Part shown: positions 1 through 64,000 of the stretch, one piece after another
How positions within the stretch are numbered: position 1 is the stretch's first letter
Layout of the letters: the number at the start of each line of letters is the position of its first letter
Source of the DNA: an uncultured Planctomycetaceae bacterium
Lineage (GTDB): Bacteria; Planctomycetota; Planctomycetia; Pirellulales; PALSA-1355
DNA: 64,000 nucleotides
Reading direction: 5' to 3'
NCBI GenBank assembly: GCA_937952415.1
Contig: CALFYT010000076.1
Location: forward strand, 5,733-69,732
Translations under genes and position numbers: made by a program
The notes under the pieces: model-generated
The model's database searches: none
The model's input: the letters and a program-made list of their open reading frames with translations, nothing else
What the model was told of the DNA's origin: nothing

Positions 1-1
1 C

Positions 2-736
2 TTTGCCGACCCGCTGATCGATAGCAACGCCAAGAAACCCAACAAGAACATCACCGTCCTCGAATGGCTGCACCGCAAACCCGGGTTCGGCGGAAGGGTC
101 GCCGCCTTTAGCGCGTGGGAGGTAGTCCCCTACGTCATCAACCGCCAGCGGTGCGGCTTTCCCGTGATGGGCGGTTGGGAGCCGGTCCCCGATCCGGATC
201 CGAATCCCCGGCAACAACTGCTCAATGAATTGATCGCAGACACCACCCGGCCGAATGCGACCGAAGTCATCGATTCCTTTCTGTTTCAGGCGGCCCGTGA
301 ACACCTGCTCAGGCACAAGCCGCGCGTCCTGTTCGTTGGTTTTCTTGAGACCGACGCCTGGGGACATGCCGGGCGCTACGACCATCTGTTGACTTCGGCC
401 CACGGCGTCGACCAGTACATTCAACGAATGTGGGACTTGATGCAGTCGATGGACCAGTATCGCGACCAGACCACGTTTATTATCTCGACCGATCACGGTC
501 GCGGATCGGGACTGGTGAACTGGAAGAGTCATGGCCAGAGCATTGAGGGTGCCGAGAACATCTGGATGGCATTCCTCGGGCCGGACACGCCGCCACTGGG
601 CGAACGAACTGATTGCGACCGCGTGACGCAAAGTCAGATTGCCGCAACGTTGGCCGCGTTTCTGGGCGAAGACTACCACGCGGCCGTGGCCGATTCGGGG
701 CCGGCAATTGAGCCTGTCTTGCCCTCCGGCAAGTAG
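2..736 (+). CDS. Alkaline-phosphatase-superfamily (nucleotide pyrophosphatase/phosphodiesterase-like) metalloenzyme, 5' end outside window
   Basis: Frame 2 is open from the window edge to TAG 734-736. FVGFLETDAWGH and FIISTDHGRG blocks resemble metal-ligand motifs of the AP superfamily. Confidence 0.7.
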   Translation, partial: FADPLIDSNAKKPNKNITVLEWLHRKPGFGGRVAAFSAWEVVPYVINRQRCGFPVMGGWEPVPDPDPNPRQQLLNELIADTTRPNATEVIDSFLFQAAREHLLRHKPRVLFVGFLETDAWGHAGRYDHLLTSAHGVDQYIQRMWDLMQSMDQYRDQTTFIISTDHGRGSGLVNWKSHGQSIEGAENIWMAFLGPDTPPLGERTDCDRVTQSQIAATLAAFLGEDYHAAVADSGPAIEPVLPSGK

Positions 737-953
737 CCTCCATCGGAATGTCGCGGAATCCGCACCGCGACACGGATCGGCGTCGCCCAGCAAGGGTGCT
801 CCGGCTCGACGAGTACGACGTTCGACGCGCAACCGGTCGAACAGTTTGGCTGATTCGAACGAGACTCGACCGGCGCATTGCGTGCCGTCATAATTGGGTC
901 AATTGCTCAGACAAACATCGACTCAACAACTTGATTTTAGGCGAGGTTCTGGC

Positions 954-2897
954 ATGCGAGGAGCATGGATCGGTTCGGTTGTATTTGTCGTCGGATTTTG
1001 CGTTGTTGCGCCACGCGCGGATGGACACCCGCCCAACAGTGGCGATCAACACGATCACGCCGGTCACGCGCATGAAGCGGCGGCAACCTCGAAGACAGCA
1101 CTGCCGCAGGGCCTGATCCTTCCCTCGCTGGACGGAGCCAAGCCGTGGTCCGACAAGCCGATCTTGAATGACCCGAACCGCTTTCATATCGCCATCATGA
1201 CAGACAACACCGGAGGACACCGCCCGGGGATTTGGATGAAGGCCGTGGAGCGAGTGAACTGGATGCGGCCTGCGTTCGTCGTGTCGGTCGGGGATTTGAT
1301 CGAAGGCTACAGCCACGATCGCAACGAGATCGAGGCGATGTGGAAGGAGTTTCTGGGTTTCATTGACAAAATGCAGATGAAATTCTTCTTTGTCGCCGGC
1401 AACCACGATGTCTCGAATCCGACAATGCACAAGATCTGGCGAGAGCACTTCGGAGCGGAATGGTATTCGTTCGACTTTAAGGACGTTCATTTTGTCTGTC
1501 TGTCGTCGGAGGATAGCGACAACCAGATCGGACCTGAACAGCTCGCCTGGCTCGAAAAGGACCTGGCAGAGCACTCGGGTGCCCGGTGGACTTTGCTGTT
1601 TCTGCACAAGCCGCTGTGGACGCGGTCCGAAGCGGCAAGGACCGCGGGCAATCCGGATTCGACCAACTGGAACAAGGTCGAGAAACTGCTGGGCGACCGC
1701 CCATTCACCGTCTTTGCCGGCCATGTGCACCACTATGTGCAATACGAGCGCAACGGGCGGAAGTACTATCACCTGGCAACCACCGGCGGCGGCTCGCGGC
1801 TGCGCGGCGTTCCCTACGGCGAGTTCGATCATGTGACCTGGCTAACCATGGAAGCAGACGGGCCGCACGTCGCCAACTTGTTGCTCGACGGTATCCTGCC
1901 GGCCGACGCAGTGACCGAGAAAGGCATCGCCCGTTTCCGACAGTTCCTCGCCAAGACGCGGATTGAGGTCGCCCCAATCCTGATTGGCGAGAGTGAGGGC
2001 CTTACCGAAGGGAACATCGACGTTCGCGTGACCAATGAGTTCGACCGGCCGATTGCAATTCGCGGAACGATCCAAGGACTGCCACTGCGCGGTTTGACGG
2101 TCGATCCCGCGAAGCTCGAGCTGTCGGCGGCACCCGGCGAAACGAGCGAGCTGTCGGTCGGCATTCGCTTCGAAGAGCCCATCGCGTTTCCGCACTTAGC
2201 AGAGACGTTGCTCACAGCGCACATCGGTACGGTCGGCGACGATCCGCCGTTGACGGCTGAGCGAACCATCCCGGTCGTAATCGATCGCAAGTTTCCATGT
2301 CCGGCGGTGACGCTCAAGAGCATCGACGGCGTCCTCGAAGAGGCACTCGCGCGCGACGAATCGACCAGCGAGCGTCCGCTGCTGGTGGGCGACGCGGAGA
2401 CCTGGACGGGCCCTGCGGACGCGTCGCTTCAGTTCGGGCTAGGGCACGACGAAGAGTTCTTGTACTTATCGGCCCGCGTCATCGACGAGCAGATTATCGA
2501 GGGGGGCGACGCTTTGGAGCTGCGCGTCGATGCGCGGTTTATCGACCAGCGACGCAACGACCCGCGGCTTGGCCGCGGGGCCTACATGTTCCGCCTGAGC
2601 GCGCCTGACAGCGAAGACAAGACAAGTCTCGAAGTCACGGCCTTCCGTCGCGGCAAGCAGTTCGATGGTACGGCTGCCGCGGCCCGCCGTACCAAGGACG
2701 GCTACGACGTGGAAATCGCCGTGCCCATCGAGTTCATCACGAGCGTGCAGCCGACGAACTGGCACAGCGTTCAAGCGACCGTGGTCATCCGAGACCAGGA
2801 CGAAAAGGACGGAAAGACGTGCGCCGTGGTCTGGCGGGGGACTGAGTCTTTCTCCGACCGCAATACGAACTACGGCCAGTTCGTGAACGCGCCGTAG
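954..2897 (+). CDS. Secreted calcineurin-like metallophosphoesterase with C-terminal CBM9/DOMON-like domain
   Basis: ORF 894..2897. ATG 954 gives signal peptide MRGAWIGSVVFVVGFCVVAPRADG. Motifs GDLIEG, GNHD and GHVHHY. C-terminal ~200 aa looks like a beta-sandwich binding domain. Ends at TAG 2895-2897. Confidence 0.85.
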   Translation: MRGAWIGSVVFVVGFCVVAPRADGHPPNSGDQHDHAGHAHEAAATSKTALPQGLILPSLDGAKPWSDKPILNDPNRFHIAIMTDNTGGHRPGIWMKAVERVNWMRPAFVVSVGDLIEGYSHDRNEIEAMWKEFLGFIDKMQMKFFFVAGNHDVSNPTMHKIWREHFGAEWYSFDFKDVHFVCLSSEDSDNQIGPEQLAWLEKDLAEHSGARWTLLFLHKPLWTRSEAARTAGNPDSTNWNKVEKLLGDRPFTVFAGHVHHYVQYERNGRKYYHLATTGGGSRLRGVPYGEFDHVTWLTMEADGPHVANLLLDGILPADAVTEKGIARFRQFLAKTRIEVAPILIGESEGLTEGNIDVRVTNEFDRPIAIRGTIQGLPLRGLTVDPAKLELSAAPGETSELSVGIRFEEPIAFPHLAETLLTAHIGTVGDDPPLTAERTIPVVIDRKFPCPAVTLKSIDGVLEEALARDESTSERPLLVGDAETWTGPADASLQFGLGHDEEFLYLSARVIDEQIIEGGDALELRVDARFIDQRRNDPRLGRGAYMFRLSAPDSEDKTSLEVTAFRRGKQFDGTAAAARRTKDGYDVEIAVPIEFITSVQPTNWHSVQATVVIRDQDEKDGKTCAVVWRGTESFSDRNTNYGQFVNAP

Positions 2898-3101
2898 GTG
2901 TGGTTGCCTACCAATCGGACGGGTTACCGTGAGCACCGCGGAGTTTCCGGCGGCACTGATCTCGCTGTTTTCTCCCTCCACGCCCGACTGAGCGTGGGTT
3001 TCGACGTCGTGCCGGTGCCCGAACCGGCCAGTGGGCTGCTGTTGGCGGTGGCCGGTCGTATGCTGGCCATGCATCGGCTGCGAAATCGCAAGCGCGGCTG
3101 A
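2898..3101 (+). other. PEP-CTERM sorting-signal segment lying in frame directly after the TAG stop of the phosphoesterase (detached or read-through tail)
   Basis: Same frame as 894..2897. Translation ends VPVPEPASGLLLAVAGRMLAMHRLRNRKRG, i.e. VPEP + hydrophobic helix + Arg-rich cluster. No signal peptide of its own. Confidence 0.6.
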
Positions 3102-3451
3102 CGCTCGTCGTCACCGCTCGTCCGTGGATTCGCGACAGCGGGGCTGCTACCTACCGCGCCCGGCGGACTATTCCGGTGAACCATGCGATTTGGTCGTTCG
3201 TCGGCTCGAATCGTTCGCGCGATTTGGCCGCACGGGACGAATTGGCTATGGCTTTTGAGGACGCGTGAAGCCATTGGCAAAAAGCGTCCTCACAGAAACC
3301 TGCCGGGGGCCGCGATGACCGGCTACAATCGGCCGTGAAACGCCGACTGCACCCGCGCACCCGGCGGTTCTCGGTCGGCTGCACTAAAGCAGCTCCATGC
3401 ACGATTTCGAACACGAACGAGCTAGGCCAAGACTCTCAGGAAAGGTATGCA

Positions 3452-4459
3452 ATGACCGAGCCCTCGCCACATCAACAGATTGACCGGATGATTACCGGGT
3501 ACTGGACCTCGCAGGCGATCTACGCCGCGGCCAAGTTCGACATTGCCGAGCATCTGAGCGACGGTCCCAAGTCCGTCGAAGAACTGGCCAGATTGACGTC
3601 CACCAATTCTGACGCCTTGTACCGATTGTTGCGGGCCTTGGCCAGCGTGGGGATCTTTCGCGAGGGCGAGTCGCGCCAATTTTCGTTGACGCCACTGGCT
3701 GAACCGCTTCGCGGCAGCGTGCCCGGTTCGAAGCGTGCTCTAGCGCTCATGATGGGCGACGAACAGTTCCGCGCGTGGGCCGACATCGACTACAGCATTC
3801 GGACCGGCGAGGTCGCCTTCGACAGAGTTTTTGGCAAACCGGTCTTCGAGTACCTGGGAGAGAATCCGGAGAAAGCACGCATCTTTGATCGGGCAATGGT
3901 TGACGTTCACGGCCGCGAGTCGAACGCCGTCCTCGATGCCTACGACTTTTCGGGGATCGGTGTTATTGCCGACATCGGCGGCGGCAACGGATCGCAAATC
4001 GCGAACATCCTCAATAAGCACACAACGATGAAGGGCATTCTCTTCGACCTACCGCAAGTGATCGAGCGAGCGCAAGGCCCAATCGAGTCACAGGGTTTGT
4101 CCGATCGTTGCGAGCTGGTCGGCGGCAGCTTTTTCGATTCTGTCCCAAAAGGTGCCGACGCCTACATCATGCGACATATCATCCACGACTGGGACGATGA
4201 GAAGTCGTTGAAGATCCTTCGCAACTGCCATCAAGCGATGGATTCCCATGGAAAATTGCTTGTCGTCGAGAGCGTCATTCCTACGGGAAATGACCCGTTC
4301 GTGGGTAAGTTTCTCGATCTGCACATGCTGCTGATCCCCGGAGGAAAAGAGAGGACCGAAGAGGAGTACCGGAGTTTGTTCGACACGGCCGGATTCGAGC
4401 TGCGCCAAGTCGTTCCGACGGAAACCGATATCAGCATCCTCGAGGGAGTGCGAAAATAA
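3452..4459 (+). CDS. Class I SAM-dependent O-methyltransferase (Methyltransf_2 family with N-terminal dimerisation/wHTH domain)
   Basis: ATG 3452 preceded by AGGAAAGG. SAM motif DIGGGNGS. ADAYIMRHIIHDWDDEKSLKIL block is typical of family-2 O-methyltransferases. Confidence 0.85.
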   Translation: MTEPSPHQQIDRMITGYWTSQAIYAAAKFDIAEHLSDGPKSVEELARLTSTNSDALYRLLRALASVGIFREGESRQFSLTPLAEPLRGSVPGSKRALALMMGDEQFRAWADIDYSIRTGEVAFDRVFGKPVFEYLGENPEKARIFDRAMVDVHGRESNAVLDAYDFSGIGVIADIGGGNGSQIANILNKHTTMKGILFDLPQVIERAQGPIESQGLSDRCELVGGSFFDSVPKGADAYIMRHIIHDWDDEKSLKILRNCHQAMDSHGKLLVVESVIPTGNDPFVGKFLDLHMLLIPGGKERTEEEYRSLFDTAGFELRQVVPTETDISILEGVRK

Positions 4460-4640
4460 GTGGCCGACGCGACGGGTTGTCCCTGTCCGCAACGTGCAAA
4501 GCAGGCTCGTTGACCCGCCCCCGCAGAACCGAGTCTCGGCCGAGCGCTGGCGAGTGCGGATTGGATCGGCGGCACGCGCATCGGTCGATTCATGGCAGTT
4601 GCCGCGGCGTTCGATCCGGCATCTGAACGGGAAAACCCAC

Positions 4641-5660
4641 ATGGCATTGCGGCTGATGCAGATCTTCGTTCCCAAAGGTTCTGGCGAGAAGTCCGACAAG
4701 CTGCTCGAAGGCCGGGAAGTGTTGGGTCGGTGGCGCGACACGCAAACTGACCAGACCGTGCTGCACCTGCTGGTGCCGGTCGAAGAAACCGAGCCGATCA
4801 TGGACGAGTTCGAGCAGGCGTATTCCAGCACGGAGGGGTTTCACGTCGTGCTGTTTCCGGTCGAGGCCGTGCTGCCGCGTCCTCAAGCAAAGAGCGACCG
4901 AGAAGAAGCCTCGCAGCCAGACGAAACGGAACGCGCCAAAGAATCGCAGCGGATCAGTCGCGAAGAACTTTACAACGAAGTCGTTGAGGGACTGGGCGTC
5001 TCGCGCGTATTCGTCGGCATGACGATTCTGGCCGCGGTGGTGGCGGCCATCGGGCTAATGCGCGACGACGTGGTTGTTATCATCGGCGCTATGGTCATGG
5101 CCCCATTGTTGGGACCCAACGTCGCCATGGCGTTTGCGACAACGCTAGGCGACATCGATCTGCTGCGCCGTGGCCTGGTGACGAACTTTGTTGGTGTCGC
5201 GCTGACGTTTCTGTTTTCAATCGCGGTGGGCTATTTCTTCTATGTCGATCCCGAGGTACCGGCCATTGCCTCCCGGACTCAACTGGCTGCGGGCGATATT
5301 CTCCTGGCGCTGGCGGCCGGAACCGCCGGCACGCTGGCCCTAACGCGCGGGCTGTCGACCGCCGTGATCGGCGTGATGGTCGCCGTTGCCCTGGTGCCGC
5401 CGCTGGTCACGGCCGGCTTGCTGTTTGGTGCGGGTCAACCGACACTCGGCACGCGCGCATTGCTGTTGACCGGCGCCAACGTGATCTGTGTGAATCTGGC
5501 CGGCATCGTGACCTTGTTAGCGCAAGGCGTGCGCCCGCGCAATTGGTGGGAGGCGAAGCGCGCCAAGTCGGCAACGTACAAGGCGACGATCGTTTGGGCG
5601 ATCCTGCTCATCCTGCTGGTGGTGATCCTTGCGGTGGGGCGGGTCGGCGTAACCCGCTAG
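4641..5660 (+). CDS. DUF389 / TIGR00341-family integral membrane protein
   Basis: Start MALRLMQIFVPKG, a soluble N-domain, then ~6 hydrophobic helices (GAMVMAPLLGPNVAMAF...). The upstream part of ORF 4494.. is Arg-rich and unlikely to be coding. Confidence 0.75.
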   Translation: MALRLMQIFVPKGSGEKSDKLLEGREVLGRWRDTQTDQTVLHLLVPVEETEPIMDEFEQAYSSTEGFHVVLFPVEAVLPRPQAKSDREEASQPDETERAKESQRISREELYNEVVEGLGVSRVFVGMTILAAVVAAIGLMRDDVVVIIGAMVMAPLLGPNVAMAFATTLGDIDLLRRGLVTNFVGVALTFLFSIAVGYFFYVDPEVPAIASRTQLAAGDILLALAAGTAGTLALTRGLSTAVIGVMVAVALVPPLVTAGLLFGAGQPTLGTRALLLTGANVICVNLAGIVTLLAQGVRPRNWWEAKRAKSATYKATIVWAILLILLVVILAVGRVGVTR

Positions 5661-5696
5661 ACCTCACGACGCTAGATCGCACTTACGAGAAACAAC

Positions 5697-6830
5697 CTAA
5701 GCTCCCGTTCTTGTCCCTGTCGATTCCGCACTTGCATGTTCTTGAGGATGAGGATCGGCACCTGAGTCGTTGGAACCGATCCACCCTTTCTTCCAAAAGA
5801 AGGCAAGCATGGCCGCCGCGACGACGAGCATAGTCGTCCAAATGATTGGATAGGCCCACCAAACGTGCAATTCCGGCATGTGCTCGAAATTCATGCCGTA
5901 AATGCCCGCCAAGAACGTGAGTGGAATGAAGATCGTGGCGACAATCGTAAGTACCTTCATCACTTCGTTGGTTCGGTTGGCGATGGAGGAAAGGTACGTA
6001 TTCATCAGGCCAGTCACCATCTCGCGATACATTTCGGTTACTTCCGAGGCTTGCACGCAATGGTCGTACGTGTCGCGCAAGAAAACGCGCACCTTGGGAT
6101 CGATCAGAGGATGTTCTTCGCGGGCCAACTTGGTGGCCGCTTCGCGTTGCGGCCAGATCGCGCGGCGGATCCTGTGCAACTGGTTCTTGATTCGGTTGAG
6201 GTCCTTGATCAAGTTCGGCGTCGGACGTTCGACAACGGCCTCTTCGAGCTGTTCCAGATAGTTGCCGATCTCTTCGAGCTTCGGGTAGTACTCATCGATG
6301 ATCGTGTCGAAGATGGCATAGGCGACATAGGCCGGTCCCTCGTGGCGGATGCGGCCTTTGCCGGAACGGATCCTGTTGCGCACAGGATCCAGCACGTCGC
6401 CGTAGCGCTCTTGGAACGTGAGCACGTAGTCATTGCCCAGGACGATGCTCACTTGCTCTAGATCGACGTGGTTCGGCCGTGCGGAATGAATCATCCGAGC
6501 AATGATCAGCATTTGCTCATCATAGGGTTCGGCCTTGGGTCGCTGTGGTACGTTCACCACGTCTTCGATTGCTAGCGGATGAAGTGAGAAGATGCTGCCA
6601 ATCTTCTTAATCAACTTCTCGTCGCCGAATCCTTGAATATCGACCCAAGTGATCGTATCGGGACTGTGTGCCGCCTGCAGTGAATCGGGATCCGTAACGT
6701 CTTCTTCCTTGAGGTCGCCGGGTGTGAAGTGCATGACGCGGATCTTAGTCGGCGGAGAATCTTCCTTGATGACCAATGTTCCTGGCCGCGCACCCGCTTT
6801 CGGATGTCGTTTGCTGAAGATCGTAAGCAT
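5697..6830 (-). CDS. corA: CorA-family Mg2+/Co2+ channel
   Basis: YGMNFEHMPEL (GMN motif) between two C-terminal TM helices. Long cytoplasmic N-domain. Confidence 0.9.
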   Translation of the reverse strand: MLTIFSKRHPKAGARPGTLVIKEDSPPTKIRVMHFTPGDLKEEDVTDPDSLQAAHSPDTITWVDIQGFGDEKLIKKIGSIFSLHPLAIEDVVNVPQRPKAEPYDEQMLIIARMIHSARPNHVDLEQVSIVLGNDYVLTFQERYGDVLDPVRNRIRSGKGRIRHEGPAYVAYAIFDTIIDEYYPKLEEIGNYLEQLEEAVVERPTPNLIKDLNRIKNQLHRIRRAIWPQREAATKLAREEHPLIDPKVRVFLRDTYDHCVQASEVTEMYREMVTGLMNTYLSSIANRTNEVMKVLTIVATIFIPLTFLAGIYGMNFEHMPELHVWWAYPIIWTTMLVVAAAMLAFFWKKGWIGSNDSGADPHPQEHASAESTGTRTGA

Positions 6831-6932
6831 GCGTAGCCTTGTTGTTCAGGAGGTGCGCCGTCGTTGCGCAGGCGGTGCGATTTCACAAAGGTCCGCGCAG
6901 GGTTGCTGCCGAGTCGCGGAGCAATGCTTCCC

Positions 6933-8066
6933 TTATGGCTCCGTCCACTCTCCGAGGTATGCGGCCAACACGTGACTCCATTCGGGGCTTCCGGTTGTCC
7001 GCAGCAGCACTTGGTTGATCGGTTCACGCAGCGGACTGTTGCTCGGCAGGGCAAACGCGTAAGACTGCGGCTCGAAAGTCACAGGCAGGACGTGTATCTC
7101 GCCGGGAAAGAGCTGAGGCGATTCGTGACGCAGAATCGTCGCATCGTAGACCACTGCATCAACTTCGTCTGCTTGCAGTGCAGACAGCGCGGATCGAACG
7201 TCGGGGTGCTTCGCGGCGATGATATGACGAGATCGCAAGTATTCGTCACTCGTCGATTCCGAAACCGTGGCCACGCGCACGCGCGATAGATCGGCAGGCC
7301 CGGCAATTCGGGATTTCAGTTGCGTCACGGTGAGTGCGGACGTAACCGCTGCGGTAAAACTCGCGATGACGAACAGCCCGGAGAACATCCAGATGCATGC
7401 GATGATTCGCCCGCCTGCGGACTTAGGCACTTTGTCCCCGTATCCAACCGTCGTCATCGTGACGGCTGCCCACCAGGTGCCGGATGCAATTCCTTTGGTC
7501 ATCCCACCGCCGAAGCTTGGATTCTGCTTGCGTTCGAAGAAGTATACGGCCACGCCGCTGGACAAAAGCACCGCGAGCAAGCCCGCCATCACCTTAATGA
7601 AAGTGGAGGAGAATACCGCCGACACCACCCGATCCCATCCACGAACCCGCCGGCCACTGACAGCGATTCCAAGGCCGGAGCTATGGAACGGATGGGTGAA
7701 ATCCATTCGCTTCTCGCGATCGTAGTTGACTGTCAAAGCAGCGGCTGCCAAATCCACGTCTCCGCGCTCAACCGCGTCGAGCATTTCATCCAGTTCCATC
7801 ACCTTGAACTTCAAGTCGATTTCATGGTCGGCCTCGCGTTCGAGATCGGCCTTGACCTCGCGCAGCAAGTCCACGCTGATCCCAATCCACTGTCCCTCAT
7901 CGTTTTGCATGGAAAAGGGAGGGACTTCTCGAGTGGCAACGACTACCTGCTTTGGATGGATGGCATCTTCCTGAGCCGACGCCGCCAGCGGTAGCATGCA
8001 TACCAGTGCGGTCGCCCACACGCAGCGAATCCCTAGTCCGCAACTGCCGCGCATTCTGATTCCCAT
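6933..8066 (-). CDS. GluR0-type ligand-gated K+ channel (periplasmic binding-protein lobes S1/S2 interrupted by M1-P-M2 pore)
   Basis: Signal peptide. SBP type-3-like lobes on both sides of two TM helices. Pore loop WWAAVTMTTVGYGDKVP carries the canonical TVGYGD K+ filter. Confidence 0.85.
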   Translation of the reverse strand: MGIRMRGSCGLGIRCVWATALVCMLPLAASAQEDAIHPKQVVVATREVPPFSMQNDEGQWIGISVDLLREVKADLEREADHEIDLKFKVMELDEMLDAVERGDVDLAAAALTVNYDREKRMDFTHPFHSSGLGIAVSGRRVRGWDRVVSAVFSSTFIKVMAGLLAVLLSSGVAVYFFERKQNPSFGGGMTKGIASGTWWAAVTMTTVGYGDKVPKSAGGRIIACIWMFSGLFVIASFTAAVTSALTVTQLKSRIAGPADLSRVRVATVSESTSDEYLRSRHIIAAKHPDVRSALSALQADEVDAVVYDATILRHESPQLFPGEIHVLPVTFEPQSYAFALPSNSPLREPINQVLLRTTGSPEWSHVLAAYLGEWTEP

Positions 8067-8111
8067 CGAGTTAATTGTTGATCCGCTCTGAGGTTTTGCG
8101 CCCAGTATCCG

Positions 8112-9230
8112 TCACTCCCCCAGATACCGAAACACCAGTTCGTCCCAACTATCGCTGGCGCGAAAACGGAGCAGCGCGTCGTTAAGTGGTTTTCTCAATG
8201 GGTCGTCCGGCCGCAGCGCGATGGCGTATTCCTGCTCGTTGAACGACAACGCTAGCACCTGAATGCTGTCCGAGAATTCCGTGTTGGCCAAGAACTTCAA
8301 AAGGGCCTCGTCATAGACGGCCGCGTCCGCGCGTCCGCCGGTGAGCTCCTCCAGCGCAGCCTCTGCGGTCGCGCGCGTTTGAAAGCCAATGCGGCGGCGG
8401 CGCAAGTAATCCGCGCTGGTGCTCGACTCAACTGTCACGACCCGAACGTGATGAAGATCCGTCGGATGCGAAAGACCGGTTTCAAGTTGCTTCACGGTTA
8501 GCACCGATGTGATGACGCCGGTCAGGAGCGACAACAGCAGAATGCTGGCGATCATGGAACACGCGGCGACGATACGACCCAACACACCGACGGGGAAAAT
8601 CCCCTTGTGGCCAAGTAGCAACACGGTAGACCACCAGACGCCCACACCTATGCCCTGACGCCTCCCGCCGCCGAAGGTGCTTTCGTTCGGCTTACGCTCG
8701 ACGAGCCAAAACAGCATGCCACACCCCACGACAACGGCGATCATGACAGCAACGATCGCCAGCAAACGAGCCGAGACAATGCGGCGCAGCAACGACATAT
8801 TGCTCGTTCCATTGGTGACCGACACCGCGACCCCCAGCCCGGTCGTAAAATGCGGATGGCAAAAGTCAACTCGCCGGTGCCGATCAGCCGTGACACTGAT
8901 TGCGGCAACGGCTACGTCGAGTTCTCCGGACTCCAGTCCCGCAAGCATCTGGTCCAACGTCAGCTCGCGCAACTCGTATTCCAGGTTCAACTCGTCCGTA
9001 AGGTGCTTCCACATTTCAATGCTGATGCCCGCCCATTGACCATCTGGGTTCTTAAAGGCAAATGGCGGGCTGTGCTTCGTGCCGACGATCAGCTTGGTAT
9101 CGGGCGTGTCGGCGGCGGTCTCGACGTCGTCGCTGCCCACGGCCGTCGCTGAAAGCACGATCAGAACAACACCAACGATGGTGGGTCGACAGACGAATTT
9201 CAGTAACTGCCGCATGAAACCGTCAGCCAT
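8112..9230 (-). CDS. GluR0-type channel paralogue with degenerate selectivity filter
   Basis: Same S1-M1-P-M2-S2 layout as 6933..8066, but the pore loop reads WWSTVLLLGHKGIFPVG (no TVGYG). Confidence 0.8.
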   Translation of the reverse strand: MADGFMRQLLKFVCRPTIVGVVLIVLSATAVGSDDVETAADTPDTKLIVGTKHSPPFAFKNPDGQWAGISIEMWKHLTDELNLEYELRELTLDQMLAGLESGELDVAVAAISVTADRHRRVDFCHPHFTTGLGVAVSVTNGTSNMSLLRRIVSARLLAIVAVMIAVVVGCGMLFWLVERKPNESTFGGGRRQGIGVGVWWSTVLLLGHKGIFPVGVLGRIVAACSMIASILLLSLLTGVITSVLTVKQLETGLSHPTDLHHVRVVTVESSTSADYLRRRRIGFQTRATAEAALEELTGGRADAAVYDEALLKFLANTEFSDSIQVLALSFNEQEYAIALRPDDPLRKPLNDALLRFRASDSWDELVFRYLGE

Positions 9231-9601
9231 CTTGAAGGGGCCGTGCTCAGGTGAATGGTACCGAAGGCGTAGAACGGTCGCGCAAGAGCTGAAACTCAGT
9301 CAACCGTCGCGCGTCCTCGGCGATCTCGATCCGCGGTCGTCCGGCCGCCAAAACGCGCACACAACATAGCGACACGGGCCAAAACGAGCGATAGGAGTCG
9401 GGCGCAATACCCAACTCGTTGGCGGGTCAGAACGCCCGCAGTCGAATGGGAGATGAACGACGTGCAAGCACATCGACTACTCTAAGCGGCCGGGTCGGCT
9501 TGCCGATTGGAACACGACGGCGTCGCGCGCTAGACCGCGGGACGGGCCACGCGTTCGTCGATCGCGGTGCCCGAATCGTATCGTTCGCACGCGGAACCCA
9601 G

Positions 9602-11368
9602 CTACTGTCCCGCGCTCTGCTGAAGTTTGTCCATCACGTCGTCCAGACTGAAGCTGGCCGCTTTCTGGCGCTGTGGAAATTCCTGGAATGTGGCCAGGAA
9701 TTTGCCGACGTACTCCTGCGCCGGCACCAGCAGAAAGGCATGATCGATGAGCCAGTCGTAGTACGAATTCGACGTTACGTCGGCCCGCTCGTACGGATCG
9801 AGCCGCAGGTTGAAAATCTTCGGCAGCCGCAGCGACACGAACGGCTCGGCCCAAATCCGCAGGGTTCCTCGTGCGCGCTGTTCTAGGAACACCAGCTTCC
9901 AGTTGTCGTAGCGTAGTGCCGTAACTTGCTGGTCGTCGTTGCAATAGATAAACGATTCGCGCGGGCTCTCGGCGGCTTGGCCTGTCAGCAGTGGAATCAG
10001 GTTGTAACCGTCTACGTGGACCTTGTAGGTCATGTCGCCGACTTTGTATCCCTTCTTCAGTTTCTCGGCAACGTCCGGATCGCCGGCGATGGCCAGAAGC
10101 GTGGGCAGCCAGTCGTGGTGGGCGACGATTTCATTCGAGACCTTGCCCGGCGTGATCTGGCCTGGCCAGCGAACCATGCAGGGCACGCGGTAAGCGCCTT
10201 CCCAATTCGAGTTCTTCTCGTTGCGGAAGGGGGTCATGGCGGCGTCGGGCCAGGAGTTCATGTGCGGCCCGTTGTCGGTCGAGTACATGACAAACGTATT
10301 GTCGGCCACCCCGGCGTCGTCGAGCGCCTTGAGCACCGTGCCGACGTTCTTATCGTGGTCGATCATGGCGTCGGCATACTCGCTCATCCATCGGCCGGAT
10401 TGGCCCTTGCTCTCGGGCTTGACGTGCGTGCGGAAGTGCATGTGCGTGAAATTGACCCACACGAAAAACGGCTTGCCCGCTTTGGCCTGCCGCTCGATGA
10501 AGTCGGCGGCCCGATTGGCGACGTCGTCGTCGATCGTTTCCATCCGCTTCTTGGTCAGCGGGCCGGTATCTTCGATGGTCTGCTTGCCGACTCGGCCGAA
10601 GCGCGGATCGACCGTATCGTCGTCTTTCTCGCTTGCCTTGCAGTCCAGCACGCCCCGCGGGCCATACTTCGCGCGGAACGCCGGATCCTTTGGATAGTCG
10701 GGATGTTCGGGCTCTTCCTCGGCATTCAAGTGATAGAGGTTGCCGTAAAACTCGTCGAACCCGTGAACGGTCGGCAGGAACTCATTGCGATCGCCCAGGT
10801 GGTTCTTGCCAAACTGGCCGGTCACGTAGCCCAGCGGCTTGAGCAATACGGCGATCGTGGGGTCTTCCTTGCGCAAGCCCAACGTGGCGCCCGGCAGGCC
10901 GACTTTGGTCAACCCGGTGCGCAGCCCGTGCTGTCCGGTGATAAACGACGCGCGGCCGGCCGTGCAACTCTGTTCGGCGTAGTAGTCGGTAAACATCAGC
11001 CCTTCGCGGGCGACGCGATCGATATTGGGCGTGCGATAGCCCATCAAGCCGAGGGTGTACGCGCTGACGTTCGATTGCCCGATGTCGTCGCCCCAGATGA
11101 TGCAGATGTTCGGCTTCTTGCCCGACGCCCGCGACTGGGCGGCGACGTTTTGATTGAAGGCGGCCAGGGCGAGCAGCTCGTCTTTTTGCAATCCGGTACC
11201 ACAGCCATCAGCCGGCGTACACGATGACCGAGAAAGTTCGGCTGCCTCGATGGTCGCAGGTGCCGTCGCATCGGCGCCCGGACTAAACGCGTTGCCCACA
11301 GCCACGAATACGAACAATGCGGTGACGCAAAGGCAGAGCATAATCATCCGCCAGGCGGGTAAGGTCAT
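9602..11368 (-). CDS. Arylsulfatase (formylglycine-dependent sulfatase)
   Basis: ATG 11368 preceded by GGAG. Signal/TM MTLPAWRMIMLCLCVTALFVFVAV. NICIIWGDDIG metal site. SCTAGRASFITGQ matches the C-x-(A/P)-x-R formylglycine motif. The upstream 164 codons of ORF 9602..11860 overlap the next gene and are Arg/Thr-rich. Confidence 0.9.
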   Translation of the reverse strand: MTLPAWRMIMLCLCVTALFVFVAVGNAFSPGADATAPATIEAAELSRSSCTPADGCGTGLQKDELLALAAFNQNVAAQSRASGKKPNICIIWGDDIGQSNVSAYTLGLMGYRTPNIDRVAREGLMFTDYYAEQSCTAGRASFITGQHGLRTGLTKVGLPGATLGLRKEDPTIAVLLKPLGYVTGQFGKNHLGDRNEFLPTVHGFDEFYGNLYHLNAEEEPEHPDYPKDPAFRAKYGPRGVLDCKASEKDDDTVDPRFGRVGKQTIEDTGPLTKKRMETIDDDVANRAADFIERQAKAGKPFFVWVNFTHMHFRTHVKPESKGQSGRWMSEYADAMIDHDKNVGTVLKALDDAGVADNTFVMYSTDNGPHMNSWPDAAMTPFRNEKNSNWEGAYRVPCMVRWPGQITPGKVSNEIVAHHDWLPTLLAIAGDPDVAEKLKKGYKVGDMTYKVHVDGYNLIPLLTGQAAESPRESFIYCNDDQQVTALRYDNWKLVFLEQRARGTLRIWAEPFVSLRLPKIFNLRLDPYERADVTSNSYYDWLIDHAFLLVPAQEYVGKFLATFQEFPQRQKAASFSLDDVMDKLQQSAGQ

Positions 11369-11438
11369 GGTGTTTCTCCTCGATGATCTGGCAAGAACGT
11401 GAATCGTTGTCGGTTGCGTTACGGCGGTTGGGACGGCG

Positions 11439-12311
11439 CTAAAGTTGTTCGTACGGCATCTCGAACAACCGATCCAGTTTTCCAAGATCGCCGGTTTGCA
11501 GTCCCTGACGGAACCAGCGTACGCGCTGTTCCGACGTGCCGTGGGTATAGTTTTCTGGCGAGGTAAAACCCCGTGAGCGGCGCTGCAGCCGGTCGTCGCC
11601 GATTGCGTTGGCCGACGTGATCGCCGCTTCGATGTCGCCCGGCTCGATGAATCGAAATCGCTGCTGGCCGTGATGGGCCCAGACTCCGGCCAGGTAGTCG
11701 GCCTGCAGTTCGAGCCGCACCGACATCCGGTTTCCGGCGGCCTTGGACGAGGACCGCCGCTCGCGCGTGACCAGGTCGCTGTAACCCAACAGGTTCTGCA
11801 CGTGATGGCCCACCTCGTGAGCAATAACGTAAGCCTGTGAGAACTCGGCCTTGGAGCCACCTAGCTTGCGATCCAGCTCTTCGAAAAAGGTCGGGTCGAG
11901 ATAGACGGTTTTGTCCACGGGACAATAGAACGGGCCGACCGCCGACGGCGCCACGCCGCAGCCTGTCCGAACCGCGTCGGAAAACAGCACCATGCGGGGT
12001 GGCTGGTAGCGCTCGCCTGCCCGGCGAAATTGTTCGTCCCACACGATTTCGGTGAACCGCAACACAGTCGCGGTAAATTCGCGCTGCTTTTGCTCCTCGG
12101 CGGTCGGAGCTCGCTGCTCGCCCTGTTGGCCTTGGTTCTGACCAACCTGTGCTTGACCCACAAGTTGGTTCACAATCTGGGGATCGACACCAAAGACGAG
12201 ACTGAGGATCAGCACCAGCAGCAGACCGCCGCCGCCCAGCGCGACGCCCTTTCGCCCCATCTGACGCCGATCTTCCAGGTTCCTGCTCTGTTGTCCACCG
12301 CGCCACCGCAT
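11439..12311 (-). CDS. YpfJ-like neutral zinc metallopeptidase (PF04228-like)
   Basis: N-terminus MRWRGGQQSRNLEDRR followed by a TM helix. HEVGHH zinc motif. Confidence 0.85.
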   Translation of the reverse strand: MRWRGGQQSRNLEDRRQMGRKGVALGGGGLLLVLILSLVFGVDPQIVNQLVGQAQVGQNQGQQGEQRAPTAEEQKQREFTATVLRFTEIVWDEQFRRAGERYQPPRMVLFSDAVRTGCGVAPSAVGPFYCPVDKTVYLDPTFFEELDRKLGGSKAEFSQAYVIAHEVGHHVQNLLGYSDLVTRERRSSSKAAGNRMSVRLELQADYLAGVWAHHGQQRFRFIEPGDIEAAITSANAIGDDRLQRRSRGFTSPENYTHGTSEQRVRWFRQGLQTGDLGKLDRLFEMPYEQL

Positions 12312-12488
12312 CGTCCTGGTCTCCGAGTGTGATACTGCAACGAACGGGCGGTCACCTCGATCGTCTATCGAACCGTTTCGGGGCCCGGCCCGCCGACTGC
12401 GTAAAGCTAGCGATCAGACCAACGGCGCGCTGCTTGCACAACGACCCACGCGCGCGACGTAACGTCCGATACTCAAATGGTGCTCCCG

Positions 12489-14486
12489 TCAGTTCAATCG
12501 CTCAAACGTAAGTCCCGGGTCGGAAGGCGGCGCACCGCTCAGGGCGAATTGCCACTTGTCCGGGCCCAGCGACTTGACCGAACCGGCCATCGCGCCGTGA
12601 TCGGCGCTCTGCAATACCAACTCATCGCTGGTCGCGGCGAGATCTCCGTTGAGCTCGGTCGCCGGCTTGCCCGGTTGAGCGGCCTTCCACGAAAACTGCG
12701 AGTCGTCGGTGATCGTCAGATCGATGGTCGTATCGCCGGCCTTGGCCTGCCACGAGCCGACCAGATCGGTCTCGGGCGCATCAGCGCCAGCCGGAGTGTC
12801 CGCCGGCGGTGCCGACGGTTCGGCCGGTGCAAGTGCGTCGAGCATGCGCTTGGCCGTGGTATCCTTCGGCTGGTCGCGGACGACAACCTTTAGGGCGTTG
12901 ACCGCGTCGTCCTTCGCACCGATCACCAAATACTGATAGGCAAGCACGAAATACGCCGAGGCATCGTCCGGGTGCTCGCCACAGAATTGCTCCAGCTTGC
13001 GGAGTTGGGCCTGATACTCGTCCGTGTTGCCGTACAGGCTGCTCATCGTTGTCCAGTCCATCCCCGGCGCGCTGGAAAGAAACGAATTGAGCGCGGCCGC
13101 CGCCGACTTGTACTCGCCCAGGGCGAACAACGTGACGGCCCGAACCTCGTGGACGACCGGATCACCCGGCAGTTTTTCCAGTGCCGCGTCGAACTTCGCC
13201 AGCGCGCCGCGATAGTCGCTCGCCTTGAACAGCGCCAGCCCTTCGTCGAACAGCTTCGTGGCTTGCTCCGTTTCGGGGCTCTCGGCCGCAGCTTCCGCCG
13301 ACGCACCCGCAGCGTCCGCATCGGACGAAACATAGTTGTTCACCACGACCGGTTGCGAATAGTCGTACGGCGCCGATTCAGCGTAGTACGGGTTGTAGTA
13401 CTCCGTACCGTAACCCCAGGCGCTGGTCAGCGCACCGAGGCCCCAGCCGACCGCGCCCCACGCGAGCGGCGCATACCAATTGCTGCCCCAATAGCCGTTC
13501 CAGCAGCCGTTGTACCAGCCGTAGTGCGGGCGGATGCAGTTGTTGTGCCAATGGCCGGCCCAACCTCCGCCGCCCCAACCCCAGTCCGGTCGATTCCAAT
13601 TCGGGCGGTCCCAGCCGGGTCGATTCCCGATGACATTTCCACCGCCGATGTTGATGTCGTTGCCAATGTTGATGTTCCCGTCGCCAGGTCGGCCGGGTCT
13701 GTTGCTGCCTGGACGATTGCCTCCGCCGATGATCGGCCGATCGCCGGTTCCGGGGCGGTCTCCTACGCCTGGACGACCTCCGGGTCGATCCCCGCCGATC
13801 GTTGGTCGATCACCGGTGCCCGGTCGATTGCCGCCAGGACGGTTCCCGGGTCCGCCGGGCAATGGCGTCGGCCGGCTCACGTTGCCCAGGCTCGGACGAT
13901 CGCCGCCGCCTGGACGGTTGCCTTGACCAGTTCCCGCACCCTGTCCAGGTCGGGTGCCCGGAGTTGGCCGATTGACGCCGGCACTGGGCCGAGTGCCGGG
14001 GCTTGGGCGGTTGGCGTTGCCGCCTCCGCCGCTGGGCAGCGTCGGCCGGGTCGGTTGCACTCCGCCTGACGGGCGCACCGAGGAACGATTGGCCGTGCCG
14101 CTTCCACTGGGGCGCGTGGTAGGTCGAGAAGTACTTGGCCGGCCACCCGAGGGATGAAACGAATTGCCGGCCGACGGTCGCGATGCCGTGTTCGGTCGCG
14201 ACGCGCCGCTAGGACGCGAGGCGTGACCCATCGAGGGCCGACTCGTGCTGGGCCGCGAGGGGCGCGCGTGCGAGGCCGAACGATTGTACCCGCCGCTGTG
14301 GCCCATTGACGGTCGCCCGCCTCCTCCTCCAACGCGCCCCATCGACGGTCGTGCGCCGCCACCGCGTCCACCCCCGCCTCGGCCGCCGCCGCCACGGCCA
14401 CCTCGGGCCGAGACATCGTCCGACCAGGCAATCAGGCAGCCAAGCATCACGAACAGCGCGAGCACCGACTTGCAGAGCGATTTCAT
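12489..14486 (-). CDS. Secreted protein: Gly/Arg/Pro low-complexity region + Trp/Tyr/Gly-rich segment + TPR domain + small C-terminal beta domain
   Basis: Signal peptide MKSLCKSVLALFVMLGCLIAWS. RGGGGRGGGG, RPS and GNRPG repeats. WGWGGGGWAGHWHNN...YYNPYY segment. TPR-like helices (ATKLFDEGLALFKASDYRGALAKFDAALE...). Confidence 0.75.
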   Translation of the reverse strand: MKSLCKSVLALFVMLGCLIAWSDDVSARGGRGGGGRGGGGRGGGARPSMGRVGGGGGRPSMGHSGGYNRSASHARPSRPSTSRPSMGHASRPSGASRPNTASRPSAGNSFHPSGGRPSTSRPTTRPSGSGTANRSSVRPSGGVQPTRPTLPSGGGGNANRPSPGTRPSAGVNRPTPGTRPGQGAGTGQGNRPGGGDRPSLGNVSRPTPLPGGPGNRPGGNRPGTGDRPTIGGDRPGGRPGVGDRPGTGDRPIIGGGNRPGSNRPGRPGDGNINIGNDINIGGGNVIGNRPGWDRPNWNRPDWGWGGGGWAGHWHNNCIRPHYGWYNGCWNGYWGSNWYAPLAWGAVGWGLGALTSAWGYGTEYYNPYYAESAPYDYSQPVVVNNYVSSDADAAGASAEAAAESPETEQATKLFDEGLALFKASDYRGALAKFDAALEKLPGDPVVHEVRAVTLFALGEYKSAAAALNSFLSSAPGMDWTTMSSLYGNTDEYQAQLRKLEQFCGEHPDDASAYFVLAYQYLVIGAKDDAVNALKVVVRDQPKDTTAKRMLDALAPAEPSAPPADTPAGADAPETDLVGSWQAKAGDTTIDLTITDDSQFSWKAAQPGKPATELNGDLAATSDELVLQSADHGAMAGSVKSLGPDKWQFALSGAPPSDPGLTFERLN
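13590..14405 (-). repeat. Coding low-complexity repeat tract (RGGGG / RPSxG / GNRPG / GDRP units)
   Basis: Approximate bounds. The DNA is dominated by reiterated ccgcc/ggtcg motifs. All three frames on both strands give long spurious Pro/Arg/Gly ORFs here. Confidence 0.6.
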
Positions 14487-14513
14487 GGCGTCATCCTCTC
14501 GTTCATCGCGACG

Positions 14514-15422
14514 TTAGTTGCCGGCAGCGGGCGGACGCCGCGCGACGGATATACTGAAATCTTCATCGAGGCTGTCGCCGACAATGCGGTCGGTGCCTTC
14601 GATCGTGAAGTGATCTTCGTCGTCGATATAGATATTCATCGTGGCGGTGGCGACCGTGCCGTTGGGATTGACCGCGGCCGACTTGATCACGATGCCGTCG
14701 TCGACTGCGGTCCAGGTCCCTTCCGAGAATCCGCCGTCAGAATCAAATAACCACGAGCGAATCTTGCCAACCGACGGATCCCAGCCGATCCGCTGCGTGC
14801 TGGTGCGCGAGGTACCCTCGGCTGGCTCCATCTGGAACTCGCCCAGCAAGAAGTTTTTGTCGTCGGACCATCGATACGAGATCGCCACCTTGCCGTCGGC
14901 TCCCTCGTTGACCCAATCGCCCACCAGCCAGGCAACCGGCTGCAGATAGTCGTTTGCCGTCGGGAGCGGGTCGTCGGCAAAGTCGCGCAACGAGGCCAGA
15001 CGCCAGCCGTCCTCCGTTCTGGCCCAAACCGCGATGTAGCGAAAACGCGACCGCTCGTTGCCGTCGGCAGTGGTCATCGTGCGCGTGCCTTCCTCGATCG
15101 CCACCGGTCCGACGAGCCGGATCGATTCGATCGACAGGCTAAGCTTCGCACCGCGAAACTGTTGGAAGAACGCGTTGAGCAGGCCGCGGATCTCTTGATG
15201 GCCCTGATATACCACGCCCTGTTCGTCGATGAACTCTCCCTTCGGCAGAAACGACTGGGCCGCGCTGTTGGAATTGGCTTGGTTAATGGCCGCGGCCAAC
15301 TGTTCGGCCGACTTGCGGACTGCTGCAACCGCATCATCCTGCGCGTGGGCCGCGTCTTCGGCGATTACCAACAGCAGCGCGGATGCGATTGTTAGCCACG
15401 TCGTTATGATAGGACGAGACAT
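14514..15422 (-). CDS. Secreted protein with two tandem NTF2-like (SnoaL/DUF4440) domains
   Basis: Signal peptide MSRPIITTWLTIASALLLVIAEDAAHA. The first half resembles DUF4440/SgcJ-type (FLPKGEFIDEQGVVYQGHQEIRGLLNAFF...WRLASLRDF). The second half has a similar length and pattern. Confidence 0.7.
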   Translation of the reverse strand: MSRPIITTWLTIASALLLVIAEDAAHAQDDAVAAVRKSAEQLAAAINQANSNSAAQSFLPKGEFIDEQGVVYQGHQEIRGLLNAFFQQFRGAKLSLSIESIRLVGPVAIEEGTRTMTTADGNERSRFRYIAVWARTEDGWRLASLRDFADDPLPTANDYLQPVAWLVGDWVNEGADGKVAISYRWSDDKNFLLGEFQMEPAEGTSRTSTQRIGWDPSVGKIRSWLFDSDGGFSEGTWTAVDDGIVIKSAAVNPNGTVATATMNIYIDDEDHFTIEGTDRIVGDSLDEDFSISVARRPPAAGN

Positions 15423-16129
15423 TTCCTCTGACCCCCTGATTCAAATGCTTGGCTTGACGGCCCGCCGACTTTTCGCGCCGCGCGGCACGTTCCGCGTGTA
15501 CGGCGACGCAACGCGACCGAGCTTGATTATCACGCGGAATGCGGTCTTCGGCAAACAGACAGTTTGTTAGTTTCTTGCCCAAGCGGTTCGGCGCGCCGTC
15601 TGTGCCCATGGCATCGGCAATTCGTTCGGCATCGCCGTAGACCCCATACGCGGGGATCGGCCACGGTAGGATCAAACGTCGTTGATTGATCCACCGCCGA
15701 GCACGAAATCCGACACGGCAGCCAGTTGCGGCGAACCAACGAAACGCCCGCGGGGTCCAGTCTTTCGGGCCGGATCGTCGACTTTGTGACGCCGCAGCCG
15801 GCCAACGTACCCGTGCATTCCCTGGGGTAGTTCCCATGTCGGCTATCCGAACACTTCTGTATTCGCCGTACCTTGCCGGGAGTTCCCGCGCGCCGGCTAT
15901 CCGGCTGTCAGCCGGCAACAGTCCCGCGCTACCGATCCGCGCGTGACGCCGAAGCCCGACGTGCGTCCCCGTGCGGCGCCCGGGGCCACACCGGCAGCCG
16001 GCATCCTTGCTTAAACGACCTGGAGACCAGGGCGAGCGTCCGCGATGTGCGGCAGCGCTCGCACCGCGAATATTGCGCTGCGCGCCGCCCATCCGGATGC
16101 CCGCCATCCACCCGAAAGCGACCAATACC

Positions 16130-16498
16130 ATGAACGCCCGACTACAAAACCGCGAAGGCAACACGCTGGCCGCTCAGGTCGCACCGGAAGACGTGCGCCG
16201 TGGCGACTACATCGCCGTGCTGAGCGAGATCATCGAGCTGCCTTCGTTCCTCTGGACCGAGACGCTGCCCAGCGGGCAGGACGAACTGATTCGGCTGCGC
16301 CGGCTTCCGACCGAAGACCGCGCGCCGTTGAAGGTCAAGGCGATCTGCTTGCCGTTCATCTTCGTCAAGACGCCCTGCGGCGACACGCGGACGATCGACG
16401 TGCGGCTGGCCAGCCTGGTTCGCCTGCGCGACCAGTACGCGCGCACGGTATGGAAGGCACTGCGAAAGCGGCCGCCGCAGCGAGACGCAACCTGCTGA
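16130..16498 (+). CDS. Hypothetical protein (122 aa)
   Basis: Balanced composition from MNARLQNREG... onward. No recognisable motif. The upstream part of ORF 15971.. is Arg/Pro-rich. Confidence 0.4.
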   Translation: MNARLQNREGNTLAAQVAPEDVRRGDYIAVLSEIIELPSFLWTETLPSGQDELIRLRRLPTEDRAPLKVKAICLPFIFVKTPCGDTRTIDVRLASLVRLRDQYARTVWKALRKRPPQRDATC

Positions 16499-16848
16499 TC
16501 CCGGCGGCCGTTTTTCGTTTCTGGTAGGCTGATGGATCGACCGACAGTGCGCCGTCGACATGGCATCGAATCCAAAGTTTCCGGCTGAGGTACGTCGCCT
16601 CGATCAATCACTGGAACGTGCAGTGCGTGGGTCTCGACAATCGGGTCCATAGCGCGCTGTGCGTTGGACGGATCGCCTTCCCGGTTCAGAAGCATCGCGG
16701 GACAAATGACGAACCGACGGGCCTCTCGCTGGAGTCCAAGAAAAAGCCGGAGCTAGACATCGACAACTAGGAACCCATGGACGGTCCCGCTCCAAGAAAA
16801 GTCTTGCTCAGCCTTGCGATTCAAGAACAAATGTAGACGCCATCAAAC

Positions 16849-17328
16849 ATGGTCACCCGCGTTGCGCCCTGGCAGGTCGACAAGAAAGTTGCGACAGTAG
16901 GAGCTAACAATCTGGGAGCCAGAACGGAGGACCGGACAGTGCCAACGTGGCTTATTGGTTCGCTTGCGTTGACATTTGGCCTCGTCGCCACGGCTGCGAC
17001 GAGTACTTTCACGACCAGTGTTTCAATTCCAGGCCATGCGACGGTTCAGGTTGCTGTAGGAGTGTTCGCCTATTGGTTGGGCACGCGTTCTGCAACAATT
17101 GAGGCGAGCAAACTGCGCCGCAATTTGTTCATTGTCTTGGCAATCGTTCTTGCATACGTGGCGTCAGGTGTGCTCAGTCCTGTTGGAGATCCGTTCTCAT
17201 TCCAACTCCTCTCGGCGATTGAGATACTGTACACGCTTTCGGCATTTTGGTTTGGCCGTCGTAGAAAGACGATGCTCCAAATCGCAGAAGTACCACACGT
17301 CACGGATCGAAACGCAACGGGGGGCTAA
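16849..17328 (+). CDS. Hypothetical membrane protein in a locally low-GC islet
   Basis: Four predicted hydrophobic helices. By eye the GC content is clearly lower than the flanks. No homology recognised. Confidence 0.45.
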   Translation: MVTRVAPWQVDKKVATVGANNLGARTEDRTVPTWLIGSLALTFGLVATAATSTFTTSVSIPGHATVQVAVGVFAYWLGTRSATIEASKLRRNLFIVLAIVLAYVASGVLSPVGDPFSFQLLSAIEILYTLSAFWFGRRRKTMLQIAEVPHVTDRNATGG

Positions 17329-17340
17329 GTCAACCACGCC

Positions 17341-18576
17341 CTAACCCAACACGCGCTCCAAATCCGCGCATAGGTCGTCGGCGTCTTCCAGGCCGACCGA
17401 CATGCGAAAGATCCCATCGCCGGCAAACGCCCGATAGCTTTCCAGTTGCTCGCCGGAGAGCCGGAACGACGTCTCCATCAGGCCCGCGGTGTCGAGCCAA
17501 AAGATCAGGCTGCGGTGGTGGCCCAGCGAAACCGCGTAGTGGATCACCTGCAACTGCTTGTCCATCCGCTGAGCCAGCCCCGGTCCATCGGCGACCTGAA
17601 ACGTCAGCATGCCCGAAAAGTTTTCCATCTGCCGCTTGGCCAGGTCGTGTTGCGGGTGCGACGGCAACCCGGGATAGAACACGCGCTGCACGCGCGGGTG
17701 GCCTTCCAAGAATCGGGCCACGGCCAGCGCGTTTTCCTGGTGGACCCGCATTCGAATCGGCAGCGTCGCGGCGCCGCGCATGATCAGCCAGGCGTTGAAG
17801 GGCGACATCACGCCGCCATAGTGAATGCCCGCCTCGAGCCGCAGCGCGGCGATGGCTTCCTTGGTGCCCAAGACCGCCCCGCCAATCGCGTCGCCATGGC
17901 CGCCGATGTACTTTGTCAGCGAGTGCATCACGTAGTCGACGCCATGCTCGATCGGCCGCGTGGCGACCGGCGTGGCAAACGTTGAATCGACGGCCACCTT
18001 GATCCCGCCGCGTTGCCGGGCAATGTCGGTCACCGCGCGCAGGTCGGTCAGTCGCAAGATCGGGTTGGCGGGCGTTTCCAGCCAGATCAGCTTCGTGTTT
18101 GGCCGGATCGCGTCGGCCACGTTTTGTGCGTCGGACGTGTCGACCAGCGAGACCTCGATGCCCAGCCGCGGCAGCGTGTCGCGCGCCATTTCGGCCACGC
18201 CGGCGTAGTTCGTGTCGGTGGTCACCAGGTGATCGCCGCTCGACAGCACCGACAGCAGCACGCCGGAAGCCGCGGCCATGCCCGAGCCGGAGCAGAGACA
18301 CGCTTCGGCCCCTTCGAGCGCGCACAGTTTTTGTTCGAGCTGGCGGACCGTCGGATTCGACCACCGCGAATAGAGATACCCAGACGACTCGTCAATATCG
18401 TGGGCCGAGAATCCGGCGTCGGCCTTGGTCACGTAGGTGGACGACATGACCAGGTTGGGCGCCGAGGCGCCGGTGGCCGGATCAGGAAATTCACCGGCGT
18501 GCACCGCGGTGGTTTGTAGTCCGCGTTTGGATGTGTGTTCGGCGTCGGTTGGAATGTCGCGCATGGGTGGTCTCAA
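17341..18576 (-). CDS. Cys/Met-metabolism PLP-dependent enzyme (methionine gamma-lyase / cystathionine gamma-synthase / O-acylhomoserine sulfhydrylase family)
   Basis: TTAVHAGE N-terminal block. YSRWSNPT. PLP-lysine motif HSLTKYIGGHGD. SLG..HS block near the C-terminus. Confidence 0.9.
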   Translation of the reverse strand: MRPPMRDIPTDAEHTSKRGLQTTAVHAGEFPDPATGASAPNLVMSSTYVTKADAGFSAHDIDESSGYLYSRWSNPTVRQLEQKLCALEGAEACLCSGSGMAAASGVLLSVLSSGDHLVTTDTNYAGVAEMARDTLPRLGIEVSLVDTSDAQNVADAIRPNTKLIWLETPANPILRLTDLRAVTDIARQRGGIKVAVDSTFATPVATRPIEHGVDYVMHSLTKYIGGHGDAIGGAVLGTKEAIAALRLEAGIHYGGVMSPFNAWLIMRGAATLPIRMRVHQENALAVARFLEGHPRVQRVFYPGLPSHPQHDLAKRQMENFSGMLTFQVADGPGLAQRMDKQLQVIHYAVSLGHHRSLIFWLDTAGLMETSFRLSGEQLESYRAFAGDGIFRMSVGLEDADDLCADLERVLG

Positions 18577-18667
18577 GCGTGCTGGAGCGTGGCCGCGCCA
18601 CGCCGGATTGTAGCTTGCGATCTCGCGATAAGAAAACGCACGCCGCCAACCGAAGCTTCGCGCGGCG

Positions 18668-20101
18668 CTACGTCAGAATGGGCTGCACGACGTTGCCGTG
18701 AACGTCGGTCAGCCGATATCGGCGACCCTGGTGCTTGTACGTCAGACGCTCGTGGTCGATACCCAACAGGTGCAGCACGGTGGCTTGCAGGTCGTGGATG
18801 TGGACCGGGTCTTGGACGATGTTGTAGCCGTATTCGTCGGTCTGCCCGTGGGTCATGCCTGGCTGCACGCCGCCGCCAGCGAGCCAAACGGTGAAGCAGC
18901 GCGGATGATGATCGCGGCCGAAATCCTTGGCGGTCAGCTTGCCCTGGCAGTAGTTCGTGCGCCCGAATTCGCCTCCCCAGACGATCAACGTGTCGTCGAG
19001 CAAGCCGCGCTGCTTCAAGTCGCTGACCAGCGCGGCGCTGGCCTGATCCGTTTCGCGGCATTGCGTCTTGATGGCCGCAGGCAGCCCGCTGTGTTGGTCC
19101 CAGCCTTGATGGTAGAGTTGGATGAACCGCACGCCCCGCTCGGCCAGGCGGCGCGCGAGCAGGCAATTGGCCGCGTAGGTGCCGGGGTTCTTGGCGTCCT
19201 CGCCGTACTGCTTGAAGACGTGTTCCGGCTCGCCCGACAGATCGGTCACTTCCGGAATCGACATCTGCATGCGGTAGGCCAGCTCATACTGCGCGATTCG
19301 GGCTTCGATCGCCGGATCGGCGTTGTCGGCCAGTTGCAACTGGTGAAGCTCTTTGAGTCGATCGAGCATTTGCCGCCGGCTGCTGGCGTCGACGCCGTCG
19401 GGATTGTTGAGGTACAGTACCGGATCACTGCCCGAGCGAAACCGAACGCCCTGGTGCCGCGACGGTAGAAAGCCGCTCCCCCAAAGTCGCGACACGAGCG
19501 GCTGCCCGCCCTTTCCCTTGGTTACCAGGACAACAAAGGAGGGCAGGTTTTCGTTCTCCGCGCCCAGTCCGTAATCGAGCCACGCGCCCATGCTCGGCCG
19601 GCCGGGAAACTGCGATCCGGTTTGCAGATACGTGACGGCCGGGCCGTGATTGATCGCCTCGGTGTGCATCGAGCGCACAAAGCACAAGTCGTCGACGATC
19701 CGGGCGGTGTGCGGCATTAAGTCGCTCGCCCATGCGCCGCACTGGCCGTGCTGCTTGAACGAGAACGGCGAACCGGCTAGCGGCAGGCTCGACTGGCTGG
19801 CTGACATCCCGGTCAACCGTTGCCCGGCCCGTACGCTTTCGGGCAATTGCTCGCCGTGCCGCTGGTTGAGCAGCGGCTTGTAGTCGAACAGGTCCATCTG
19901 CGACGGCGCACCAGACTGAAACAGGTAGATTACCCGTTTGATTTTCGGCGCGAAGTGCGTGCCCGTGGGCCCGGCCAGTGCCGCGCGCGGACCGACAAGG
20001 CTCGACAGCGCGATCCCGCCGAGCCCCATGCCGAACGAACCGAGAAACCGTCGCCGGCTCATGGCGGGCAAAGGATCGTAGCCAGTACACGTGCGGTTCA
20101 T
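18668..20101 (-). CDS. DUF1501 domain protein (sulfatase-fold, Tat-signal)
   Basis: SRRRFLGSFGMGLGG twin-arginine leader. FVRSMHTEAINHGPA, WGGEFGRT and DHHP blocks are typical of DUF1501. Confidence 0.9.
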   Translation of the reverse strand: MNRTCTGYDPLPAMSRRRFLGSFGMGLGGIALSSLVGPRAALAGPTGTHFAPKIKRVIYLFQSGAPSQMDLFDYKPLLNQRHGEQLPESVRAGQRLTGMSASQSSLPLAGSPFSFKQHGQCGAWASDLMPHTARIVDDLCFVRSMHTEAINHGPAVTYLQTGSQFPGRPSMGAWLDYGLGAENENLPSFVVLVTKGKGGQPLVSRLWGSGFLPSRHQGVRFRSGSDPVLYLNNPDGVDASSRRQMLDRLKELHQLQLADNADPAIEARIAQYELAYRMQMSIPEVTDLSGEPEHVFKQYGEDAKNPGTYAANCLLARRLAERGVRFIQLYHQGWDQHSGLPAAIKTQCRETDQASAALVSDLKQRGLLDDTLIVWGGEFGRTNYCQGKLTAKDFGRDHHPRCFTVWLAGGGVQPGMTHGQTDEYGYNIVQDPVHIHDLQATVLHLLGIDHERLTYKHQGRRYRLTDVHGNVVQPILT

Positions 20102-20191
20102 GGCCGATTGCCTCGGGTTCGTTGTGATGCGTGGGCCATGGTGGTGTTTTGTTGAAAAGTCAGCCGTCGTGGGTGTGTACGTTTCAGGGCT

Positions 20192-23299
<3,108 letters not shown>

Positions 23300-23470
23300 G
23301 ATGAATGCCTGCCAATGTGCGGGGCGGGAGGGGGAGGGGAGGGCCATCCGTTATTATGCGAACGGCCGCGTGCCACATCAAGGCGCGGTCGTCCGCGGCA
23401 TCGCATCGAAACACGCGTGCAACGTGGCGCGCCGCCCGCGACCGAACGACGTGTCGCAGCCGCTTGAGCG

Positions 23471-26400
23471 CTAAGCCGAATCGCGCGGCGGCGTCGGATT
23501 GCGGTTGAAGAGCATGTCGGCCACGACGAAGAAGACCGGCACGATCAACAGTAGCAGCACCGTGCCGACCATCATGCCGCCAATCACGACCGTGCCGAGC
23601 GATTGCCGGCTCGCCGCGCCGGCGCCGCTGGCCGTGACCAGCGGGATGTATCCGACGATGCACGTCAGCGCCGTCATCAAGATGGCTCGCAGCCGCAGTC
23701 GGGCCGCCTCGACGGCTGCCTGCGCGGCAGACTTTCCTTCGTCGCGCAGGTTCTTGGCAAACTCCACCACCAGGATCGCGCTTTTGGCCTGCAAGCCGAC
23801 GAGCATCACCAGGCCGATCTGACCGAACACGTCGAGCGATTTGTTCGTCAGCGTCAGGGCCAGGATGGCACCCAACATCGCCAGCGGCACGGCCAGTAGG
23901 ATGATCATTGGAAGCGACCAACTCTCATACTGCGCGCACAGGAACAGAAACACGCACACGATCGACATCCCAAAAATGTAGATCGTCATGTTGCCGGTCA
24001 ACAACTGCTGGTAGGTCGTGCCGGTCCATTCGTATCCAAAGCCGGTCGGCAGGACCTGATCCGCCACCTGCTCCATCGCGGCGACAGCCTGGCCTGAACT
24101 GTAGCCGGGGGCGGCTTCGCCGACGATCTTGGCCGAGAGATAGAGGTTGTAGTGCGGCACGTCAGAGGGCGCGACGATGTTGCGCACATCGCCCAACGCC
24201 GAAAGCGGAATCATTCGCCCGTCGCTGCTGCGCACCTTCAAAGTCAGAATATCTTCGGGCTTCGTACGGCGCTCGCCCTCGGCTTGCACCATCACCTTGA
24301 AGACCTTGCCGTAAAGATTGAAGTCGTTGACGTAGTAGCCGCCCAGGTTCGTTTGCAGGGTGCTGAACACATCGGCCACCGGGACGTTCAGCGTGCGAGC
24401 CTTGGTGCGGTCCAGATCGTAGTATAAGTGCGGCACATTGGCCGAATACGACGTGAACAATCCGGTCAACTCCGGGCGTTTTCGGGCCTCGGGCAGGAAC
24501 AGGTCGTTGGCCACCAGAGCCAATGTCTTGACGCCCTTGGCCTGGCGATCTTCCAGTTGGAACTCGAATCCGCCGGTTGTTCCCAGACCGGGAATGCTTG
24601 GCGGTTGAGCGACGACGGCCGTCGCCTCACGGATCTCTTTTCGCAGAATTCCGCGCATTTGCGAAACCAGCGCCGGCGCGCGCAAGGTCGCCGCTCGGCG
24701 CTCGCTCCACGGTTCGAGAATGACGAACAGCGTGGCCACGTTCGGCTGATTGACCGCGGTCACGATGTTATATCCGTCGATCAATAACACATTGCGCACG
24801 CCTGGAAGCTTCTCGGCGAACTGCGAGACGCGGCGCGAGATCTTCTGTGTCGGCTCGCGCGTGGTTCCGTCGGGCGCCTGCAGCGAAACGAAGAAGTACC
24901 CCTGGTCCTCGACCGGAATGAACCCCTTGGGCCGCGCGGCGAACAAGTAACCAAGCGGCAAGAGCAGAGCCGCGGCCACCAACGTGGTCACCCACCACCG
25001 GCGCGTCGAGCTGCCCAGCAAGGCCTGATAGGCCGACTCGGCCCGGGATAGGCCCAAATTGAACCAGCGAAACAACACGAAGTTCGATTCGTGGTGCTTT
25101 GCCATCAGAATCCGCGCCAGCGCCGGGCTGAGACTCAGCGCGTTGATCGTCGAGATGATCACCGCAAACACGATCGCCAACGCAAACTGGTTGTACAGTC
25201 GCCCGGTCAGACCTGGAATGAACGCCACCGGCACGAACACGGCGGCCAGCACCAGGCTGGTGGCGATGATCGGGCCGGTCACCTGATCCATTGCGTCGCG
25301 CACCGCTTGGCGGGCACCCTTGCCTTCGCTGAGTTGTCGTTGCACGTTCTCGACGACTACGATCGCATCGTCGACCACGGTGCCGATCGCCAGCACCAGC
25401 CCAAACAGCGTCAGCGTGTTGATCGAGAACCCAAATGCCAGCATGATGGCCAGCGTTCCGATCAGCGAGACGGGGATTGTCACCAGGGGAATCAGGGTCG
25501 GCCGCCAACCCTGCAGGAAGACGAACACGACCAGCACGGCCAGCCCCGAAGCCTGGAGCAGCGTGCTCTGCACCTCGGCGATGTTTTCCGCGACGTAGGC
25601 GGTCGTGTCGTACGCAACGGCGTAGTCGACCCCTTCGGGAAACGCCGTCTTGAGCCGATCCATTTCCTCCCGTACCTGCGCGAGGATTTCCAGCGAGTTG
25701 GCGTCGGACAACTGATACACGCCCACCGTGGCCGCCGGCTTGCCGTCGAGGTACGAACTCATTTCGTAGTTTTCGGTTCCCAGTTCGACCCGGGCCACGT
25801 CGGAAACGCGAACCACGGTCCCGTCGGGCCGGCCGAGTACGACGATGTTTCCGAATTCTTCAACGGTCGCCAGGCGCCCTTTCGCCTGGACGGGGTATTC
25901 GAACTGCTGGCCGGCGGGCACGGGCGCCGCGCCAATCTTTCCGGCGGCGGCCTGCACGTTTTCATTCTTGATCGCATCGATGACGTCGGACGGCGACGTG
26001 CCCTGTTCGGCCATCCGATCCGGATCGAGCCAGATCCGCATCGCGTATTTTCCGCCAAACAGGCTGACATCGCTCACGCCACGGATTCGCTTGAGCGAGT
26101 CCACGACGTTGATCTCGGCGTAGTTGTCCAAGAACGTGCCGTCGTACGTCCCGTCGGGCGAGACGAGCGTCACGGCACAGACCATGTTCGTCGAAGTCTT
26201 CTTGATCTCGACGCCATACTGCTTCACTTCGGCAGGCAGGGTTGGCTTGGCCAGTTCGACCTTGTTTTGTACGTCGACGGCGGCGATGTCCTGCGAGTAG
26301 CCGACGTCGAACGAAACGTTGATCTGCGACACGCCGTAATCGGTGCTACTGGAGGACATGTAGATCATGCCCTTCACTCCGTTGACCTTCTGCTCGATCG

Positions 26401-26596
26401 GCGTGGTGACCGTGTCGGCAACCACTTCGGCCCCGGCACCGGTGTACGTCGTCTTGACCTGCACCTGCGGCGGAACGATGTCGGGATAGAGCGACACCGG
26501 CAAAATGAACGCGCAGATTCCACCGGCCATCACAATCAACAGTGCGATTACCGCGGCGAAGATTGGGCGGTCGATGAAAAAGTGGACCATGAGCAA
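23471..26596 (-). CDS. RND multidrug efflux permease (HAE1/AcrB family)
   Basis: 1041 aa, starting MLMVHFFIDRPIFAAVIALLIVMAGG. 12-TM RND layout with two large periplasmic loops. Confidence 0.95.
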   Translation of the reverse strand: MLMVHFFIDRPIFAAVIALLIVMAGGICAFILPVSLYPDIVPPQVQVKTTYTGAGAEVVADTVTTPIEQKVNGVKGMIYMSSSSTDYGVSQINVSFDVGYSQDIAAVDVQNKVELAKPTLPAEVKQYGVEIKKTSTNMVCAVTLVSPDGTYDGTFLDNYAEINVVDSLKRIRGVSDVSLFGGKYAMRIWLDPDRMAEQGTSPSDVIDAIKNENVQAAAGKIGAAPVPAGQQFEYPVQAKGRLATVEEFGNIVVLGRPDGTVVRVSDVARVELGTENYEMSSYLDGKPAATVGVYQLSDANSLEILAQVREEMDRLKTAFPEGVDYAVAYDTTAYVAENIAEVQSTLLQASGLAVLVVFVFLQGWRPTLIPLVTIPVSLIGTLAIMLAFGFSINTLTLFGLVLAIGTVVDDAIVVVENVQRQLSEGKGARQAVRDAMDQVTGPIIATSLVLAAVFVPVAFIPGLTGRLYNQFALAIVFAVIISTINALSLSPALARILMAKHHESNFVLFRWFNLGLSRAESAYQALLGSSTRRWWVTTLVAAALLLPLGYLFAARPKGFIPVEDQGYFFVSLQAPDGTTREPTQKISRRVSQFAEKLPGVRNVLLIDGYNIVTAVNQPNVATLFVILEPWSERRAATLRAPALVSQMRGILRKEIREATAVVAQPPSIPGLGTTGGFEFQLEDRQAKGVKTLALVANDLFLPEARKRPELTGLFTSYSANVPHLYYDLDRTKARTLNVPVADVFSTLQTNLGGYYVNDFNLYGKVFKVMVQAEGERRTKPEDILTLKVRSSDGRMIPLSALGDVRNIVAPSDVPHYNLYLSAKIVGEAAPGYSSGQAVAAMEQVADQVLPTGFGYEWTGTTYQQLLTGNMTIYIFGMSIVCVFLFLCAQYESWSLPMIILLAVPLAMLGAILALTLTNKSLDVFGQIGLVMLVGLQAKSAILVVEFAKNLRDEGKSAAQAAVEAARLRLRAILMTALTCIVGYIPLVTASGAGAASRQSLGTVVIGGMMVGTVLLLLIVPVFFVVADMLFNRNPTPPRDSA

Positions 26597-26665
26597 CTCT
26601 CGGGAACAACAAGACTCAGAATCTCACGCCGTCAAACGATCGACCGACGGAGCGAGGCACGAATC

Positions 26666-28270
26666 TTACGGGGACCGGCTCGGCGCGGGCTTGGCCGGCG
26701 GCGATGGCTTTTGGGCGGGCGTATCGGAATTCGGTTGTGCCGCGGGCTGGGTCGGATTGGCGCTCGGCGGCGCTGCGCTATTCGGCGGTGTCGCGTCGCT
26801 TGGCGGCTGTTTGAAGTTGGCCGGCGATTGGGCAGCGTCCGGCGGTGCCGCGGCAGCCGATTCGGCCGGCACGTCCGGATCGATCGACTTCGCGACGTCC
26901 GGCAGATTGTCCAATCGAGGCGGCCAGGTTTCGGTTTCAAGCGGTCTGGGCGATACCTTCAGGCCGGAACGCACGAGTTGAAGTCCGTCGACAATGACCT
27001 GATCGCCCGGCTTGAGCGCCCCGGCTTCGAGCACCCGCAACCCGCGATACGTGTCCAACGCCTTGACCGGCACTGCCTTGACCGTATCACCCGCATCGAC
27101 GACCAACACGCTTTGCCCGGCCTGGCCTTCGATCACTGCTCGCTCCGGCACGACGATGGCGTTTTCGTATGTTCCGATGATCAAGTTGACACGGACATAG
27201 TCGCCCGGCAGCAGTTCCTTGTCCGGATTTGGCACGGTGGCCTTGACCAAGAAAGTCGAAGTCGTCGGGTCGATCGTGTTGTCGACGAACGTCAGCGATC
27301 CCAGGTGCGAGTACGGCCGCTCGCCCTGCACGATCAATTCCACCGCTTGTCCCTTGCCGACCAGGTCGCGGACCAGCGGCAAGAATCTGGCGGAGGGCCG
27401 CAAGTTGACCTGAATCGGATCGAGTTGTTCGATGGTCGCCAGGGCCGTGTCTTCGTTGTCGCCGACCAGGTTGCCCTCTTTCACCAGCGCTTCGCCGATG
27501 CGCCCGTCGAACGGAGCCGACATGCGGCAGTAGCTCAACTCGACCTCGGCATCCTTGAGTGCGTTCGAGGCGATTTCATGTTGGGCCTGGGCTTTGAGAA
27601 TATCGGCCTGGTGCATGACCTTGGTTTGTTCGAGCGTGGCTCGCGCCGATTCCAGGTTGGCTTTGGATTGTTCGTACTTGCTGCGTCGCTCGTCGTACTC
27701 CTCGGCGGTAATCGCGCCCGAGTCGTAGGCCTGTTTGCCGCGACGTGCTTCGGCGCTGGCCAGCAAGACTGCGGCTTCTTCTTTCTTCACGGCGGCCGCC
27801 GCCACTTCGACGCTCTTGTCTTGGGTGGCCTGTTGCAGTTGCGCTTTCGCTTCGTCCAGGTTTCCCTTGGCCGCCCCGAACTCCAGCTTAAAGGGCACTT
27901 CGTCGATCACGAACAGCAGCTCACCCTTCTTCACGTCGCTGCCCTGCTTGAACAGTCGCTCCTGCAAAAACCCTTTCACGCGGGCCCGAATCGTGACTTG
28001 CCGGATCGCCTCGGTCGTGCCGTTGCCGGTTACTTCGCGTGGGATGCTTGCCTGATAGGCTTCGGCGACGGTCACGGTCGGCGGGATCGGTTCCACCGGA
28101 GTCTGCGATGGGTTGCAGCCAGCAAGCAGCGTCAGCAACCCGACACATGCCAGCCCCGCCGCGCAATTGCGCGACAGCGCGGGCAGTGCGCACGTGAGAA
28201 CGGAATTGTGCTTCGGGCGGCGCGCGCGCGACCTGGCACGAAATTCATTCGAAACTTGGTTCCAAGCCAT
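26666..28270 (-). CDS. RND periplasmic adaptor (membrane fusion protein) lipoprotein with ~95-aa Pro/Ala-rich C-terminal tail
   Basis: Lipobox LLAGC. Coiled-coil hairpin plus barrel-sandwich blocks (GRIGEALVKEGNLV, VPERAV). The tail is PPDAAQSPANFKQPPSDATPPNSAAPPSANPTQPAAQP... Confidence 0.9.
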   Translation of the reverse strand: MAWNQVSNEFRARSRARRPKHNSVLTCALPALSRNCAAGLACVGLLTLLAGCNPSQTPVEPIPPTVTVAEAYQASIPREVTGNGTTEAIRQVTIRARVKGFLQERLFKQGSDVKKGELLFVIDEVPFKLEFGAAKGNLDEAKAQLQQATQDKSVEVAAAAVKKEEAAVLLASAEARRGKQAYDSGAITAEEYDERRSKYEQSKANLESARATLEQTKVMHQADILKAQAQHEIASNALKDAEVELSYCRMSAPFDGRIGEALVKEGNLVGDNEDTALATIEQLDPIQVNLRPSARFLPLVRDLVGKGQAVELIVQGERPYSHLGSLTFVDNTIDPTTSTFLVKATVPNPDKELLPGDYVRVNLIIGTYENAIVVPERAVIEGQAGQSVLVVDAGDTVKAVPVKALDTYRGLRVLEAGALKPGDQVIVDGLQLVRSGLKVSPRPLETETWPPRLDNLPDVAKSIDPDVPAESAAAAPPDAAQSPANFKQPPSDATPPNSAAPPSANPTQPAAQPNSDTPAQKPSPPAKPAPSRSP

Positions 28271-28503
28271 GAGACGCTCGCGACAACAAGTAATGTCCGC
28301 GACACACGGATCGCCTGCCGGTGCCGGTAGAAACCACGCGGTCGTATTAACCTGCGCTGGCCGCCGAAGTATAGCATTTTTCGACGTGTGCGAGGCGGAG
28401 AAGGGGTGTGCCCGTCAGTATGCCGAAATGGGCGGAGATTCTGGACGGCGCAGGGGGGATTGGCGTACCGCACCGTGCGTGCGCCGCCAGACGCACCGCG
28501 GCG

Positions 28504-29172
28504 CTAGTCCAACTCGGTTTGGATCGCGGCCTCTAGATCTTTGGGGCGGAAGCCGAAGGGACCCTTCGCGCCCTTGAAGGCGATCTTCCCGTCGCGGCCC
28601 ACCAGGTACAACCGGTCGGGCGCCGCGGCGTAATCCTGATTCACTTTGTCATCCAGGTTGTCGATGACGGTCGGAATCGAGATCTCGAGCTTAGCACACA
28701 TCTGCTTGGCGACAGCCGTGCGATCCTTGAAGGTCGTCGGCTGCGCAAATAAGATTTCCTCGCGCTCGTTTTGCCGAACTTGCCAGCCGTCGGTCGGGTG
28801 CGCTTCGCGGATGTAGACCACCAGGAACTCGACGTCCTTGCCGTAGCGACGATACATCGCTTCCAGGGCACCAACCTGGTGCCGGAAGGGCGGTCACGTA
28901 TACGAACCGAAAATCAACGCCACCGGCCGCTTGCCGCGGAAGCGGCTCAGGCGCACCTTCCGCTTGCCATCGAGCGACGACAGTGTGAAGTCCGGCGCCA
29001 GATCGCCGACATTGTATTTTCCGTCGGGCCGCGCGCCGCGACGCAGACCTTTACCCCGCGCGTCCCGATTGGGCGGTTGCGCCACGATGGAATCGGCCAG
29101 CAGGCCCATGCAGATGATCACCGCCAATCCTTGCAAAGCGATCCGCATTTGACGCTCCGTTACAAGTTGCAT
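28504..29172 (-). CDS. Iodothyronine-deiodinase-like thioredoxin-fold selenoprotein (TGA 28894..28896 read as Sec)
   Basis: Two same-frame ORF fragments joined through one TGA. The joined sequence is ...LIFGSYT-U-PPFRHQVGALEAMYRRYGKDVEFLVVYIREAHPTDGWQV... N-terminal signal anchor. Hairpin 6 nt downstream of the UGA. sel genes are present in the window. Confidence 0.8.
28861..28887 (-). promoter_or_regulatory. Putative bacterial SECIS hairpin for the deiodinase-like gene
   Basis: mRNA sense: UGA-CCGCCC-UUCC-GGCACC-[AGGUU]-GGUGCC-CU-GGAA. This is a 6-bp perfect upper stem and a 4-bp lower stem with a 2-nt bulge, and the apical loop contains GGU. Confidence 0.5.
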
Positions 29173-29385
29173 GACACGGGGGACGCTTGCTGTTCGCCAG
29201 TCGTCGTGCGGTCTGCGCCGACTACCCGACCCTACATCATCCGCTCACGCTGGCCGCGTCTCTGTATGATACAGCACAAAATCTTCCAATCCTATGCAAC
29301 CGTCGATTCCGGCCGCGACGTCGCGTAGAATGGCACCACGTGGCCGGATCGAACGCAGTCAGTATCGCGTCGATACACGCCGGCC

Positions 29386-30849
29386 GTGAACACGCCCGCA
29401 AATGCACTCGAGCAATCCATGCCGCGCGCCATCCGACGAACCGTTTCGGCGATCATCGCCGCGCTGTTGGCCACGTGTGCATGCACTACGCTGCCTGCCG
29501 CCGACTATCCGCCGCAAGTCGGACAGCCGCATCCCGACGTGCTGCTGCCAAACATCGAGGACCGTGCACCGGTGGCCTTGTCGCAGTTTCGTGGAAAGAA
29601 ACTGTTGCTGATTCAATTCGCCTCGTGGTGAGCAGGCTGCCGACGGCACGTGCCGGTCTGGCACAAGGCAACCAAAGCGTGGCGCGAGCAGGGCAAGTTG
29701 GCCGTCGTGGGCATTACGCAGGAGCAGCATGCCCAGCGCTGCCGCCTGTTCGCTCAATGGCAGCACATCGACTGGCCGATCCTGCACGACCCGATCAACG
29801 TCACAGGACCCAGCGTGGTCCCGATCGTGATGGCGATCGACGAGCACGGAATCGTCCGCAGCGTGCGACCCAACGTTAGGACGTTCGAGCGTGATTTTCT
29901 CGACCGGACGTTTGAGCCGCCGACGGGCGATTCCGACGCCAAGCCGAATCCACTCGTCGCGCCCGACTTGGCGCATGCGAAATCCGCCGCGGAGCAGTCG
30001 AATACGGCCGCGGCTTGGAAACAGTACGGCGACGAGCTAGTTCTGTGGGGCGGCGACGAACAAATCAACAGCGCGATCGACGCCTATCGCCGCGCGCTGG
30101 CCATCGACCCGGACGACGGCGACGCGCACTTTCGACTTGGCGTTTGTTTCCGTCGCCGCAGCGAAACGTCCCTGCGCGACGACGGCGACTTCCAGCGGGC
30201 CGTCGACGCCTGGGGCCGGGGCCTCGACATCGATCCCAATCACTACATCCGCCGACGCCGCATTCAGCAGTACGGACCGCGGCTGGCCAAACCGTATCCG
30301 TTTTACGATTGGGTGCCGCGCGCCGCGGAAGCCATCCGTGCCCGGGGCGATGTGCCCATTGAGTTGGCGGTGCTTCCGACGGGCGCCGAAATCGCGCATC
30401 CGCAGCGTCGTTTCGTCGAGGCCGAACATAAGGACGCCTCACCGGATCCCGAGGGCCGCATCCATCGCGACGAGAATGAGCTGATCCAAACGGAAGTGGT
30501 CGTGGTTCCGGCGCGCATCAAGCCGGGCGAATCGGCCCGCATCCACGTCACCATGCGTCCCGACGACGGGCGACAGGCCCATTGGAACAACGAGAACGAG
30601 CCGGTCATGCTCTGGGTCGACGTGCCCGACGGATGGCAGACCGATCGCCGGCTGCTGACGGCACCGCTGGGCGACGACCCGGAATCGACCGAAACGCGAT
30701 CGATCGAACTGGAGCTCAAAGCGCCGGACAACGCCCAAGAAACGGTTCGCGTGCCGGCCTACTTGCTGTATTACGTGTGCGAGGGCGTCGACGGAACGTG
30801 TCTCTACCTGCGGCAGGACCTGCCGATCGACATCACACTGGCGCCGTGA
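29386..30849 (+). CDS. TlpA/ResA-like thiol:disulfide oxidoreductase selenoprotein (W-U-A-G-C; TGA 29629..29631 read as Sec) fused to TPR and a C-terminal DsbD-alpha-like domain
   Basis: ORFs 29386..29631 and 29650..30849 share a frame. The joined sequence is ...KKLLLIQFASW-U-AGCRRHVPVWHKATKAWREQGKLAVVGITQE... The start could also be ATG 29419 (MPRAIRR...). Hairpin 6 nt after the UGA. Confidence 0.75.
29638..29663 (+). promoter_or_regulatory. Putative bacterial SECIS hairpin for the TlpA-like gene
   Basis: UGCCGACGGC-[ACGU]-GCCGGUCUGGCA: 10 bp with two single-nt 3' bulges, starting 6 nt after the UGA. Confidence 0.45.
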
Positions 30850-30939
30850 TGACCGCAACGTGCTTGGCCGTTGGCGCGTTCCGGCTGCGTTCGTCCCATT
30901 GTCAAGGCTTAGCGACCAGCGCCTCTGCTAGTCGCCAGT

Positions 30940-33900
30940 TCAACTGTCCGCGGCGAACTTGGGATCATGCACCCCCAGTCGCAGCTTCCATTCCTGAACG
31001 GCGCAGTAGAGCACCGGCACGATCAGCATCGTAATCACTTCGATGAACATGCCGCCGAAACTGGGGATGGCCATGGGCACCATGATATCGCTCCCGCGGC
31101 CGGTTGAGGTCAGCACGGGAATCAAGGCCAAGATTGTCGTGGCGGTCGTCATCAGGCAGGGGCGCACGCGCCGCACGCCGGCTTCCAGGGTGGCTTGTCG
31201 CGCGCTGCGCGCATCGCGAATGTCGTGTTTGGAGAAACTCTGATCCAGGTAGGTGGCAATCACGACGCCGTCATCCGAGGCAATTCCGAACAGGGCAAGA
31301 AAGCCAACCCAAACCGCAACACTCAGGTTGATTGGGTGGATCTGAAACAGCTTCTGCATGCTCGTGCCAAACACGTCGAAGTCCAAGAACCACGGCTGTC
31401 CATACAGCCAGAGCATGATGAAGCCACCGGCCCAGGCGATGGCGATACCGCTGAATACCAGCGAGGTCGTAATCGTCGAGCGGAACTGGAAGTAGAGGAT
31501 GATGAAAATGATGAAAAGTGCCAGCGGCAGCACGACCATCAGCGTCTTGGTGGAGCGGACCTGGTTCTCGTAGTTGCCGGCGAACGTGTAGCTTACGCCG
31601 GGCGGCAAGACAAACTCTCCTTCCTCGCTTTTGCTTTCCAGATACCGCTGGCAGTCTTCCACCACGTTGACTTCCGCGTGGCCAGGCTTCATGTCGAACA
31701 GTACGTACGCGGTCAGGAACGTGTCTTCGCTCTTAACGGCCTGCGGTCCGCGAACGTACTTGATCTCGGCAACTTGACCCAATGGAATGTGTGAACCGTC
31801 CTTCGCCGGCACGAGAATCTTCTTCATCGAGTCGATTTCGTTGCGCAGCTCGCGCATGTAGCGCACGCGCACCGGGAACCGCTCGCGGCCTTCGACTGTG
31901 GTCGTGATCGTGCGGCCACCGATGGCCACTTCGACAACGTCCTGTACCTCGCGAATCGTCAGCCCGTAACGGGCGATCTTCTCTCGATCAAAATCGATCT
32001 CCAGGTAAGGCTTGCCGACGACTCGATCGGCGATCACCGCCGAAGCTTCCACGCTGGGCACTTGCTTAAGCAGCGACTCGATCTCCAGAGCCACTTGTTC
32101 AATCGTTTCCAGGTCCGGGCCTTTGACCTTAACGCCCATCGGGGCGCGCATGCCGGTTTGCAGCATGACGAGGCGCGTTGCGATGGGTTGCAGCTTGGGT
32201 GCCGAGGTCGTGCCGGGCACTTGCGCCGCCTCGGTAATTTCGTGCCAGATGTCGTCCGGGTCTTCGATGCCCGCCCAGGGCTCGCGTCCGCCATTCAGCT
32301 TGGGATCCAACGGCGGGCGCCATTGGCGAAAGGGTATTCCGCCTGGATCTGCAATCAGTTGCCCGGCTTCGTCCCGCGCGAACTTGCCTTCGACACGGTA
32401 CGGCCTTCCGTCCGCGGCCGAAAGCAGGTTCCCGTCTTTGTCTTGAAACCAATCCACTTCGTCTGGGTCATGGCGGAAGTTAACGCGATGCCCGTCTTTG
32501 TCAACGACGTACTCCGATCGGTAGTTGACGACTGTCTCGATCATCGAAACCGGAGCCGGGTCGAGTGGACTTCGCACGCGCCCGATCTTGCCGACAGCCA
32601 ACTCAACTTCCGGGATCGCCATGATGCGGCGGTCTTGCAGCGACAGCACGTCCATGGCCTCGCCGATCGAGGCATGAGGCATCGTCGTGGGCATGTACAA
32701 GTACGAACCTTCGTCGAGTGGCGGCATGAACTCCTTGCCGAATCCTTGCCATGTGGTCGCCAGCGTCCATTTCAGTTTGCCGGCCAGGCCGTCGATCTGA
32801 TCCCACGATTTGCCCCGCCACGCAGCCAGCTCATACTTGAATCGATTCAAGCTGGACAGCTCTGAAACCTCCGCCTCGGAGAGCGACTGGGCGTCGTACT
32901 CCTGCGGGATTCGGCCGAACAGAAACCCGGGGCCCAACCACACGCCGAGTCCCCACAAGAGGATTAACGCGGGCACGCACAGGAACAGCAGCTTGTGATC
33001 CAGGCACCACGCCAGAATCGGCCGGTAAAGAAATCTCTGAAAGACCTGGAAGAAACCGAGCAGGCCGCCGATCAGCGCGGCCACGAACACCAAGTTACGG
33101 AGTAAGCCGCTCGCGGGACCAAGCGGCATCCAGTCTTCCGTCAACAGAATGCCCACCAGTAGCACGGCCGCACCATTGGCCAATACGATTCCGCCCCGAT
33201 GCATGCGCTCGCGCAACGGCTGATACGTTTGCGGTAGCGTCTCTTCAATAAGCTTGTAAGTACCCAGCGCGACGACGATCGCTCCGGCCCACCAGACCAG
33301 ACCATAGCCAATGACCAGTCCGGCTACGATCAGGCCCGCGTAGAAAGTCTGCTTGAGCCGGCGTCGCGTTACTTTTGTAGTGAACAGCAAATGGGCCGCC
33401 GGAGGAATGATTGTCAGTGCCACGATTACCGAGGCCGCGAGGGCAAAAGTCTTCGTGAAAGCCAACGGGCGGAACAACTTGCCCTCGGGGCCAATCATCG
33501 TGAATACCGGCAGGAAGCTGATAATCGTGGTTGAGACGGCCGTTAGCACGGCACTGGCCACTTCGCTCGACGCCCGAAACACGACCTCCAGGCGATTCTC
33601 ATCTGGAGCAGCTTCGTCGAGATGCTTGAGAATGTTTTCACAGAGGATGATGCCCATGTCGACCATCGTGCCGATGGCAATGGCGATGCCCGACAGAGCC
33701 ACAATATTGGCATCGACGCCGAACGATTTCATGGCGATGAAGCACATCAGCACGGCCAACGGCAACAGTGCGCTGATCAATAGAGAGCTGCGCAGGTGCA
33801 TCACCATGACCAAGATGACGATCACGGTGACCAGAATCTCGGCCACCAGTGCCGAGTTCAGCGTGCCGAGCGTCTCGTAGATCAGTCCCGTCCGATCGTA

Positions 33901-35085
33901 GAACGGCACGACGGTGACTTGGCTGATCGTCACCCATTCGGGCCACTCAGCGCGCGGCGTTGCACGCAGGTGCCGAACCCAATCGTCGTGATTGATCTCG
34001 GTGCCAGTGAACGCGTCGAAACCGTTGGCTTCCGCGTAAGCAGCGGCATCTTCGCGAGACGCCTGCCGAAAGTCGACGACGGCTTTGGCCGGCAATCCCG
34101 GCGCGACTTCCTCGATCTTGCTCTTGATGTTCTTGATGGCCGCCAGCGGGTTGTAGCCGTATCGGACGACGGCGACGCCACCAACCGCCTCGGCGCCTCC
34201 TTTGTCGAGCGCGCCCCGTCGCAGTGCCGGGCCGAGCGTGACCTTGGCCACGTCCTTCAGATAGATTGGCACGTTGTCGTTGGTGGCAACGACACTGGTC
34301 TCGATGTCGCTGACGTTCTTGACGAACCCCAGTCCGCGGATGAAGTACTCTGCCTTGTTGATCTCGATGCTGCGGGCCCCCACGTCGATGTTCGACATCT
34401 TCACGGCCATAAAGATGTCGTCGATCATGACCCGCGCGGCCCGCATGGCATCGGGGTCAACGTCGATCTGGTATTCCTGGACAAATCCACCGACCGACGC
34501 GACTTCGCTGATTCCTTCGGCCGACAGCAGGGAGTAGCGGACGTACCAATCTTGAATGGTCCGCAACTCGTCGAGGTCCCACCCACCGGCCGGCTGTCCT
34601 TCGGGATCGCGCCCCTCGAGGGTGTACCAGAAGATCTGGCCAAGCGGTGTCGCGTCGGGGCCGAGCGTCGGGGTCACGCCCTCGGGCAGCGTGCCGCCAG
34701 GCAGGCTGTTGAGCTTCTCGAGCACGCGCGTCCGCGACCAGTAGAACTCGACGTTTTCTTGGAAGATGACATAGATCGTCGAGAACCCGAAGAAGGAATA
34801 GCTGCGAATCGTCTTCACGCCCGGCACGCCGAGCAGCGAGACGGTTAGCGGGTAGGTGATTTGATCCTCGATGTCCTGCGGCGAGCGGCCCATCCACTCG
34901 GTGAACACGATCTGTTGGTTTTCGCCAATGTCGGGAATCGCGTCCGTGGCCACGGGATCGCGCGGCAGTGGGCCGAGATCCCAGTCGAATGGCGCGACCA
35001 TTGCGCCCCAAGCGGTCACCGCGACAACGAACAGCGCGACGACCAGCTTGTTTTCCAAACAGAAACGTATGACCTTGTCGATCAT
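30940..35085 (-). CDS. Heavy-metal efflux RND permease (CusA/CzcA family), unusually long (1381 aa)
   Basis: MIDKVIRFCLENKLVVALFVV start. Conserved HME-RND blocks (GFSTIYVIFQE, GIAIAIGTMVDMGII, DEGSYLYMP). Extra TM pair and periplasmic insert relative to ~1045-aa CusA. Confidence 0.9.
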   Translation of the reverse strand: MIDKVIRFCLENKLVVALFVVAVTAWGAMVAPFDWDLGPLPRDPVATDAIPDIGENQQIVFTEWMGRSPQDIEDQITYPLTVSLLGVPGVKTIRSYSFFGFSTIYVIFQENVEFYWSRTRVLEKLNSLPGGTLPEGVTPTLGPDATPLGQIFWYTLEGRDPEGQPAGGWDLDELRTIQDWYVRYSLLSAEGISEVASVGGFVQEYQIDVDPDAMRAARVMIDDIFMAVKMSNIDVGARSIEINKAEYFIRGLGFVKNVSDIETSVVATNDNVPIYLKDVAKVTLGPALRRGALDKGGAEAVGGVAVVRYGYNPLAAIKNIKSKIEEVAPGLPAKAVVDFRQASREDAAAYAEANGFDAFTGTEINHDDWVRHLRATPRAEWPEWVTISQVTVVPFYDRTGLIYETLGTLNSALVAEILVTVIVILVMVMHLRSSLLISALLPLAVLMCFIAMKSFGVDANIVALSGIAIAIGTMVDMGIILCENILKHLDEAAPDENRLEVVFRASSEVASAVLTAVSTTIISFLPVFTMIGPEGKLFRPLAFTKTFALAASVIVALTIIPPAAHLLFTTKVTRRRLKQTFYAGLIVAGLVIGYGLVWWAGAIVVALGTYKLIEETLPQTYQPLRERMHRGGIVLANGAAVLLVGILLTEDWMPLGPASGLLRNLVFVAALIGGLLGFFQVFQRFLYRPILAWCLDHKLLFLCVPALILLWGLGVWLGPGFLFGRIPQEYDAQSLSEAEVSELSSLNRFKYELAAWRGKSWDQIDGLAGKLKWTLATTWQGFGKEFMPPLDEGSYLYMPTTMPHASIGEAMDVLSLQDRRIMAIPEVELAVGKIGRVRSPLDPAPVSMIETVVNYRSEYVVDKDGHRVNFRHDPDEVDWFQDKDGNLLSAADGRPYRVEGKFARDEAGQLIADPGGIPFRQWRPPLDPKLNGGREPWAGIEDPDDIWHEITEAAQVPGTTSAPKLQPIATRLVMLQTGMRAPMGVKVKGPDLETIEQVALEIESLLKQVPSVEASAVIADRVVGKPYLEIDFDREKIARYGLTIREVQDVVEVAIGGRTITTTVEGRERFPVRVRYMRELRNEIDSMKKILVPAKDGSHIPLGQVAEIKYVRGPQAVKSEDTFLTAYVLFDMKPGHAEVNVVEDCQRYLESKSEEGEFVLPPGVSYTFAGNYENQVRSTKTLMVVLPLALFIIFIILYFQFRSTITTSLVFSGIAIAWAGGFIMLWLYGQPWFLDFDVFGTSMQKLFQIHPINLSVAVWVGFLALFGIASDDGVVIATYLDQSFSKHDIRDARSARQATLEAGVRRVRPCLMTTATTILALIPVLTSTGRGSDIMVPMAIPSFGGMFIEVITMLIVPVLYCAVQEWKLRLGVHDPKFAADS

Positions 35086-35105
35086 CTTGAAACGGCAACG
35101 CGGGT

Positions 35106-37862
35106 TTAGGGATGGCTGTGGTCTGTGTGGGGCTCGGCCTGCGCCGACGGTTTCGATCCGCTGTGCGAAACCTTTTCCACACGGTCAGCACACTTGAGCA
35201 TGGCGGCGCCAAAGTAGGGATTGAGCGTATCGTCGTTGTCCTGATACCAGGTGGCTCCTCGGCCTTGAAAAGCCATCGAACAGTGGAGTTCAAAGATTGG
35301 ACCGGACTGGCCGAAGCCGAACGTCTTGGCCAGGACGCCGATCTCCTGGGATGCGGGATAGAACGTCTCGCGCATCGCCTCGATGCCTTCGGCCTGCTTG
35401 AGGCTGGCAATCAGTTTCTCAAGGTTCGCCTGTTCTTTTTGCCAGGCTTCTTTGGCAGGACCTTCGAGTGCCGTGTCATTAACGGCGTTGAGCGATGCAT
35501 TGAATTGGCCGAGTGAGTCCTGTGCGGATTTAAAGTCGTCCGCGGCCAGCGCCCGCTGAACGTTCAAGTACTGTTTCCATACACCGGCCAATTCACCTTG
35601 GAACTCCGCTGGCGCTTCGATACGTTCGATCTCTAGGTCCTGTTGCTGCATCAAGCCCAGTTGTTCCCGCATGCGGCGGACGTGGCCCTTAAGCGTCAGA
35701 AACGCTCGGTTGGCATCGACCATTTGGTCGGCGTCAGTTCCCTCGACGACATCGTTTCCGAAGAGCATGGCAAACTCCTTCCATAACATGCGCGGATGGC
35801 CGGTGACTTCGGTGTCGTCGACGGCCGCCAATTCCTCGCCGAGCTGCCTGAAAATCGTTGTGACCTGATCCAGGTCCTGGTCTTGCACGGCCGCAGCCAA
35901 CTTGTCGTACGTCGCGGCCAGATCAAGAAGTTGTTGGCGGAAGGCGGGCGGAAGGGCGACTGGGTGTCCGGCGTGCGGATCGTCCGACTTGCCTTCTGCT
36001 AGTTCGCCCTGCCCGCCATGATCGTGGCCACCGCCGCCGCCCCCCTCGGGTGTCATCATGCTGGGTTTGGCTTGAATTTGGATCTCGGAATCCAGCTTGA
36101 AGTTGCCCCGCGTCACCACCATCTCGCCTTCGTGCAATCCGTTGCGAACAAGATAGTATTCGCCGGCGCGTGGTCCCAAGACGATCTCGCGGCCTTCAAA
36201 CGTCGGGTTGTTGGCCGGCGCGAATTGCTCCCGGGCTAAGGTCATCGTTGCTTCGATGTCAGCAAGAACCTCCTTAGCTTGCTCCGCTGACCCGGCCTCG
36301 TAGCCCGCCAAAGCCTTCTCAGCGAGTCGATCGGCATAGTCGTTCCACAGATTTCGCGCGAACGCTGTTCCAGGCTGGTCGTACGGTCGGTCCAACATGT
36401 TGTTGTAGCTGGTAAACGCCTCGCGAATCTTTTCGAGGTCGCCTTCTTGCACAACGGCCGAAAGCGTAAGAAACGCCGGCTCGGCGAAGGAGGGCATGTT
36501 CGGCAACTGCACGTAGACGATCGCACGCGTGCCCGTAACCAACGCGGCCAAATAAGGCACCACCAGCGGAGGCTCTTCCGAGTCGGTCGACGGCGTTACG
36601 TAGCCCAGCGATTCGGCGCGCACCAGCGGCATCCCACAGATGTCGCACTGGCCGGGCTCGTCCTTGACGATCTCCGGGTGCATCGGACTGATCCACTTGC
36701 CCGCCAGGCTGGGATCCATCACTTTCCCGCCCGCGGCCACGACCGGACGCACGACGGCCCGGACAAACATGTCGGGCTTGAGCTTGCCGTCGCCATTCGG
36801 CACGTTGACGCGGACCTTCACCGTGCGCGTCTTATCGTCCAGCACCGGCTGAACGAACGCGATCCGTCCGTGAAACTCATCGCCCGGATAAGCCTCGGTG
36901 GTGATCGTCACGTCCTGGCCGTAGCGAATCCAAGGCAGGTCCGACTCATAGGCATCTAGATGGACCCAAACCTGACTCAGATCGGCGATCGTGTAGATAC
37001 GTTCGCCAAGCGCGACCCGCTCGCCCTGCTGTTTGAGCTTTTCGATCACGATGCCGCCCATCGGGGCATGGATCGTGATGTGATCCGATGGGGCGTCGCG
37101 CTTCTCGATTTCCGCGATTTGTTCTTCCGTCAGCCCCAGCAGCCGCAACTTCTCGCGGGCGGATTCGACGAGATTCACCTTGATGGTTGTCGACTCAGCG
37201 GCCCGACTGCGGTTGAACTTCTCAGCTTGAATCAGTTCCTGCTGCGCCGCGTAGAGCTGCTCGCTGTAGATATCCGCCAGGTGGTCACCCTGCCGGATTT
37301 CCACACCGGTGTAGTCGACATAAAGCCGGTCCAAGCGACCGGAAACCCAGGCCGTGATGTAGCCGAGGCGCGTCTCGTCGTAGTCGACACGGCCAACCAT
37401 CCTCACGTCGCGCGGTACGTAGCGCCGTTCGACCGGCGCGACCTCGATGTTCATCAGCGCCGCCGCCTCGGGGCTGAGGGCAAGCGTGCGCATCCCCCCG
37501 GCGGTTTGTGTTACGGCAATCAAATCCATCCCGCAAATCGGGCAATCGCCCGGCTTGGGCTGCCGGATCTGCGGGTGCATCGAGCACGTCCATGCCGTCG
37601 GGCCCGCGGCCGCGTCTGCGACAGCGTCAGCGTCGCTGCTCTTTTCTTCGGACGCATCGTGCCCGCCCCACAACAACCACGAGATGAACATTGCGGCGGC
37701 AAAGACGAGCGCGAATTGCGCAAGCCGAACGATCCTTGGATGTGCTGCGTAGCGGTTCCTGGTGGCCGTGGCACCGGGCTCGCGCGATGCATGTGTTTCG
37801 GGGTTCATACCAAAAGCTCCCGTCGTCGGCACTGCACGAGTGGGCGCGCACCAACGATTCAC
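35106..37862 (-). CDS. Heavy-metal RND periplasmic adaptor (CusB-like) with two heavy-metal-binding domains, a His/Gly-rich tract and a DUF3347-like C-terminus
   Basis: WTCSMHPQIRQPKPGDCPICGMDL and WISPMHPEIVKDEPGQCDICGMPL motifs. GGGGGHDHGG tract. C-terminal CSMAFQGRGATWYQ...NPYFGAAMLKC. Alternative start ATG 37808. Confidence 0.85.
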   Translation of the reverse strand: MNRWCAPTRAVPTTGAFGMNPETHASREPGATATRNRYAAHPRIVRLAQFALVFAAAMFISWLLWGGHDASEEKSSDADAVADAAAGPTAWTCSMHPQIRQPKPGDCPICGMDLIAVTQTAGGMRTLALSPEAAALMNIEVAPVERRYVPRDVRMVGRVDYDETRLGYITAWVSGRLDRLYVDYTGVEIRQGDHLADIYSEQLYAAQQELIQAEKFNRSRAAESTTIKVNLVESAREKLRLLGLTEEQIAEIEKRDAPSDHITIHAPMGGIVIEKLKQQGERVALGERIYTIADLSQVWVHLDAYESDLPWIRYGQDVTITTEAYPGDEFHGRIAFVQPVLDDKTRTVKVRVNVPNGDGKLKPDMFVRAVVRPVVAAGGKVMDPSLAGKWISPMHPEIVKDEPGQCDICGMPLVRAESLGYVTPSTDSEEPPLVVPYLAALVTGTRAIVYVQLPNMPSFAEPAFLTLSAVVQEGDLEKIREAFTSYNNMLDRPYDQPGTAFARNLWNDYADRLAEKALAGYEAGSAEQAKEVLADIEATMTLAREQFAPANNPTFEGREIVLGPRAGEYYLVRNGLHEGEMVVTRGNFKLDSEIQIQAKPSMMTPEGGGGGGHDHGGQGELAEGKSDDPHAGHPVALPPAFRQQLLDLAATYDKLAAAVQDQDLDQVTTIFRQLGEELAAVDDTEVTGHPRMLWKEFAMLFGNDVVEGTDADQMVDANRAFLTLKGHVRRMREQLGLMQQQDLEIERIEAPAEFQGELAGVWKQYLNVQRALAADDFKSAQDSLGQFNASLNAVNDTALEGPAKEAWQKEQANLEKLIASLKQAEGIEAMRETFYPASQEIGVLAKTFGFGQSGPIFELHCSMAFQGRGATWYQDNDDTLNPYFGAAMLKCADRVEKVSHSGSKPSAQAEPHTDHSHP

Positions 37863-37930
37863 TCAACAAACCAGAAGAAGGACTACGACCGATCAGAAGA
37901 TAGGCGCATACCGGTAGCGCCCCAGTCGCG

Positions 37931-38335
37931 TCAGGCGTCCAGACGGACGTGGCAAGCCTGCAGTGTGCATCCAGCAGGCGAGAGAAGCGTTTCGGACGAA
38001 ATCAGACCGCGGGAGACGGCCGGTCCGTCGCCTTGTCGGTAGGCAATCGCATCGTGCGCAAGCGCGAGCGACAAAGTGTCAATCCGACGGGCGTCGGGTC
38101 CGCCAGCAGGCACGGAGTTTGACTTTGCCGGCGGCGCCTGTTTGCTCACGCAGCAACCGGTGTCGCAGGATTGGCCATCGGCGGGCTTACAACAGCAGTC
38201 CGTCGGCTGCGGCTTCGATGTTTGTCCAAATACGGCGGGCTGCTGGCAGCCAAACGGCGTCAGCCCGAGTCCACCGACGCTGACCACCAGGGCCAAGACC
38301 AGCAGACAACGAAATGTGGGGTGAAGATGCGACAT
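37931..38335 (-). CDS. Small secreted Cys-rich protein, first gene of the heavy-metal RND operon
   Basis: Start MSHLHPTFRCLLVLALVVSVGGLGL (signal). CCCKPADGQSCDTGCCV cluster. Same strand as the adaptor gene, 68 nt upstream of it. Confidence 0.55.
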   Translation of the reverse strand: MSHLHPTFRCLLVLALVVSVGGLGLTPFGCQQPAVFGQTSKPQPTDCCCKPADGQSCDTGCCVSKQAPPAKSNSVPAGGPDARRIDTLSLALAHDAIAYRQGDGPAVSRGLISSETLLSPAGCTLQACHVRLDA

Positions 38336-38481
38336 CAATGCAATTATAGGCAAGTTTTCGAGCGTCGGCGCCTCTACAAACGCGCATCGCTTAACCACAA
38401 TTCTGCCCGAAAATGGCCGATTTGGCCATCGGCGGCCCGCAATGACCGGGCTCCGGACGCCCATCCGATGCATCACCCAAA

Positions 38482-40200
38482 TTGGGGGTAGTGCGGATGG
38501 CTGTGTCGTCCGACGGAGCGTCAGCCTGGCAGACCTTGCGGTTTGTACCGCTTGTGACCGGAGGGACGGGGCAATTGCTCCGCGTCGCCGGCTCGGCTGG
38601 GCATTCCGGCTGCACGTTAGGCCTACGGTGGCCGATACAACCGATAGACTCTGCCCGAGTCACATTTCCCTATTCCGCACTTCGGCTCGCCCTGTCCAGC
38701 TCCCGTCCGGGGGTAGTTCGCTTGATCCGCACGTCGATCGATTCCGATCGGCCGCCGCGATTTGTCGGCTGGCCTGTCTTCGTCCTATGCGCCTTGATGC
38801 TAGGCGCGTTGGCGGGCTGTCGGACCTCGCGCAAAGTGCAGACGCCCGAGTTCGCATCGCTTGCCAGGCTTCCTCTCGTGGCGTCCGTGTCGCCCGCGGC
38901 GGTCGCGCGAGCTGTCGATCCCCAAGTCCCGCAACTGGCCGGGCCGCATCCCGTTGACCAGTACGTTCAGTTCGCTCTGCTCCAGAACCCAGACATCCAA
39001 TCCAAGCGCAACCGGGTGGAAGCAGCCGCGCAGCGAGTTCCCCAAGCCGCGAGCCTGCGCGACCCCACAGCAACTGTCTCTGGCTATCCGTTCTCGTCCT
39101 ATGCGCTGCAGACGGCCAACGGCCGACTAACGGCCAACCTGGCGGCGTCGCAAGAAGTGCCTTGGTTCGGAAAGCTAGAAACACGGGCCCAGGCCGCTGA
39201 AGCAGAAGTCAACGTTGCCCGAGCTGAGTTGGCCGCCACGGAACTTGAAGTGATCGAGCAGGTGAAGCGGGCCTACTACGAGCTGCACTTTGTCGAGAAA
39301 TCGATCGCGATCACGGCGGAAAGCCGCAGACTGGCAGTCGATCTGAGTCGAATCGCCGAAGCACGGTTCAAAGCCGCCCAGGTCAGCCAACAGGACTATC
39401 TGCGGGCGGAAGTAACCGTCTACAACGTCGATGCCGAGCTGATTCGCCTGCGCGAGGAGTTGCAATTGGCCCAGGCACGTCTGGCAAGACTCCTGCACAT
39501 CTCGCCCGACACGCCGCTGCGAACCCTGCCGGAGCTCGCCGATGAGGAATTGCCAACCGACTTGCAGCGACTCTACGAGCGCGCGATCGCCGCGCGGCCC
39601 GAACTACACGCGCAGCTTGCCGCTATTCAGCGCGATCGGCATGCGGTGCGACTTGCGCAGCTCCAATACTTTCCCGATGTAACGTTCAGTGGCAGTTGGG
39701 GAGCCGTAACCACCAACCGCGCAGTGGCGTTGGCGGCCGACGGCCGCGATTTCGCTCAGTTCGGCATCATGGCCAACATTCCGATCTATCGGAAGCGGCT
39801 TCAAGCCGGCGTGCGCGAGGCCGAGTCGAAGACAGTCGCCAGCGCCCGCCAGTACGATTCGCTCCGCGACAAGACCCAGCAGGAAGTCAAGGATCTGTTC
39901 GTCGAGATCAATGCGCAAAGAGATCTGTTACGCGTCTTCGACACACAAATCGTCCCGGTGGCCGAACAAACGTTGCGTGTTTCAATTCCGGCCTACGAGT
40001 CCGGCCAGACCGACGTCCTGCAGCTCTTGGACAACTGGCGCGACGTGCTGCGATTTCAGATCATGCAACAGCGGCTCGAAGCCCAAGTCCGCCAGTCGCT
40101 GGCCTCGTTGGATCGAGTGATCGGTACATTCACAGTATCTGACCCAACCACGAGGCGTCTGCCCGAAACCATTCCCCCGCCCGAGGGTTCAACGCCATGA
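38482..40200 (+). CDS. TolC-like outer-membrane efflux protein (OMF) lipoprotein
   Basis: Two OEP-type repeats with coiled coils. Lipobox LGALAGC. The true start is probably internal (e.g. TTG 38722), because the first ~80 codons of the ORF lack a leader-like sequence. Confidence 0.85.
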   Translation: MGVVRMAVSSDGASAWQTLRFVPLVTGGTGQLLRVAGSAGHSGCTLGLRWPIQPIDSARVTFPYSALRLALSSSRPGVVRLIRTSIDSDRPPRFVGWPVFVLCALMLGALAGCRTSRKVQTPEFASLARLPLVASVSPAAVARAVDPQVPQLAGPHPVDQYVQFALLQNPDIQSKRNRVEAAAQRVPQAASLRDPTATVSGYPFSSYALQTANGRLTANLAASQEVPWFGKLETRAQAAEAEVNVARAELAATELEVIEQVKRAYYELHFVEKSIAITAESRRLAVDLSRIAEARFKAAQVSQQDYLRAEVTVYNVDAELIRLREELQLAQARLARLLHISPDTPLRTLPELADEELPTDLQRLYERAIAARPELHAQLAAIQRDRHAVRLAQLQYFPDVTFSGSWGAVTTNRAVALAADGRDFAQFGIMANIPIYRKRLQAGVREAESKTVASARQYDSLRDKTQQEVKDLFVEINAQRDLLRVFDTQIVPVAEQTLRVSIPAYESGQTDVLQLLDNWRDVLRFQIMQQRLEAQVRQSLASLDRVIGTFTVSDPTTRRLPETIPPPEGSTP

Positions 40201-40481
40201 GTCACGCGCCAAGGTTGGCTTCAGCCCGAGCAAACAACGAAAGCGCACCTGGTCGGCGACGGCGAGCGCTGCCAGGGCTCGCCACGTATCACATCGTGGC
40301 TCTTGCCTTGTTATTTGCAAGCATTCTCATTCTCGGATGCGCTCGCCAGTACCACTGGTACGACTGCGGTTGCGGCTGCGTCAACTACCACTATTGTCCA
40401 CCGCCTCCTTTGCCGTACACACCGTACTGCACGTGCCCGACGCCGGTTAGCAGCGCATACCTCGAGGCGGAAAGCGACTGA
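40197..40481 (+). CDS. Small Cys-rich lipoprotein translationally coupled to the OMF gene
   Basis: ATGA start/stop overlap with 38482..40200. TM/lipobox ILILGC. The mature ~47 aa carry 8 Cys plus a Pro/Tyr-rich stretch (CARQYHWYDCGCGCVNYHYCPPPPLPYTPYCTCP). Confidence 0.55.
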   Translation: MSHAPRLASARANNESAPGRRRRALPGLATYHIVALALLFASILILGCARQYHWYDCGCGCVNYHYCPPPPLPYTPYCTCPTPVSSAYLEAESD

Positions 40482-40512
40482 TCGCAGGCGCGACACGTCT
40501 CAGATTCACAAG

Positions 40513-40609
40513 CGGGAGTGGATGGGAATCGAACCCACCTGAAATCTGTTTGACGGATTTCACAACGGGTTTGAAGCCCGCGGCCGCCACCAGGCGTGCT
40601 GACACTCCC
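40513..40609 (-). tRNA. selC: tRNA-Sec (anticodon UCA)
   Basis: 97 nt: GGGAGTG...CACTCCC-G acceptor. Anticodon loop CTTCAAA on a GCGGG/CCCGT stem. 7-bp long variable arm TGAAATC/GATTTCA. T-loop TTCGATT. Acceptor + T helices sum to 13 bp. No encoded CCA. Lies 86 nt downstream of selA. Confidence 0.85.
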
Positions 40610-40695
40610 GAAATACGCTTCCCTTCTAGGCGTTATCCGCGATTCTATTGTCTAGGCAGCATGCCGCTACCGGGCTGACGTCGATATCGACAACG

Positions 40696-42156
40696 TCAAC
40701 CGGTTGCCGCGGCTACCAGCGCACGTTGCAGTCGCTCGTCTTGTTCGGCCAGTACGGCGCGCAGGTCGGCAATCAACCGCCCGCCTTGCAAGCGAGCCAC
40801 GACTGGCGGCGATCCGCCTCGCATCCGTTGGGCTAATGCCTCGTCCGACCTGTCATCGCAGCGGATCGCTACCGCGACGCTGGGCAAACCCTGATCCGGC
40901 AGCGAACCACCGCCGACGTAGGCAGTCGTCGCGATCACCTCGGCCGATGCGCCTGGCACCTGCTTAACCAGTGTCGCGGCGACCTGCCCGGCCCGTTGTT
41001 CGAGTTCGGCCCGCGGTGTGCAGATCATCGTCCACAGCGGCAGTTCCGCGGCCGCCAGTTCCGGATCTTCCCAGGCCGACAGCGTTGCGCTCAATGCGGC
41101 CAGGGTCAGCTTGTCGACCCGCAAGGCACGCATCAACGGATTGCGCTCGATGCGCTCGATCGCGGCCTTGCGCCCCACGATCAATCCGGCCTGTGGCCCG
41201 CCCAGCAACTTGTCACCGCTAAACAGCACGAGATCACAACCCGCGTCCACCGACGCGCGCACCTTCGGCTCGTCTGCAAGTCCCGCATCGCGCGGATCGA
41301 AGATCGCGCCGGAGCCAACGTCGTGAATCACCGGCAGGTTGTGGTGCTTGCCTAACGCGACGAGTTGCTCGATCGTCGGTGCATCGGAAAAACCGGCGAT
41401 CCGGTAGTTCGACGGATGGACTTTCAGCAGGGCCGCGGTCTGGTCGTCGATCGCGGCGGCGTAATCTTCGATGCGCGTTCTGTTCGTCGTGCCGACTTCG
41501 CGCAGTTGGGCGCCGCCGGCGGCCATGACCTCGGGCAATCGGAAACTGCCGCCGATTTCGATCAGCTCGCCGCGTGACACGACGACCTGTCTGCCAGCAG
41601 CCAGCGCATTTAGCGAAATGACCAGCGCGGCCGCGTTGTTATTCACGACCGTCGCGCTTTCCGCTCCGGAAACCTTGCAGAGCTGCTCGCGGACCGCGTC
41701 CACGCGACGTCCGCGCTGCCCGCCTTCCAGATCTAGTTCGAGCGCCGTATAACCGGCAGCCGCTTGCTGGATCGCATCGAGGGCCCGGCGCGACAGTGGA
41801 GCGCGGCCCAGACCGGTGTGCAGCAAAATGCCCGTGGCGTTGATCACTTCGCCCAGCGGCGAGGTTTGCGATCGTTCGAGCTGCGCGCCGACGCGGCGGA
41901 TCAAATGCGCGATCGAGAGCTCGGCATACCCGTTGGCCTGCGCGATTTCGCGGCGGCATTGATCGAGCACCGCACGCGCGGCGGCCACGACCACGGCCCG
42001 CGGCACGTGCTCCTTCCAACCGGACAACTGGGGTGCATCGACCAGGTCGTTGATCGCCGGCAACTCGCGATATCGGTTGCTTGCGCTATCGGCGGTGGAT
42101 GATGGTTTTTCGGCCGGCATGATGGGCAATTCGGTACCGCGGCGGTCGCCTGACAC
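40696..42156 (-). CDS. selA: L-seryl-tRNA(Sec) selenium transferase
   Basis: YRELPAINDLV N-terminus, NATGILLHTGLGRAPL and PLP-lysine block FSGDKLLGGPQAG. Alternative start ATG 42120. Confidence 0.9.
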   Translation of the reverse strand: MSGDRRGTELPIMPAEKPSSTADSASNRYRELPAINDLVDAPQLSGWKEHVPRAVVVAAARAVLDQCRREIAQANGYAELSIAHLIRRVGAQLERSQTSPLGEVINATGILLHTGLGRAPLSRRALDAIQQAAAGYTALELDLEGGQRGRRVDAVREQLCKVSGAESATVVNNNAAALVISLNALAAGRQVVVSRGELIEIGGSFRLPEVMAAGGAQLREVGTTNRTRIEDYAAAIDDQTAALLKVHPSNYRIAGFSDAPTIEQLVALGKHHNLPVIHDVGSGAIFDPRDAGLADEPKVRASVDAGCDLVLFSGDKLLGGPQAGLIVGRKAAIERIERNPLMRALRVDKLTLAALSATLSAWEDPELAAAELPLWTMICTPRAELEQRAGQVAATLVKQVPGASAEVIATTAYVGGGSLPDQGLPSVAVAIRCDDRSDEALAQRMRGGSPPVVARLQGGRLIADLRAVLAEQDERLQRALVAAATG

Positions 42157-42192
42157 TTGGAAATTATACCACCTGCCGCAGGACGGCGCATC

Positions 42193-44145
42193 CTAACGCA
42201 AGACGCGGAGGTCGCCCTGACGTTGGGTCATGCCGATTCGGTCGAGATGTTCGCAGATCGGCACGGCAAACTTGCGGCTCGTGCCGAGCACGTCGCGAAT
42301 TTGGCTGACCGTCATCCCGCTACCGTCTGCCAACCGGGTGCGCAGTTGATCGCGCATGGCCGTTTCCACGTCGCGGTGCAGATAGAGCTTGTCGTCCAGT
42401 CGTACCGCTTCGCCGCACGCCACGCAATACTCCAAAAGTCTGCGCACTTCGTCCTCGCGCGCTCCGTAGGTTTTTGCCATTTCGGCCGGCCCGGGCGGCT
42501 GCAAACCAGACTCTTGCAACACGGCGAGGATCCGCTCGTGCAACTGGCGCTGGCCGGCCGAAAGTTCCGGGGCGTACCCGGGCAGCGCCATCGATTGCTG
42601 ATCGCCGACGAGCGCGCCGCCCTCAGCAAGCCGGTCGATCAGGGCATCGCTCACGTTCGTGTCGCCCTCAACGGCGTGCAACGCGATCACGCGGTCGCGC
42701 GGCACGGTGGTCTTTAGCGTGGACTGATTGTGCAGTTGTTCGACGATCTTCAGCACGCGCTGTTCTTCGCGTTGCACGACGTCGCGATGCAGGCGCAGCG
42801 TGCGGCGCGGCTTGACGTCCAGCGCGACGATTGTGCCCGACGACTCCAGGGTCCGAATCGCGGTGCTGCATTGCTCCAAGTCGAGCCGCGCGTCGCGGCA
42901 CAGGTCAAGCTCCGTCCAGTCGCCCGTAGCAAAGAAGTAGATCGCCGTTTGGGCCCGCTCGACTTCGTCGTCCGAGAGCAGCCCGGCCAGCCGCTCGATC
43001 TGTTGCGGTTGTCGCGGCGTGATGCGCCCCGGACAGGGCTGCAAGACCACGCCCCCGCCGATCGTGACCAACGGCGACTCGCTGCGCACGACGAACGGTT
43101 GGCCCGAAGCACTCACCGTCGGTGTGGCGCAGTGCAGTTGAGCCCGTGAACGCCCGCCCGGTTCGATCGGCTTTCGATCGAGCGTGGCCACCGTGACCAT
43201 GACTTCTTGAGTGCCCAGGTAGAGCCGCTGGCGCGAGCGATGCCGGATGGCGCGCGGGCTGTCGTCCAGCACGTGGAGTTCAACGGTCAATAGCTTCGAG
43301 GGGCGCAAGTAGGTGGGCGTGGCAATTTCGTGCCCGCGAGTGATTTCGCTGTGATGCACGCCCAGCAAGTTCACGGCGGCCCGTTGCCCACGCCCGACCA
43401 TGTCGCTGTCCTGTCCATGATTCTGCAAGCCGCGGATCGCGAGTTTCTTGCCTGCTGGCCACCAGTCGACTTCGTCACGGACGCGCAACGTGCCGGACCA
43501 CACGGTTCCGGTCACGACGGTGCCTCGCCCTTCGACCGTGAAGGCCCGATCAATCGGCATACGAAACACACTCTGGTCGTCACTCGGCGCCACGCGACGG
43601 CAAACGTCGTGCAGCGCGTCGCGCAACTGTTCGATGCCCTGTTGCGCTTCGTCGCTGATTGCGGTTCGCACGACCGGCGCGTCCTCCAAGAAGGTCCCGG
43701 CAACCAGCCGCCGTAGTTCCTCCTCGACCAGCTCGGCCCAGTCGGGCTCGACCCGATCACACTTCGTGATGGCCACAACACCGTGCCGCACGTCCAACAG
43801 TCGCATGATGGCCAGGTGCTCGCGCGTCTGAGGCATGATCGAATCGTCGGCCGCAACGACCAATAGCGCCAAGTCAACGCCGACCGCACCGGCCAGCATG
43901 TTCTTGACGAAGCGCTCGTGGCCTGGCACATCGACCACGCCCAATCGATAGCTTCCCACGTCGAGCGTGGCGAAACCGATGTCGATCGTGATGCCGCGCT
44001 GTTTTTCGGCCGGCAAACGGTCGGTGTCGATGCCGGTCAGCGCGCGCACCAACGCTGTTTTGCCGTGATCGATGTGCCCAGCCGTTCCCAAAATCAGAGT
44101 GCGGGCCTGCGCCGGCGCTGTCGTTTCGGAGGTCATGCGTGTCAT
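42193..44145 (-). CDS. selB: Selenocysteine-specific translation elongation factor
   Basis: GTPase motifs [19 protein letters not shown] and TKCD. Long C-terminal winged-helix extension of the kind that binds SECIS. Confidence 0.9.
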
Positions 44146-44244
44146 TGTAGCAGCCGTGACGCGCCGCGGGCCGAACCTCCGTGCGTGGAACCGGCCCGCG
44201 CCCGTCGATACAATGGCGCGCTCTTGGTCCTCGATTCGCCCGAC

Positions 44245-46461
44245 ATGAATTCCAAACTACCGCGATACGATCTTGTTCTGATTGGTGCCGGCCACACCAA
44301 TGCCCACGTGTTGCGGATGTGGCGCATGGCGCCGCTGGCCGATACCCGGCTGACCTGCATCACCGATCGGTACACGACCGCATACTCAGGCATGCTGCCG
44401 GGCACGCTGGCCGGATTGTATGGGCCGGATGAAATGCACATCGACTTGGTGCGGCTGTGCGCCGCGTCGGGTGCGCGACTGATTCGTGGCGAAGTGACCG
44501 GACTGGACGTGGCCAATCAGCGCGTCTTGCTCAATGATCGGCCGCCCGTACCGTTCGACGTGTTGTCAATCGGCATCGGGTCGGTGCCCAAACTTCCGCC
44601 CTCGGGCACATCGCAACCGCAGGTCGTCACGATCAAGCCGATGCAGACCTTTCTGGACCGGCTCGGACATCGGTTCGCCGAAGTGCAATCCGCCGACGAT
44701 GCCCGAACGTGGCAACTGGCCGTCGTCGGTGCGGGCGCCGGCGGGGTCGAGATCGCCTTCTGTCTGGCGTCGTACATGCGGCGGAATCATCCCGACCGCC
44801 GCTACGAATTGATGTTGATCGACAGCGGCGACGAGATTTTGCGCGGAGCCAGCGCGGGCATGATTCGACACGCGCGCCGCGAACTGGCGGCCCGCGGGGT
44901 CAAGCTCGTGCTGGGCCGCGCGGTCAGCGACGTGTGCGACGGGCAATTGCTGGTCGGAGATGAGGTGCTCCCGGTCGACGTGGCGATTTGGGCCACCGGC
45001 GGTGTCGCGCCTCCACTGTTACGCGAGTTGGGCCTGCCGACAGATGACCGAGGTTTCCTGCTGACGCGCGCAACCTTGCGAACGGTTGCCGACGCTCCGG
45101 TGTTCGTTGTGGGTGACTCGGGCACGAGCATCGAACATCCCACACCTAAGGCCGGCGTGTTTGCGGTCCGCCAGGGACCGGTGCTCTGGGAGAATCTACG
45201 TCGCCAGCTACATGGCGACCCGCTCAATCCGTACATTCCCCAACGCGGCTTCATGAAGTTGTTGGGCACGGGCGATCGTCGCGCGATTCTCGACTACAAG
45301 GGCATGAGCTTTCACGCCCGCTGGTGTTGGACGCTCAAGGACGCGATTGACCGCCGCTTCATGCGCAAGCTGCAAAACTATCGGCCCAGCATGATGGCGC
45401 CCGCGGCCGATGCGACCGAAATGCAGTGTGCTGGATGCGGCGGAAAGTTGGCCGGATCGGTGCTCAGCCGCGCGCTCGCCCGATTGAACGTGCCGCCGTC
45501 GGACCACGTCGTCGTTGGACTCGACCGTCCGGACGACGCCGCGATCGTGCGCATGCCGCACGCAGGGCCCGTCGCGGCCACGGTCGACTTCTTCTCGCCG
45601 TTCGTCGACGATCCGTATCTGGTGGGCCGGGTGGCGGCGATCAACGCCGTCAGCGATCTGTTGGCAATGGGTTCCACGCCGACCGCGGCGCTGGCGATGG
45701 CCGCCGTCGAGTCTGGTCCGCAGCAACAGCAGGAACAGTATTTGTTCGAGCTGCTGGCCGGCGCGCTGCGCGAATTCGAAGTGCATGGCGCGGCGTTGGT
45801 CGGCGGACACACGATCGAAAGCCCCAAGCCGCTGGTCGGTTTTTCCGTAATTGCCGCGTCCGGCCCTCGGCCGCAACTCAAAGGCGCGCTACGCCCTGGG
45901 GACTCGCTCGTGTTGACCAAACCATTGGGCGCCGGAATCCTGCTGGCTGCACACATGCGGGCCCAATGCCGGGCCGTGTGGTTTGCCACCTTGTGCGAGA
46001 CGCTCCTTGCGAGCAATCGCGACGCAGCGCAAACCGCTGAGCGCTTTGACACCAGCGGGCTAACCGACGTGACCGGCTTCGGCCTGGCCGGGCACTTGCT
46101 CGAGATGCTGCGGGCGGCGCGTGTCTCGGCCGAGATCTGGCTGGATCAACTCCCCCTGTTGCCCGGCGCCGTGGAACTAGCGTCGGCCGGCATCGAAAGC
46201 TCGCTAGCTCCGGCCAATCGTGCCGCGGAAACGGAAATCGACGCTGACGACGACGCGACCTCCGCCGCGCCGTACGCCATTCTGTTCGATCCGCAAACCG
46301 CCGGCGGACTGCTGGTGGGCGTGGCGCCAAGCGAAGCCGAAGCGTTGGTGGATTGTCTGTCCCCGCACGCACCCGGCGTGCGTGTTATCGGCCGCGTGGC
46401 GACCGCCGGCGAGCATTGCCGATTGAAGGTCTTGCGCGAAAAGCCACGATCCGGCACGTGA
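44245..46461 (+). CDS. selD: Fusion: FAD/NAD(P)-dependent pyridine-nucleotide-disulfide-oxidoreductase-like (NDH-2-like) domain :: selenide, water dikinase
   Basis: N-terminal DLVLIGAGHTNAH and LAVVGAGAGGVE Rossmann motifs. SelD part starts ...TEMQCAGCGGKLAGSVL (Cys-type active site, Lys conserved), followed by an AIR-synthase-like fold. The first 109 codons of ORF 43918.. overlap selB and are rejected. Confidence 0.9.
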   Translation: MNSKLPRYDLVLIGAGHTNAHVLRMWRMAPLADTRLTCITDRYTTAYSGMLPGTLAGLYGPDEMHIDLVRLCAASGARLIRGEVTGLDVANQRVLLNDRPPVPFDVLSIGIGSVPKLPPSGTSQPQVVTIKPMQTFLDRLGHRFAEVQSADDARTWQLAVVGAGAGGVEIAFCLASYMRRNHPDRRYELMLIDSGDEILRGASAGMIRHARRELAARGVKLVLGRAVSDVCDGQLLVGDEVLPVDVAIWATGGVAPPLLRELGLPTDDRGFLLTRATLRTVADAPVFVVGDSGTSIEHPTPKAGVFAVRQGPVLWENLRRQLHGDPLNPYIPQRGFMKLLGTGDRRAILDYKGMSFHARWCWTLKDAIDRRFMRKLQNYRPSMMAPAADATEMQCAGCGGKLAGSVLSRALARLNVPPSDHVVVGLDRPDDAAIVRMPHAGPVAATVDFFSPFVDDPYLVGRVAAINAVSDLLAMGSTPTAALAMAAVESGPQQQQEQYLFELLAGALREFEVHGAALVGGHTIESPKPLVGFSVIAASGPRPQLKGALRPGDSLVLTKPLGAGILLAAHMRAQCRAVWFATLCETLLASNRDAAQTAERFDTSGLTDVTGFGLAGHLLEMLRAARVSAEIWLDQLPLLPGAVELASAGIESSLAPANRAAETEIDADDDATSAAPYAILFDPQTAGGLLVGVAPSEAEALVDCLSPHAPGVRVIGRVATAGEHCRLKVLREKPRSGT

Positions 46462-46553
46462 ATCGAAAAACTTGATTGGGCGCGGGCTGCCAGCGTACAA
46501 CAACGAGCGTATGAGCGCGCGGCCGGCGTGCCCGGACCACAGGAGTCTCGACC

Positions 46554-47792
46554 ATGCGAGCCGACAACAACGCGTCGAAGCACAAACGACCGAATTGCAC
46601 GCGAGCCCGCGTTGCTCGCACGCTGGTCGGTCGATCGCTGGCCGCCGTGGCCATCATTTACCTCGCGGTGGCCTTTTGCCCGGCGGCGGAGCCGGCGCAC
46701 TACTATCCCGGCAATTGGGGGCAGTGGGAAACGCGCACGCCGGCCGAAGTCGGGATGAATCCGGATCGACTGGCCAAGGCGATCGCGTACTCCAAAAGCC
46801 ACGAAACCGACCGCCCCAAGGATCTCGATCGGGCGATCCGCATGTCGATCGCCTCGCAGGCCTACGACGAGTTGATCGGGCCGACCAAGCCGCGCGGGTC
46901 GAACAACGGCCTGATCGTCCGCAACGGCTATATCGTCGCCGAGTGGGGTGACACGCGCCGTGTCGACATGACCTTTAGCGCTACCAAGAGCTACCTGTCG
47001 ACGACCGCCGGACTGGCGTGGGATCGCGGGATGATTCACGATCTGCACGATCCGGTGAAGCGGTACGTCGCCGACGATCTGTTCGCCTCGCAGCACAACG
47101 GCCTGATCACGTGGCACATGCTGCTCAACCAAACCAGCGAGTGGGAGGGCACGCTCTGGGGCAAGCCGGATTGGGCACCTGTCTGGAACGGCACGATGCG
47201 CGAGCTGCACATGCCGGGCACCCATTGGCAATACAACGACGTGCGCGTCAATTGCCTGGCTGCCGCGTTGCTGCAAGTGTGGCGCGAGCCACTGCCACGC
47301 GTGCTAAAGCGACTCGTCATGGATCCGATCGACGCGTCGCCAACGTGGCGCTGGCACGGATACCGCAACTCGTGGATCGAGCTAGACGGCACGCGCATGC
47401 AATCGGTCAGTGGTGGTGGGCACTGGGGCGGGGGGCTCTGGATCAACACGCGCGACCATGCCCGCTTCGGATACTTGTTCCTGCGGCGCGGCAAGTGGAA
47501 CGACAAGCAGTTGATCTCGGAAGAATGGATCGATCGGATGACCACGCCCACCGACATCAAGCCGACGTATGGCTACATGTGGTGGCTCAACCCGGACCAA
47601 GAGCGCATCGCCGGCGCGCCGGAGACAAGTTTCGCGGCAGTGGGCGCGGGGACCAACATGGTTTGGATCGATCCGCAACACGATCTGCTAGTGGTGGTCC
47701 GTTGGATCGATCCAGCACACGACGCACAGTTCATCAAGCTGGTCGTCGACGCCCTCGAGCCGGAACCGGCCGAATCCAATCAATCCGAGTGA
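46554..47792 (+). CDS. Beta-lactamase-family serine hydrolase
   Basis: Signal anchor. S-x-x-K motif FSATKSY. C-terminal blocks GGGHWGGGLWIN and GAGTNMVWIDP. Confidence 0.8.
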   Translation: MRADNNASKHKRPNCTRARVARTLVGRSLAAVAIIYLAVAFCPAAEPAHYYPGNWGQWETRTPAEVGMNPDRLAKAIAYSKSHETDRPKDLDRAIRMSIASQAYDELIGPTKPRGSNNGLIVRNGYIVAEWGDTRRVDMTFSATKSYLSTTAGLAWDRGMIHDLHDPVKRYVADDLFASQHNGLITWHMLLNQTSEWEGTLWGKPDWAPVWNGTMRELHMPGTHWQYNDVRVNCLAAALLQVWREPLPRVLKRLVMDPIDASPTWRWHGYRNSWIELDGTRMQSVSGGGHWGGGLWINTRDHARFGYLFLRRGKWNDKQLISEEWIDRMTTPTDIKPTYGYMWWLNPDQERIAGAPETSFAAVGAGTNMVWIDPQHDLLVVVRWIDPAHDAQFIKLVVDALEPEPAESNQSE

Positions 47793-47800
47793 GGCCCGCG

Positions 47801-49246
47801 ATGTTTCCAGCGATCCGAATGTTCACCTGTGCGCTTGCGGCGGCAGTCGCGCTGTTCGACGTGGCGTGCGGCGCCGGCGAAGTAGCTCCCGCGTCGGAGG
47901 CGACGCGCGCCGAGAACGGATTGGCGATGTACGCCAAGCTGCTCTGCTCCGGCGTATTCGTCGTGGGCAGGGAGCCTGATGAGTTCGTGCGCAACGATTT
48001 GCAACGTGCCGGACAGGGCTTGCCGGAATGGAGCGAGATCGAAATCGACGTCGACCGCAAGCGAAAGTCCGTCACGCTCAAGGCCCCGGGCATCCCCGCC
48101 CGCACGGCCGTATTCTGCGGCGACCAGGGTTGTGTATTGCTGCCGCGCGGCGCGGCGAACGTGTTCTTCCAGCCGGTGCGGCTTGAGTCCTCGTTGCCCG
48201 ATCGCGCGACCCAGCCTTGGCCGCAGGGCGATCGACTCGACACCACGACCCAACCAGACCATGTCGATGCGGATGCACTTGCTGCTGCGCTGGATATTGC
48301 ATTCGACGACGCCGACCAGGACGTGCCGCAAAAAACTCGGGCACTGCTGGTCGTCTACCGCGGCCAGATCGTGGCCGAGCGCTACGCGCCCGGCTTCGAC
48401 CGCCGCACCCGGCACATCTGCTGGTCGATGGGCAAGAGCATCACGTCGGCCCTGATCGGCATCCTGGTCGGCAACGGAGACTTCAAAGTCGACGATCCGG
48501 CGCCGATCGCCGCCTGGCGCCAAGCCGACGATCCGCGTGGCCGGATTACGATTTCCGACCTTCTGCACATGAGCAGCGGACTCGATTTCGGTCGCCCGAA
48601 CGACCCGGCGGCGATGTTCACCGCCGCGGATCATCACCGGGCCGTCTACTTCGGCGCCGTCGACGTGTTCGACTATTGCACGGGCCGCGAGCTGGAGCAC
48701 GCGCCGAACACGGTCTGGCGCTACCGCAATTGCGATCCGCTGAGCCTGGGGATGATCGTTCGCCAAATGGTTGAATCGCGCGGCGGGTCGTACCTGGCGT
48801 TTCCGCAGCGCGCGCTGTTCGACAAGATCGGCATCCGCGACATGGTGCTCGAGACCGACCCGTACGGCAATTTCATCATGACCGGCTTCGAGTACGGTAC
48901 GGCCCGCGATTGGGCCCGCTTCGGACTGCTGCACTTGCAAGACGGTGTTTGGAACGGTGAGCGCATTTTGCCCGAAGGCTGGATCGACTATATCACCCGA
49001 CCTGCACCGGCCGATCCGGATCAGAAGTACGGAGCCCTTTTTTGGCTCAATCGGGGAGGCCGTTATGAGACGCTGCCCCGCGATATGTACTGGGCCGCAG
49101 GACATCACGGCCAGATCACGCTGGTCATTCCGTCGCGCGAGATGGTCATCGTGCGGCAAGGACACAGCGCACAAGGCGGCTTCGATCCCTACTGGGAACA
49201 GGTGGTGGGACGGATTCTATCGGCGTGCAAGCCAGATGGCGCGTAA
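47801..49246 (+). CDS. Beta-lactamase-family serine hydrolase (second, divergent copy)
   Basis: ATG 47801 gives signal MFPAIRMFTCALAAAVALF. S-x-x-K motif WSMGKSI. The upstream part of ORF 47018.. overlaps the previous gene out of frame. Confidence 0.8.
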   Translation: MFPAIRMFTCALAAAVALFDVACGAGEVAPASEATRAENGLAMYAKLLCSGVFVVGREPDEFVRNDLQRAGQGLPEWSEIEIDVDRKRKSVTLKAPGIPARTAVFCGDQGCVLLPRGAANVFFQPVRLESSLPDRATQPWPQGDRLDTTTQPDHVDADALAAALDIAFDDADQDVPQKTRALLVVYRGQIVAERYAPGFDRRTRHICWSMGKSITSALIGILVGNGDFKVDDPAPIAAWRQADDPRGRITISDLLHMSSGLDFGRPNDPAAMFTAADHHRAVYFGAVDVFDYCTGRELEHAPNTVWRYRNCDPLSLGMIVRQMVESRGGSYLAFPQRALFDKIGIRDMVLETDPYGNFIMTGFEYGTARDWARFGLLHLQDGVWNGERILPEGWIDYITRPAPADPDQKYGALFWLNRGGRYETLPRDMYWAAGHHGQITLVIPSREMVIVRQGHSAQGGFDPYWEQVVGRILSACKPDGA

Positions 49247-49252
49247 CGAACC

Positions 49253-49777
49253 TCACGTCTTCGCATTGAGCCGCGCCGCCATTGTCCGATGCAGGCCGAA
49301 CAGTAGCACTGCGACGATCGGCCAACTGAACCAAGTCCATTGTCCGCGCCACTGCGGTAGCGCAGGCCGGGCCGTCATCGAAAATCTTGCAATGACCATT
49401 TCGCCCCGCGCGTCGCTGCGCACCGTCACGTTCCACGTTCCGGCCGTGGGCAACTCGACCAGCGCGGATTGCAGCAGCTTGTTCGTGGCGGCCTCATTCG
49501 TCGCGGCGGCCAAAATCTCCGGGCTGGTACCGTCGGCCGGCGTGAGCTGCACGATCGTCACCGCGTCGTGAATCGCCTCGCCCGTCGTGGCATCCTGCAC
49601 AAGCACGCTCACGTCGACCATCGGCGCACGGAGCGGATTGGGCGACGTGAAAACTGAGATAGTGCGGTTGCCATGCCGTTCGACCAGTCGCACGGTACCG
49701 CCGTCGGCCCACACCGGCGCAAGACACGAAGTCACGCACAATCCACTGACCGCGACGATCGAGATGCCACGCCACAT
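49253..49777 (-). CDS. Hypothetical secreted Ig-like (FixH/YtkA-like?) protein with C-terminal TM anchor
   Basis: Signal peptide, beta-rich middle, C-terminal helix WTWFSWPIVAVLLFGL. Last gene of the respiratory operon, 4 nt after the CtaG::CcoG-like gene. Confidence 0.5.
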   Translation of the reverse strand: MWRGISIVAVSGLCVTSCLAPVWADGGTVRLVERHGNRTISVFTSPNPLRAPMVDVSVLVQDATTGEAIHDAVTIVQLTPADGTSPEILAAATNEAATNKLLQSALVELPTAGTWNVTVRSDARGEMVIARFSMTARPALPQWRGQWTWFSWPIVAVLLFGLHRTMAARLNAKT

Positions 49778-49781
49778 TGCT

Positions 49782-52187
49782 TCACCGTATGGCTTGGGCT
49801 TCGAGTGCGGGCGCGGCCGGGTCCATCGTGCCGCGCATTTCCATCGGCTGAAAAACGATCCACACGCCCGTCAAAAACAGCGCCACGATCAACCCGGCCC
49901 ACGGCGACACGGCGCGTAGCGCATTGCGGGAGCTGACAGTTCGGTCCTCGGCAATACGAAACGCCACGTACAGCGACATCAACATTCCGCCGTCGAGCAT
50001 CAGGATTTCGGCGTGCAGCAGACTGTCGGACGCCGGCCGGCAGCATGCCAATTGCCACATTGGCGCTCCCAGTCCCTGATAGCCCAGGTCGGCCACCAGC
50101 CGTTGCGTGGTGGGCACGATCGTATCGACGCTGGTCCAGAAATGAAACGTGTAGTGCGCCAACCACATCGCGAATCCAATCGGTACCAGCGCGAACGCGT
50201 ACCGCGTCGCGATCGTCGGCCAGGATTCCTCGCTGCGCCCCAGCGCGCGGCTCAAGCGGGCAGCGCCGCAGACCGCCACCAGCGGGACCACCACCAACGC
50301 GGCAACGTAGTACAGGCCGGTCGCCGCGAGCATCGACATGCCACCCACCGCGTCGCGCAGTCGGTCGATCCACGCGACCACCGGCGCGACCATGCCACCC
50401 GCATTGGCCAATGCGCCAAAAGTGAGCACGACGACGAGTGCCGCCAGATCCGCTCGCTGGCTGAACCGCCCCACGCCGCTGCGCAGCCGGTCACTCCACA
50501 ACTGGTGCGCATGCCCGACGGCCAGCACGCCGATATTCTCGTGGGGACAGGCCCGCACGCAATCGAGACAGAACGTGCAGTCCAGGTTGCCGCTTTTGCG
50601 CGGCGGATCCAGTTGCATCTGGCAGCCGGGAGCCGCGGTTGAGCCGCGAATGCACTCCCGCGTGCGGCACGACGCACAGATCGCCGGCTCGCGGACTTTA
50701 ACTTCCCACGGTGAAACGAGCGACTGCACAAAGTTGAACTGGCCGATCGGACAGACGTATTTGCAAAACGTTGCCTCGCGGAACAGACAGTCGACGACCA
50801 GCGCCGCCGCGAAGTACCCCACCACGATCCAAGCAGTCAGCCAGGGACTGTCCCACAGTGCAAATGCTTCGTAACTCCACAAGAAGAGGCCCAATAGCGC
50901 GACGGCCGGCCATTTAGTTCGGAGCGCGCTCGGCCAGCGCAAGCCGGCTCCAGGAAGCCGCCGCGCCACTGCCCGCGACAGCGTGAATGGACAGGCCATG
51001 CAGAAAAAGTTGCCCGCGACAAGCAAGCCCAGCACGAGCACGCCGCGCCAATGAATCCACGGGACGACGCCGGCCAGGTTCATCGGCGCCGCGTCGGGAC
51101 CGCGCAGCCCGTCGTACACGAGGATGGCCGCCAGCAGGGCCATCGTCCACTGCATGCCAACGCGCACTTTCGCTGAACGTAACAACCGGCCGAAGAGCGG
51201 CACGCCGAGCACGTCGGGCGCCGGACGAGTCACTGTCACCGTCGCGGCCGAAGGCACGCCGTTCAAGACGACCAGCGCTCCCTTCGGCGCGGCGGATGTC
51301 ACGCCGGTAGAAGTCGCGCCTCCGCGATGCGCGATGGCGGTGCTCACCGCGAATCGCCGACGTCGCTTCGATTGCGAAGGCGACAGCAGCGTCACGACAA
51401 TGGCAAACAGCGGCAAGAGCAGGGCGATCGATCCGGCGACCCACAGGGTGGCCCCCGCAGCCGCCTGATCGACTAGCGCGTCGATCCCGCCGACGCGCGG
51501 CACTGCGGCATAGTGCGGATAAATGACGCGTCCTGAGAACGTCAACCATGCCGCCAACACCGTGTTCTGCACGCCCGCCAGTACCAGGTACGGCAGCAAC
51601 ACCCACTCGTTCCAGCGCGGCCGGCTCGGGTAGGGTCGCACGATCGGGTACCAGAACAGTAAACCCGCGACGGCAAAACAGAGATGTTCGACGACGTGCC
51701 AACCCGGACTGCGCAGCGCCAGTTCGTAGCATTGTGGCAGATGCCAAAGCCAGGTCGTCGCCACCAGCGAAAGCCAGGCGATGAGCGGACGTGTCAGCCA
51801 CCCAAACAGTTGCCGCAATGGCCGCCAGCGCAACAACGGAAAGACCCACACCGTGCGCACCTCGTGTGGCAATCCGCGCAGCATCGGAATCAGTGGTGCC
51901 GCCAACCAAACGAGCGGCGGTGCGACCACCATCAGCAACAGGTGCTGCACCATGTGCATCTGCAAGAGCAGCGACGCGAACGGCTCGATCGGCGAAGCCA
52001 GCGCCAAGTAAATCGCAGCCAGGCCTGCGCCCATCGCCGCCAGTCGACCGCCGTGCCATCGCGCCGGATCGCGCTGCCGTAGCGCGAGCCAGCCACGCAA
52101 GTAAATGCCGAAACTGATCACCAGCACCGCCGCCAGCGCCGGATCGCTCGGCCAGGAACGCAGAAATGCATCCAGCGTGGGACTCAT
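49782..52187 (-). CDS. Fusion: caa3-type cytochrome oxidase assembly factor CtaG (PF09678-like) :: FixG/CcoG-like polyferredoxin membrane protein
   Basis: N-terminal ~270 aa has SLLLQMHMVQHLLLMVVAPPL-type CtaG helices. The C-terminal half has CMACPF, CKYVCPIGQF, CASCRTRECI and CTFCLDCVRACP Fe-S motifs plus additional TM helices. Confidence 0.8.
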   Translation of the reverse strand: MSPTLDAFLRSWPSDPALAAVLVISFGIYLRGWLALRQRDPARWHGGRLAAMGAGLAAIYLALASPIEPFASLLLQMHMVQHLLLMVVAPPLVWLAAPLIPMLRGLPHEVRTVWVFPLLRWRPLRQLFGWLTRPLIAWLSLVATTWLWHLPQCYELALRSPGWHVVEHLCFAVAGLLFWYPIVRPYPSRPRWNEWVLLPYLVLAGVQNTVLAAWLTFSGRVIYPHYAAVPRVGGIDALVDQAAAGATLWVAGSIALLLPLFAIVVTLLSPSQSKRRRRFAVSTAIAHRGGATSTGVTSAAPKGALVVLNGVPSAATVTVTRPAPDVLGVPLFGRLLRSAKVRVGMQWTMALLAAILVYDGLRGPDAAPMNLAGVVPWIHWRGVLVLGLLVAGNFFCMACPFTLSRAVARRLPGAGLRWPSALRTKWPAVALLGLFLWSYEAFALWDSPWLTAWIVVGYFAAALVVDCLFREATFCKYVCPIGQFNFVQSLVSPWEVKVREPAICASCRTRECIRGSTAAPGCQMQLDPPRKSGNLDCTFCLDCVRACPHENIGVLAVGHAHQLWSDRLRSGVGRFSQRADLAALVVVLTFGALANAGGMVAPVVAWIDRLRDAVGGMSMLAATGLYYVAALVVVPLVAVCGAARLSRALGRSEESWPTIATRYAFALVPIGFAMWLAHYTFHFWTSVDTIVPTTQRLVADLGYQGLGAPMWQLACCRPASDSLLHAEILMLDGGMLMSLYVAFRIAEDRTVSSRNALRAVSPWAGLIVALFLTGVWIVFQPMEMRGTMDPAAPALEAQAIR

Positions 52188-52202
52188 CGCGCAACTCGCG
52201 TT

Positions 52203-53681
52203 TTACTGTTCGCCGGACGCCACCAGATCGCGCGGCGCGCCGGCCGGTGGTTGTCTCTCGGGCCGCAAGCTGACCATGAAGTCGACGACCATCGCCATTT
52301 CGTCCGGCGTCATCTGCTTGCCGAACGCGGGCATGTTTCCGCCGCCGGGCGTTCCGTTGCTCACCTGATCGATCATCTTGTTGCGCGTCAGCCGCGTGCC
52401 GATGGTGGTCAGATCCGGCCCGCGCCGCCCGCCAATGCCGTCCAGCGCGTGGCAGTTTCGGCAATTCTTGTATTGAAAGACCAGCGCACCTTGCAGCTCG
52501 CGCGGCGTCGAGCGTTTGACAAGATTCACCGGCACGGGGTCGCCGGTCCACGCATCCATCACCGGCGACCACGGCGCAACGACTCCCTGATAGGTCAGCA
52601 CCCCCAGCGCCGTGTAAACGACGATTACCAGCAGCACGGCGACAGGCCGCTTGCTCGGTGCCCGTTCACCCCGATTGCTCACCAGCGGCACCAACATCAA
52701 CGCCACGATCACGATCACCGGCAGGACGAGCATGATGAACGTTTCAATGCTCGGCGGGCTCAGCGCCAACAGTGCGAAGATCCACAAAAAGGGCCACTCA
52801 GGCCGCGGGTTCGCGCCGCTGACAATCGGATCCGGCGGGCCGCTCGGACCCTTGGGCCCCATGATCGCCGCGACGCACACCACGACGATCACCGCCAACG
52901 CCGAAAAGCAGATGTCTTTCATGATCGCGTCGCCCAGAAACGGCACGCCGCGCTTCAGCTCCTCATGGTACGCGGCGTCGTACGTGGCCGGATTTACTGG
53001 CTCGCCCGCAACCGGCGGCGCGCTGATCCCACACTTCAGCACCAGCCACAAGTGAAGGCCGACCAGCGTCAGCAGTGCGCCGGGAATGACAAATACGTGC
53101 AGCGCGTAGAACCGGCTGAGCGAGCCCGCGCCGATAATCGGTCCGCCGAGAAGCAGCTCGACCACCTGCGGCCCGATGCCCGGCACGCGCCCAGCCATCG
53201 AGCCCGCCACCGCCAGCCCCCAATACGCGTCCGGATCCCATCGCAGGATCTGACCCGAAAAGAACATGCCCAGCGTACACGCGAACAACCCGACACCGAC
53301 CAGCCACGTCAACTCGCGCGGATACTTGTACGCCCCGTGGATGAACACTTGGGTCATGTGAACCAGCACCATCACGACCATTCCCGAGCCGGCGTAGTAG
53401 TGCAACGCCCGCAAGAACCAGCCGAACGGATGCTGGTAATCGAGATACAGCAACGTATCGTAGGCTTCCTCGGCCGAGGGCACGTAAACCAGCGAGAGCC
53501 CGATGCCGGTGACGATCTGAAGCATCAGAAACGTGAGCGACGCGCTGCCGAACACGTACCACCAGCCCATCGGACCGTCGACGGCCCGCGGAATCGGATG
53601 GCGCATCATCGGCAGCAGCGTTTCGCTGAACCCGATGCGAACATCAATCCATCGTCCGATGGATTTTAGCCAGCCGATCAT
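52203..53681 (-). CDS. Cytochrome b (bc-complex) with C-terminal fused mono-haem cytochrome c domain
   Basis: Cytochrome b blocks (WWYVFGSASLTFLMLQIVTG, RALHYYAGSGMVVMVLVHM). C-terminal CRNCHALDG ... GGNMPAFG class-I cytochrome c domain. Confidence 0.9.
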   Translation of the reverse strand: MIGWLKSIGRWIDVRIGFSETLLPMMRHPIPRAVDGPMGWWYVFGSASLTFLMLQIVTGIGLSLVYVPSAEEAYDTLLYLDYQHPFGWFLRALHYYAGSGMVVMVLVHMTQVFIHGAYKYPRELTWLVGVGLFACTLGMFFSGQILRWDPDAYWGLAVAGSMAGRVPGIGPQVVELLLGGPIIGAGSLSRFYALHVFVIPGALLTLVGLHLWLVLKCGISAPPVAGEPVNPATYDAAYHEELKRGVPFLGDAIMKDICFSALAVIVVVCVAAIMGPKGPSGPPDPIVSGANPRPEWPFLWIFALLALSPPSIETFIMLVLPVIVIVALMLVPLVSNRGERAPSKRPVAVLLVIVVYTALGVLTYQGVVAPWSPVMDAWTGDPVPVNLVKRSTPRELQGALVFQYKNCRNCHALDGIGGRRGPDLTTIGTRLTRNKMIDQVSNGTPGGGNMPAFGKQMTPDEMAMVVDFMVSLRPERQPPAGAPRDLVASGEQ

Positions 53682-53721
53682 CGATGCACCTTGCGTCGCC
53701 GCGTTGGTATCGTCGCCGCTC

Positions 53722-54276
53722 TCATGCCGTGTCCTTGAGTGTGTCTTGCAGCGTCGGATAGTGCGGAGCCTGAATCTCGAGCGTGTCGCCGCTCACGCGC
53801 CATACACAGTGATACAACCCGCGCGGCGGCGGGCCCGAGGCGCGCGATCCGTCCGAGTAGTACACGCCACCATGGCACGGGCACATGAACAGTCCCGACT
53901 GCGGGAACCACGACACAGGGCAGCCCAGGTGCGCGCAATTGACCGCCAGCACTAGAAACTGCGCTTCGCCGTCCGGATCGTCCGTGCCCAGGTTGCGCAC
54001 GTAGACCCCGGTTTGACTGGTGATGCCGTCCCACGGTTGGCGCAACGGGTTGTCGAACGTGACATGGCGCGTTTCGTACTGCGGAAAGTCGGCGACCTTG
54101 CCCATCGTTACCCAAAAGACCTTCGGTTTGCCCAAGCCGACCAGGTAGCCGACGATCGGCACTCCGGCCATCGCCGCGGCGACGGCACCCGCCGCGCCGG
54201 TGATCCAGCGAAAAAAGGTGCGCCTGGCCGGCGTCTTCTCGTGCTCTGGCGTCGCGGCGGTTGAGTTCGTGTCCAT
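53722..54276 (-). CDS. Rieske 2Fe-2S subunit
   Basis: Start ATG 54276 (MDTNSTAA...). Tat-like RRTFFRWITGAAGAVAAA. CAHLGCP ... CPCHGG cluster motifs. Confidence 0.9.
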   Translation of the reverse strand: MDTNSTAATPEHEKTPARRTFFRWITGAAGAVAAAMAGVPIVGYLVGLGKPKVFWVTMGKVADFPQYETRHVTFDNPLRQPWDGITSQTGVYVRNLGTDDPDGEAQFLVLAVNCAHLGCPVSWFPQSGLFMCPCHGGVYYSDGSRASGPPPRGLYHCVWRVSGDTLEIQAPHYPTLQDTLKDTA

Positions 54277-54346
54277 CGATCGTGCCTTGGTTTTTCGTGG
54301 TGGCCCGTTCTTGCGTTTCTCTATTCGTTTTTTTTCATTGCACGGC

Positions 54347-55132
54347 TCAGGGTTGCATGGCCACGTCACCGCGTTGCCGCCAACTTGCCAACAGCGCGAC
54401 CAGGTCGTTGATCTCGTCGGAGGTCAAGGGCTGGTAGTCTGATGGCCGGCCCTCCGATTCGGCGTACGTAGGCATGCCCAGGTCCGGTCTGCCGGTGATG
54501 ATGATCCGCCGCAACGCCTGATCGCTGATAAGGCCCAGAAAGGCCGGGTCGTTAATCGCGCCGGCTTCGGAGAATTCGCCATCGCCTTGTTCGCCGTGGC
54601 ACTCCGCACATGCCCGCTCGAACAGCGCTTCGCCGCGTTTCGCGTCGCCCACCGTTCCGCCCGCCTCATCGGAGGACGCCAGGCGATACGCCGGCGGCGG
54701 CGACTCCGGCTTCTTGTCGGACTTCCAACGGGCCGGGATCTGCTCGGCGAGGATCTTGATTTGGGCGTCGGTCAGCGTCCCACCTGACGATCGGGCAAAG
54801 GCGGGCATCGGCGTTCCGTGGCGGCCATCGCGGACGATCTTTTCGATGTCGGCCACCGAAATGATTTCTAGAAACAACGGATCGTTCAGCGGCGGAGCAG
54901 GCCCCAGTTTGCCGTCGGCCCCGTGGCAGCCGGAGCAGCGATGCCGGAACAAGACGTCGAAGTCGACGATCTGGCCTGGCGTCTTCGGACGATCGTCGGG
55001 ATTCGGCTTGCCCGGCGGAACGCAGCCTGGCGCCAGTAGCACAGCGCCTAGCGCGATCGCCAGCAGCCGGCGGCGCGCGTCGATGCCGCGATCGTGTTGC
55101 GTCTTGCTGGTCGGTGGTTCGGATCGTTCCAT
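54347..55132 (-). CDS. Dihaem c-type cytochrome (QcrC-like)
   Basis: Two CxxCH sites (CSGCHGADG, CAECHGEQG), each followed by a Met-containing class-I domain. N-terminal lipobox-like LLAPGC. Confidence 0.85.
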   Translation of the reverse strand: MERSEPPTSKTQHDRGIDARRRLLAIALGAVLLAPGCVPPGKPNPDDRPKTPGQIVDFDVLFRHRCSGCHGADGKLGPAPPLNDPLFLEIISVADIEKIVRDGRHGTPMPAFARSSGGTLTDAQIKILAEQIPARWKSDKKPESPPPAYRLASSDEAGGTVGDAKRGEALFERACAECHGEQGDGEFSEAGAINDPAFLGLISDQALRRIIITGRPDLGMPTYAESEGRPSDYQPLTSDEINDLVALLASWRQRGDVAMQP

Positions 55133-55135
55133 GTG

Positions 55136-56422
55136 CTATCTCGACGATGCTTCCGCGCCGGTGGTGCCCGGTCCGGCCGGTTGGACGACAATCTGCTCCG
55201 AGCGAACCACTACCAGCGCCGCCACGATGCCAAACACAAACTGCGATATTACAAACCACGGCCAGTCGACATACGTTTGCATCAACGGGTTGACGACTCC
55301 CATCAGCCCGTAGCTCGAAGCGGTCCACAATAGCGGCATGATCAACCCGCCCCAAACGATCGGCGCGGGTATGGCCGGCACGCGCGGCAGGATGATTCCA
55401 AACGCCAGGCCAAAGCTAAGGGACAATAGTGCGTGCGTCGCCAAAGCGGCCACCAGCATGTTCGGATGATATTGATCGAGCTCGGCCACCGGCATTTCGG
55501 CGGCATGCCGCATCGCCATGGCCGAAAGCAGATTAACCGGATACCAAATTGTGTGTTTGGAAAGCACTGCCCACGCGAACGCCGGGATCGGCATCAGCAG
55601 TCCGCCGGCGATGCCGCAAATCGCCCCGGCCGTAACCGGATGTCGGTTTTCCAGCCGTATGAACACCAGCGCCGCGACGATGCCAAAGATGAACTGCGAA
55701 ACGACGAACCATGGCCAATCGATGCGCACCCGAACGCCCGGATTGAAAAAGCCCAGCGCCACAAAGCTCAGGGCCGTCCAAAACAGCGGCATCAAGACGG
55801 CGCCCCACGCCAACGGCTTGCGCACCTTGGGCAACATCGGCATCAGCACGCCGTATATCAATCCGAGCACGAGCGACACGCTCACGTGAATCGCGGCTCC
55901 CATCGCGAACAGCGTCGGGCGAAAGGTTTCCAGATCCTCCACGCCAGACTCGCCTACGCCCGGCAGCACCATGCCCGCCAGCAAGTTGATCGGCAACCAG
56001 ATGCCGCGCCCGTTGACCAGACAATAGATTAACGCCGGGATCGGCATCACCAGCCCGCCGACGATGCCGCCCTTGATACCGGCCGATAAGGGATGGACCC
56101 GTTCCGGCAGTCGCAGCCGATAGCCGGGCATGCCGGGACGAACCTGCTGCACTCCGCCCGCGGCGCCAGAGACCGGCTGCGCGCGCAATGCCGGCTCGAC
56201 CCATGGTTCGACGTGATGCCCCCGGCCGGGCAACAAATGGCTGACCCACGTCCCCAAGCTCAGCACGAATAATATCGCGCCGACAAGTAAGAATGCGTAG
56301 CTGGTTGCCACGCCCAGCGCAGCAAGCGCGATGCCCAGCGCCATCACCAGCGGCGCAACGGTCGGCGCTGGCATTCGGACCGATTGTGGGCTGTCGGAGG
56401 ACTTGGCCGGTTCGCTACTCAT
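55136..56422 (-). CDS. Polytopic membrane protein of unknown function with internal tandem duplication
   Basis: ATG 56422 overlaps the ctaE stop (ATGA). The two halves align: GGLVMPIPALIYCLVNGRGIWLPINLLAGM / GGLLMPIPAFAWAVLSKHTIWYPVNLLSAM, and IDWPWFVVSQFIFGIVAALVFIR / VDWPWFVISQFVFGIVAALVVVR. Confidence 0.7.
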   Translation of the reverse strand: MSSEPAKSSDSPQSVRMPAPTVAPLVMALGIALAALGVATSYAFLLVGAILFVLSLGTWVSHLLPGRGHHVEPWVEPALRAQPVSGAAGGVQQVRPGMPGYRLRLPERVHPLSAGIKGGIVGGLVMPIPALIYCLVNGRGIWLPINLLAGMVLPGVGESGVEDLETFRPTLFAMGAAIHVSVSLVLGLIYGVLMPMLPKVRKPLAWGAVLMPLFWTALSFVALGFFNPGVRVRIDWPWFVVSQFIFGIVAALVFIRLENRHPVTAGAICGIAGGLLMPIPAFAWAVLSKHTIWYPVNLLSAMAMRHAAEMPVAELDQYHPNMLVAALATHALLSLSFGLAFGIILPRVPAIPAPIVWGGLIMPLLWTASSYGLMGVVNPLMQTYVDWPWFVISQFVFGIVAALVVVRSEQIVVQPAGPGTTGAEASSR

Positions 56423-57078
56423 CCGCCCCCTCCCACCGCGGTCAAGTAAACCACACAGAACACGACGATCCACACGCCGTCGACAAAGTGCCAATACCAC
56501 GCCACCAACTCCGGACCGGTTTGGTTTTCGTGCGTGACTTTGCGGCGTAGCGCCAGCAGCAGCACGACGAGCATGGCTGTGACGCCGCCGGTGACGTGCA
56601 GCGCGTGAAATCCGACCAGCGTGTAAAACGTGGTGCCAAACAGGTTGCGGCTGATCGTCAACCCTTTGTCGAAGATCAGTTCGCGCCATTCGTAGGCCGT
56701 TCCGGCCAAAAAAGCGATTCCCAGCACGATCGTGCCAAACCACAACAGGCAGAACAGTCCCTGGTTGCCACGCTCCAGGGCGCGCTGCGCGGCGTGCACC
56801 ACGACGCTGCTGGAGAGCAAGCAGATCGTGGTGCCGATCACCAGCGGCAACGAGAGAGCTTCCGACGGCGTCGGGCCGACCGTGTCTTGCCCCATGAACG
56901 CGACGTAGGCCACGATCAGCGTGGTAAAAAACGCCACCTCCGAGATCAAAAAACTGATCATGCCCCACTGCGGCGCCGAGAGATTCCGTTCGGCGACCAC
57001 CGGTGGCGGCGTGGGGTAGATCGACGTTCCGGCTGACATCCGCGATTCCTCCGTTGGCGCCGTCCGCGGCGGCGTCAT
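56419..57078 (-). CDS. ctaE: Cytochrome c oxidase subunit III
   Basis: FLISEVAFFTTLIVAY, GFHALHVTGGV and WYWHFVDGVWIVVF blocks. Confidence 0.85.
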   Translation of the reverse strand: MTPPRTAPTEESRMSAGTSIYPTPPPVVAERNLSAPQWGMISFLISEVAFFTTLIVAYVAFMGQDTVGPTPSEALSLPLVIGTTICLLSSSVVVHAAQRALERGNQGLFCLLWFGTIVLGIAFLAGTAYEWRELIFDKGLTISRNLFGTTFYTLVGFHALHVTGGVTAMLVVLLLALRRKVTHENQTGPELVAWYWHFVDGVWIVVFCVVYLTAVGGGG

Positions 57079-57109
57079 GTCCTGCGTTGCCCGGCAGCCC
57101 GAGCGGCGC

Positions 57110-58777
57110 TCATTCGTATAACCAGTCCGGATCGTCCGGATGTTGCAAATCCCAAAGCGGCCGGCGGCTGTGGACCGTCGGCGTTTCCTCGAAGTTGTAC
57201 GACGAGGGCGGCGACGTGGTGGACCATTCCAGCGTCCACGCGTCCCATGGGTTGTCGCCGGCCGGCTTGCCCTTCTTCAGCGACACCACCAGGTTGTAGA
57301 TGAAGATCAAGTAGCTGGGCGCTTGCACCACCGCGCCGAGCGTTGCCAGTTGGTTCCACAACGTCCAGCCCGTTTCCGGGCCGTATGTGTAGATCCGCCG
57401 CGGCATCCCGAGCATGCCCGAGATGTGCATCGGGCCGAACGTGAGCATGAAGCCGATGTACAACAGCCAGAAGTGCCACTTCGCCAATCGTTCCGACATC
57501 ATCCGGCCGGCCACCTTTGGGTACCAGTAGTAGATGCCCGCGATCGTGCCGAACAGCGTTCCGCCGATCAGCACCCAATGAAAGTGCCCCACCACGAAAT
57601 AGCTGTCCGACAGTTGAAAGTCGAACGGCGCCGCGGCTAGCATGATTCCGGTCAGCCCGCCGATCAGAAACATCGAAAGGAAACCATAGGCAAACAGCAT
57701 GGGCGACGCGAATCGGATGCGTCCGCCGTACATCGTGGCCAGCCAGTTGAAGAACTTGATCCCCGTCGGAATCGAAACCAGCAGGCTTGCTGCGGCAAAG
57801 TACAAGTCGAGCGTGCGATTCATGCCCACGCAAAACATGTGATGCGCCCACACACCCAAGCTGATGAACACGATCGCCATCGTCGCCGCGGCCATGAATT
57901 CGTAACCGAACAGCACCTTGCGCGAGAAGACGGGGATCACCTCGGAGATGATCCCGAACACCGGCAGGATCAGAATGTAAACCTCCGGGTGGCCGAAGAA
58001 CCAGAACAAGTGCTGCCACAAATAGGCCGACCCGCCGTTCGACACGTCGAAGAAGTGTGCGTTCAACTGCCGGTCGAGCAGGATCATCACCAGCGCCGCG
58101 GTCAGCGGCGGAATCGCAATCAGCATTTGCACGGCGGTCCACAGCATCGTCCAGACGAAGAACGGCAGCCGGCCCAGCGTCATGCCGCGGGCTCGCATGC
58201 CCAGGATCGTGGCAATGAAGTTCACCGCGGCGGTGATCGTGCCGATGCCGCTGATGATCAGGCCCACCGCCCAAAAGTCGGTCGCGGCGCTGCGGGCAAA
58301 CGTGTGTTCGGTCAGCGGCGCATAGGCAAACCAGCCGATGGCCGGCGCGCCGCCGGTGGCGAAACTGAAGTAGACGACCAACCCGCCGAACAATGTGATC
58401 CAGAAGCCAAAGGCGTTCATCCGCGGAAAGGCCATGTCGCGCGCGCCGATCATCAGCGGCACCAGGTAGTTGCCCGCCCCGATCAAGATCGGCATGCCGA
58501 CGAAGAATACCATCGTCGTGCCGTGCATCGTGAACAACTGATTGAACGCCTCGGGCCCGAGGACGTCGTTGTTGGGCATCGCCAACTGCCAGCGCATTAG
58601 CATCGCTTCGCAGCCACCGATCACCAAGAACACCAGGCTCATCAGCACGTACATGATGCCGATGCGCTTGTGGTCGACCGTGGTGGTCCAACCGTGCAGC
58701 CACCCGGCCCAGTTTTCGCCCGCCGCCGTGTGCGGCGCCGCGTGTCCCTGCGTGTGTGATGGTTGGGCGAGTGACAT
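57110..58777 (-). CDS. ctaD: Cytochrome c oxidase subunit I
   Basis: Start ATG 58777 (MSLAQPSH...). TVDHKRIGIMY, WFFGHPEVYILILP and HHMF blocks. The upstream 227 codons of ORF ..59458 overlap ctaC out of frame. Confidence 0.95.
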   Translation of the reverse strand: MSLAQPSHTQGHAAPHTAAGENWAGWLHGWTTTVDHKRIGIMYVLMSLVFLVIGGCEAMLMRWQLAMPNNDVLGPEAFNQLFTMHGTTMVFFVGMPILIGAGNYLVPLMIGARDMAFPRMNAFGFWITLFGGLVVYFSFATGGAPAIGWFAYAPLTEHTFARSAATDFWAVGLIISGIGTITAAVNFIATILGMRARGMTLGRLPFFVWTMLWTAVQMLIAIPPLTAALVMILLDRQLNAHFFDVSNGGSAYLWQHLFWFFGHPEVYILILPVFGIISEVIPVFSRKVLFGYEFMAAATMAIVFISLGVWAHHMFCVGMNRTLDLYFAAASLLVSIPTGIKFFNWLATMYGGRIRFASPMLFAYGFLSMFLIGGLTGIMLAAAPFDFQLSDSYFVVGHFHWVLIGGTLFGTIAGIYYWYPKVAGRMMSERLAKWHFWLLYIGFMLTFGPMHISGMLGMPRRIYTYGPETGWTLWNQLATLGAVVQAPSYLIFIYNLVVSLKKGKPAGDNPWDAWTLEWSTTSPPSSYNFEETPTVHSRRPLWDLQHPDDPDWLYE

Positions 58778-58821
58778 GGACCGAATCGTTTCCTTGCCGT
58801 GGTGCTGTTCGTGGCGCGGTG

Positions 58822-60039
58822 CTAGCGGAGCGTTTCCAGGTAGCGGACGATTTGTTCTTGTTGCTGGTCGGTGAGCCCAAAGGCGGGCATCAGGCAGTCG
58901 GGTTTGATCGATTGTGGATCGCGAACCCAACGCCGCAAGTTGTCCGGATCGTTGGCGATCATTCCCGAGGCCAGCGTCTCGCGGCTCATCAAGTGGGTCA
59001 GGTCGGGCGCGTACGAACCCTTGGCCGGCGTTCCACGCACACGATGGCAGCTCACGCATGATTCGCTTAAAAATGCATCGCGTCCGGTGCGCACGTCCGG
59101 ATCGTCTACGGCCGGCCGCTGTTGGTTCTCCAGCCAGCTCTCGAACTCCTGCGGCGTGTCGACGATCACGCGAATTAACATGTGCGCGTGCTGTGCGCCG
59201 CAGTACTCGGCGCATTGCCCGAGAAAGAGTCCCGCTTCGGTCGTTTCCAGCAGCAACTCGTTCGTGCGACCGGGGATCAGGTCCATCTTGCCGCCGAGCC
59301 GCGGGACCCAAAAGCTGTGGCACACGTCGGCCGATTCGAGCGTCAGGTAAGTCGGCCGCGGCTGATCCGCGTCGCTGAGGGGGATGTGCAATTCGTTGGC
59401 CGTGATGAAGCCCAGCTTGCGGCCGTTGTACGTTTCGTACGTATACTCCCACCACCATTGCCGCCCGGTCACGGTAACGTAGAGCGCGTTATCGTCTGGC
59501 GCCGTTGCCGGCACGGCGGCTTCGACTTCCCACAACGTGCGCGTGATCGAGAGCGTCAGGAACAACACGATCAACGTCGGCGCCGCGGTCCAGGCCACTT
59601 CGATCGCCCGGCTGCCGTACGCCTGAGGCGGCTCGACCAACTCGGGGCCGGCCGCGGCGGCGCTTGGATTGTCGGGCGGTGCGGGATGCGGATCGCGAAA
59701 CCGCCAAACGCAATAGAACAGCACGCCCTCGACCACCACGAAGATCAACCCGATCACGGCAAAGACGAGAACCGCCAGATTGAGGATCGATTCGGTGGCG
59801 GGCGATGCCGGATCGAAGATCGACTGGGCCGAGGCGATCGGCAGCGCTACCAGCAGAGCGCCGCCCGCGTCGGGCCGAAGTTCGCCAGATCGGTTGCTAG
59901 CGCGGCATGCCGCTGCCGGCGGTGACCGACGACAAGCCGTCCCGTGGCAATTTCGACGGGCACCAGTGGCGAAACACACGACGGCCTCCCTGCGAGAAGT
60001 TCGGACTGCGGCCGACTCCCGTTTCGTGGCATGCTCCAC
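58822..60039 (-). CDS. ctaC: Cytochrome c oxidase subunit II with C-terminal cytochrome c domain (caa3-type)
   Basis: CuA site HSFWVP ... CAEYCGAQHAHM. C-terminal CVSCHRVRG ... MPAF. The start is uncertain: no in-frame ATG lies between 60039 and the signal-like GGALLVALPIASA. Confidence 0.85.
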   Translation of the reverse strand: MEHATKRESAAVRTSRREAVVCFATGARRNCHGTACRRSPPAAACRASNRSGELRPDAGGALLVALPIASAQSIFDPASPATESILNLAVLVFAVIGLIFVVVEGVLFYCVWRFRDPHPAPPDNPSAAAAGPELVEPPQAYGSRAIEVAWTAAPTLIVLFLTLSITRTLWEVEAAVPATAPDDNALYVTVTGRQWWWEYTYETYNGRKLGFITANELHIPLSDADQPRPTYLTLESADVCHSFWVPRLGGKMDLIPGRTNELLLETTEAGLFLGQCAEYCGAQHAHMLIRVIVDTPQEFESWLENQQRPAVDDPDVRTGRDAFLSESCVSCHRVRGTPAKGSYAPDLTHLMSRETLASGMIANDPDNLRRWVRDPQSIKPDCLMPAFGLTDQQQEQIVRYLETLR

Positions 60040-60175
60040 GAAGTGAGCGCTTGTGTGTACACCACCATAGGAGAATTGTCAAAGCAGCCGGTCCGGTAGG
60101 GCGGGGCAAGCGCCGCGCGGAGGCAGTCTCGCAGCCGATGCCCTGCGCCCGCGCCAGGTTTCTCGGAGCGGCCGC

Positions 60176-60538
60176 GTGACGGTCCGACAACGGGACGTGG
60201 CGGATGTGTCGACGGGGTGCGCCGGTTACAATGCGGCGATGAGCGCTGCCTTGGAAAAGCGATGGTATCAACTCACGCTACGGCGGATTCTGTTCTGGCA
60301 TCTGCCGTATGCCGGGATCATGGCGTCGCTGTCACTGGAAATCATGGCCGTCCAGATCCCGCGCAACCCGTTTGATCCCTTTGGTATCATCCAGCAGGTC
60401 ATCGAAGCCATCGTCATTGGGTTTCTCGTCCAACTTGGGATCCTTGTCACGCTGGTCTGGCTACTAGCACCAGGGGTGGTTCATGTGGGGGCCCGCGTGT
60501 GGCGACGCCTCCGCCACGGCCCGCAAGCGCACGTTTAG
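60176..60538 (+). CDS. Hypothetical small membrane protein
   Basis: Two hydrophobic helices. Possible start ATG 60239. No recognisable motif. Lies in the 0.7-kb divergent intergenic region. Confidence 0.3.
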   Translation: MTVRQRDVADVSTGCAGYNAAMSAALEKRWYQLTLRRILFWHLPYAGIMASLSLEIMAVQIPRNPFDPFGIIQQVIEAIVIGFLVQLGILVTLVWLLAPGVVHVGARVWRRLRHGPQAHV

Positions 60539-60727
60539 CCCGCCACGGGAGGTGTCCGGGCGGCCGCGGAACTTGTTTGCCGCGTCGCGGTGGGCTAAAT
60601 TTGAGATGCTCGCGGGCGGATTTCTTCCGGCAATCGACCGCATGGAGTTCGCCGATTCCACTCACTTGGTCGTTCACGTGTATGCGGGCGGTCCGAACTG
60701 CGGCGACCGGGAACCCAACTCTGGGAG

Positions 60728-63172
60728 ATGGACACAAACATGGCGCGGTTGCTTGGTTGCTTATCGATTGTTGTTTTGATGCTGGGTGCCGCTGCTTGTC
60801 GCGCCGAAGACGAGGCCGCGCCCGCTTCGATATCGGGCTGGAGGTCGCAGGGCGACATCTGGCAACCGGCCGAGCCCTACGTCGAGGGCCAACGGCGCGC
60901 GACCAGCTTACAGTTGCCGTTTCCCAAAATGCCGTCGCTCGATAAGAACCCGATGACGCCCGAGAAGGTCGCGCTGGGCAAGCTGCTGTTCTTCGACCCG
61001 ATTGTCAGCGGCGAGAACACAATCTCGTGCGCCCACTGTCATCATCCCGATTTTGGATTTGCCGACGGCCGCAAGCTGAGCATGGGTTTTGGCGGCAAGG
61101 GCGTTGGGCCCGAGCGCAGCGGCGGCGACGTGCTGGGCCGCAGCGCGCCGAGTCTTTGGAACGCCGCTTACTACAAGTGGCAGTTTTGGGACGGCCGGGC
61201 CGACGATTTGGAAGAACAGGCCGCCGGGCCAATCACCAACGAACACGAGATGGGCGAAACGCCGGAAAACCTTGAGAAAGAACTGCGCGCGATTCCCGAA
61301 TACGTTGCGATGTTCGAAGAAGTGTTCGGCGGCAAAGGAGACGAGGCGGTCACGTTCGACAACGTGACCCGCGCCATCGCGGCGTTCGAACGAACGCTGC
61401 TCAGTTTCAACTCCAAGTTCGATCAGTATGCCGCCGGCAACACCGCCGCGCTCAACCCCCAGGAGCGGCGCGGCATGCGGCTGTTTCGCTCGCTCAAGAC
61501 GCGCTGCTTCGAGTGCCACAACTTTCCCACGTTTGCCGACGATAGCTTTCGGGTGATTGGCGTCCCCGACAACGGCGAGCACGACAAGGGTCGAGCCTCG
61601 GTGCCGGGCGAGGGACCGGACGGCGCTTTCAAAACCACGACGCTGCGCAATATCGAGCTGACCGCGCCCTACATGCACAACGGCGCGTTCGACACGCTGG
61701 AAGAAGTCATCAAGTTTTACTCCAAAGGGGGCGGACGCGGCGAACCGAATCCGCCGCCGGGAATCGATGACAAGATTGGCAAGTTCGACATCACCGACGA
61801 GGAGATCGCAGACCTGGTCGCGTTTCTCAAGGCCCTGACCGATACCTCCCTGCAGCCCGATCCGCCCGAAAGCGTCCCCAGCGGGCTGCCGGTGGTCGAG
61901 GTCAAGAGCAAGGCCATGCCCGCGCCCGCCCTGGCCGCGGCGGCACCTGCTCCGGGAAGTTCGCGCGCCAGCGCGCCGCCCATTGGTTCACCGGTGGTCG
62001 GGACTGCGCGTCGACCGCTCGGCGGTTTTTCCGACGGGAATCTACGCGGCACGTCCGACCGCGTCGCACGGCGAATCGCGGAGAGTCGCAGTGAACGCGG
62101 CAGCAGGCCCTGGGTCGGCAAGTCCGGCGTCGCGGCTACGTTCACGGTCCGGCCCGGCCAGTCAATTCAGGCCGCAGTCGATCGTTGCCAGGCCGGCGAC
62201 CGTGTGCTGCTCGAACCGGGCATCTATCGCCAGACCGTGGCCATCGACACCGACGGCATAACGATCATCGGCGTCAACCGCCGCGGCGAGCGCCCGATCC
62301 TCGACGGCGGCGGCGCGCTGACCGACGCCGTGCAAGGTTCGGGCAGCGACCTGTCGATCGAAGGCCTGACGCTGCGAAACTACACGGGCAACGGCATCAT
62401 GGTCAACAAGGCGCGCAACATCGCGTTTCGCGATCTGATCATCGAGAACACCGGATTGTACGGCGTCTATCCCGTGGAATGTGTCGGCGTGGTGGTCGAG
62501 GGCTGCACAGTCAGCGGCATCCGCGACGCCGGCATCTACGTCGGCAGCAGTCGCGAGATCGTGGTCCGCAACAACGAGGTGTTCAACAACGTCGCCGGCA
62601 TTGAGATCGAGAACAGCGTCGGTGCGCTCGTGGAAAACAACAGCGCGCACCACAACACGACCGGCATTCTGGTGTTCGTCTTGCCGAATAATCCGCTCAA
62701 GGAGGGCAGCGACACCCGCGTGATCAACAACCGCGCTTGGGCCAACAACCATGAGAACTTCGGCAAGCCTGGCACGATTGTAGCCGGGCTGCCCTCGGGC
62801 GTTGGCATTTTGGTGATGGCGGCCGATCGCACCGAAGTCACGCAAAACCGGATCAGCGACAACGACTCGTATGGAATCGTCGTGACTAGCCTGCAAGCTG
62901 CCCGCCTGCCCACCAAGCACAAGCTCGACGTCGAACCGAATTCCGACGGCACGCTGATCGTGGACAATCAGTACAGCAACAACGGCGGCCATCCGCACCA
63001 ACTGTTTCGGCTCTTGCAGGCGCCCGGCGGCGATTTGCTGTGGGACGGCACCGGCACCGGTAACCAATGGCGCGAAAGCCTCGAACTAACCACGTTTCCC
63101 AAAGACTTGCTGCGACCGAATCGGTCGTCCAGCCCAACGACCCAAAGCAAAACACCGCCCAGCAAGACCTAA
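60728..63172 (+). CDS. Fusion: dihaem cytochrome c peroxidase (CCP/MauG family) :: right-handed parallel beta-helix (NosD-like) domain
   Basis: Signal peptide. [11 protein letters not shown] and [10 protein letters not shown] haem sites with a PYMHNGAF block. Ala/Pro linker. Then beta-helix repeats ([12 protein letters not shown]..., DAGIYVGSS..., [10 protein letters not shown]..., NTTGILVFV...). Confidence 0.85.
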
Positions 63173-63294
63173 CAGAGAGTTGGCCTTTCGTCGGCAAATG
63201 GCCGCGTCGCCGGGTCGGATGGCTCGGTCCCGCTCATCGGTCGATCATGAACCATTCGTGGCACTGCCACCCATTCACACGCAGGAGGTTTCCC

Positions 63295-64000
63295 CATGAC
63301 AAGCTTGTTTACACGGATCGCGACGATTGCCTGCCTGGCGACGTTGATTCTCGGCGGATCGACGCTGGCCGAGGAGAAGTATCCTGAACGCGACGCCTCG
63401 GCTCCGGCCGTCAATTCGCAAACCGTCCGCGCCACGTTCACCGTGGCTCCGGGCCAGTCGATCCAAGCGGCCGTCGATCGGGCCCAGCCCGGCGATCGCA
63501 TCGAGGTCATGCCCGGCACGTACAACGAGTCGGTAACGGTCGACTTCGACGACATCGAGTTCATCGGTTTGTCCGAAAATGGCGAGCGCCCCGTGCTGGA
63601 CGGCAAAGGCAAGATGAACGACGCCATTCTCGCCTCGGGCAATAACTTCGTGATCAGCGGTTTCGAAATCCGCGACTACAAGGGCAACGGCGTCGTGGTC
63701 AACAAGGCCAAGAATTCCACGTTCAAGAACGTCGTCTGCCACAACACCGGCAAGTACGGCGTCTATCCCGTGCTGTGCGACGGCGTGCTGGTCGACGGGT
63801 GCATCGTTTCCGACGTGTGGGACGCGGGCGTATACGCAGGGCAATGCCGCAACGTGGTCATCAAGAACTGCGAAGCCTATCGCAACACGATCGGCATCGA
63901 GACAGAAAACTGCGTTAACGTGCTAATGGCCAACAACTCGGCCCACAACAACTCGCTGGGCCTGCTCGTCGTGTTGCTGCCCGATTTGCCCACGACCGAG
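63295..64000 (+). CDS. Secreted parallel beta-helix (NosD-like) protein, paralogue of the C-terminal domain of 60728..63172; 3' end outside window
   Basis: Own translation from ATG 63295: MTSLFTRIATIACLATLILGGSTLA... then [34 protein letters not shown]... This is collinear with [34 protein letters not shown]... The frame stays open to the window end, so it is absent from the ORF track. Confidence 0.8.

Follow-up and report, generated by a model that had tools for sequence, protein, structure and literature searches.

Three adjacent genes on the minus strand of the 64,000-nucleotide stretch of DNA analysed here (the window), in the order A, B and corA, belong to a conserved planctomycete ion-channel module that is most likely expressed as one transcript beginning upstream of position 9230. 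Our overall reading, which we hold at close to evenly balanced confidence, is that the module encodes a co-expressed amino-acid-gated subunit pair, probably heteromeric, that is tied to Mg2+ and K+ homeostasis. Its components carry different weight: there is good reason to believe that A, B and corA act together, a heteromer of A and B is a serious candidate that falls somewhat short of probable, and the proposed logic of K+/Mg2+ coupling lies on the unlikely side. The locus is laid out as follows.

9231..9601, minus strand: non-coding stretch from the upstream sulfatase gene to gene A (371-nt gap)
8112..9230, minus strand: gene A, GluR0-type subunit with an alternative pore signature (372 aa, pore WWSTVLLLGHKG)
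8067..8111, minus strand: A-B spacer (45 nt; 57 nt if B begins at its fifth codon)
6933..8066, minus strand: gene B, predicted canonical GluR0-type amino-acid-gated K+ channel subunit (377 aa, pore TMTTVGYGD)
6831..6932, minus strand: B-corA spacer (102 nt)
5697..6830, minus strand: corA, Mg2+/Co2+ channel gene (377 aa)

The gaps of 45 and 102 nt between the genes are as first reported, and a public gene call (P0121) starts B four codons later, giving a protein of 373 aa and an A-B gap of 57 nt. No terminator-like hairpin is present in either the A-B (45 nt) or the B-corA (102 nt) gap, and the B-corA spacer has no Rfam match. From its position, the stretch 9231..9601 is presumed to hold the promoter and leader of the A-B-corA unit; a search of it found no sigma-70-like site and no Rfam family match. 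The region is recovered at a word share of 0.97-1.00 in three independent biofilter-metagenome DNA runs, which rules out a one-off assembly artefact. Public records label proteins of the A and B types as ABC-transporter substrate-binding proteins, an annotation that hides them from channel surveys.

The A-B-corA arrangement recurs across the Planctomycetia. A K+-filter GluR0 gene adjoins A in 30 of 38 A loci, 26 of them in the order A then B, while corA is adjacent in 18 of the 38, and the A-B pairing spans the Pirellulales and Planctomycetales with six complete genomes among its carriers. The A-B junction measures -4, 1, 1, 4, 4, 31 and 140 nt in the called genes of relatives and lies between -4 and +4 nt in five of eight called gene pairs; two relatives have B-corA junctions of 32 and 83 nt. 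Larger arrays in relatives read MscK, PP2C-cNMP, A, B, CorA, MgtE, or have CorC/CNNM added, and MgtE, CNNM/CorC, an MscK-like channel and PP2C-cNMP are recurrent members of these same arrays. The distance matrices of A, B and CorA co-vary with r of 0.82-0.84, the A-B value being no higher than that for A-CorA. The recurrent arrangement, the gaps free of terminator-like hairpins and the co-varying distances together support the original suggestion of a single transcription unit, and the A, B and corA genes do co-occur in relatives. The tight coupling of the A and B genes favours a physical partnership of the predicted proteins. We found no description of the recurrent GluR0-corA placement in the literature.

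The three genes are also found apart. In roughly half of the A-B pairs no Mg2+ transporter gene lies in the vicinity, A lacks a neighbouring GluR0 in six loci (L013, L014, L015, L020, L025 and L027), and in Roseiconus A lies on one contig and B-CorA on another. Some B orthologues stand by themselves or have just CorA as partner (L086, L280-L282), corA is likewise next to B at loci that lack A (L086, L087 and L278), and a K-filter GluR0 adjoins CorA in a few loci of Desulfobacterales, Verrucomicrobiota, Acidobacteriota and Phycisphaerae. Neorhodopirellula carries an intact B-CorA pair beside an A remnant that lacks the entire membrane domain. Because B is found without A and one A is gutted, B would be autonomous and A an accessory, and A is predicted to be dispensable to B.

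Both B and CorA are orthodox members of their families, with the following landmarks.

7716..7733, minus strand: B S1 ligand-anchor segment T112-V-N-Y-D-R117 (R117 invariant, T112 at least 90% conserved)
7425..7475, minus strand: B K+ channel signature WWAAVTMTTVGYGDKVP, residues 198-214, containing TMTTVGYGD
7143-7148, minus strand: B Y307-D308 in S2 (Tyr-Asp invariant in 114 orthologues)
5889-5897, minus strand: CorA GMN motif, residues 312-314 (YGMNF, 310-314, between two hydrophobic segments)

In Pfam, B matches SBP_bac_3 (split), Ion_trans_2 (2.5e-14), Lig_chan (5.3e-14) and Lig_chan-Glu_bd, and it has 2450 relatives at E<=1e-10. Its AlphaFold2 model (pLDDT 89.2) contains helices H154-178, H189-204 and H217-250 and ends at residue 377, and the segment from W198 to D211 is nearly all invariant in 114 orthologues. 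The corA product scores 331.2 bits against TIGR00383 (cut-off 200.75) and 228 bits against Pfam CorA (1.8e-67), and its second C-terminal transmembrane segment comes after the GMN motif; the family model, the GMN motif and two predicted C-terminal transmembrane helices thus mark it as a CorA at the level of sequence.

Gene A encodes the same succession of elements as B around a different pore.

9153..9212, minus strand: N-terminal hydrophobic helix, residues 7-26, presumed signal peptide (AlphaFold2 H7-13 and H15-26; RQLLKFVCRPTIVGVVLIVL)
8820..9092, minus strand: lobe S1, residues 47-137, aligning to the 2pyy GluR0 ligand-binding core
8880-8897, minus strand: S112-V-T114-A-D-R117 within S1, conserved in orthologues
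8697..8771, minus strand: transmembrane helix M1, residues 154-178 (AlphaFold2 H154-178)
8616..8663, minus strand: re-entrant pore helix, residues 190-205, RRQGIGVGVWWSTVLL (AlphaFold2 H190-205, block pLDDT about 78-89)
8586..8615, minus strand: pore loop LGHKGIFPVG, residues 206-215 (MAFFT and AlphaFold2 models)
8490..8585, minus strand: transmembrane helix M2, residues 216-247, with the gate-region motif LTGVITSVLTV at its end (AlphaFold2 H216-247)
8115..8465, minus strand: lobe S2, residues 256-372, including S270-T271; the chain stops right after the last S2 helix
8310-8315, minus strand: Y306-D307 within S2, invariant in orthologues

Over 335 aa, A and B share 36% identity (E 5e-77). Pfam matches A to SBP_bac_3 (split, 4.8e-26), to Lig_chan-Glu_bd (31.8 bits) and, slightly below the 30.8-bit cut-off, to Lig_chan (30.0 bits); Ion_trans_2 goes unmatched in A, and B alone of the pair matches it. 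SBP_bac_3 covers residues about 42-372 of each protein with the channel domain inside it, and the best solved relative of both is 2pyy, the Nostoc GluR0 ligand-binding core, which matches both halves of the binding domain in A and in B. The AlphaFold2 model of A (pLDDT 87.2) comprises helices H154-178, H190-205 and H216-247 and ends at residue 372 after S2, and its top Foldseek matches are AMPA/NMDA LBD-TMD chains (E about 1e-21, roughly 369-399 columns). In both models the order is signal helix, S1, M1, a 16-residue pore helix, loop, M2 and S2, with nothing beyond S2. Pfam, PDB and AlphaFold2 results therefore agree on the GluR0/iGluR core without a third transmembrane helix that had been proposed for A and B, and A does have a predicted re-entrant helix (residues 190-205) ahead of its pore loop.

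The ligand site appears intact in both subunits. Across 106 orthologues of A, T114 and R117 in S1 and S270, Y306 and D307 in S2 never vary, and S112 shows conservation of at least 90%; the anchor pair R117 and D307 of A corresponds to R117 and D308 of B, invariant in 114 orthologues. The S1 Arg and S2 Asp are the glutamate anchors of Ger et al. 2010 (PMC2950845). The S1 Arg serves the alpha-carboxylate and the S2 Asp the alpha-amino group of the ligand. Both are present here, and A and B each retain the Arg/Ser-Thr/Asp set for alpha-amino-acid binding. In the M2 gate region of A, T237, G238, S242 and T245 are invariant or nearly so.

The two subunits part at the selectivity filter. The K+ signature T-x-V-G-Y-G is present in B and absent from A, which reads LLLGHKG instead, and the prediction that only the downstream copy keeps it while the upstream pore reads TVLLLGHKG (A residues 202-210; signature at 8592-8636) holds. 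Since B has this signature and A does not, B is classed by sequence as a strict member of the K+-type GluR0 family and A as a GluR0-like paralogue outside it. MAFFT sets WWSTVLL--LGHKGIFP against WWAAVTMTTVGYGDKVP, making the A pore loop two residues shorter, and the AlphaFold2 loops are 10 residues long in A and 12 in B behind pore helices of 16 residues in A and B alike. The motif of A, L-(L/F)-G-(H/N)-K-G, hardly varies among more than 100 orthologues of 43-78% identity: among 106 sequences, G207 and P213 are conserved in all, K209 in 105 (R in one sequence), and position 208 is H in 98 and N in the other 8. This is the best-conserved segment of the protein (0.83), and its DNA motif has one match in the window against 0 expected by chance. 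A ring of lysines at the pore mouth is an awkward feature for a cation channel.

Conservation of this kind bears directly on whether A is a relic. If A were a copy of B in decay, and if the three genes adjoined one another without functional meaning, the missing K+ signature of A and the gutted copy in one relative would be explained; yet more than 100 orthologues have an intact A with a nearly invariant pore loop, and A forms a deep, monophyletic clade on a long branch that is not the sister of B, and evolves no faster than B (mean distance 0.54 versus 0.58), while B lies next to it in 30 of 38 loci and CorA in 18 of 38, in two orders. We regard decay as hardly credible. Literal degeneration of the filter, as a candidate explanation, is contradicted by the conservation data, and the original description of a degenerate filter was wrong: the two-residue-shorter motif is under strong purifying selection. 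As the motif is fixed clade-wide, A would be a specialised subunit rather than a decayed one, and it is very probably functional.

What such a pore might conduct is a separate matter. In the canonical filter, the TVGYG carbonyls together with the Thr hydroxyl form four sites, whereas the TVGDG filter of NaK has only two and no selectivity (PMC8689586). A loop of the length and chemistry found in A cannot make the four K+ sites that TVGYG stacks; as judged from sequence, a pore that includes A should therefore not be classically K+-selective. The suggestion that the locus encodes three cation channels is unproven for A, which has a conserved Lys at its pore mouth.

In another reading, close to the sensor/channel pair that was the second of the original suggestions, A does not conduct at all and is instead a sensor or regulator, binding a periplasmic ligand and modulating B (or CorA) by touching it within the membrane or the ligand-binding layer, with the pore loop of A purely structural. 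A lacks any known selectivity signature, leaves Ion_trans_2 unmatched and is dispensable to B-CorA in some genomes, all of which would suit that role. A plain sensor, however, needs neither a pore loop that is the best-conserved part of the protein nor a conserved M2 gate motif, and structural filler would not keep G-H-K-G fixed over 43-78% overall identity. We consider a non-conducting A improbable, whether it acts on B or on CorA and by either kind of contact.

More weight attaches to the possibility that A and B form two separate homotetramers, opened by the same or by different amino acids and carrying different ions: K+ through B, and through A either non-selective cations, by way of its short filter, or anions, in view of the conserved Lys/His at its cytoplasmic pore mouth. 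From the signal peptide and S1 through M1, the pore helix and the M2 gate motif to S2, A has every element of a complete channel subunit. Either gene is found without its partner in some loci, and the invariance of K209 (R once) with tolerance of H-to-N suggests a charged and polar lining. Single-gene GluR0-like proteins with non-K+ loops exist in Rhizobium, Bradyrhizobium and Group 2 of Ger et al., and short-loop GluR0-like variants also occur in the representative library. Side-by-side channels producing net salt movement or an altered membrane potential would fit the MscK-like and Mg2+ transporter neighbours, and Synechocystis GluR0 acts in volume regulation. Against this stand the conserved gene order and the -4 to +4 nt junction, the usual mark of co-assembling subunits in tetrameric families, and four lysines at a narrow mouth may be unstable without acidic partners such as the aspartate in the GYGD of B. 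This fold is not known to include an anion-selective pore. On balance, separate homotetramers seem rather unlikely.

Under the preferred reading of a co-expressed pair, B would be an orthodox GluR0, its periplasmic two-lobed amino-acid-binding domain split by an M1-pore loop-M2 K+ channel, and able to act alone as a ligand-gated K+ channel. A, as a full-length pore-forming paralogue that keeps the amino-acid-binding residues and the M2 gate region, would be translated together with B and co-assemble with it, the ratio probably being 2:2 by analogy to heteromeric eukaryotic iGluRs, giving a second amino-acid-gated conductance of altered selectivity or rectification beside B homotetramers. CorA would be co-expressed with A-B, joined in relatives by MgtE, CorC/CNNM and an MscK-like channel. 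K+ passing through the GluR0 channels could set the membrane potential and supply counter-charge for Mg2+, periplasmic amino acids being the cue that would join K+ and Mg2+ balance to nutrient supply. A distinctly tentative extension is that this is the first known prokaryotic heteromeric iGluR-type channel, an A2B2 tetramer with two canonical K+ filter strands and two shorter His-Lys ones in alternation, or else that A alone is a non-cation or non-selective pore. If A2B2 is true, the pore would be asymmetric, with selectivity or rectification unlike any homomeric GluR0, and operon-wired to Mg2+ channels.

In textbooks GluR0 connects K+ channels with the glutamate receptors of eukaryotes, and the steps at issue in that history are the loss of the K+ filter and the time at which different subunits began sharing one pore. 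A bacterial clade with a fixed shorter loop in A beside an orthodox K+-filter B offers a tractable natural pair for both questions. For the physiology of bacterial glutamate receptors, the recurrent link to CorA, MgtE, CorC/CNNM and an MscK-like channel suggests a concrete hypothesis, namely that amino-acid sensing is coupled to K+/Mg2+ balance.

Among known systems the closest is GluR0 itself (Synechocystis slr1257; Nostoc punctiforme, PDB 2pyy/1ii5), a glutamate-gated K+ channel of which B shares every sequence-level feature: signal peptide, split SBP_bac_3, M1-P-M2 with TTVGYGD, no third transmembrane helix, and Arg/Thr/Asp anchors. A is like GluR0 in all but the filter, where it has the two-residue-shorter L-L-G-H-K-G loop and no Ion_trans_2 match. 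The filter of A also recalls the non-selective pore-loop channels NaK (TVGDG) and CNG, whose filters are altered or shortened, in that it departs from TVGYG and has a two-residue-shorter strand behind a normal pore helix. CNG channels lack two residues of the K+ signature. NaK and CNG have an acidic filter residue, however, where A has H208-K209, and we take the comparison as a lead on selectivity, with no claim of membership.

Group 2 of Ger et al. 2010 (PMC2950845) is defined by GluR0 topology without a recognisable selectivity filter, a definition that A fits, and the S1 Arg and S2 Asp are conserved in both. Group 2 was drawn from cyanobacteria, Vibrio/Photobacterium, Silicibacter and Magnetospirillum; planctomycetes are absent from it, and the paper makes no statement on gene pairing (PMC2950845). 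Their channel region is poorly conserved, with 2 of 120 positions identical (PMC2950845), whereas the pore loop of A is its best-conserved part, A being compared here with the definition of Group 2 rather than with its sequences. Paired or Mg2+-linked GluR0 goes unmentioned both there and in a 2026 Synechocystis study (PMC13099474), which describes GluR0 as a K+ channel of the plasma membrane that takes part in homeostasis of ions and volume.

Like the heteromeric eukaryotic iGluRs (NMDA GluN1/GluN2, GluA1/GluA2), A and B are two paralogous subunits of one fold with intact amino-acid-binding clefts, and tight co-expression, if it occurs, would permit 2:2 assemblies. Unlike them, A and B lack an N-terminal domain, M4 and the SYTANLAAF motif proper, and B keeps the full K+ filter, as no eukaryotic iGluR does. 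The CorA protein shows nothing unusual; it is the recurrent position of its gene immediately downstream of a GluR0 gene for which we found no earlier account. Published GluR0 is the product of one gene and forms homotetramers, whereas the present module pairs two paralogues and links them to corA.

GluR0 is a prokaryotic glutamate-gated K+ channel, and two genes of this type, A and B, precede corA in the following arrangement:

8112-9230, minus strand: gene A, GluR0-type protein with an LLGHKG pore loop, 372 aa
6933-8066, minus strand: gene B, GluR0-type protein with the K+ filter TMTTVGYGD, 377 aa
5697-6830, minus strand: corA, 377 aa

ORF calls bore out the coordinates and shared strand reported for these genes in the original prediction, with gaps of 45 nt between A and B and 102 nt between B and corA; in a public gene call the start of B lies four codons further in, and the A-B gap would then widen to 57 nt. 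Both A and B match SBP_bac_3, split around the channel insert, and Lig_chan-Glu_bd. Lig_chan is matched by B at 52.7 bits and by A at 30.0 bits, marginally below the 30.8-bit cut-off, while Ion_trans_2, the K+ pore model, is matched by B only and not by A. The two proteins share 36% identity over 335 residues, and the best solved relative of each is the Nostoc GluR0 ligand-binding core (2pyy). The third protein is, on its sequence, an ordinary CorA, scoring 331 bits against TIGR00383 (cut-off 200.75) and carrying YGMNF between two C-terminal hydrophobic segments.

AlphaFold2 models of A (pLDDT 87.2) and B (pLDDT 89.2, built on an alignment of database orthologues) reveal a common plan comprising an N-terminal hydrophobic helix, the ligand-binding lobe S1, transmembrane helix M1 (154-178), a 16-residue pore helix, a loop, transmembrane helix M2 and the second lobe S2, with both proteins ending at S2 and no element beyond. 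The re-entrant pore helix on which the original prediction depended is predicted in A at residues 190-205 and in B at 189-204, and the A model aligns with the LBD-TMD of AMPA/NMDA receptors over approximately 369 columns (E ~1e-21). In S1, a Ser/Thr-x-x-x-x-Arg motif and, in S2, Ser-Thr and Tyr-Asp are conserved in both the A and B families; the S1 Arg and S2 Asp are the glutamate anchors described by Ger et al. 2010 (PMC2950845). The outer end of M2 carries a TS-x-LTV motif in both families as well. On the evidence of sequence and models, A and B are each complete GluR0-type subunits whose amino-acid anchors are intact, and gating would be by periplasmic amino acids.

The two subunits diverge at the filter. 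In B the loop after the pore helix is 12 residues long (TTVGYGDKVPKS), against 10 in A (LGHKGIFPVG); when 171 GluR0-like cores are aligned with MAFFT, A WWSTVLL--LGHKGIFP lies opposite B WWAAVTMTTVGYGDKVP, A keeping the initial Gly of GYG and the final Pro and lacking two residues. More than 100 A orthologues (43-78% identity) were identified in Blastopirellula, Maioricimonas, Stieleria, Gimesia, Polystyrenella, Aureliella, Pirellulimonas, Botrimarina, Rubripirellula and many MAGs, nearly all with LLGHKG. In an alignment of 106 A sequences, G207 and P213 never change, position 209 carries Lys in 105 and Arg in one, position 208 carries His in 98 and Asn in the other eight, and 103 sequences retain G210. 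No other segment of A is as conserved as this loop (0.83 versus 0.66-0.79 elsewhere). This near-invariance, together with a mean pairwise distance for A (0.54) no larger than that for B in the same genomes (0.58), overturns the earlier description of the A filter as degenerate. By sequence, B carries a K+ filter, whereas the loop of A is shorter, basic and conserved, a specialised pore signature rather than the product of decay. Conservation across the 106 sequences likewise led us to reject A as a pseudogene. A recent tandem duplication was also rejected, since the A clade is deep, being monophyletic on a long branch, and the B clade is not its sister. A more divergent A subclade (L211, L229 and L231; 41-49% identity) reads ILFGHKGIFP, ILLGHKGIYP and IFLGHKGVFP, with the K+-filter partner lying upstream of A (B-A order).

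A canonical K+ filter requires five consecutive residues, which form four K+ sites, and the TVGDG filter of NaK has two sites only and is non-selective (PMC8689586); we therefore infer that no pore containing A can be of the classical K+ type. A purely sensory, non-conducting role for A is a reading we consider improbable.

The genomic context of A was assessed in 38 distinct loci, derived from a protein-pattern scan (25), an A-specific DNA motif scan (6), complete or large genomes (6) and the window itself; the motif scan matched 110 stretches, 30 of which encode real A-type proteins, the remainder being fortuitous hits in unrelated taxa. In 30 of the 38 loci A directly adjoins a K+-filter GluR0, in the order A then B in 26 of these and B then A in four. 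Two of the unpaired loci are cut by a contig edge and six have other neighbours, which are unrelated (LRR, SNF2, DUF748, Y-family polymerase), with no alternative partner seen in these A-alone loci. The A-B junction in gene calls measures -4, 1, 1, 4, 4, 31, 45 (the window) and 140 nt. In total 18 of the 38 loci have an adjoining corA, which flanks the A-B pair directly in 17 and A alone in one (L013). Across 15 loci, the distance matrices of A, B and CorA show correlations of r 0.82-0.84 (equal for all three; partial r 0.41-0.52), indicating that the three genes have travelled together; this mirror-tree test detected shared inheritance and no A-B-specific co-variation. In the nearest genome relative (L001/L272; A 74% identical), the A-adjacent B matches only B residues ~21-224 and may be truncated or frameshifted. 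A complete A-type protein (L277:7-1164; WWSVIMLLGNKGVVP; 44% identity to A) also occurs in a MAG labelled Gammaproteobacteria, where the upstream side is cut off and a K+-filter GluR0 lies on another contig (L107); it could have arrived by horizontal transfer, A-type proteins could be more widely distributed, or the contig could be mis-binned.

Co-assembly of A and B into a heteromeric channel with altered selectivity is the reading we tentatively favour, and the close spacing of two genes for paralogous subunits in a tetrameric family argues for it. An obligate complex is argued against by the frequent independence of each gene from the other, and that A and B form separate channels is a somewhat weaker possibility, which we judge rather unlikely. 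In a sample of B orthologues hand-picked from organisms absent from the A list, and hence biased towards B without A, Bythopirellula has B-CorA without A, Roseiconus has B-CorA without an adjoining A (which lies on a separate contig), Rhodopirellula islandica, Blastopirellula sp. J2-11 and one MAG have B alone, and Rubripirellula reticaptiva has the A-B pair. As a rough guide, and an underestimate given the incomplete A list, 29 B orthologues lie on contigs no shorter than 10 kb, and for 15 of these the contig has the same length as that of an A orthologue. Neorhodopirellula lusitana holds an A remnant (L278:3455-3993) at the position A occupies in relatives, with PP2C-cNMP on one side and intact B-CorA on the other; only residues 35-132 and 302-372 are left, the entire membrane domain and part of S2 having been deleted. 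By these genomic patterns, B is autonomous and A accessory. A B-anchored genome scan returned mostly non-planctomycete GluR0s among the matches listed. A few K+-filter GluR0 genes outside Planctomycetia also adjoin corA, such that the GluR0-CorA link is, on gene order, broader than the A-B link.

When all neighbouring ORFs of 43 loci were clustered, the recurrent families were CorA (22 loci), an MscK-like mechanosensitive channel (10 loci) and a PP2C phosphatase carrying a cNMP-binding domain (nine loci), with MgtE, a CNNM/CorC-type transporter and a RimK with a TrkA_C domain each present in four. Three different Mg2+ transport families thus recur, as judged by sequence, beside these GluR0 genes. 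In its long form, exemplified by Stieleria neptunia (L167 1-9119), the array runs MscK, PP2C-cNMP, A, B, CorA, MgtE, with every gene on the same strand. A Planctomycetaceae form is CorC, CorA, B, A, and corA is flanked by the CNNM/CorC-type Mg2+ transporter in Planctomycetaceae and some Pirellulaceae. Extended arrays were noted in L016, L017, L019, L021, L167 and L209, and also in L007, L010, L011 and L012. The RimK-type ATP-grasp protein with TrkA_C adjoins the GluR0 gene or genes in L002, L023, L278 and L281; RimK enzymes are glutamate ligases.

In the window the module takes its minimal A-B-CorA form, with a sulfatase gene on one side and, on the other, a DUF389 gene converging on it. The latter (4494-5660, plus strand; DUF389/TIGR00341 membrane protein) lies 36 nt from the end of corA and did not recur beside the module in the 43 clustered loci. 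The sulfatase ORF (9602-11860, minus strand) is listed as 752 aa with a GTG start; its true start is probably internal, given that ~195 Arg/Pro/Ser-rich residues precede an internal Met and signal-like segment (MTLPAWRMIMLCL...) and the sulfatase domain begins at residue 250. Farther along, a 665-aa ORF (12489-14486, minus strand) has an N-terminal half of extreme Gly/Arg/Pro/Ser/Asn low complexity (GGRGGGG..., RPS... and NRPG... repeats) and an ordinary-looking C-terminal half.

Comparative sequence analysis shows that A, B and corA are inherited together, lie in tight linkage and occur in association with Mg2+ transport genes, and they are probably co-transcribed. Terminator-like hairpins in this region fall only within genes, no sigma-70-like promoter was detected, and an Rfam search matched zero families, Mg2+ riboswitch included. 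A sequencing-run search found the window region in three DNA runs from one biofilter metagenome, at 0.97-1.00 of sampled words, as the only runs with the region, and no RNA runs holding either it or the Blastopirellula marina locus. In a putative functional tie, K+ flux through the GluR0 channels, or their setting of the membrane potential, might accompany Mg2+ movement through CorA or MgtE. Synechocystis GluR0, a plasma-membrane K+ channel of inverted topology, affects volume regulation under KCl upshock, which fits a role in ion homeostasis; this was the only physiological study of any GluR0 found in our literature search (PMC13099474). Synechocystis GluR0 has also been examined by K+-uptake complementation in E. 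coli LB2003.

The same search found no link between GluR0 and CorA, gene pairing or planctomycetes, and no description of the LLGHKG clade, of its conserved pairing with a K+-filter partner, or of an A-B pair embedded among CorA, MgtE, CorC and MscK genes. Database records name A and B orthologues 'Glutamine-binding periplasmic protein precursor', 'Cystine-binding periplasmic protein', 'ABC transporter extracellular-binding protein YckB', 'transporter substrate-binding domain-containing protein' and, once, 'Cyclic nucleotide-gated potassium channel'; none of those found is named as a glutamate-receptor-type channel. The value of the A-B pair hinges on whether it forms a heteromer and with what selectivity.

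Pore-loop remodelling is, by sequence comparison, common across the wider GluR0-like family, in which seven of the 150 top-ranking clusters (50% identity) belong to the A clade. Short loops of differing chemistry in distant relatives (LLTGKVVHP, VIGYNDP, MFGHDDMIP, LIGKNDRHP and LIGYDDEQP, among P0247, P0254, P0264, P0273 and P0353) suggest that the filter has been remodelled repeatedly and independently. Single-gene GluR0-like proteins of Rhizobiales, from Rhizobium/Sinorhizobium (L043, L050, L053, L057, L062, L068, L069, L073) and Bradyrhizobium (L066, L077), include the pore loop AMTQASTGHRG and have full-length, non-K+ loops (for example WWSAEAMTQASTGHRG and WWSTIAMTQAGAAQNA) that are conserved within each genus group. 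B shares with the GluR0 family every feature tested by sequence and structure model. In contrast, A lacks the K+ signature of K+-type GluR0 and is GluR0-like only; it fits the loose definition of 'Group 2' of Ger et al. 2010, a group that includes no planctomycete and in which the channel region is poorly conserved (PMC2950845).

Follow-up and report, generated by a model that had tools for sequence, protein, structure and literature searches.

A predicted deiodinase-like selenoprotein gene, split at its UGA codon by public gene calls, in a planctomycete of Pirellulales type

The reading frame at 29172..28504 and its surroundings

On the minus strand of the window (the whole stretch of 64,000 nucleotides analysed here), positions 29172..28504 form one reading frame that is interrupted solely by a TGA at 28896..28894. 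An open reading frame of 92 aa (29172..28894), ending in ...RPVALIFGSYT, is in frame with a second of 117 aa (28857..28504), and the gap between them consists of this one TGA and 12 sense codons (PPFRHQVGALEA), so that both the coordinates and the peptide are those of the original prediction. When read through, the complete CDS (28504..29172, minus strand) runs from an ATG at 29172 to a TAG stop at 28506..28504 and gives a protein of 222 aa, again as foreseen, with the core RPVALIFGSYT-U-PPFRHQVGALEAMYRRYGKDVEFLVVYIREAHPTDGWQV. Residue numbering throughout refers to this 222 aa form, though a start at the second ATG, at 29148, giving 214 aa, is more likely, since a GGAG lies 6 nt upstream of this codon, the N-terminal fragment in the public gene calls (84 aa) starts there, and the tblastn matches of relatives start at query residue 9. 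As had been expected of automatic annotation, the public gene calls hold the gene in two pieces, of 84 aa and 117 aa. At least three independent assemblies contain the identical sequence. A promoter and terminator scan over 28200..29500 was uninformative.

Near its N terminus the deiodinase-like protein has a hydrophobic segment, MRIALQGLAVIICMGLLADSIVA (residues 9-31; 29080..29148, minus strand), which can be seen directly in the translation and continues as -QPP. It has the appearance of a signal peptide or signal anchor; the N-termini of many homologues have a similar segment, and others are without one. Given such a signal, the deiodinase-like domain is probably located on the periplasmic side, outside the cytoplasmic membrane.

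The gene is flanked downstream, on the same strand, by an AcrB/HlyD efflux pair, and on the other side by a divergent gene on the plus strand (29386..30849), itself interrupted by a TGA, which encodes a Trx-like domain with the motif FASW-U-AGC followed by TPR repeats. Further along come the genes of a Cus-like heavy-metal efflux system, a TolC-like gene and the sel cluster. When the window was crudely scanned for more frames broken by a TGA with a Cys close by, this divergent neighbour was the sole credible result; its TGA is conserved in three related loci (L001, L003 and L042). Only the four closest loci (L001, L002, L003 and L042) retain the pairing of the deiodinase-like gene with the Trx-UxxC-TPR gene, and the link to the AcrB/HlyD pair is not kept in relatives. 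Clustering of the flanking open reading frames of 88 loci mainly returned shadow frames lying over the gene itself, with the Trx-UxxC-TPR gene of the four closest loci as the sole recurring neighbour; no common neighbour was found in the more distant loci or around four Cys-form genes. Outside close relatives, the gene neighbourhood thus offers no hint of function.

All four components of the Sec-decoding set are found within the window, in a cluster that begins 11.3 kb from the deiodinase-like gene, in agreement with the 11 kb originally noted. On the minus strand are a tRNA-Sec with anticodon UCA (40512..40609), detected by ARAGORN and by the Rfam model RF01852 (67.4 bits, cut-off 47); selA (40696..42156), encoding L-seryl-tRNA(Sec) selenium transferase (TIGR00474, E 5.5e-164, 546 bits, cut-off 268); and selB (42193..44145), encoding the Sec-specific elongation factor that binds SECIS elements (TIGR00475, E 1.9e-107, 360 bits, cut-off 242). 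On the plus strand lies selD (45391..46461, with a start at either 45361 or 45391), which encodes a selenophosphate synthetase of the Cys type (QCAGCGGK) and was matched by tblastn with E 1.3e-40 and 34% identity over 309 aa, with E. coli SelD as the query. TGA is the stop codon of five of the ten Pfam-supported genes of the window (selA, selD and the TolC-like, CusA-like and beta-lactamase-type genes), none with an internal TGA, and Trp is encoded by TGG in the window genes. A reassigned genetic code is therefore excluded.

The closest genomic relatives of the sequence are Planctomycetia and Pirellulales MAGs, and a planctomycete-typical PSCyt1/PSCyt2/PSD1 protein is encoded at 20192..23347. 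The host, a free-living planctomycete, comes from metagenomes of groundwater and soil type.

The UGA codon and the hairpin that follows it

When the UGA at 28894..28896 (minus strand) is read as Sec, it becomes residue 93, in the column occupied in mouse Dio3 and Dio2 by the catalytic Sec. Of 85 related loci fetched from genomes and metagenomes, 84 have TGA in this column, and Cys occupies it in 82 of the 120 best database homologues; hence the homologues with Cys or Sec at this position, whose lack would have told against the original prediction, occur in both sets. Almost all of the best-scoring metagenomic relatives that the scan returned are Sec forms. Protein similarity also spans the TGA, with matches to two planctomycete MAGs covering query residues 9-221 at 65-67% identity.

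Other entries among the 120 best database homologues show how such genes are mishandled: 21 are C-terminal fragments that begin just past the Sec column, 15 show W at this column, and one shows G. The 'W' of one of these homologues (P0001) is TGA in its DNA; the W and G entries are Sec genes that have been translated with the wrong genetic code.

Starting 6 nt past the UGA is a SECIS-type hairpin (28861..28887, minus strand), the sequence of which, UUCC-GGCACC-AGGUU-GGUGCC-CU-GGAA, is as originally given. It is composed of a lower stem UUCC/GGAA, a CU bulge, an upper stem GGCACC(A)/(U)GGUGCC that begins 10 nt past the UGA, and an apical loop GGU (AGGUU). Of the RNA folding proposed as a check, one part stood and the other did not: the core hairpin alone has a folding energy of -13.9 kcal/mol and z = -2.36, with 5 of 200 shuffles being equally good, but folding in a 61-nt context gives z = -1.54, which is not significant. 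Taken singly, the hairpin of the window sequence is weak evidence, being modestly better than shuffles, and because the 61-nt fold is not significant the support for a SECIS element rests on the comparison between relatives together with the core hairpin.

A hairpin follows in all of the related TGA loci, and in an ungapped alignment its register is the same across 80 distinct TGA-form relatives, the stems of which differ by locus yet pair: GGCACC/GGUGCC in the window corresponds to GUGCCC/GGGCAC, GGCGGG/CCCGCC, GAUCCC/GGGAUC and others elsewhere. Over these 80 sequences the 11-pair structure is 77.4% paired, compared with 65.5% in shuffles, and double-sided changes number 24-30 at each of three stem pairs. 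The covariation is 0.325, as against 0.146 in shuffles, with none of 500 shuffles reaching 0.325 and controls with slid partners giving at most 0.163. Of the 80 relatives, 54 have AGGCU or AGGUU as their apical loop; a G in a small apical loop is a feature of bacterial SECIS elements (PMC1088965). TGA forms keep a mean of 8.5 of the 11 hairpin pairs, and a control of five Cys-form sequences, too small to decide, keeps 3-8 of the 11, with two of the five keeping 8. At the gathering threshold no SECIS family in Rfam gave a match, tRNA-Sec alone being found.

The gene thus has what is looked for in a selenoprotein, namely a UGA and a conserved SECIS-type element with a G in its small apical loop. 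As far as sequence analysis goes, the decoding of the UGA at 28896..28894 as Sec can be regarded as established, and it is very probable that the gene encodes a deiodinase-like selenoprotein through Sec recoding, an assessment that covers the identity of the gene and its recoding and leaves the substrate to one side. The original reading as a UGA-Sec gene is borne out by the match to PF00837 and the alignment with Dio proteins described below, the Cys or TGA that homologues have at the column, the covarying hairpin, the Sec machinery and the split gene calls. That the TGA should instead be a true stop (in a pseudogene, between two small genes or through a sequencing error), or be read as Trp or Gly, is extremely unlikely: gene callers report two fragments, and W or G stands at the column in some database entries, but the TGA recurs in independent loci with the protein conserved on both sides and the hairpin covarying, the same sequence is found in independent assemblies, TGA ends ordinary genes here with Trp encoded by TGG, and the one 'W' traced to its DNA is itself a TGA. 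The pseudogene reading was rejected in view of the TGA in 84 of the 85 related loci.

Family membership and conserved residues

In profile searches run with U written as C, the protein matched the Pfam family PF00837 (T4_deiodinase) with 119.9 bits and E 1.4e-34 (cut-off 27) over profile positions 73-232 of 237, which confirms the membership originally proposed. Weaker matches were to AhpC-TSA (PF00578; 40.1 bits, E 4e-10, above the cut-off of 26) and Redoxin (about 40 bits, E 7e-10). The NCBIfam model NF038285, 'deiodinase family protein', gave 233.3 bits, slightly under its cut-off of 250, over profile positions 177-340 of 347. This shortfall shows a shorter architecture with the same catalytic domain: the model describes a longer protein, the N-terminal part of which is absent here, and the window protein matches the C-terminal 164 positions only.

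The best phmmer matches among PDB sequences were mouse Dio3 (4tr3, E 5.9e-24) and Dio2 (9h48, E 1.3e-22), with the TGA column falling on their active-site residue, FGSCT-C-PPF, the catalytic Sec position being Cys in the crystal constructs. Both the FGSxT-U-PxF signature and the YI-EAH--DGW block that had been recognised at the outset align with Dio3 and Dio2 in this way. The latter block is the start of the deiodinase-specific insertion, YIREAHPTDGW (28783..28815, minus strand; Tyr120, Glu123, His125 and Trp130), which corresponds to YIEEAHPSDGW of Dio3, and the insertion as a whole, YIREAHPTDGW...KDR, aligns with Dio3 and Dio2 without loss. An AF2 model of a Cys-type homologue that is 60% identical to the window protein (P0002; pLDDT 88.8) has as its best PDB matches Dio3 (TM 0.78) and Dio2 (TM 0.81), with ResA/TlpA-type oxidoreductases and Bcp peroxiredoxins ranked lower. 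The PF00837 score, a Sec or Cys at the FGSxT-U/C-PPF column and the deiodinase-specific insertion, the three tests of membership, are hence all found in this protein. The predicted product is a bacterial deiodinase-like (PF00837) selenoprotein, encoded by one intact gene in a planctomycete of Pirellulales type. The family has 859 representatives (50%-identity clusters) at E<=1e-30.

Bacterial deiodinase-like proteins have been described before, and the novelty of the original prediction was overstated. Sec and Cys forms with bacterial SECIS elements were published from the Sargasso Sea by Zhang, Fomenko and Gladyshev in 2005, who had four Sec and six Cys sequences and proposed for them a redox role that they did not specify (PMC1088965); two reviews of prokaryotic selenoproteomes, from 2022 (PMC9312934) and 2026 (PMC13188914), include the family, and NCBIfam models it as NF038285. 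Selenoproteins are also documented in planctomycetes (PMC4807772). A search of the literature found no experimentally characterised bacterial deiodinase homologue and no reported activity. The window gene has no essential difference from the published proteins and is a further member, sharing with them PF00837, the Sec/Cys column and a SECIS element directly downstream of the UGA with a G in its small loop. However, the review tables give the motif of the family as UxxC (PMC9312934, PMC13188914), whereas here it is U-P-P-F, and position +3 after the U is Phe, without Cys, in 97 of 99 Sec forms.

Conservation was counted over 186 family members, comprising these 99 Sec forms and 87 Cys forms. 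Nearly invariant are Ser90, Thr92, U/C93, Pro94, Pro95, Phe96, Tyr120, Glu123, His125 and Trp130, and likewise Arg151, Asp171, Pro185, Arg187, Gly204 and Pro205. The Tyr, Glu and His of the insertion are each present in at least 98 of the 99 Sec forms and in 86-87 of the 87 Cys forms, and the Trp in 89 and 82 respectively. In Dio2 and Dio3 the equivalents of the Ser, Thr, Tyr, Glu and His constitute a proposed proton relay, and a His/Trp pair shapes the substrate loop (PMC11592359). Five of the six residues of the Dio3 relay (Ser167-Thr169-Tyr197-Glu200-His202-His219) are kept here, as Ser90, Thr92, Tyr120, Glu123 and His125; the sixth, His219, is replaced by Pro145, and Pro is found at this position in 93 of the 99 Sec forms. 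The thyronine clamp (Arg275 in Dio3, Lys241 in Dio2) corresponds to Lys203 in this protein and to Pro in most members, and the proximal and distal Cys of the Dio proteins (168 and 239) are absent, with Tyr and Ile in their place. Hence neither the full proton relay of functional Dio1-3 nor the combination of thyronine clamp and proximal and distal Cys is present.

There is one other conserved Cys in the family, at column 158 or 159, which is found in 94 of the 99 Sec forms and 85 of the 87 Cys forms (179 of 186, or 96%). In the window protein it is Cys159 (28696..28698, minus strand), in the helix after the insertion; in the model of P0002 the position falls in helix 146-159. This Cys 158/159 is probably the resolving residue, to judge from its conservation.

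Compared with vertebrate Dio1-3 (4TR3, 9H48), the window protein has the same Trx/Prx fold with the Dio insertion, the same FGSxT-U-PPF motif with Sec as the predicted nucleophile, the same conserved Ser, Thr, Tyr, Glu, His and Trp, RLY strand and GP turn, and a similar N-terminal hydrophobic or membrane segment. It differs in that the SECIS element lies in the coding region, as is the bacterial type, rather than in the 3' UTR; in the loss of His219, Arg275 and the Cys pair; in having the conserved Cys 158/159 in the preceding helix instead of the proximal and distal Cys; and in that the protein probably faces the periplasm, in a host where no thyroid hormone is expected.

Possible catalytic cycle and substrate

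The first step of the mechanism proposed here is that the hairpin at 28887..28861 would recruit SelB with Sec-tRNA(Sec), such that the UGA at 28896..28894 is read as Sec93; SelB binding is proposed from the established bacterial mechanism, the contribution of the present data being the sequence and its covariation. The product has a Trx/Prx fold carrying the deiodinase-specific insertion, with a predicted N-terminal signal peptide or anchor. In this protein Ser90 and Thr92 would position the Sec93 selenolate and a Tyr120-Glu123-His125 network would serve it, a chemistry suggested by the equivalent Dio residues; the selenolate would attack an electrophilic atom of a small substrate. Once oxidised, the selenium may be captured by Cys159 in a selenenylsulfide, and the reduction of this bond would fall to a thiol-disulfide reductant from outside, for which the neighbouring UxxC protein is a possible candidate. 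Overall the cycle would be of the Dio/Prx type; a Dio cycle that passes through a selenenylsulfide and a proton relay has been described (PMC11592359).

The identity of the substrate step is a separate and less certain matter. Because the Dio-specific insertion is so strictly conserved, we lean towards a reductive dehalogenation, with a halogenated phenolic or aromatic compound as the substrate, although this assignment is tentative. Reduction of a hydroperoxide is possible but doubtful, as is another thiol-disulfide role, to which we would give similar weight. Iodothyronines are very unlikely to be the substrate.

A peroxiredoxin-like peroxidase would use the same gene and the same Sec, with Sec93 reducing H2O2 or an organic hydroperoxide, being oxidised to a selenenic acid, and Cys159 resolving it. 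The protein does resemble the atypical 2-Cys peroxiredoxins (Bcp/PrxQ, Tpx) and the AhpC-TSA/Redoxin proteins in its fold, with the catalytic residue at the N terminus of helix 1, in the Arg before a beta strand, and in its single distant resolving-type Cys; the Pfam matches to AhpC-TSA and Redoxin, though weaker, are significant, and the fold matches of the P0002 model include structures of Bcp and Tpx. Position -3 from the Sec is also a Ser, and Arg187, which is invariant and precedes the RLYL strand, occupies what we take to be the position of the catalytic Thr/Ser and Arg of peroxiredoxins. A redox function is what Zhang et al. suggested for the family in 2005 (PMC1088965). However, the PF00837 match, at 119.9 bits against 40, is three times higher than those to the peroxiredoxin families, the strictly conserved Dio-specific insertion is absent from peroxiredoxins, the PxxxTxxC context is missing, and Leu stands at position -7 relative to the catalytic residue, where peroxiredoxins have Pro. 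We consider a peroxidase a doubtful reading.

It is improbable that the same gene encodes a ResA/TlpA-type thiol-disulfide oxidoreductase that works on protein disulfides outside the cytoplasm. In both sequence and fold the next-best matches are ResA, TlpA-like and Etrx proteins, an N-terminal export signal is predicted from the translation, and the divergent neighbour encodes an exported Trx-like UxxC protein. Against this, the protein is without a CxxC or UxxC, the +3 position being Phe in nearly all Sec forms, and its partner Cys lies 65-66 residues from the Sec. A true iodothyronine deiodinase, with thyroid-hormone-like compounds as its substrates, would fit the motif at the active site and the insertion, both of which Dio1-3 have too. 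However, the proposed thyronine-holding residues (Arg275, Phe258 and the Asp211 region) and His219 are not conserved, the host is a free-living organism from metagenomes of groundwater and soil type, and Zhang et al. judged thyroid hormones an unlikely substrate (PMC1088965); we therefore regard it as very unlikely.

The UxxC protein encoded at 29386..30849 on the plus strand and the deiodinase-like enzyme might form a dedicated extracytoplasmic pair of selenoproteins, in which the former would re-reduce the Sec93-Cys159 selenenylsulfide and the latter would reductively dehalogenate natural organohalogens, for example halotyrosines or phenols carrying bromine or iodine. With the two genes paired in the closest relatives only, such a pair is distinctly improbable; were it real, it would represent an ancestral, non-hormonal deiodinase activity.

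As a member of a family already described, the window gene is unremarkable, and it opens no new kind of system. To what was known, the comparisons made here contribute small additions, these being the U-P-P-F motif, the conserved Cys at 158/159, the replacement of His219 by Pro, a family size of 859 representatives and the predominance of Sec forms among the best-scoring metagenomic relatives. As regards annotation, a real gene has here been split by pipelines at its Sec codon, and it deserves to be re-annotated as one selenoprotein; correction of the databases, with their 84 aa and 117 aa fragments and the relatives that have a false Trp or Gly in place of Sec, would be useful. The family is large, and its members in the metagenomic relatives nearest to this gene are almost always selenoproteins. 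The pattern of residues, in which the Dio core is kept, His219 and the clamp are lost and a new candidate resolving Cys is present, provides a concrete basis for mutagenesis and assays.

The divergent neighbour and its surroundings

The gene lying divergently to the deiodinase-like gene (28504..29172, minus strand) is itself interrupted by an in-frame TGA. This neighbour, at 29386..30849 on the plus strand, encodes 487 aa when joined across the TGA at 29629..29631, around which the sequence reads ...LLLIQFASW-U-AGCRRH; it is present in public gene calls as two pieces, of 70 and 399 aa. The joined product has an N-terminal hydrophobic segment, followed by a thioredoxin-like/AhpC-TSA domain carrying a UxxC motif and then TPR repeats. 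The TGA is retained in three related loci from genomes and metagenomes (L001, L003 and L042). A small hairpin, GGC-ACGU-GCC, is found within a longer stem 3' of the UGA, with a folding energy no better than that of shuffled sequences.

The selenocysteine machinery is grouped at 40512..46461, where the minus strand carries tRNA-Sec, selA and selB. A selD gene of the Cys type (QCAGCGGK) lies on the plus strand, around 1.2 kb from these; the 847 aa open reading frame at 43918..46461 (plus strand) reported by the ORF finder corresponds to this selD plus a spurious upstream extension, which overlaps selB. A Cus-like heavy-metal efflux set (30940..40200) separates the selenoprotein pair from the sel genes; it is composed of a 1381 aa ACR_tran protein (30940..35085, minus strand), a 918 aa membrane-fusion protein that contains DUF3347 and heavy-metal-binding repeats of the HMBD type (35106..37862, minus strand) and a TolC-like protein (38482..40200, plus strand). 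A 1079 aa open reading frame at 25091..28330 on the plus strand, antisense to genes for AcrB (23471..26596, minus strand) and an HlyD-type protein (26666..28270, minus strand), is of low complexity and rich in Arg, Gly and His; in this DNA, with a GC content of 62.5%, it can be regarded with near certainty as a shadow ORF.

Variation within the deiodinase-like family

In the family alignment, the second conserved Cys occupies either of two neighbouring helix positions, 158 or 159: C158 in the majority of Sec forms, though M158-C159 in the window gene and those nearest to it, and A158-C159 in the majority of Cys forms. Many members are longer, at 350-900 aa (including the database homologues P0052, P0058 and P0071), some with N-terminal EF-hand domains and some with two deiodinase-like stretches in one protein. 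Hence the deiodinase-like domain occurs in several architectures, one of which is probably what NF038285, the 347-position NCBIfam model 'deiodinase family protein', represents.

Two related loci are unusual. One metagenomic contig (L073) carries a tandem pair of deiodinase-like Sec genes, with TGA codons at 930 and 1612 on the plus strand, each with its own hairpin. In L040 (around 1654..1700), the Sec TGA is followed five codons downstream by an in-frame TAG (PPFRR*AGAL), positioned inside the SECIS loop region (CGCUAGGCU); this locus could reflect either pseudogenization or misassembly.

Residues recorded at the Sec column

Among the best 120 database homologues, the Sec column (residue 93) holds 'W' in 15 and 'G' in one (P0001, P0003-P0006, P0008, P0009, P0011, P0042, P0069, P0074, P0091, P0106, P0109, P0113 and P0119). 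A further record, P0044, has Ser in this column. The 'W' of P0001 corresponds to a TGA codon in the DNA (locus L001). The W and G homologues look like Sec genes that annotation pipelines translated with genetic code 4 or 25, a practice that would introduce false Trp and Gly residues into protein databases.

Follow-up and report, generated by a model that had tools for sequence, protein, structure and literature searches.

Two divergent selenoprotein genes of a Pirellulales bacterium and a possible reductase–client relationship of their products

Two genes, each interrupted by an in-frame UGA codon, lie back to back on a contig of an uncultured Planctomycetaceae bacterium (assembly GCA_937952415.1, contig CALFYT010000076.1). 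Do both encode genuine selenoproteins, and do their products act in a common redox pathway? A reading made from the sequence alone (the sequence-only reading) had taken both for selenoproteins and had proposed a periplasmic two-component module, in which a TlpA-like reductase (gene B) regenerates a deiodinase-like enzyme (gene A). We analyzed a 64,000-nucleotide stretch of this contig (the window) and compared both genes with their relatives in other genomes.

The two genes and their products

Gene A (28504..29172, minus strand) comprises 222 codons and was defined by its translation and a match to the iodothyronine deiodinase family PF00837 (119.9 bits, cut-off 27; E=1.4e-34; residues 53-216). 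The UGA codon is the in-frame TGA at 28896..28894 on the minus strand, and the deiodinase domain spans it. Comparison with the homologue at locus L117 and the charged N-terminus suggest that translation probably starts at the inner ATG at 29148 (MRIALQ...). The N-terminus, read by eye, is charged and then hydrophobic and looks like a cleavable signal peptide rather than a membrane anchor. With the NCBIfam model NF038285 (deiodinase_rel) gene A scores 233.3 bits against a cut-off of 250, matching model positions 177-340 of 347; it stays just under the cut-off because it lacks the N-terminal part of that family, roughly 175 residues long.

The active site of gene A reads FGSYT-U-PPF, with selenocysteine (Sec) directly after the conserved Thr (T-U-P-P-F), as in deiodinases. 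It aligns to FGSCTCPPF in the structure of mouse Dio3 (4TR3, matched with E=5.9e-24), and the motif is kept in 80/80 relatives. The insertion typical for Dio proteins is present as well: YIREAHPTDGW of gene A aligns with YIEEAHPSDGW of Dio3, and E123, A124, H125 and W130 are invariant in an alignment of 23 sequences. The Glu/His motif (EAHPSDGW) in this insertion has been proposed to act as a proton relay (PMC11592359). Two further features of Dio3 are not conserved. Arg275, which clamps the thyronine carboxylate, is replaced by Lys in gene A and mostly by Pro in its relatives, and the position of the distal Cys is occupied by Ile/Pro, with a semi-conserved Cys in the preceding helix instead. 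Judged from these alignments, gene A keeps the catalytic Ser/Thr/Sec and Glu/His motifs and is without the thyronine clamp. Cys forms exist among its homologues, making this a mixed Sec and Cys family. Gene A thus shares with the bacterial deiodinase-like selenoproteins and Dio3 the PF00837 domain, the FGS-x-T-U-PPF motif, the EAHP(T/S)DGW insertion, the coexistence of Sec and Cys forms, and a bacterial SECIS element with a G in a small apical loop (see below).

Gene B (29386..30849, plus strand; 487 codons counted from the longest open reading frame) was found by translation and Pfam searches to encode a three-domain protein with a putative export signal, and its UGA codon is the in-frame TGA at 29629..29631 on the plus strand. 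The L117 homologue and the charged N-terminus again point to an inner start, probably the ATG at 29419 (MPRAIRR...). Here and in homologues the charged stretch is followed by a hydrophobic one and a possible lipobox (LATC), all read by eye, and the protein is possibly lipid-anchored. Export or anchor signals had been claimed for both proteins, in line with these charged-then-hydrophobic N-termini.

The first domain of gene B is a TlpA/ResA-like thioredoxin fold (29515..29910, plus strand) that spans the UGA. It matches AhpC-TSA (PF00578; score 39.9, cut-off 26) and Redoxin (PF08534; 33.2, cut-off 26.6), and its PDB matches are ResA, TlpA and thioredoxin-family proteins. Within the motif FASW-U-AGC, Sec takes the N-terminal, nucleophilic position of W-U-x-G-C, which is present in 80/80 gene B loci. 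The placement of Sec as attacking residue in both proteins, an earlier claim, agrees with the motifs of both families. At the V-P site V57 is invariant and P58 near-invariant in the alignment; from the expected position of this dipeptide, P58 may be the cis-Pro of the fold.

TPR repeats follow (29968..30273, plus strand), recognized by Pfam TPR families and modelled as a helical repeat (pLDDT about 85-97) for which Foldseek returns TPR proteins. They are succeeded by a very conserved linker, PNxYIxRRRIQQYGPRLxKPYPFYDW, and by a C-terminal Ig-like beta-sandwich domain (30421..30846, plus strand) defined by the AlphaFold model (pLDDT 92.4), for which Foldseek gives generic beta-sandwich matches only. 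This last domain carries a CX6C pair (TGC at 30778..30780, TGT at 30799..30801) flanking a beta-hairpin turn. Neither residue (C377, C384) varies among 29 sequences, and in four non-Sec homologues (P0356, P0357, P0377 and P0382) the pair and Sec are both missing. In DsbD, too, an Ig-like domain with a Cys pair (alpha) works together with a thioredoxin-fold domain (gamma). Gene B has no membrane beta domain, though, and neither its sequence nor its structure matches DsbD-alpha significantly. Assignment of the C-terminal domain to DsbD-alpha (PF11412) was rejected: two of 29 members match, with E values of at least 0.053, no PDB profile match was obtained, and the domain is absent from the Foldseek top 50.

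Relatives of gene B were found in Planctomycetota, Acidobacteriota and Gemmatimonadota, in a total of about 530 species-level genomes. All 80 genomic relatives that were read have the same architecture and a TGA at the Sec codon, and no simple Cys form was seen among these 80 genomes. Most selenoprotein families have Cys homologues, and its absence in the gene B family is therefore unusual. Selenoproteins of the deiodinase-like and of the thiol-disulfide-isomerase-like UxxC kind were first described in 2005, in the Sargasso Sea selenoproteome (PMC1088965), and thiol-disulfide isomerase-like or TlpA-like UxxC selenoproteins (cd02966) are listed in PMC13188914. Gene B shares with the latter the TlpA/ResA-type fold and Sec at the nucleophilic position, but adds the TPR module, the conserved linker and the Ig-like CX6C domain. 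It also differs from the 'UGC-containing TlpA family' described by NF041054 (WAxxUGC_long, a model for ResA-like selenoproteins): the motif there is U-G-C (WAxxUGC) rather than W-U-x-G-C, and gene B reaches 55.1 bits against a cut-off of 300, a weak match over the thioredoxin and TPR parts. Public records of the family are 399-400-aa 'TPR' or hypothetical proteins only, such as WP_169977222.1 of Tautonia rosea. Records of this type lack the catalytic site of B, as gene callers and RefSeq split or shorten both A and B.

Selenocysteine decoding at both UGA codons

The bacterial SECIS element is a hairpin a short way past the UGA, and its small apical loop includes a G (PMC1088965). Both genes have a hairpin that fits this description and is maintained across homologues. 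For gene A, folding and an alignment of 79 sequences place it at 28860..28888 (minus strand), with a 5-bp lower stem, a 2-nt bulge, a 7-bp upper stem and a GGU apical loop. The hairpin begins 5 nt and the loop 17 nt past the UGA. Many compensatory changes are found in the upper stem, and none of 500 shuffles reaches the observed covariation.

For gene B the probable SECIS core is a short hairpin at 29649..29665 (plus strand), (C)GUGCC-GGUCU-GGCAC(A), which begins 17-18 nt past the UGA, its GGUCU loop beginning at 23 nt. Across 80 sequences 90.8% of the cells are paired. The codons in the stem are nearly fixed (Val GUG in 59/60, the second His CAC in 59/60) although codon use is mixed in the rest of the gene, and covariation is seen in the closing pair (C-G 38, U-A 8; Fisher p about 0.001, uncorrected for phylogeny). 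The evidence is weaker than for gene A, since the V-P-x-W-H peptide encoded there constrains the stem too. The sequence-only reading had placed a hairpin 6 nt after each UGA. For gene A this holds apart from one nucleotide and is backed by covariation; for gene B the long hairpin at 6 nt was dropped, as it shows 73% pairing, no covariation, and is equalled by 361 of 500 shuffles. The region after the gene B UGA is not more stable than shuffled sequence (z = +0.99). A third candidate (columns 15-33) fits only a subgroup of about 20 sequences with A-V-P-A-W-N and was rejected as well.

The window also contains the machinery for Sec decoding, 10-17 kb from genes A and B. A tRNA-Sec with anticodon UCA (40512..40609, minus strand) was detected by ARAGORN and by Rfam (RF01852, 67.4 bits). 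It is accompanied by selA, the selenocysteine synthase gene (40696..42156, minus strand; PF03841, E=7e-137), and by selB for the Sec-specific elongation factor (42193..44145, minus strand; GTP_EFTU, SelB-wing_3 and Beta-barrel_SelB domains). On the plus strand, an open reading frame for a Pyr_redox_2-SelD fusion (43918..46461; PF07992, AIRS, AIRS_C) encodes selenophosphate synthetase; its actual start codon probably lies downstream of 44145. When the window was crudely scanned for other redox genes interrupted by UGA, the GC-rich sequence gave too much noise, and no candidates besides A and B were conspicuous. GC content gave no signal of horizontal transfer, being uniform at 0.60-0.65 across 18-48 kb.

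Taken together, the conservation of the UGA (TGA in 80/80 of the closest metagenomic relatives of A and in 80/80 of B), the folds that span it, the Sec machinery in the window, the SECIS covariation in A and the synonymous-site constraint in B show, at the level of sequence, that both A and B are true selenoprotein genes. This confirms the reading frames of two divergent, UGA-containing thioredoxin-fold genes that had been proposed. That the UGAs are ordinary stops, so that there would be four small genes or two pseudogenes, in line with the output of automated gene callers (84+117 aa for A, 70+399 aa for B, with database entries for B all of about 399 aa), is hardly tenable: single folds would break exactly at the catalytic residue, codons are conserved on both sides of a TGA that each family keeps without exception, and conserved SECIS elements, Cys forms of gene A and full Sec machinery all stand against it.

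Gene neighborhoods of A and B

Co-localization of the two genes in other genomes had been named as a check on the proposed module, and for the most part the check fails. Gene A is near gene B in one of 80 B loci (L001), with a third gene in between, and B is near A in one of 35 informative A loci (L117). Counted over the other loci, this is one of 79 for B and one of 34 for A. A (or its operon) and B are divergent neighbors in the window, in L117, in L001 and on the near-identical contig L161 (B product 99% identical). The adjacency has been kept despite protein identities of 60-66% and local rearrangement, but it is rare and limited to a narrow lineage of Pirellulales. In L001 the gene order is A, a third selenoprotein of Prx type, B, tRNA-Sec, selA, selB; the window has the same gene set, interrupted only by a cus-like operon.

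A search for neighborhoods conserved more widely, by clustering the open reading frames around 80 A and 80 B loci, gave no cluster present in more than 12 loci, neither for A (including the RND pump discussed below) nor for B. The sel genes were likewise rejected as general neighbors of B, being found only in L001 and, as a partial selB, in L046 among the 80 loci. A recurrent feature is seen among the genes next to B. In 14/70 informative loci an exported Prx-fold gene lies directly upstream of B, within about 230 nt (905 nt in L001), and at least 12 of these 14 carry an in-frame UGA. The neighbors belong to three different Prx-fold families and occur in divergent as well as co-directional arrangements; 13 pairs of B with a Prx-like gene are found in Gemmatales and Isosphaerales, in two orientations. 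About 80% of the informative B loci are without a Prx-fold neighbor.

The sequence between A and B had been described as a shared control region of 213 bp. This length (29173..29385) follows from the open reading frame map with the longest frames, but with the inner ATG starts the intergenic region probably extends over about 270 bp (about 29149..29418). No sigma-70-type promoter was found in it, only short inverted repeats, and its alignment with the equivalent region of L117 is essentially random. The idea of a conserved regulatory sequence between the two genes was dropped on these grounds.

Possible roles of the gene B protein

The recurrent Prx-fold neighbors weakly support a role of B as periplasmic reductant for exported Prx-fold enzymes. 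The best explanation we can offer for the two selenoproteins, and one that we hold tentatively, is that B acts as reductase of exported Prx-fold selenoenzymes, with A as one of its clients and the pairing facultative. The two-component module of the sequence-only reading would survive in this looser form as plausible, but it is not established. The selenolate of B would attack the oxidized form of the client, be it a selenenic, selenenyl-sulfide or selenenyl-halide species, and restore the reduced state. The client would be A in the Pirellulales lineage and a Prx-like UxxC selenoprotein in Gemmatales and Isosphaerales. An external reductant for A is plausible, as a resolving Cys is not conserved in it at the Dio position. 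In most genomes the two genes are separate, and each protein could thus also work with other partners.

Such a pathway would parallel a known system. In Caulobacter crescentus a pathway of periplasmic peroxide reduction runs from ScsB to TlpA to PprX, and the electron transfer from TlpA to the peroxiredoxin was demonstrated experimentally (PMC3322552). The proposed logic is the same, an exported TlpA-like reductant serving an exported Prx-fold enzyme, and the direction of electron flow is assumed from this TlpA-family precedent, with B taken as reductase instead of oxidase or isomerase. The systems differ in that both partners would use Sec here and in that A is of the deiodinase type and not of the BCP/PrxQ type. 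A membrane electron donor (CcdA, DsbD or ScsB) was not seen among the scanned open reading frames of the window. Within B, the TPR module might hold the client or the upstream donor, and the C-terminal Cys pair might pass electrons on to the UxxC site or take them from it. The more specific proposal that the U-x-G-C site, a client-binding TPR module and an Ig-like CX6C relay make B one self-contained periplasmic electron-transfer protein, which recycles deiodinase-like, Prx-like UxxC and HEAT-TUxxC selenoenzymes in an envelope pathway built wholly on selenium, either antioxidant or dehalogenating, is unlikely.

A possible alternative, though one that we doubt, is that A and B are independent enzymes without direct electron transfer and became neighbors as selenoprotein genes of this lineage collected around those for Sec decoding, be it by common inheritance, by co-transfer or because selenium supply co-regulates them. 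The gene order of L001 and the similar set in the window are what this would predict, as is the finding that A and B almost never occur together outside the lineage and have no conserved neighbors. Yet sel genes so rarely lie near B that sel clustering cannot explain the 13 pairs of B and a Prx-like gene in Gemmatales and Isosphaerales.

Gene B might also be a maturation factor unrelated to A, a thiol reductase of the CcmG/ResA/TlpA type with a CcmI/CycH-like TPR part, which keeps the Cys residues of exported apocytochromes c or of copper centres reduced. Members of the TlpA family act in cytochrome oxidase and cytochrome c maturation (PMC3322552), and Planctomycetes encode many proteins with cytochrome c domains, for example PSCyt1 at 20192..23347 in the window. 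The TPR region weakly matches PF23914 (TPR_CcmH_CycH) in 20 of 29 members (best E=2.3e-5), but these matches score under the cut-off of the family, and TPR families match one another's members. Beside B, cytochrome-biogenesis genes are not conserved, and both the recurrent Prx-fold selenoprotein neighbors and the C-terminal Cys-pair domain would be left unexplained. We consider this role improbable.

A link to the neighboring efflux genes is very unlikely. The sequence-only reading had located an RND pump 233 nt downstream of gene A on the same strand, and its position was confirmed: an HlyD-type adaptor gene starts at this distance and is followed by that for an AcrB-type pump. It had further speculated about the handling of a toxic, possibly halogenated, small molecule; in the extended form of this idea, A would dehalogenate the molecule, B would restore A, and the pump would expel either substrate or product. 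The deiodinase catalytic motifs of gene A and the closeness of the pump speak for this; however, a weak terminator-like site separates A from the pump, the pump is absent beside A in L001 and from the recurrent neighbor clusters of the 80 A loci, the clamp Arg of Dio3 is not conserved, and the first description of the family, in 2005, had already made the case for a generic redox function (PMC1088965).

For the gene B family the consequences concern annotation as well as physiology. The family is uncurated and appears to require Sec, and annotation truncates it everywhere we looked; correcting it would add a sizeable family to prokaryotic selenoproteomes. The missing Cys form and the recurrent Prx-fold selenoprotein neighbors together suggest that the envelope of Planctomycetes and Acidobacteria houses a redox pathway dependent on selenium. 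If B does serve as reductase of such enzymes, it would be a first candidate for a physiological partner of the bacterial deiodinase-like proteins.

Two selenoprotein genes and their recoding signals

Both UGA-interrupted reading frames of the divergent pair were confirmed. Gene A (29172..28504, minus strand; in-frame TGA at 28896..28894) encodes 222 residues with the active-site motif FGSYT-U-PPF (U, selenocysteine), and gene B (29386..30849, plus strand; TGA at 29629..29631) encodes 487 residues with FASW-U-AGC-R. The translated N-terminus of A, MRIALQGLAVIICMGLLADSIVAQ, is charged and then hydrophobic; that of B reads MPRAIRRTVSAIIAALLATCAC. Judging from the homologue on L117, a second locus carrying both genes, and from where the charged residues fall, the true starts are probably the ATG at 29148 (A) and the ATG at 29419 (B). 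A stop codon occupies the UGA position of A in all 80 closest metagenomic relatives, directly preceded in every one by F(G/A)(S/N)(Y/F)(T/S), and each of 80 genomic loci of B has TGA at the Sec codon, within the motif ASW-U-xGCR. The window also contains a complete Sec-decoding cluster (40512..46461), consisting of tRNA-Sec (40512..40609, minus strand; ARAGORN and Rfam), selA (40696..42156, minus), selB (42193..44145, minus) and, divergently on the plus strand, an ORF fusing a pyridine-nucleotide-disulfide oxidoreductase (Pyr_redox_2) to SelD (43918..46461). With conserved UGA codons and the Sec machinery in the window, A and B are real selenoprotein genes.

The sequence-only reading had placed a hairpin 6 nt past each UGA. 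In gene A the hairpin CUUCC-GGCACCA-GGU-UGGUGCC-CU-GGAAG starts 5 nt past the codon, and its upper stem shows many compensatory changes in a 79-sequence alignment (columns 16/28: G-C 21, C-G 18, U-A 6, U-G 6, A-U 2, G-U 1). None of 500 shuffles matched the observed covariation or the double-change count. The hairpin thus qualifies as a sound bacterial SECIS: its small apical loop contains a G, in line with the description of the deiodinase-like family (PMC1088965). The long hairpin of gene B, starting 6 nt past the UGA, had no covariation support, and folding of this region gave a stability not above that of shuffled sequence. The conserved element is a short hairpin at 29649..29665, (C/U)GUGCC-loop-GGCAC(G/A), which is 90.8% paired over 80 sequences. 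In the H-V-P-x-W-H subset (n=60), GUG encodes the Val in 59 sequences and CAC the second His in 59, compared with GUG/GUC/GUU 15/14/6 and CAC/CAU 8/7 elsewhere in gene B. At the third position of the first His codon, a synonymous site, the base covaries with the one that follows the stem (C-G 38, U-A 8; Fisher p ~0.001, not corrected for phylogeny). The A-V-P-A-W-N subgroup (~20 sequences) has a shifted 7-bp stem, CCAG(G/A)CC/GG(C/U)CUGG, with a compensatory change of its own.

Protein families and their public records

Deiodinase-like and thiol-disulfide-isomerase-like (UxxC, cd02966) selenoproteins have both been known since 2005 (PMC1088965), and both kinds are included among the more than 110 prokaryotic families of a 2026 review (PMC13188914). 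Gene A is a further member of the deiodinase-like family. It matches PF00837 (iodothyronine deiodinase) with 119.9 bits (Pfam cut-off 27), and the mouse Dio3 catalytic domain 4TR3 aligns to it with E=5.9e-24, FGSCTCPPF and YIEEAHPSDGW being kept. Full-length Cys forms occur among its relatives in databases, as do forms with a W written at the UGA by the gene caller and C-terminal fragments of ~122 aa, truncated at the UGA. The halogenated substrate suggested earlier found no backing: the alignment shows that A lacks the Arg275 clamp and the distal Cys of Dio3 (roles from PMC11592359), and nothing pointed to a thyronine-like or halogenated substrate.

Gene B is of the known TlpA-like kind, but no NCBIfam model captures its three-domain subfamily; the best, NF041054, reaches 55 versus 300 bits and has a different motif. 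AhpC-TSA and Redoxin match above their Pfam cut-offs, and TPR families match as well. In the AlphaFold model of the 399-aa part, TPR helices and a C-terminal beta-sandwich are both predicted with confidence (pLDDT 92.4 for the C-terminal 142 residues modelled alone); for the sandwich, Foldseek returned generic Ig-like folds only (TM-scores ~0.4-0.5). DsbD-alpha was rejected as the identity of this domain, being absent from the top 50 Foldseek matches and from profile searches. Two invariant Cys (CX6C; codons 30778..30780 and 30799..30801) lie either side of a beta-hairpin turn. Relatives occur in ~530 species-level genomes of Planctomycetota, Acidobacteriota, Gemmatimonadota and others. A Pirellulales MAG is the closest genomic relative, and PSCyt1/PSCyt2/PSD1 and DUF1501 domains in neighbouring genes indicate a planctomycete host.

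An exhaustive representative search returned UGA-truncated forms for nearly all relatives of gene B and no simple U-to-Cys form. In the four readable full-length non-Sec homologues (P0356, P0357, P0377, P0382), the active site reads S-x-x-C or C-x-x-S or has no Cys, and the CX6C pair is missing from every one. They look like proteins that have lost the whole redox function rather than swapped Sec for Cys, and since both sites are lost together in these four, the correlation suggests that the UxxC site and the CX6C pair may cooperate.

The three-domain subfamily is uniformly truncated in public records. The best 120 database matches of gene B are all ~399-aa proteins beginning just past the UGA, and RefSeq lists the Tautonia rosea copy (WP_169977222.1) as a "tetratricopeptide repeat protein" of 400 aa, which lacks the catalytic site. 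On a near-identical metagenome contig carrying the pair (L161; ENA ERZ869940 NODE_214, 2855..5200), the gene calls break both genes in two, giving products of 84+117 aa (A) and 70+399 aa (B).

Genomic neighbourhood of the pair

The pair had been read as a redox module. A and B are mostly not a conserved one: a deiodinase-like gene lies near B in one of 80 B loci (flanks up to 8 kb), L001, and B lies near A in one of the 35 A loci whose upstream sequence reaches at least 1 kb, L117, where the two are likewise divergent with a 349-bp spacer. Clustering of flanking ORFs revealed no widely conserved neighbour of either gene. In L001 the order is A, a third exported selenoprotein, divergent B and then directly tRNA-Sec, selA and selB. 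The third selenoprotein (L001 6401..7597, minus) combines a HEAT-like repeat N-terminus with a Prx domain (VYGDT-U-PVC); it ends 57 nt upstream of the A start on the same strand, suggesting an operon with A. In the window, unlike L001, a cus-like heavy-metal efflux operon (30940..40200) parts B from tRNA-Sec. This operon encodes a CusA-like pump of unusual length (1381 aa), an outer-membrane factor and a CusB-like adaptor (918 aa) with two heavy-metal-binding domains and DUF3347; its GC content is slightly lower (0.595-0.60 vs ~0.62-0.65). In the window/L001 lineage the selenoprotein genes lie within a Sec-trait neighbourhood.

The intergenic region proposed as a shared 213-bp control region measures ~270 bp with the probable inner ATG starts and showed no conservation when aligned with its L117 equivalent. 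No sigma-70-type promoter matched in it, and planctomycete promoters may differ. A palindrome (GTATCG-CGT-CGATAC, 29362..29376) and a 10-nt inverted repeat (TCCGGCCGCG/CGTGGCCGGA, 21 nt apart, 29308..29348), neither conserved in L117, could be chance. Downstream of A the RND pump is present (HlyD-type adaptor 26666..28270, AcrB-type pump 23471..26596), with a weak terminator-like site separating it from A; such a pump was not found beside A in L001 or the other A loci examined, and its supposed link to a substrate of A gained no support. Further off, two tandem GluR0-like ligand-gated ion channel genes (6933..9230, minus) encode a solute-binding-protein fold interrupted by Lig_chan/ion-channel pore.

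Gene B and exported Prx-fold selenoenzymes

An exported Prx-fold gene adjoins B in 14 of 70 informative B loci, L001 counted. In the 13 others (Gemmatales, Isosphaerales and others) a Prx-like gene lies 21-230 nt upstream of B (L010, at 1104..1694; L028, L029, L031, L035, L041, L043, L045, L047, L053, L054, L060 and L073), divergent in some and co-directional elsewhere (21-176-nt gaps). FYRSASW-U-PxCQKQ was visible in the alignment for nine of the hits. At least 12 of the 14 neighbours contain an in-frame UGA, and they belong to three different families.

A and B may simply be independent neighbours, since the Sec-trait neighbourhood alone suffices as a non-functional explanation of their adjacency in the window/L001 lineage. 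We regard this as only somewhat less likely than redox coupling. The association of B with Prx-fold genes recurs in loci without nearby sel genes: none was found near B in the 13 loci beyond L001.

The window also holds a respiratory/redox cluster (49782..63172). It encodes COX1 (782 aa), an 801-aa CtaG-like oxidase assembly factor and two fusion proteins, one joining cytochrome b to cytochrome c and the other a di-haem cytochrome c peroxidase to a NosD-like beta-helix. Its products are potential clients of a TlpA-type protein, more than 19 kb from B.

Of the redox module a looser form survives, in which gene B would act as the reductant of exported Prx-fold selenoenzymes. This redox coupling is suggested mainly by the repeated adjoining of such genes to B, and further by Caulobacter, where TlpA was shown by experiment to take electrons from ScsB and hand them on to PprX, a periplasmic peroxiredoxin (PMC3322552). 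We put it forward as a tentative but plausible role, in which B may serve Prx-fold selenoenzymes of several families.

Follow-up and report, generated by a model that had tools for sequence, protein, structure and literature searches.

In Escherichia coli, the genes of selenocysteine (Sec) insertion are arranged as selA-selB, with selC and selD placed elsewhere. A different, operon-like clustering of the Sec genes, unlike that of Proteobacteria, has been described for a Rhodopirellula genome (Kim et al. 2016, PMC4807772). Variation among the known systems extends to the SelD protein, which in some bacteria is fused to an Ndh-like domain. All Ndh-SelD fusions carry a CxxC motif (Zhang et al. 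2008, PMC2398784), and every genome with such a fusion had Sec machinery and selenoproteins (Mariotti et al. 2015, PMC4561486).

The locus analyzed here is part of a stretch of 64,000 nucleotides (the window) from a Pirellulales (Planctomycetota) genome. We consider it very probably a functional bacterial locus of Sec insertion. All four components pass the curated thresholds, and the solved structures closest to the three proteins are SelA, SelB and SelD themselves, with the catalytic motifs intact. With the E. coli selAB/selC/selD system, the locus shares the same four components, the same families and the same catalytic motifs, together with the C-terminal winged-helix extension of SelB and the SECIS hairpins immediately 3' of UGA. 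It differs from E. coli in that selB-selA-selC are divergent from selD, all in one 6-kb cluster, and in that SelD carries a fused Ndh-like domain, with CxxC in the place of the G-x-x-C of E. coli. With the planctomycete Sec machinery described earlier (PMC4807772), it has in common the phylum and the full set of selA, selB, selD and tRNA-Sec. The components, the Ndh-SelD fusion, the Sec machinery of planctomycetes and the stem variants of tRNA-Sec have all been published already, and the locus adds no new biology. Standard annotation models capture all of its components.

Layout of the locus and identity of SelA and SelB

The preliminary description of this DNA had placed the four Sec components next to each other, and every element was found at its position. 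The features are as follows.

40513..40609, minus strand: selC, tRNA-Sec (ARAGORN, Rfam RF01852, cloverleaf covariation)
40696..42156, minus strand: selA, L-seryl-tRNA(Sec) selenium transferase, a PLP enzyme (TIGR00474, Pfam, PDB)
42193..44145, minus strand: selB, Sec-specific elongation factor (TIGR00475, Pfam, PDB)
44146..44244, no strand: selB-selD divergent intergenic region, 99 bp (alignment with three relatives)
44245..45384, plus strand: Ndh-like FAD/pyridine-nucleotide-disulfide oxidoreductase domain, N-terminal in the SelD fusion (TIGR03169, Pfam)
45385..46461, plus strand: SelD (selenide, water dikinase) domain of the fusion (TIGR00476, Pfam, PDB)

The selB and selA genes, 36 nt apart, are on the minus strand and the selD fusion is on the plus strand, with 99 nt between the divergent starts of selB and selD, in agreement with the ~100 bp given previously; the 86 nt claimed between selA and the tRNA follow directly from the coordinates. 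The fusion gene is contained in an ORF of 43918..46461 (+) and has its conserved start at ATG 44245, while for selA there are two start candidates, GTG 42156 and ATG 42120. The assembly is backed by three independent biofilter metagenome runs that cover 28400..46500 at ~5-10x.

Linkage of the sel genes is conserved in relatives. The divergent layout recurs in the nearest Pirellulales relatives (four loci), Fuerstiella and Planctomycetaceae show a co-directional selB-selA-ndh-selD(-tRNA-Sec), and in six relatives the same tRNA-Sec occurs in linkage with sel genes. The window contains no selU/ybbB. Judging from the spacing, selB, selA and selC probably form one transcription unit, with ndh-selD transcribed divergently. 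The scan of 40300..44400 gave no sigma-70 consensus promoter and, for intrinsic terminators, one terminator-like site below shuffle expectation, so that the operon structure is read from the spacing of the genes. The selB-selD intergenic region contains a conserved -10-like motif, TAnAATG, at 44209..44215 (+), of which T79, A80, A82, A83, T84 and G85 are invariant in the alignment with three relatives; given that the sigma-70 scan revealed no full promoter, its promoter role is a putative one.

The selA product scores 546 bits against TIGR00474 (cutoff, 268) and, in Pfam, 457 bits against SelA, with Se-cys_synth_N (PF12390) at residues 29-68. The equivalog-level score is accompanied by an N-terminal tRNA-binding domain and by the PLP-binding lysine motif, SGDKLLGGPQAG, which is identical between the window SelA and A. 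aeolicus SelA (3w1h), the top PDB match at 368 bits. Assignment as a DgaE-like, SelA-related PLP enzyme was rejected, the DgaE model giving 76 bits compared to 546 bits for TIGR00474. The selB product scores 360 bits against TIGR00475 (cutoff, 242) and exhibits the architecture of GTPase domains I-III, EF-Tu-like, followed by a C-terminal winged-helix SECIS-binding region (Pfam GTP_EFTU PF00009, GTP_EFTU_D2 PF03144, Beta-barrel_SelB PF25461, SelB-wing_3 PF09107). The GTPase motifs, TKCD among them, are present in the translation, and the closest PDB entry is E. coli SelB (5lzb), aligned along its full length with 233 bits (residues 17-650), EF-Tu reaching 156 bits. An EF-Tu paralogue was likewise rejected: the EF-Tu models reach 164-179 bits, under their own cutoffs, compared to 360 bits for TIGR00475, and the protein has the C-terminal winged-helix domain. 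The identities suggested for the two proteins are thus borne out by the HMM searches proposed for them (TIGR00474 and TIGR00475, both above equivalog cutoffs), and the alternatives that had been named, other PLP enzymes and EF-Tu paralogues, score well lower.

The Ndh-SelD fusion

What had been noticed as a selD fusion is a protein of the published Ndh-SelD type. It exceeds the cutoffs of both TIGR00476 selD (276 bits; cutoff, 125) and TIGR03169 Nterm_to_SelD (375 bits; cutoff, 310), and Pfam places Pyr_redox_2 in the N-terminal domain and AIRS with AIRS_C in the SelD domain. The family scores of SelA, SelB and the two domains of the fusion all lie far beyond chance expectation. Among solved structures, the Ndh-like domain comes closest to type II NADH dehydrogenases (9pxk, 4nwz; ~60 bits) and the SelD domain to E. 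coli SelD (3u0o, 150 bits). Besides the equivalog score, the SelD domain has the Cys/Sec position and the Lys in the N-terminal glycine-rich loop: CAGCGGK of the fusion (C395-A-G-C398-G-G-K401, 45427..45447) aligns with GAGCGCK of E. coli SelD, such that C398 corresponds to Cys17 and K401 to Lys20. The active-site CxxC is kept in 16/16 fusion proteins, which is in line with the rule for Ndh-SelD fusions (PMC2398784). Compared with the fusions described before (PMC2398784, PMC4561486), the window protein shows no difference of substance: it has the N-terminal COG1252/NDH-2-like flavoprotein combined with a Cys-type SelD, the CxxC in the SelD active site, and its origin in an aquatic bacterium with Sec machinery and predicted selenoproteins. 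The nearest species-representative genome shares only 67% sequence identity.

The same two-domain architecture is found in the SelD-related family TIGR04369, 'fusion_not_SelD', to which the window protein is substantially similar: for the protein as a whole, this model (424.7 bits) ranks first by E-value. A member of that family would make no selenophosphate, using for example a sulfur substrate, and the locus would then be without a true SelD. We regard this as most improbable. The TIGR04369 score is well under the curated cutoff of 700 bits whereas TIGR00476 and TIGR03169 both pass, for which reason the protein is not considered a TIGR04369 member. Furthermore, its Cys and Lys align with those of E. 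coli SelD, relatives carry the ndh-selD fusion gene in linkage with selA and selB, and in published surveys every genome with an Ndh-SelD fusion had Sec machinery and selenoproteins (PMC4561486).

In the Ndh-SelD fusion, the Ndh-like domain would most likely supply the CxxC of SelD with reduced selenium, via NAD(P)H/FAD and conserved cysteines. A more specific and tentative proposal, in existence since 2008 and on balance somewhat doubtful, is that the domain could act as a selenium reductase dedicated to this purpose and dependent on NAD(P)H/FAD, handing selenide/perselenide directly to the SelD CxxC; if so, these aquatic bacteria would make selenophosphate independently of selenium delivery mediated by NifS-like proteins or thiols. 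Cys38 of the Ndh-like domain is conserved in 15/16 fusions and Cys173 in 16/16, and both are present in 4/4 stand-alone homologues of the domain. These would represent the two near-invariant cysteines of such a reductase, the CxxC being fusion-specific. The contribution of the window to this proposal consists in one more example and in the observation of the conserved cysteines.

Genes with in-frame TGA codons and the use of UGA

Two genes located 10-12 kb from the sel locus are candidate clients of the machinery.

28504..29172, minus strand: client gene 1, predicted secreted deiodinase-like selenoprotein (Sec TGA 28894..28896, motif FGSYT-U-PPF)
~28860..28887, minus strand: SECIS-like hairpin of client gene 1, GGCACC-AGGUU-GGUGCC
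29419..30849, plus strand: client gene 2, predicted selenoprotein with thioredoxin fold (ResA/TlpA-like), TPR and C-terminal domain (Sec TGA 29629..29631 (+), motif FASW-U-AGC)
~29638..29664, plus strand: SECIS-like hairpin of client gene 2, GGUCU loop

The TGA is at the catalytic Cys/Sec position in both proteins. In client gene 1, Pfam T4_deiodinase (120 bits) runs across it, the protein scores 233 bits against NF038285 deiodinase_rel, and the hairpin begins 13 nt downstream of the U in UGA; TGA and hairpin are kept in 5/5 deiodinase-like orthologues. In client gene 2, the TGA is covered by Pfam AhpC-TSA and Redoxin, with TPR downstream, and a TGA at the Sec codon is present in 80/80 Trx-TPR relatives, which come from several phyla. 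Both genes thus combine an in-frame UGA with a SECIS-like hairpin in the manner predicted for selenoprotein genes. A window-wide scan gave no further credible coding in-frame TGAs, the remaining candidates being antisense artefacts. In one relative (JBFWOR010000001), both client genes directly adjoin tRNA-Sec, selA and selB. The earlier proposal that the in-frame TGAs at 28.9 and 29.6 kb mark candidate selenoproteins is supported, since in each case a Pfam domain extends across the TGA, a hairpin lies behind it and orthologues retain the codon; by the same evidence of domains, hairpins and conserved TGAs, the claim that the organism reads UGA as Sec is strongly reinforced. As the locus indicates a reading of UGA as Sec in this genome, the proper annotation of the deiodinase-like and Trx-TPR genes is as selenoproteins, not as pseudogenes or split ORFs.

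The steps of the mechanism are established for the families concerned, and we infer them here from family membership. The tRNA-Sec (UCA) would be serylated by the normal seryl-tRNA synthetase, and the SelD domain would form selenophosphate, with selenide and ATP as its substrates. In a PLP-dependent step, SelA would convert Ser-tRNA-Sec and selenophosphate into Sec-tRNA-Sec, and SelB-GTP would bind Sec-tRNA-Sec together with the SECIS hairpin just 3' of the in-frame UGA for delivery to the ribosome. At least two clients would be served in this way, the deiodinase-like protein and the thioredoxin-fold/TPR protein.

Bacteria frequently lose the Sec trait (PMC1794560), a search for RNA runs containing the locus returned none, and the locus could be conceived as a decaying remnant, with the trait being lost, the genes inactive and both TGA genes pseudogenes. 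There is very little likelihood of this, considering that the sel ORFs are intact, full length relative to the models and equipped with their catalytic motifs, that the tRNA-Sec is well paired with covariation, and that the client TGAs, the flanking protein sequence and the hairpins are conserved in 5/5 and 80/80 relatives. In the three metagenome runs (~5-10x), moreover, there were no variants at either client TGA or within the tRNA, and no frameshifts or polymorphisms at these sites.

The tRNA-Sec gene

The 97-nt tRNA with UCA anticodon noted in the preliminary description is called tRNA-Sec by two independent methods, which answers the doubt expressed there as to whether it would score as one. 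ARAGORN reports tRNA-SeC at 40512..40609 (-) with anticodon tca at position 36, and the Rfam tRNA-Sec model RF01852 matches 40514..40609 with 67.4 bits (E = 1.4e-11), compared to a gathering score of 47 bits. The gene is 97 nt when read through the discriminator G73 at 40513; CCA is not encoded, the next bases being C-T-T. The UCA anticodon is placed in a 7-nt loop. Like a tRNA-Sec, the molecule features a 6-bp D stem with 4-nt loop and a long variable arm: the D arm (G11-C27 to C17-G22) has a bulged A13 and the loop UGGU, and the variable arm comprises 9 pairs, of which 4 show compensatory changes. Eight residues separate the 5-bp T stem from G73, resulting in a 13-position acceptor-plus-T stack. 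The acceptor stem has 7 Watson-Crick pairs, and its eighth position is a U.C apposition, found in 7/7 planctomycete tRNA-Sec genes, on account of which the molecule fits the canonical bacterial 8/5 fold imperfectly. A sixth G-C pair is possible in the T stem, giving 7/6 instead of 8/5, and covariation does not separate this arrangement from 8/5 with a mismatch because the deciding columns are invariant. Bacterial tRNA-Sec genes that look functional have been shown to deviate from 8/5, D-stem bulges included (PMC5330540).

The stem irregularities just described (only 7 Watson-Crick acceptor pairs with the U.C apposition, the alternative 7/6 arrangement, the bulged D stem) could suggest a non-canonical UCA suppressor or an allo-tRNA-like species that is not a genuine substrate of SelA and SelB, but a score 20 bits over the RF01852 gathering value, the ARAGORN call of SeC, the 13-position stack with 6-bp D arm and 4-nt loop, the position 86 nt from selA, the sel linkage seen in six relatives and the precedent for such deviations (PMC5330540) leave that reading with hardly any probability. 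For the tRNA-Sec cloverleaf, an alignment of 7 planctomycete tRNA-Sec genes has 97.4% of cells paired and 11 pairs with compensatory changes, equalled by 0/500 shuffles, and folding gives an MFE of -43.6 kcal/mol (z = -3.9).

The selenocysteine locus and its tRNA

The window (G+C, 62.5%) holds all parts of the Sec machinery, present, intact and conserved, together with two client genes that each combine an in-frame UGA with a hairpin. The preliminary description had read selB-selA-tRNA(Sec), divergent from a selD fusion, as a complete locus for Sec decoding. That interpretation is correct; the kind of locus is already known, and the finding is of use for annotation. The testable defining features of tRNA-Sec, SelA, SelB, SelD and the Ndh-SelD fusion were all observed, a clean 8-bp acceptor stem aside. 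The ORF and tRNA coordinates give spacings of 86 nt (selA to tRNA), 36 nt (selB to selA) and 99 nt (selB to selD starts), and reproduce the tRNA length of 97 nt when counted through the discriminator G at 40513.

Components of the sel locus
40513..40609, minus strand: tRNA-Sec gene (selC), from ARAGORN and Rfam RF01852
40696..42156, minus strand: selA, 486 aa, from the ORF list
42193..44145, minus strand: selB, 650 aa, from the ORF list
44245..46461, plus strand: ndh-selD fusion, 738 aa, from the start ATG (set by conservation) to the ORF end

Both methods scored the tRNA as tRNA-Sec. Across all 64 kb ARAGORN returned a single tRNA (tRNA-SeC, anticodon tca, 40512..40609, minus strand), and the sole Rfam match above gathering within the window was RF01852 at 40514..40609 (67.4 bits vs gathering 47, E = 1.4e-11). 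CCA is not encoded at the 3' end of the gene, read through G 40513. Among seven aligned planctomycete genes (the window and six loci), mean column identity is 85%, 97.4% of cells are paired in the MFE cloverleaf and 11 pairs are changed on both sides; 0/500 shuffles reach the observed values, and pairing falls to ~50% in all slid controls. The acceptor stem has only seven Watson-Crick pairs, with U8 opposite C in 7/7 genes, the T stem comprises 5 bp, or 6 bp with a possible sixth G-C pair, and the D stem comprises 6 bp with one bulged nucleotide. The fold can be drawn as 8/5 with a mismatch or as 7/6, between which covariation has no power to choose because the deciding columns are invariant in the seven genes. 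Bacterial tRNA-Sec is documented to depart from the 8/5 fold, for instance by a 7-bp acceptor stem or a bulge in the D stem (PMC5330540), and we treat the U8/C apposition and the D-stem bulge as a probable minor variant, not as counter-evidence to function.

SelA, SelB and the Ndh-SelD fusion

The NCBIfam models TIGR00474, TIGR00475 and TIGR00476, proposed earlier for checking the three proteins, all scored above cutoff. The thought that SelB might be an EF-Tu paralogue, or SelA another PLP enzyme, gives way to both family models and structures. SelA reaches 546 bits on selA (cutoff 268) vs 76 bits for the next-best family, DgaE/SelA-related; Pfam assigns SelA and Se-cys_synth_N, and the best solved structure is A. 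aeolicus SelA (3w1h, 368 bits), with an identical PLP-lysine motif, SGDKLLGGPQAG. SelB scores 360 bits on selB (cutoff 242), the EF-Tu models remaining under their own cutoffs at 164-179 bits. Its Pfam domains are GTP_EFTU, D2, Beta-barrel_SelB and SelB-wing_3, and its best structural match, over residues 17-650, is ribosome-bound E. coli SelB (5lzb, 233 bits), against 156 bits for the top EF-Tu structure.

The fusion protein matches TIGR03169 'Nterm_to_SelD' (375 bits, cutoff 310) and selD (276 bits, cutoff 125), with Pyr_redox_2, AIRS and AIRS_C in Pfam. TIGR04369, 'oxidoreductase/SelD-related fusion, not SelD', stayed at 425 bits, below its cutoff of 700. The start ATG at 44245 is conserved, 15 relatives sharing the motif M-[NHQ]-[ST]-x-L-P. 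The SelD domain is closest to E. coli SelD (3u0o, 150 bits), its active-site motif C395-A-G-C398-G-G-K aligning with GAGCGCK such that Cys398 corresponds to Cys17 and Lys401 to Lys20. CxxC is present in 16/16 fusion proteins compared. Zhang and Gladyshev, who described the Ndh-SelD type, found that such fusions accounted for ~40% of the Cys-type SelDs from the GOS ocean metagenome. Every one of them had CxxC at the SelD active site, a motif that single-domain SelD seldom carries (PMC2398784); the window fusion resembles them in this feature. Mariotti et al. found Ndh-SelD to be by far the commonest SelD fusion; its distribution over bacteria was scattered, and every genome that had it also had Sec machinery and selenoproteins (PMC4561486). 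For the Ndh-like domain (44245..45384) the nearest solved structures are type II NADH dehydrogenases (NDH-2), at only ~60 bits. Its Cys38 and Cys173 are conserved in 15/16 and 16/16 fusions, respectively, and both occur in 4/4 stand-alone homologues without SelD (L018-L021), a pattern that would fit a thiol-based redox role; tentatively, the domain might be selenium-reducing or selenium-delivering.

From established family knowledge, the tRNA-Sec would be serylated, SelD would make selenophosphate, PLP-dependent SelA would convert Ser to Sec on the tRNA, and SelB-GTP would deliver it at UGA in a SECIS-dependent manner. selB-selA-selC may be co-transcribed. The selB-selD intergenic region contains TAnAATG (44209..44215), which precedes the selD ATG by 30 nt and is conserved in four genomes, and a second conserved block, GCTGCTACAATG (44143..44154, minus strand), which covers the selB start codon in 3/4 genomes. 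Both are possible promoter or initiation signals, and selD could perhaps use TAnAATG as its promoter; a scan of 40300..44400 for consensus promoters found none.

Client genes with in-frame TGA

A window-wide scan for TGA that has, on each side, a run of >=40 codons free of stops and coding-like in GC3 gave six matches. Two are sites already proposed as candidate selenoproteins, a proposal now sustained by domains spanning the TGA, hairpins and TGA conservation; the remaining four are either antisense to real genes or lack a redox context.

Client genes
28504..29172, minus strand: deiodinase-like selenoprotein gene, 222 aa, TGA 28894..28896, motif ...ALIFGSYT-U-PPFRHQ...
29419..30849, plus strand: Trx-fold/TPR (Trx-TPR) selenoprotein gene, 476 aa, TGA 29629..29631, motif ...LIQFASW-U-AGCRRHVP...

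The two genes are divergently transcribed, ~246 bp apart. The deiodinase-like protein has a hydrophobic N-terminal leader and, with Cys substituted at the TGA, matches Pfam T4_deiodinase (residues 53-216, 120 bits) and NF038285 deiodinase_rel (233 bits). A hairpin, GGCACC-AGGUU-GGUGCC, starts 13 nt past the U of UGA. TGA, flanking motif and downstream hairpin are kept in 5/5 orthologues found (L023-L027; Planctomycetota, Brocadiaceae, Armatimonadota), and published lists of prokaryotic selenoprotein families include the deiodinase-like proteins (PMC2398784; PMC9312934).

In the Trx-TPR protein, the TGA is spanned by matches to AhpC-TSA and Redoxin; TPR repeats and an uncharacterised C-terminal region come after them. 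Species-representative genomes yielded 360 relatives from at least five phyla. Among the best 80 of these (L029-L108; Planctomycetota, Acidobacteriota, Gemmatimonadota, Verrucomicrobiota, Armatimonadota), TGA occupies the first redox position in 80/80, and none has Cys there; any bias in the sampling would have run against TGA, since one of the six search patterns demanded a Cys codon. A hairpin with a GGUCU-type loop follows the TGA; one subgroup has another hairpin there instead. The best NCBIfam match, WAxxUGC_long, reaches 55 bits vs a cutoff of 300, and therefore no curated NCBIfam model covers the family. Judged by these sequences, it may be essentially obligate-Sec and not specifically curated.

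Relatives, source metagenomes and neighbouring genes

Scanning species-representative genomes with the fusion protein gave matches in Planctomycetota only, the top ones being Pirellulales MAGs (63-67% identity). Divergence of selB-selA from ndh-selD is common to the four closest loci (L001, L012, L014, L010), and the tRNA-Sec follows selA in the first three. Fuerstiella and Planctomycetaceae loci have selB-selA-ndh-selD co-directional, with tRNA-Sec downstream of selD in three. Sec machinery has been reported before in Planctomycetes, with gene clustering that differs from the proteobacterial one (PMC4807772). Three biofilter metagenome runs from 2018 contain 92-96% of sampled words of the window DNA; their contigs span 28400..46500 at 5-10x, and neither of the two TGAs nor tRNA-Sec has a variant in them. 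Other contigs, in 3/3 runs, match just the 30-nt 3' part of tRNA-Sec (40510/40539; T arm and acceptor) and then diverge, a sign that these samples also contain other Sec-decoding organisms that share this conserved segment.

Directly downstream of selD lie two adjacent beta-lactamase-family (serine hydrolase) genes (46554..49246, plus strand), with no evident link to selenium metabolism. In the relative JBFWOR010000001.1 (L012/L024/L029) both client genes directly adjoin tRNA-Sec, selA and selB. A CusCBA-like heavy-metal efflux block of ~9.6 kb (30940..40481) lies between these genes and the sel locus in the window, which suggests an insertion in the window or a deletion in JBFWOR010000001.1.

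CusCBA-like block
30940..35085: RND pump, unusually long (1381 aa)
35106..37862: CusB-like fusion protein, 918 aa, heavy-metal-binding domains and DUF3347
38482..40200: outer-membrane factor

A 94-aa Cys/Pro-rich ORF, CGCGCVNYHYCPPPPLPYTPYCTCPTP (40197..40481, plus strand), is without Pfam match. It carries a possible lipobox (ILGC). The ORF and the stop of the outer-membrane factor gene share 4 nt, and 31 nt separate the ORF end from the tRNA-Sec 3' end.
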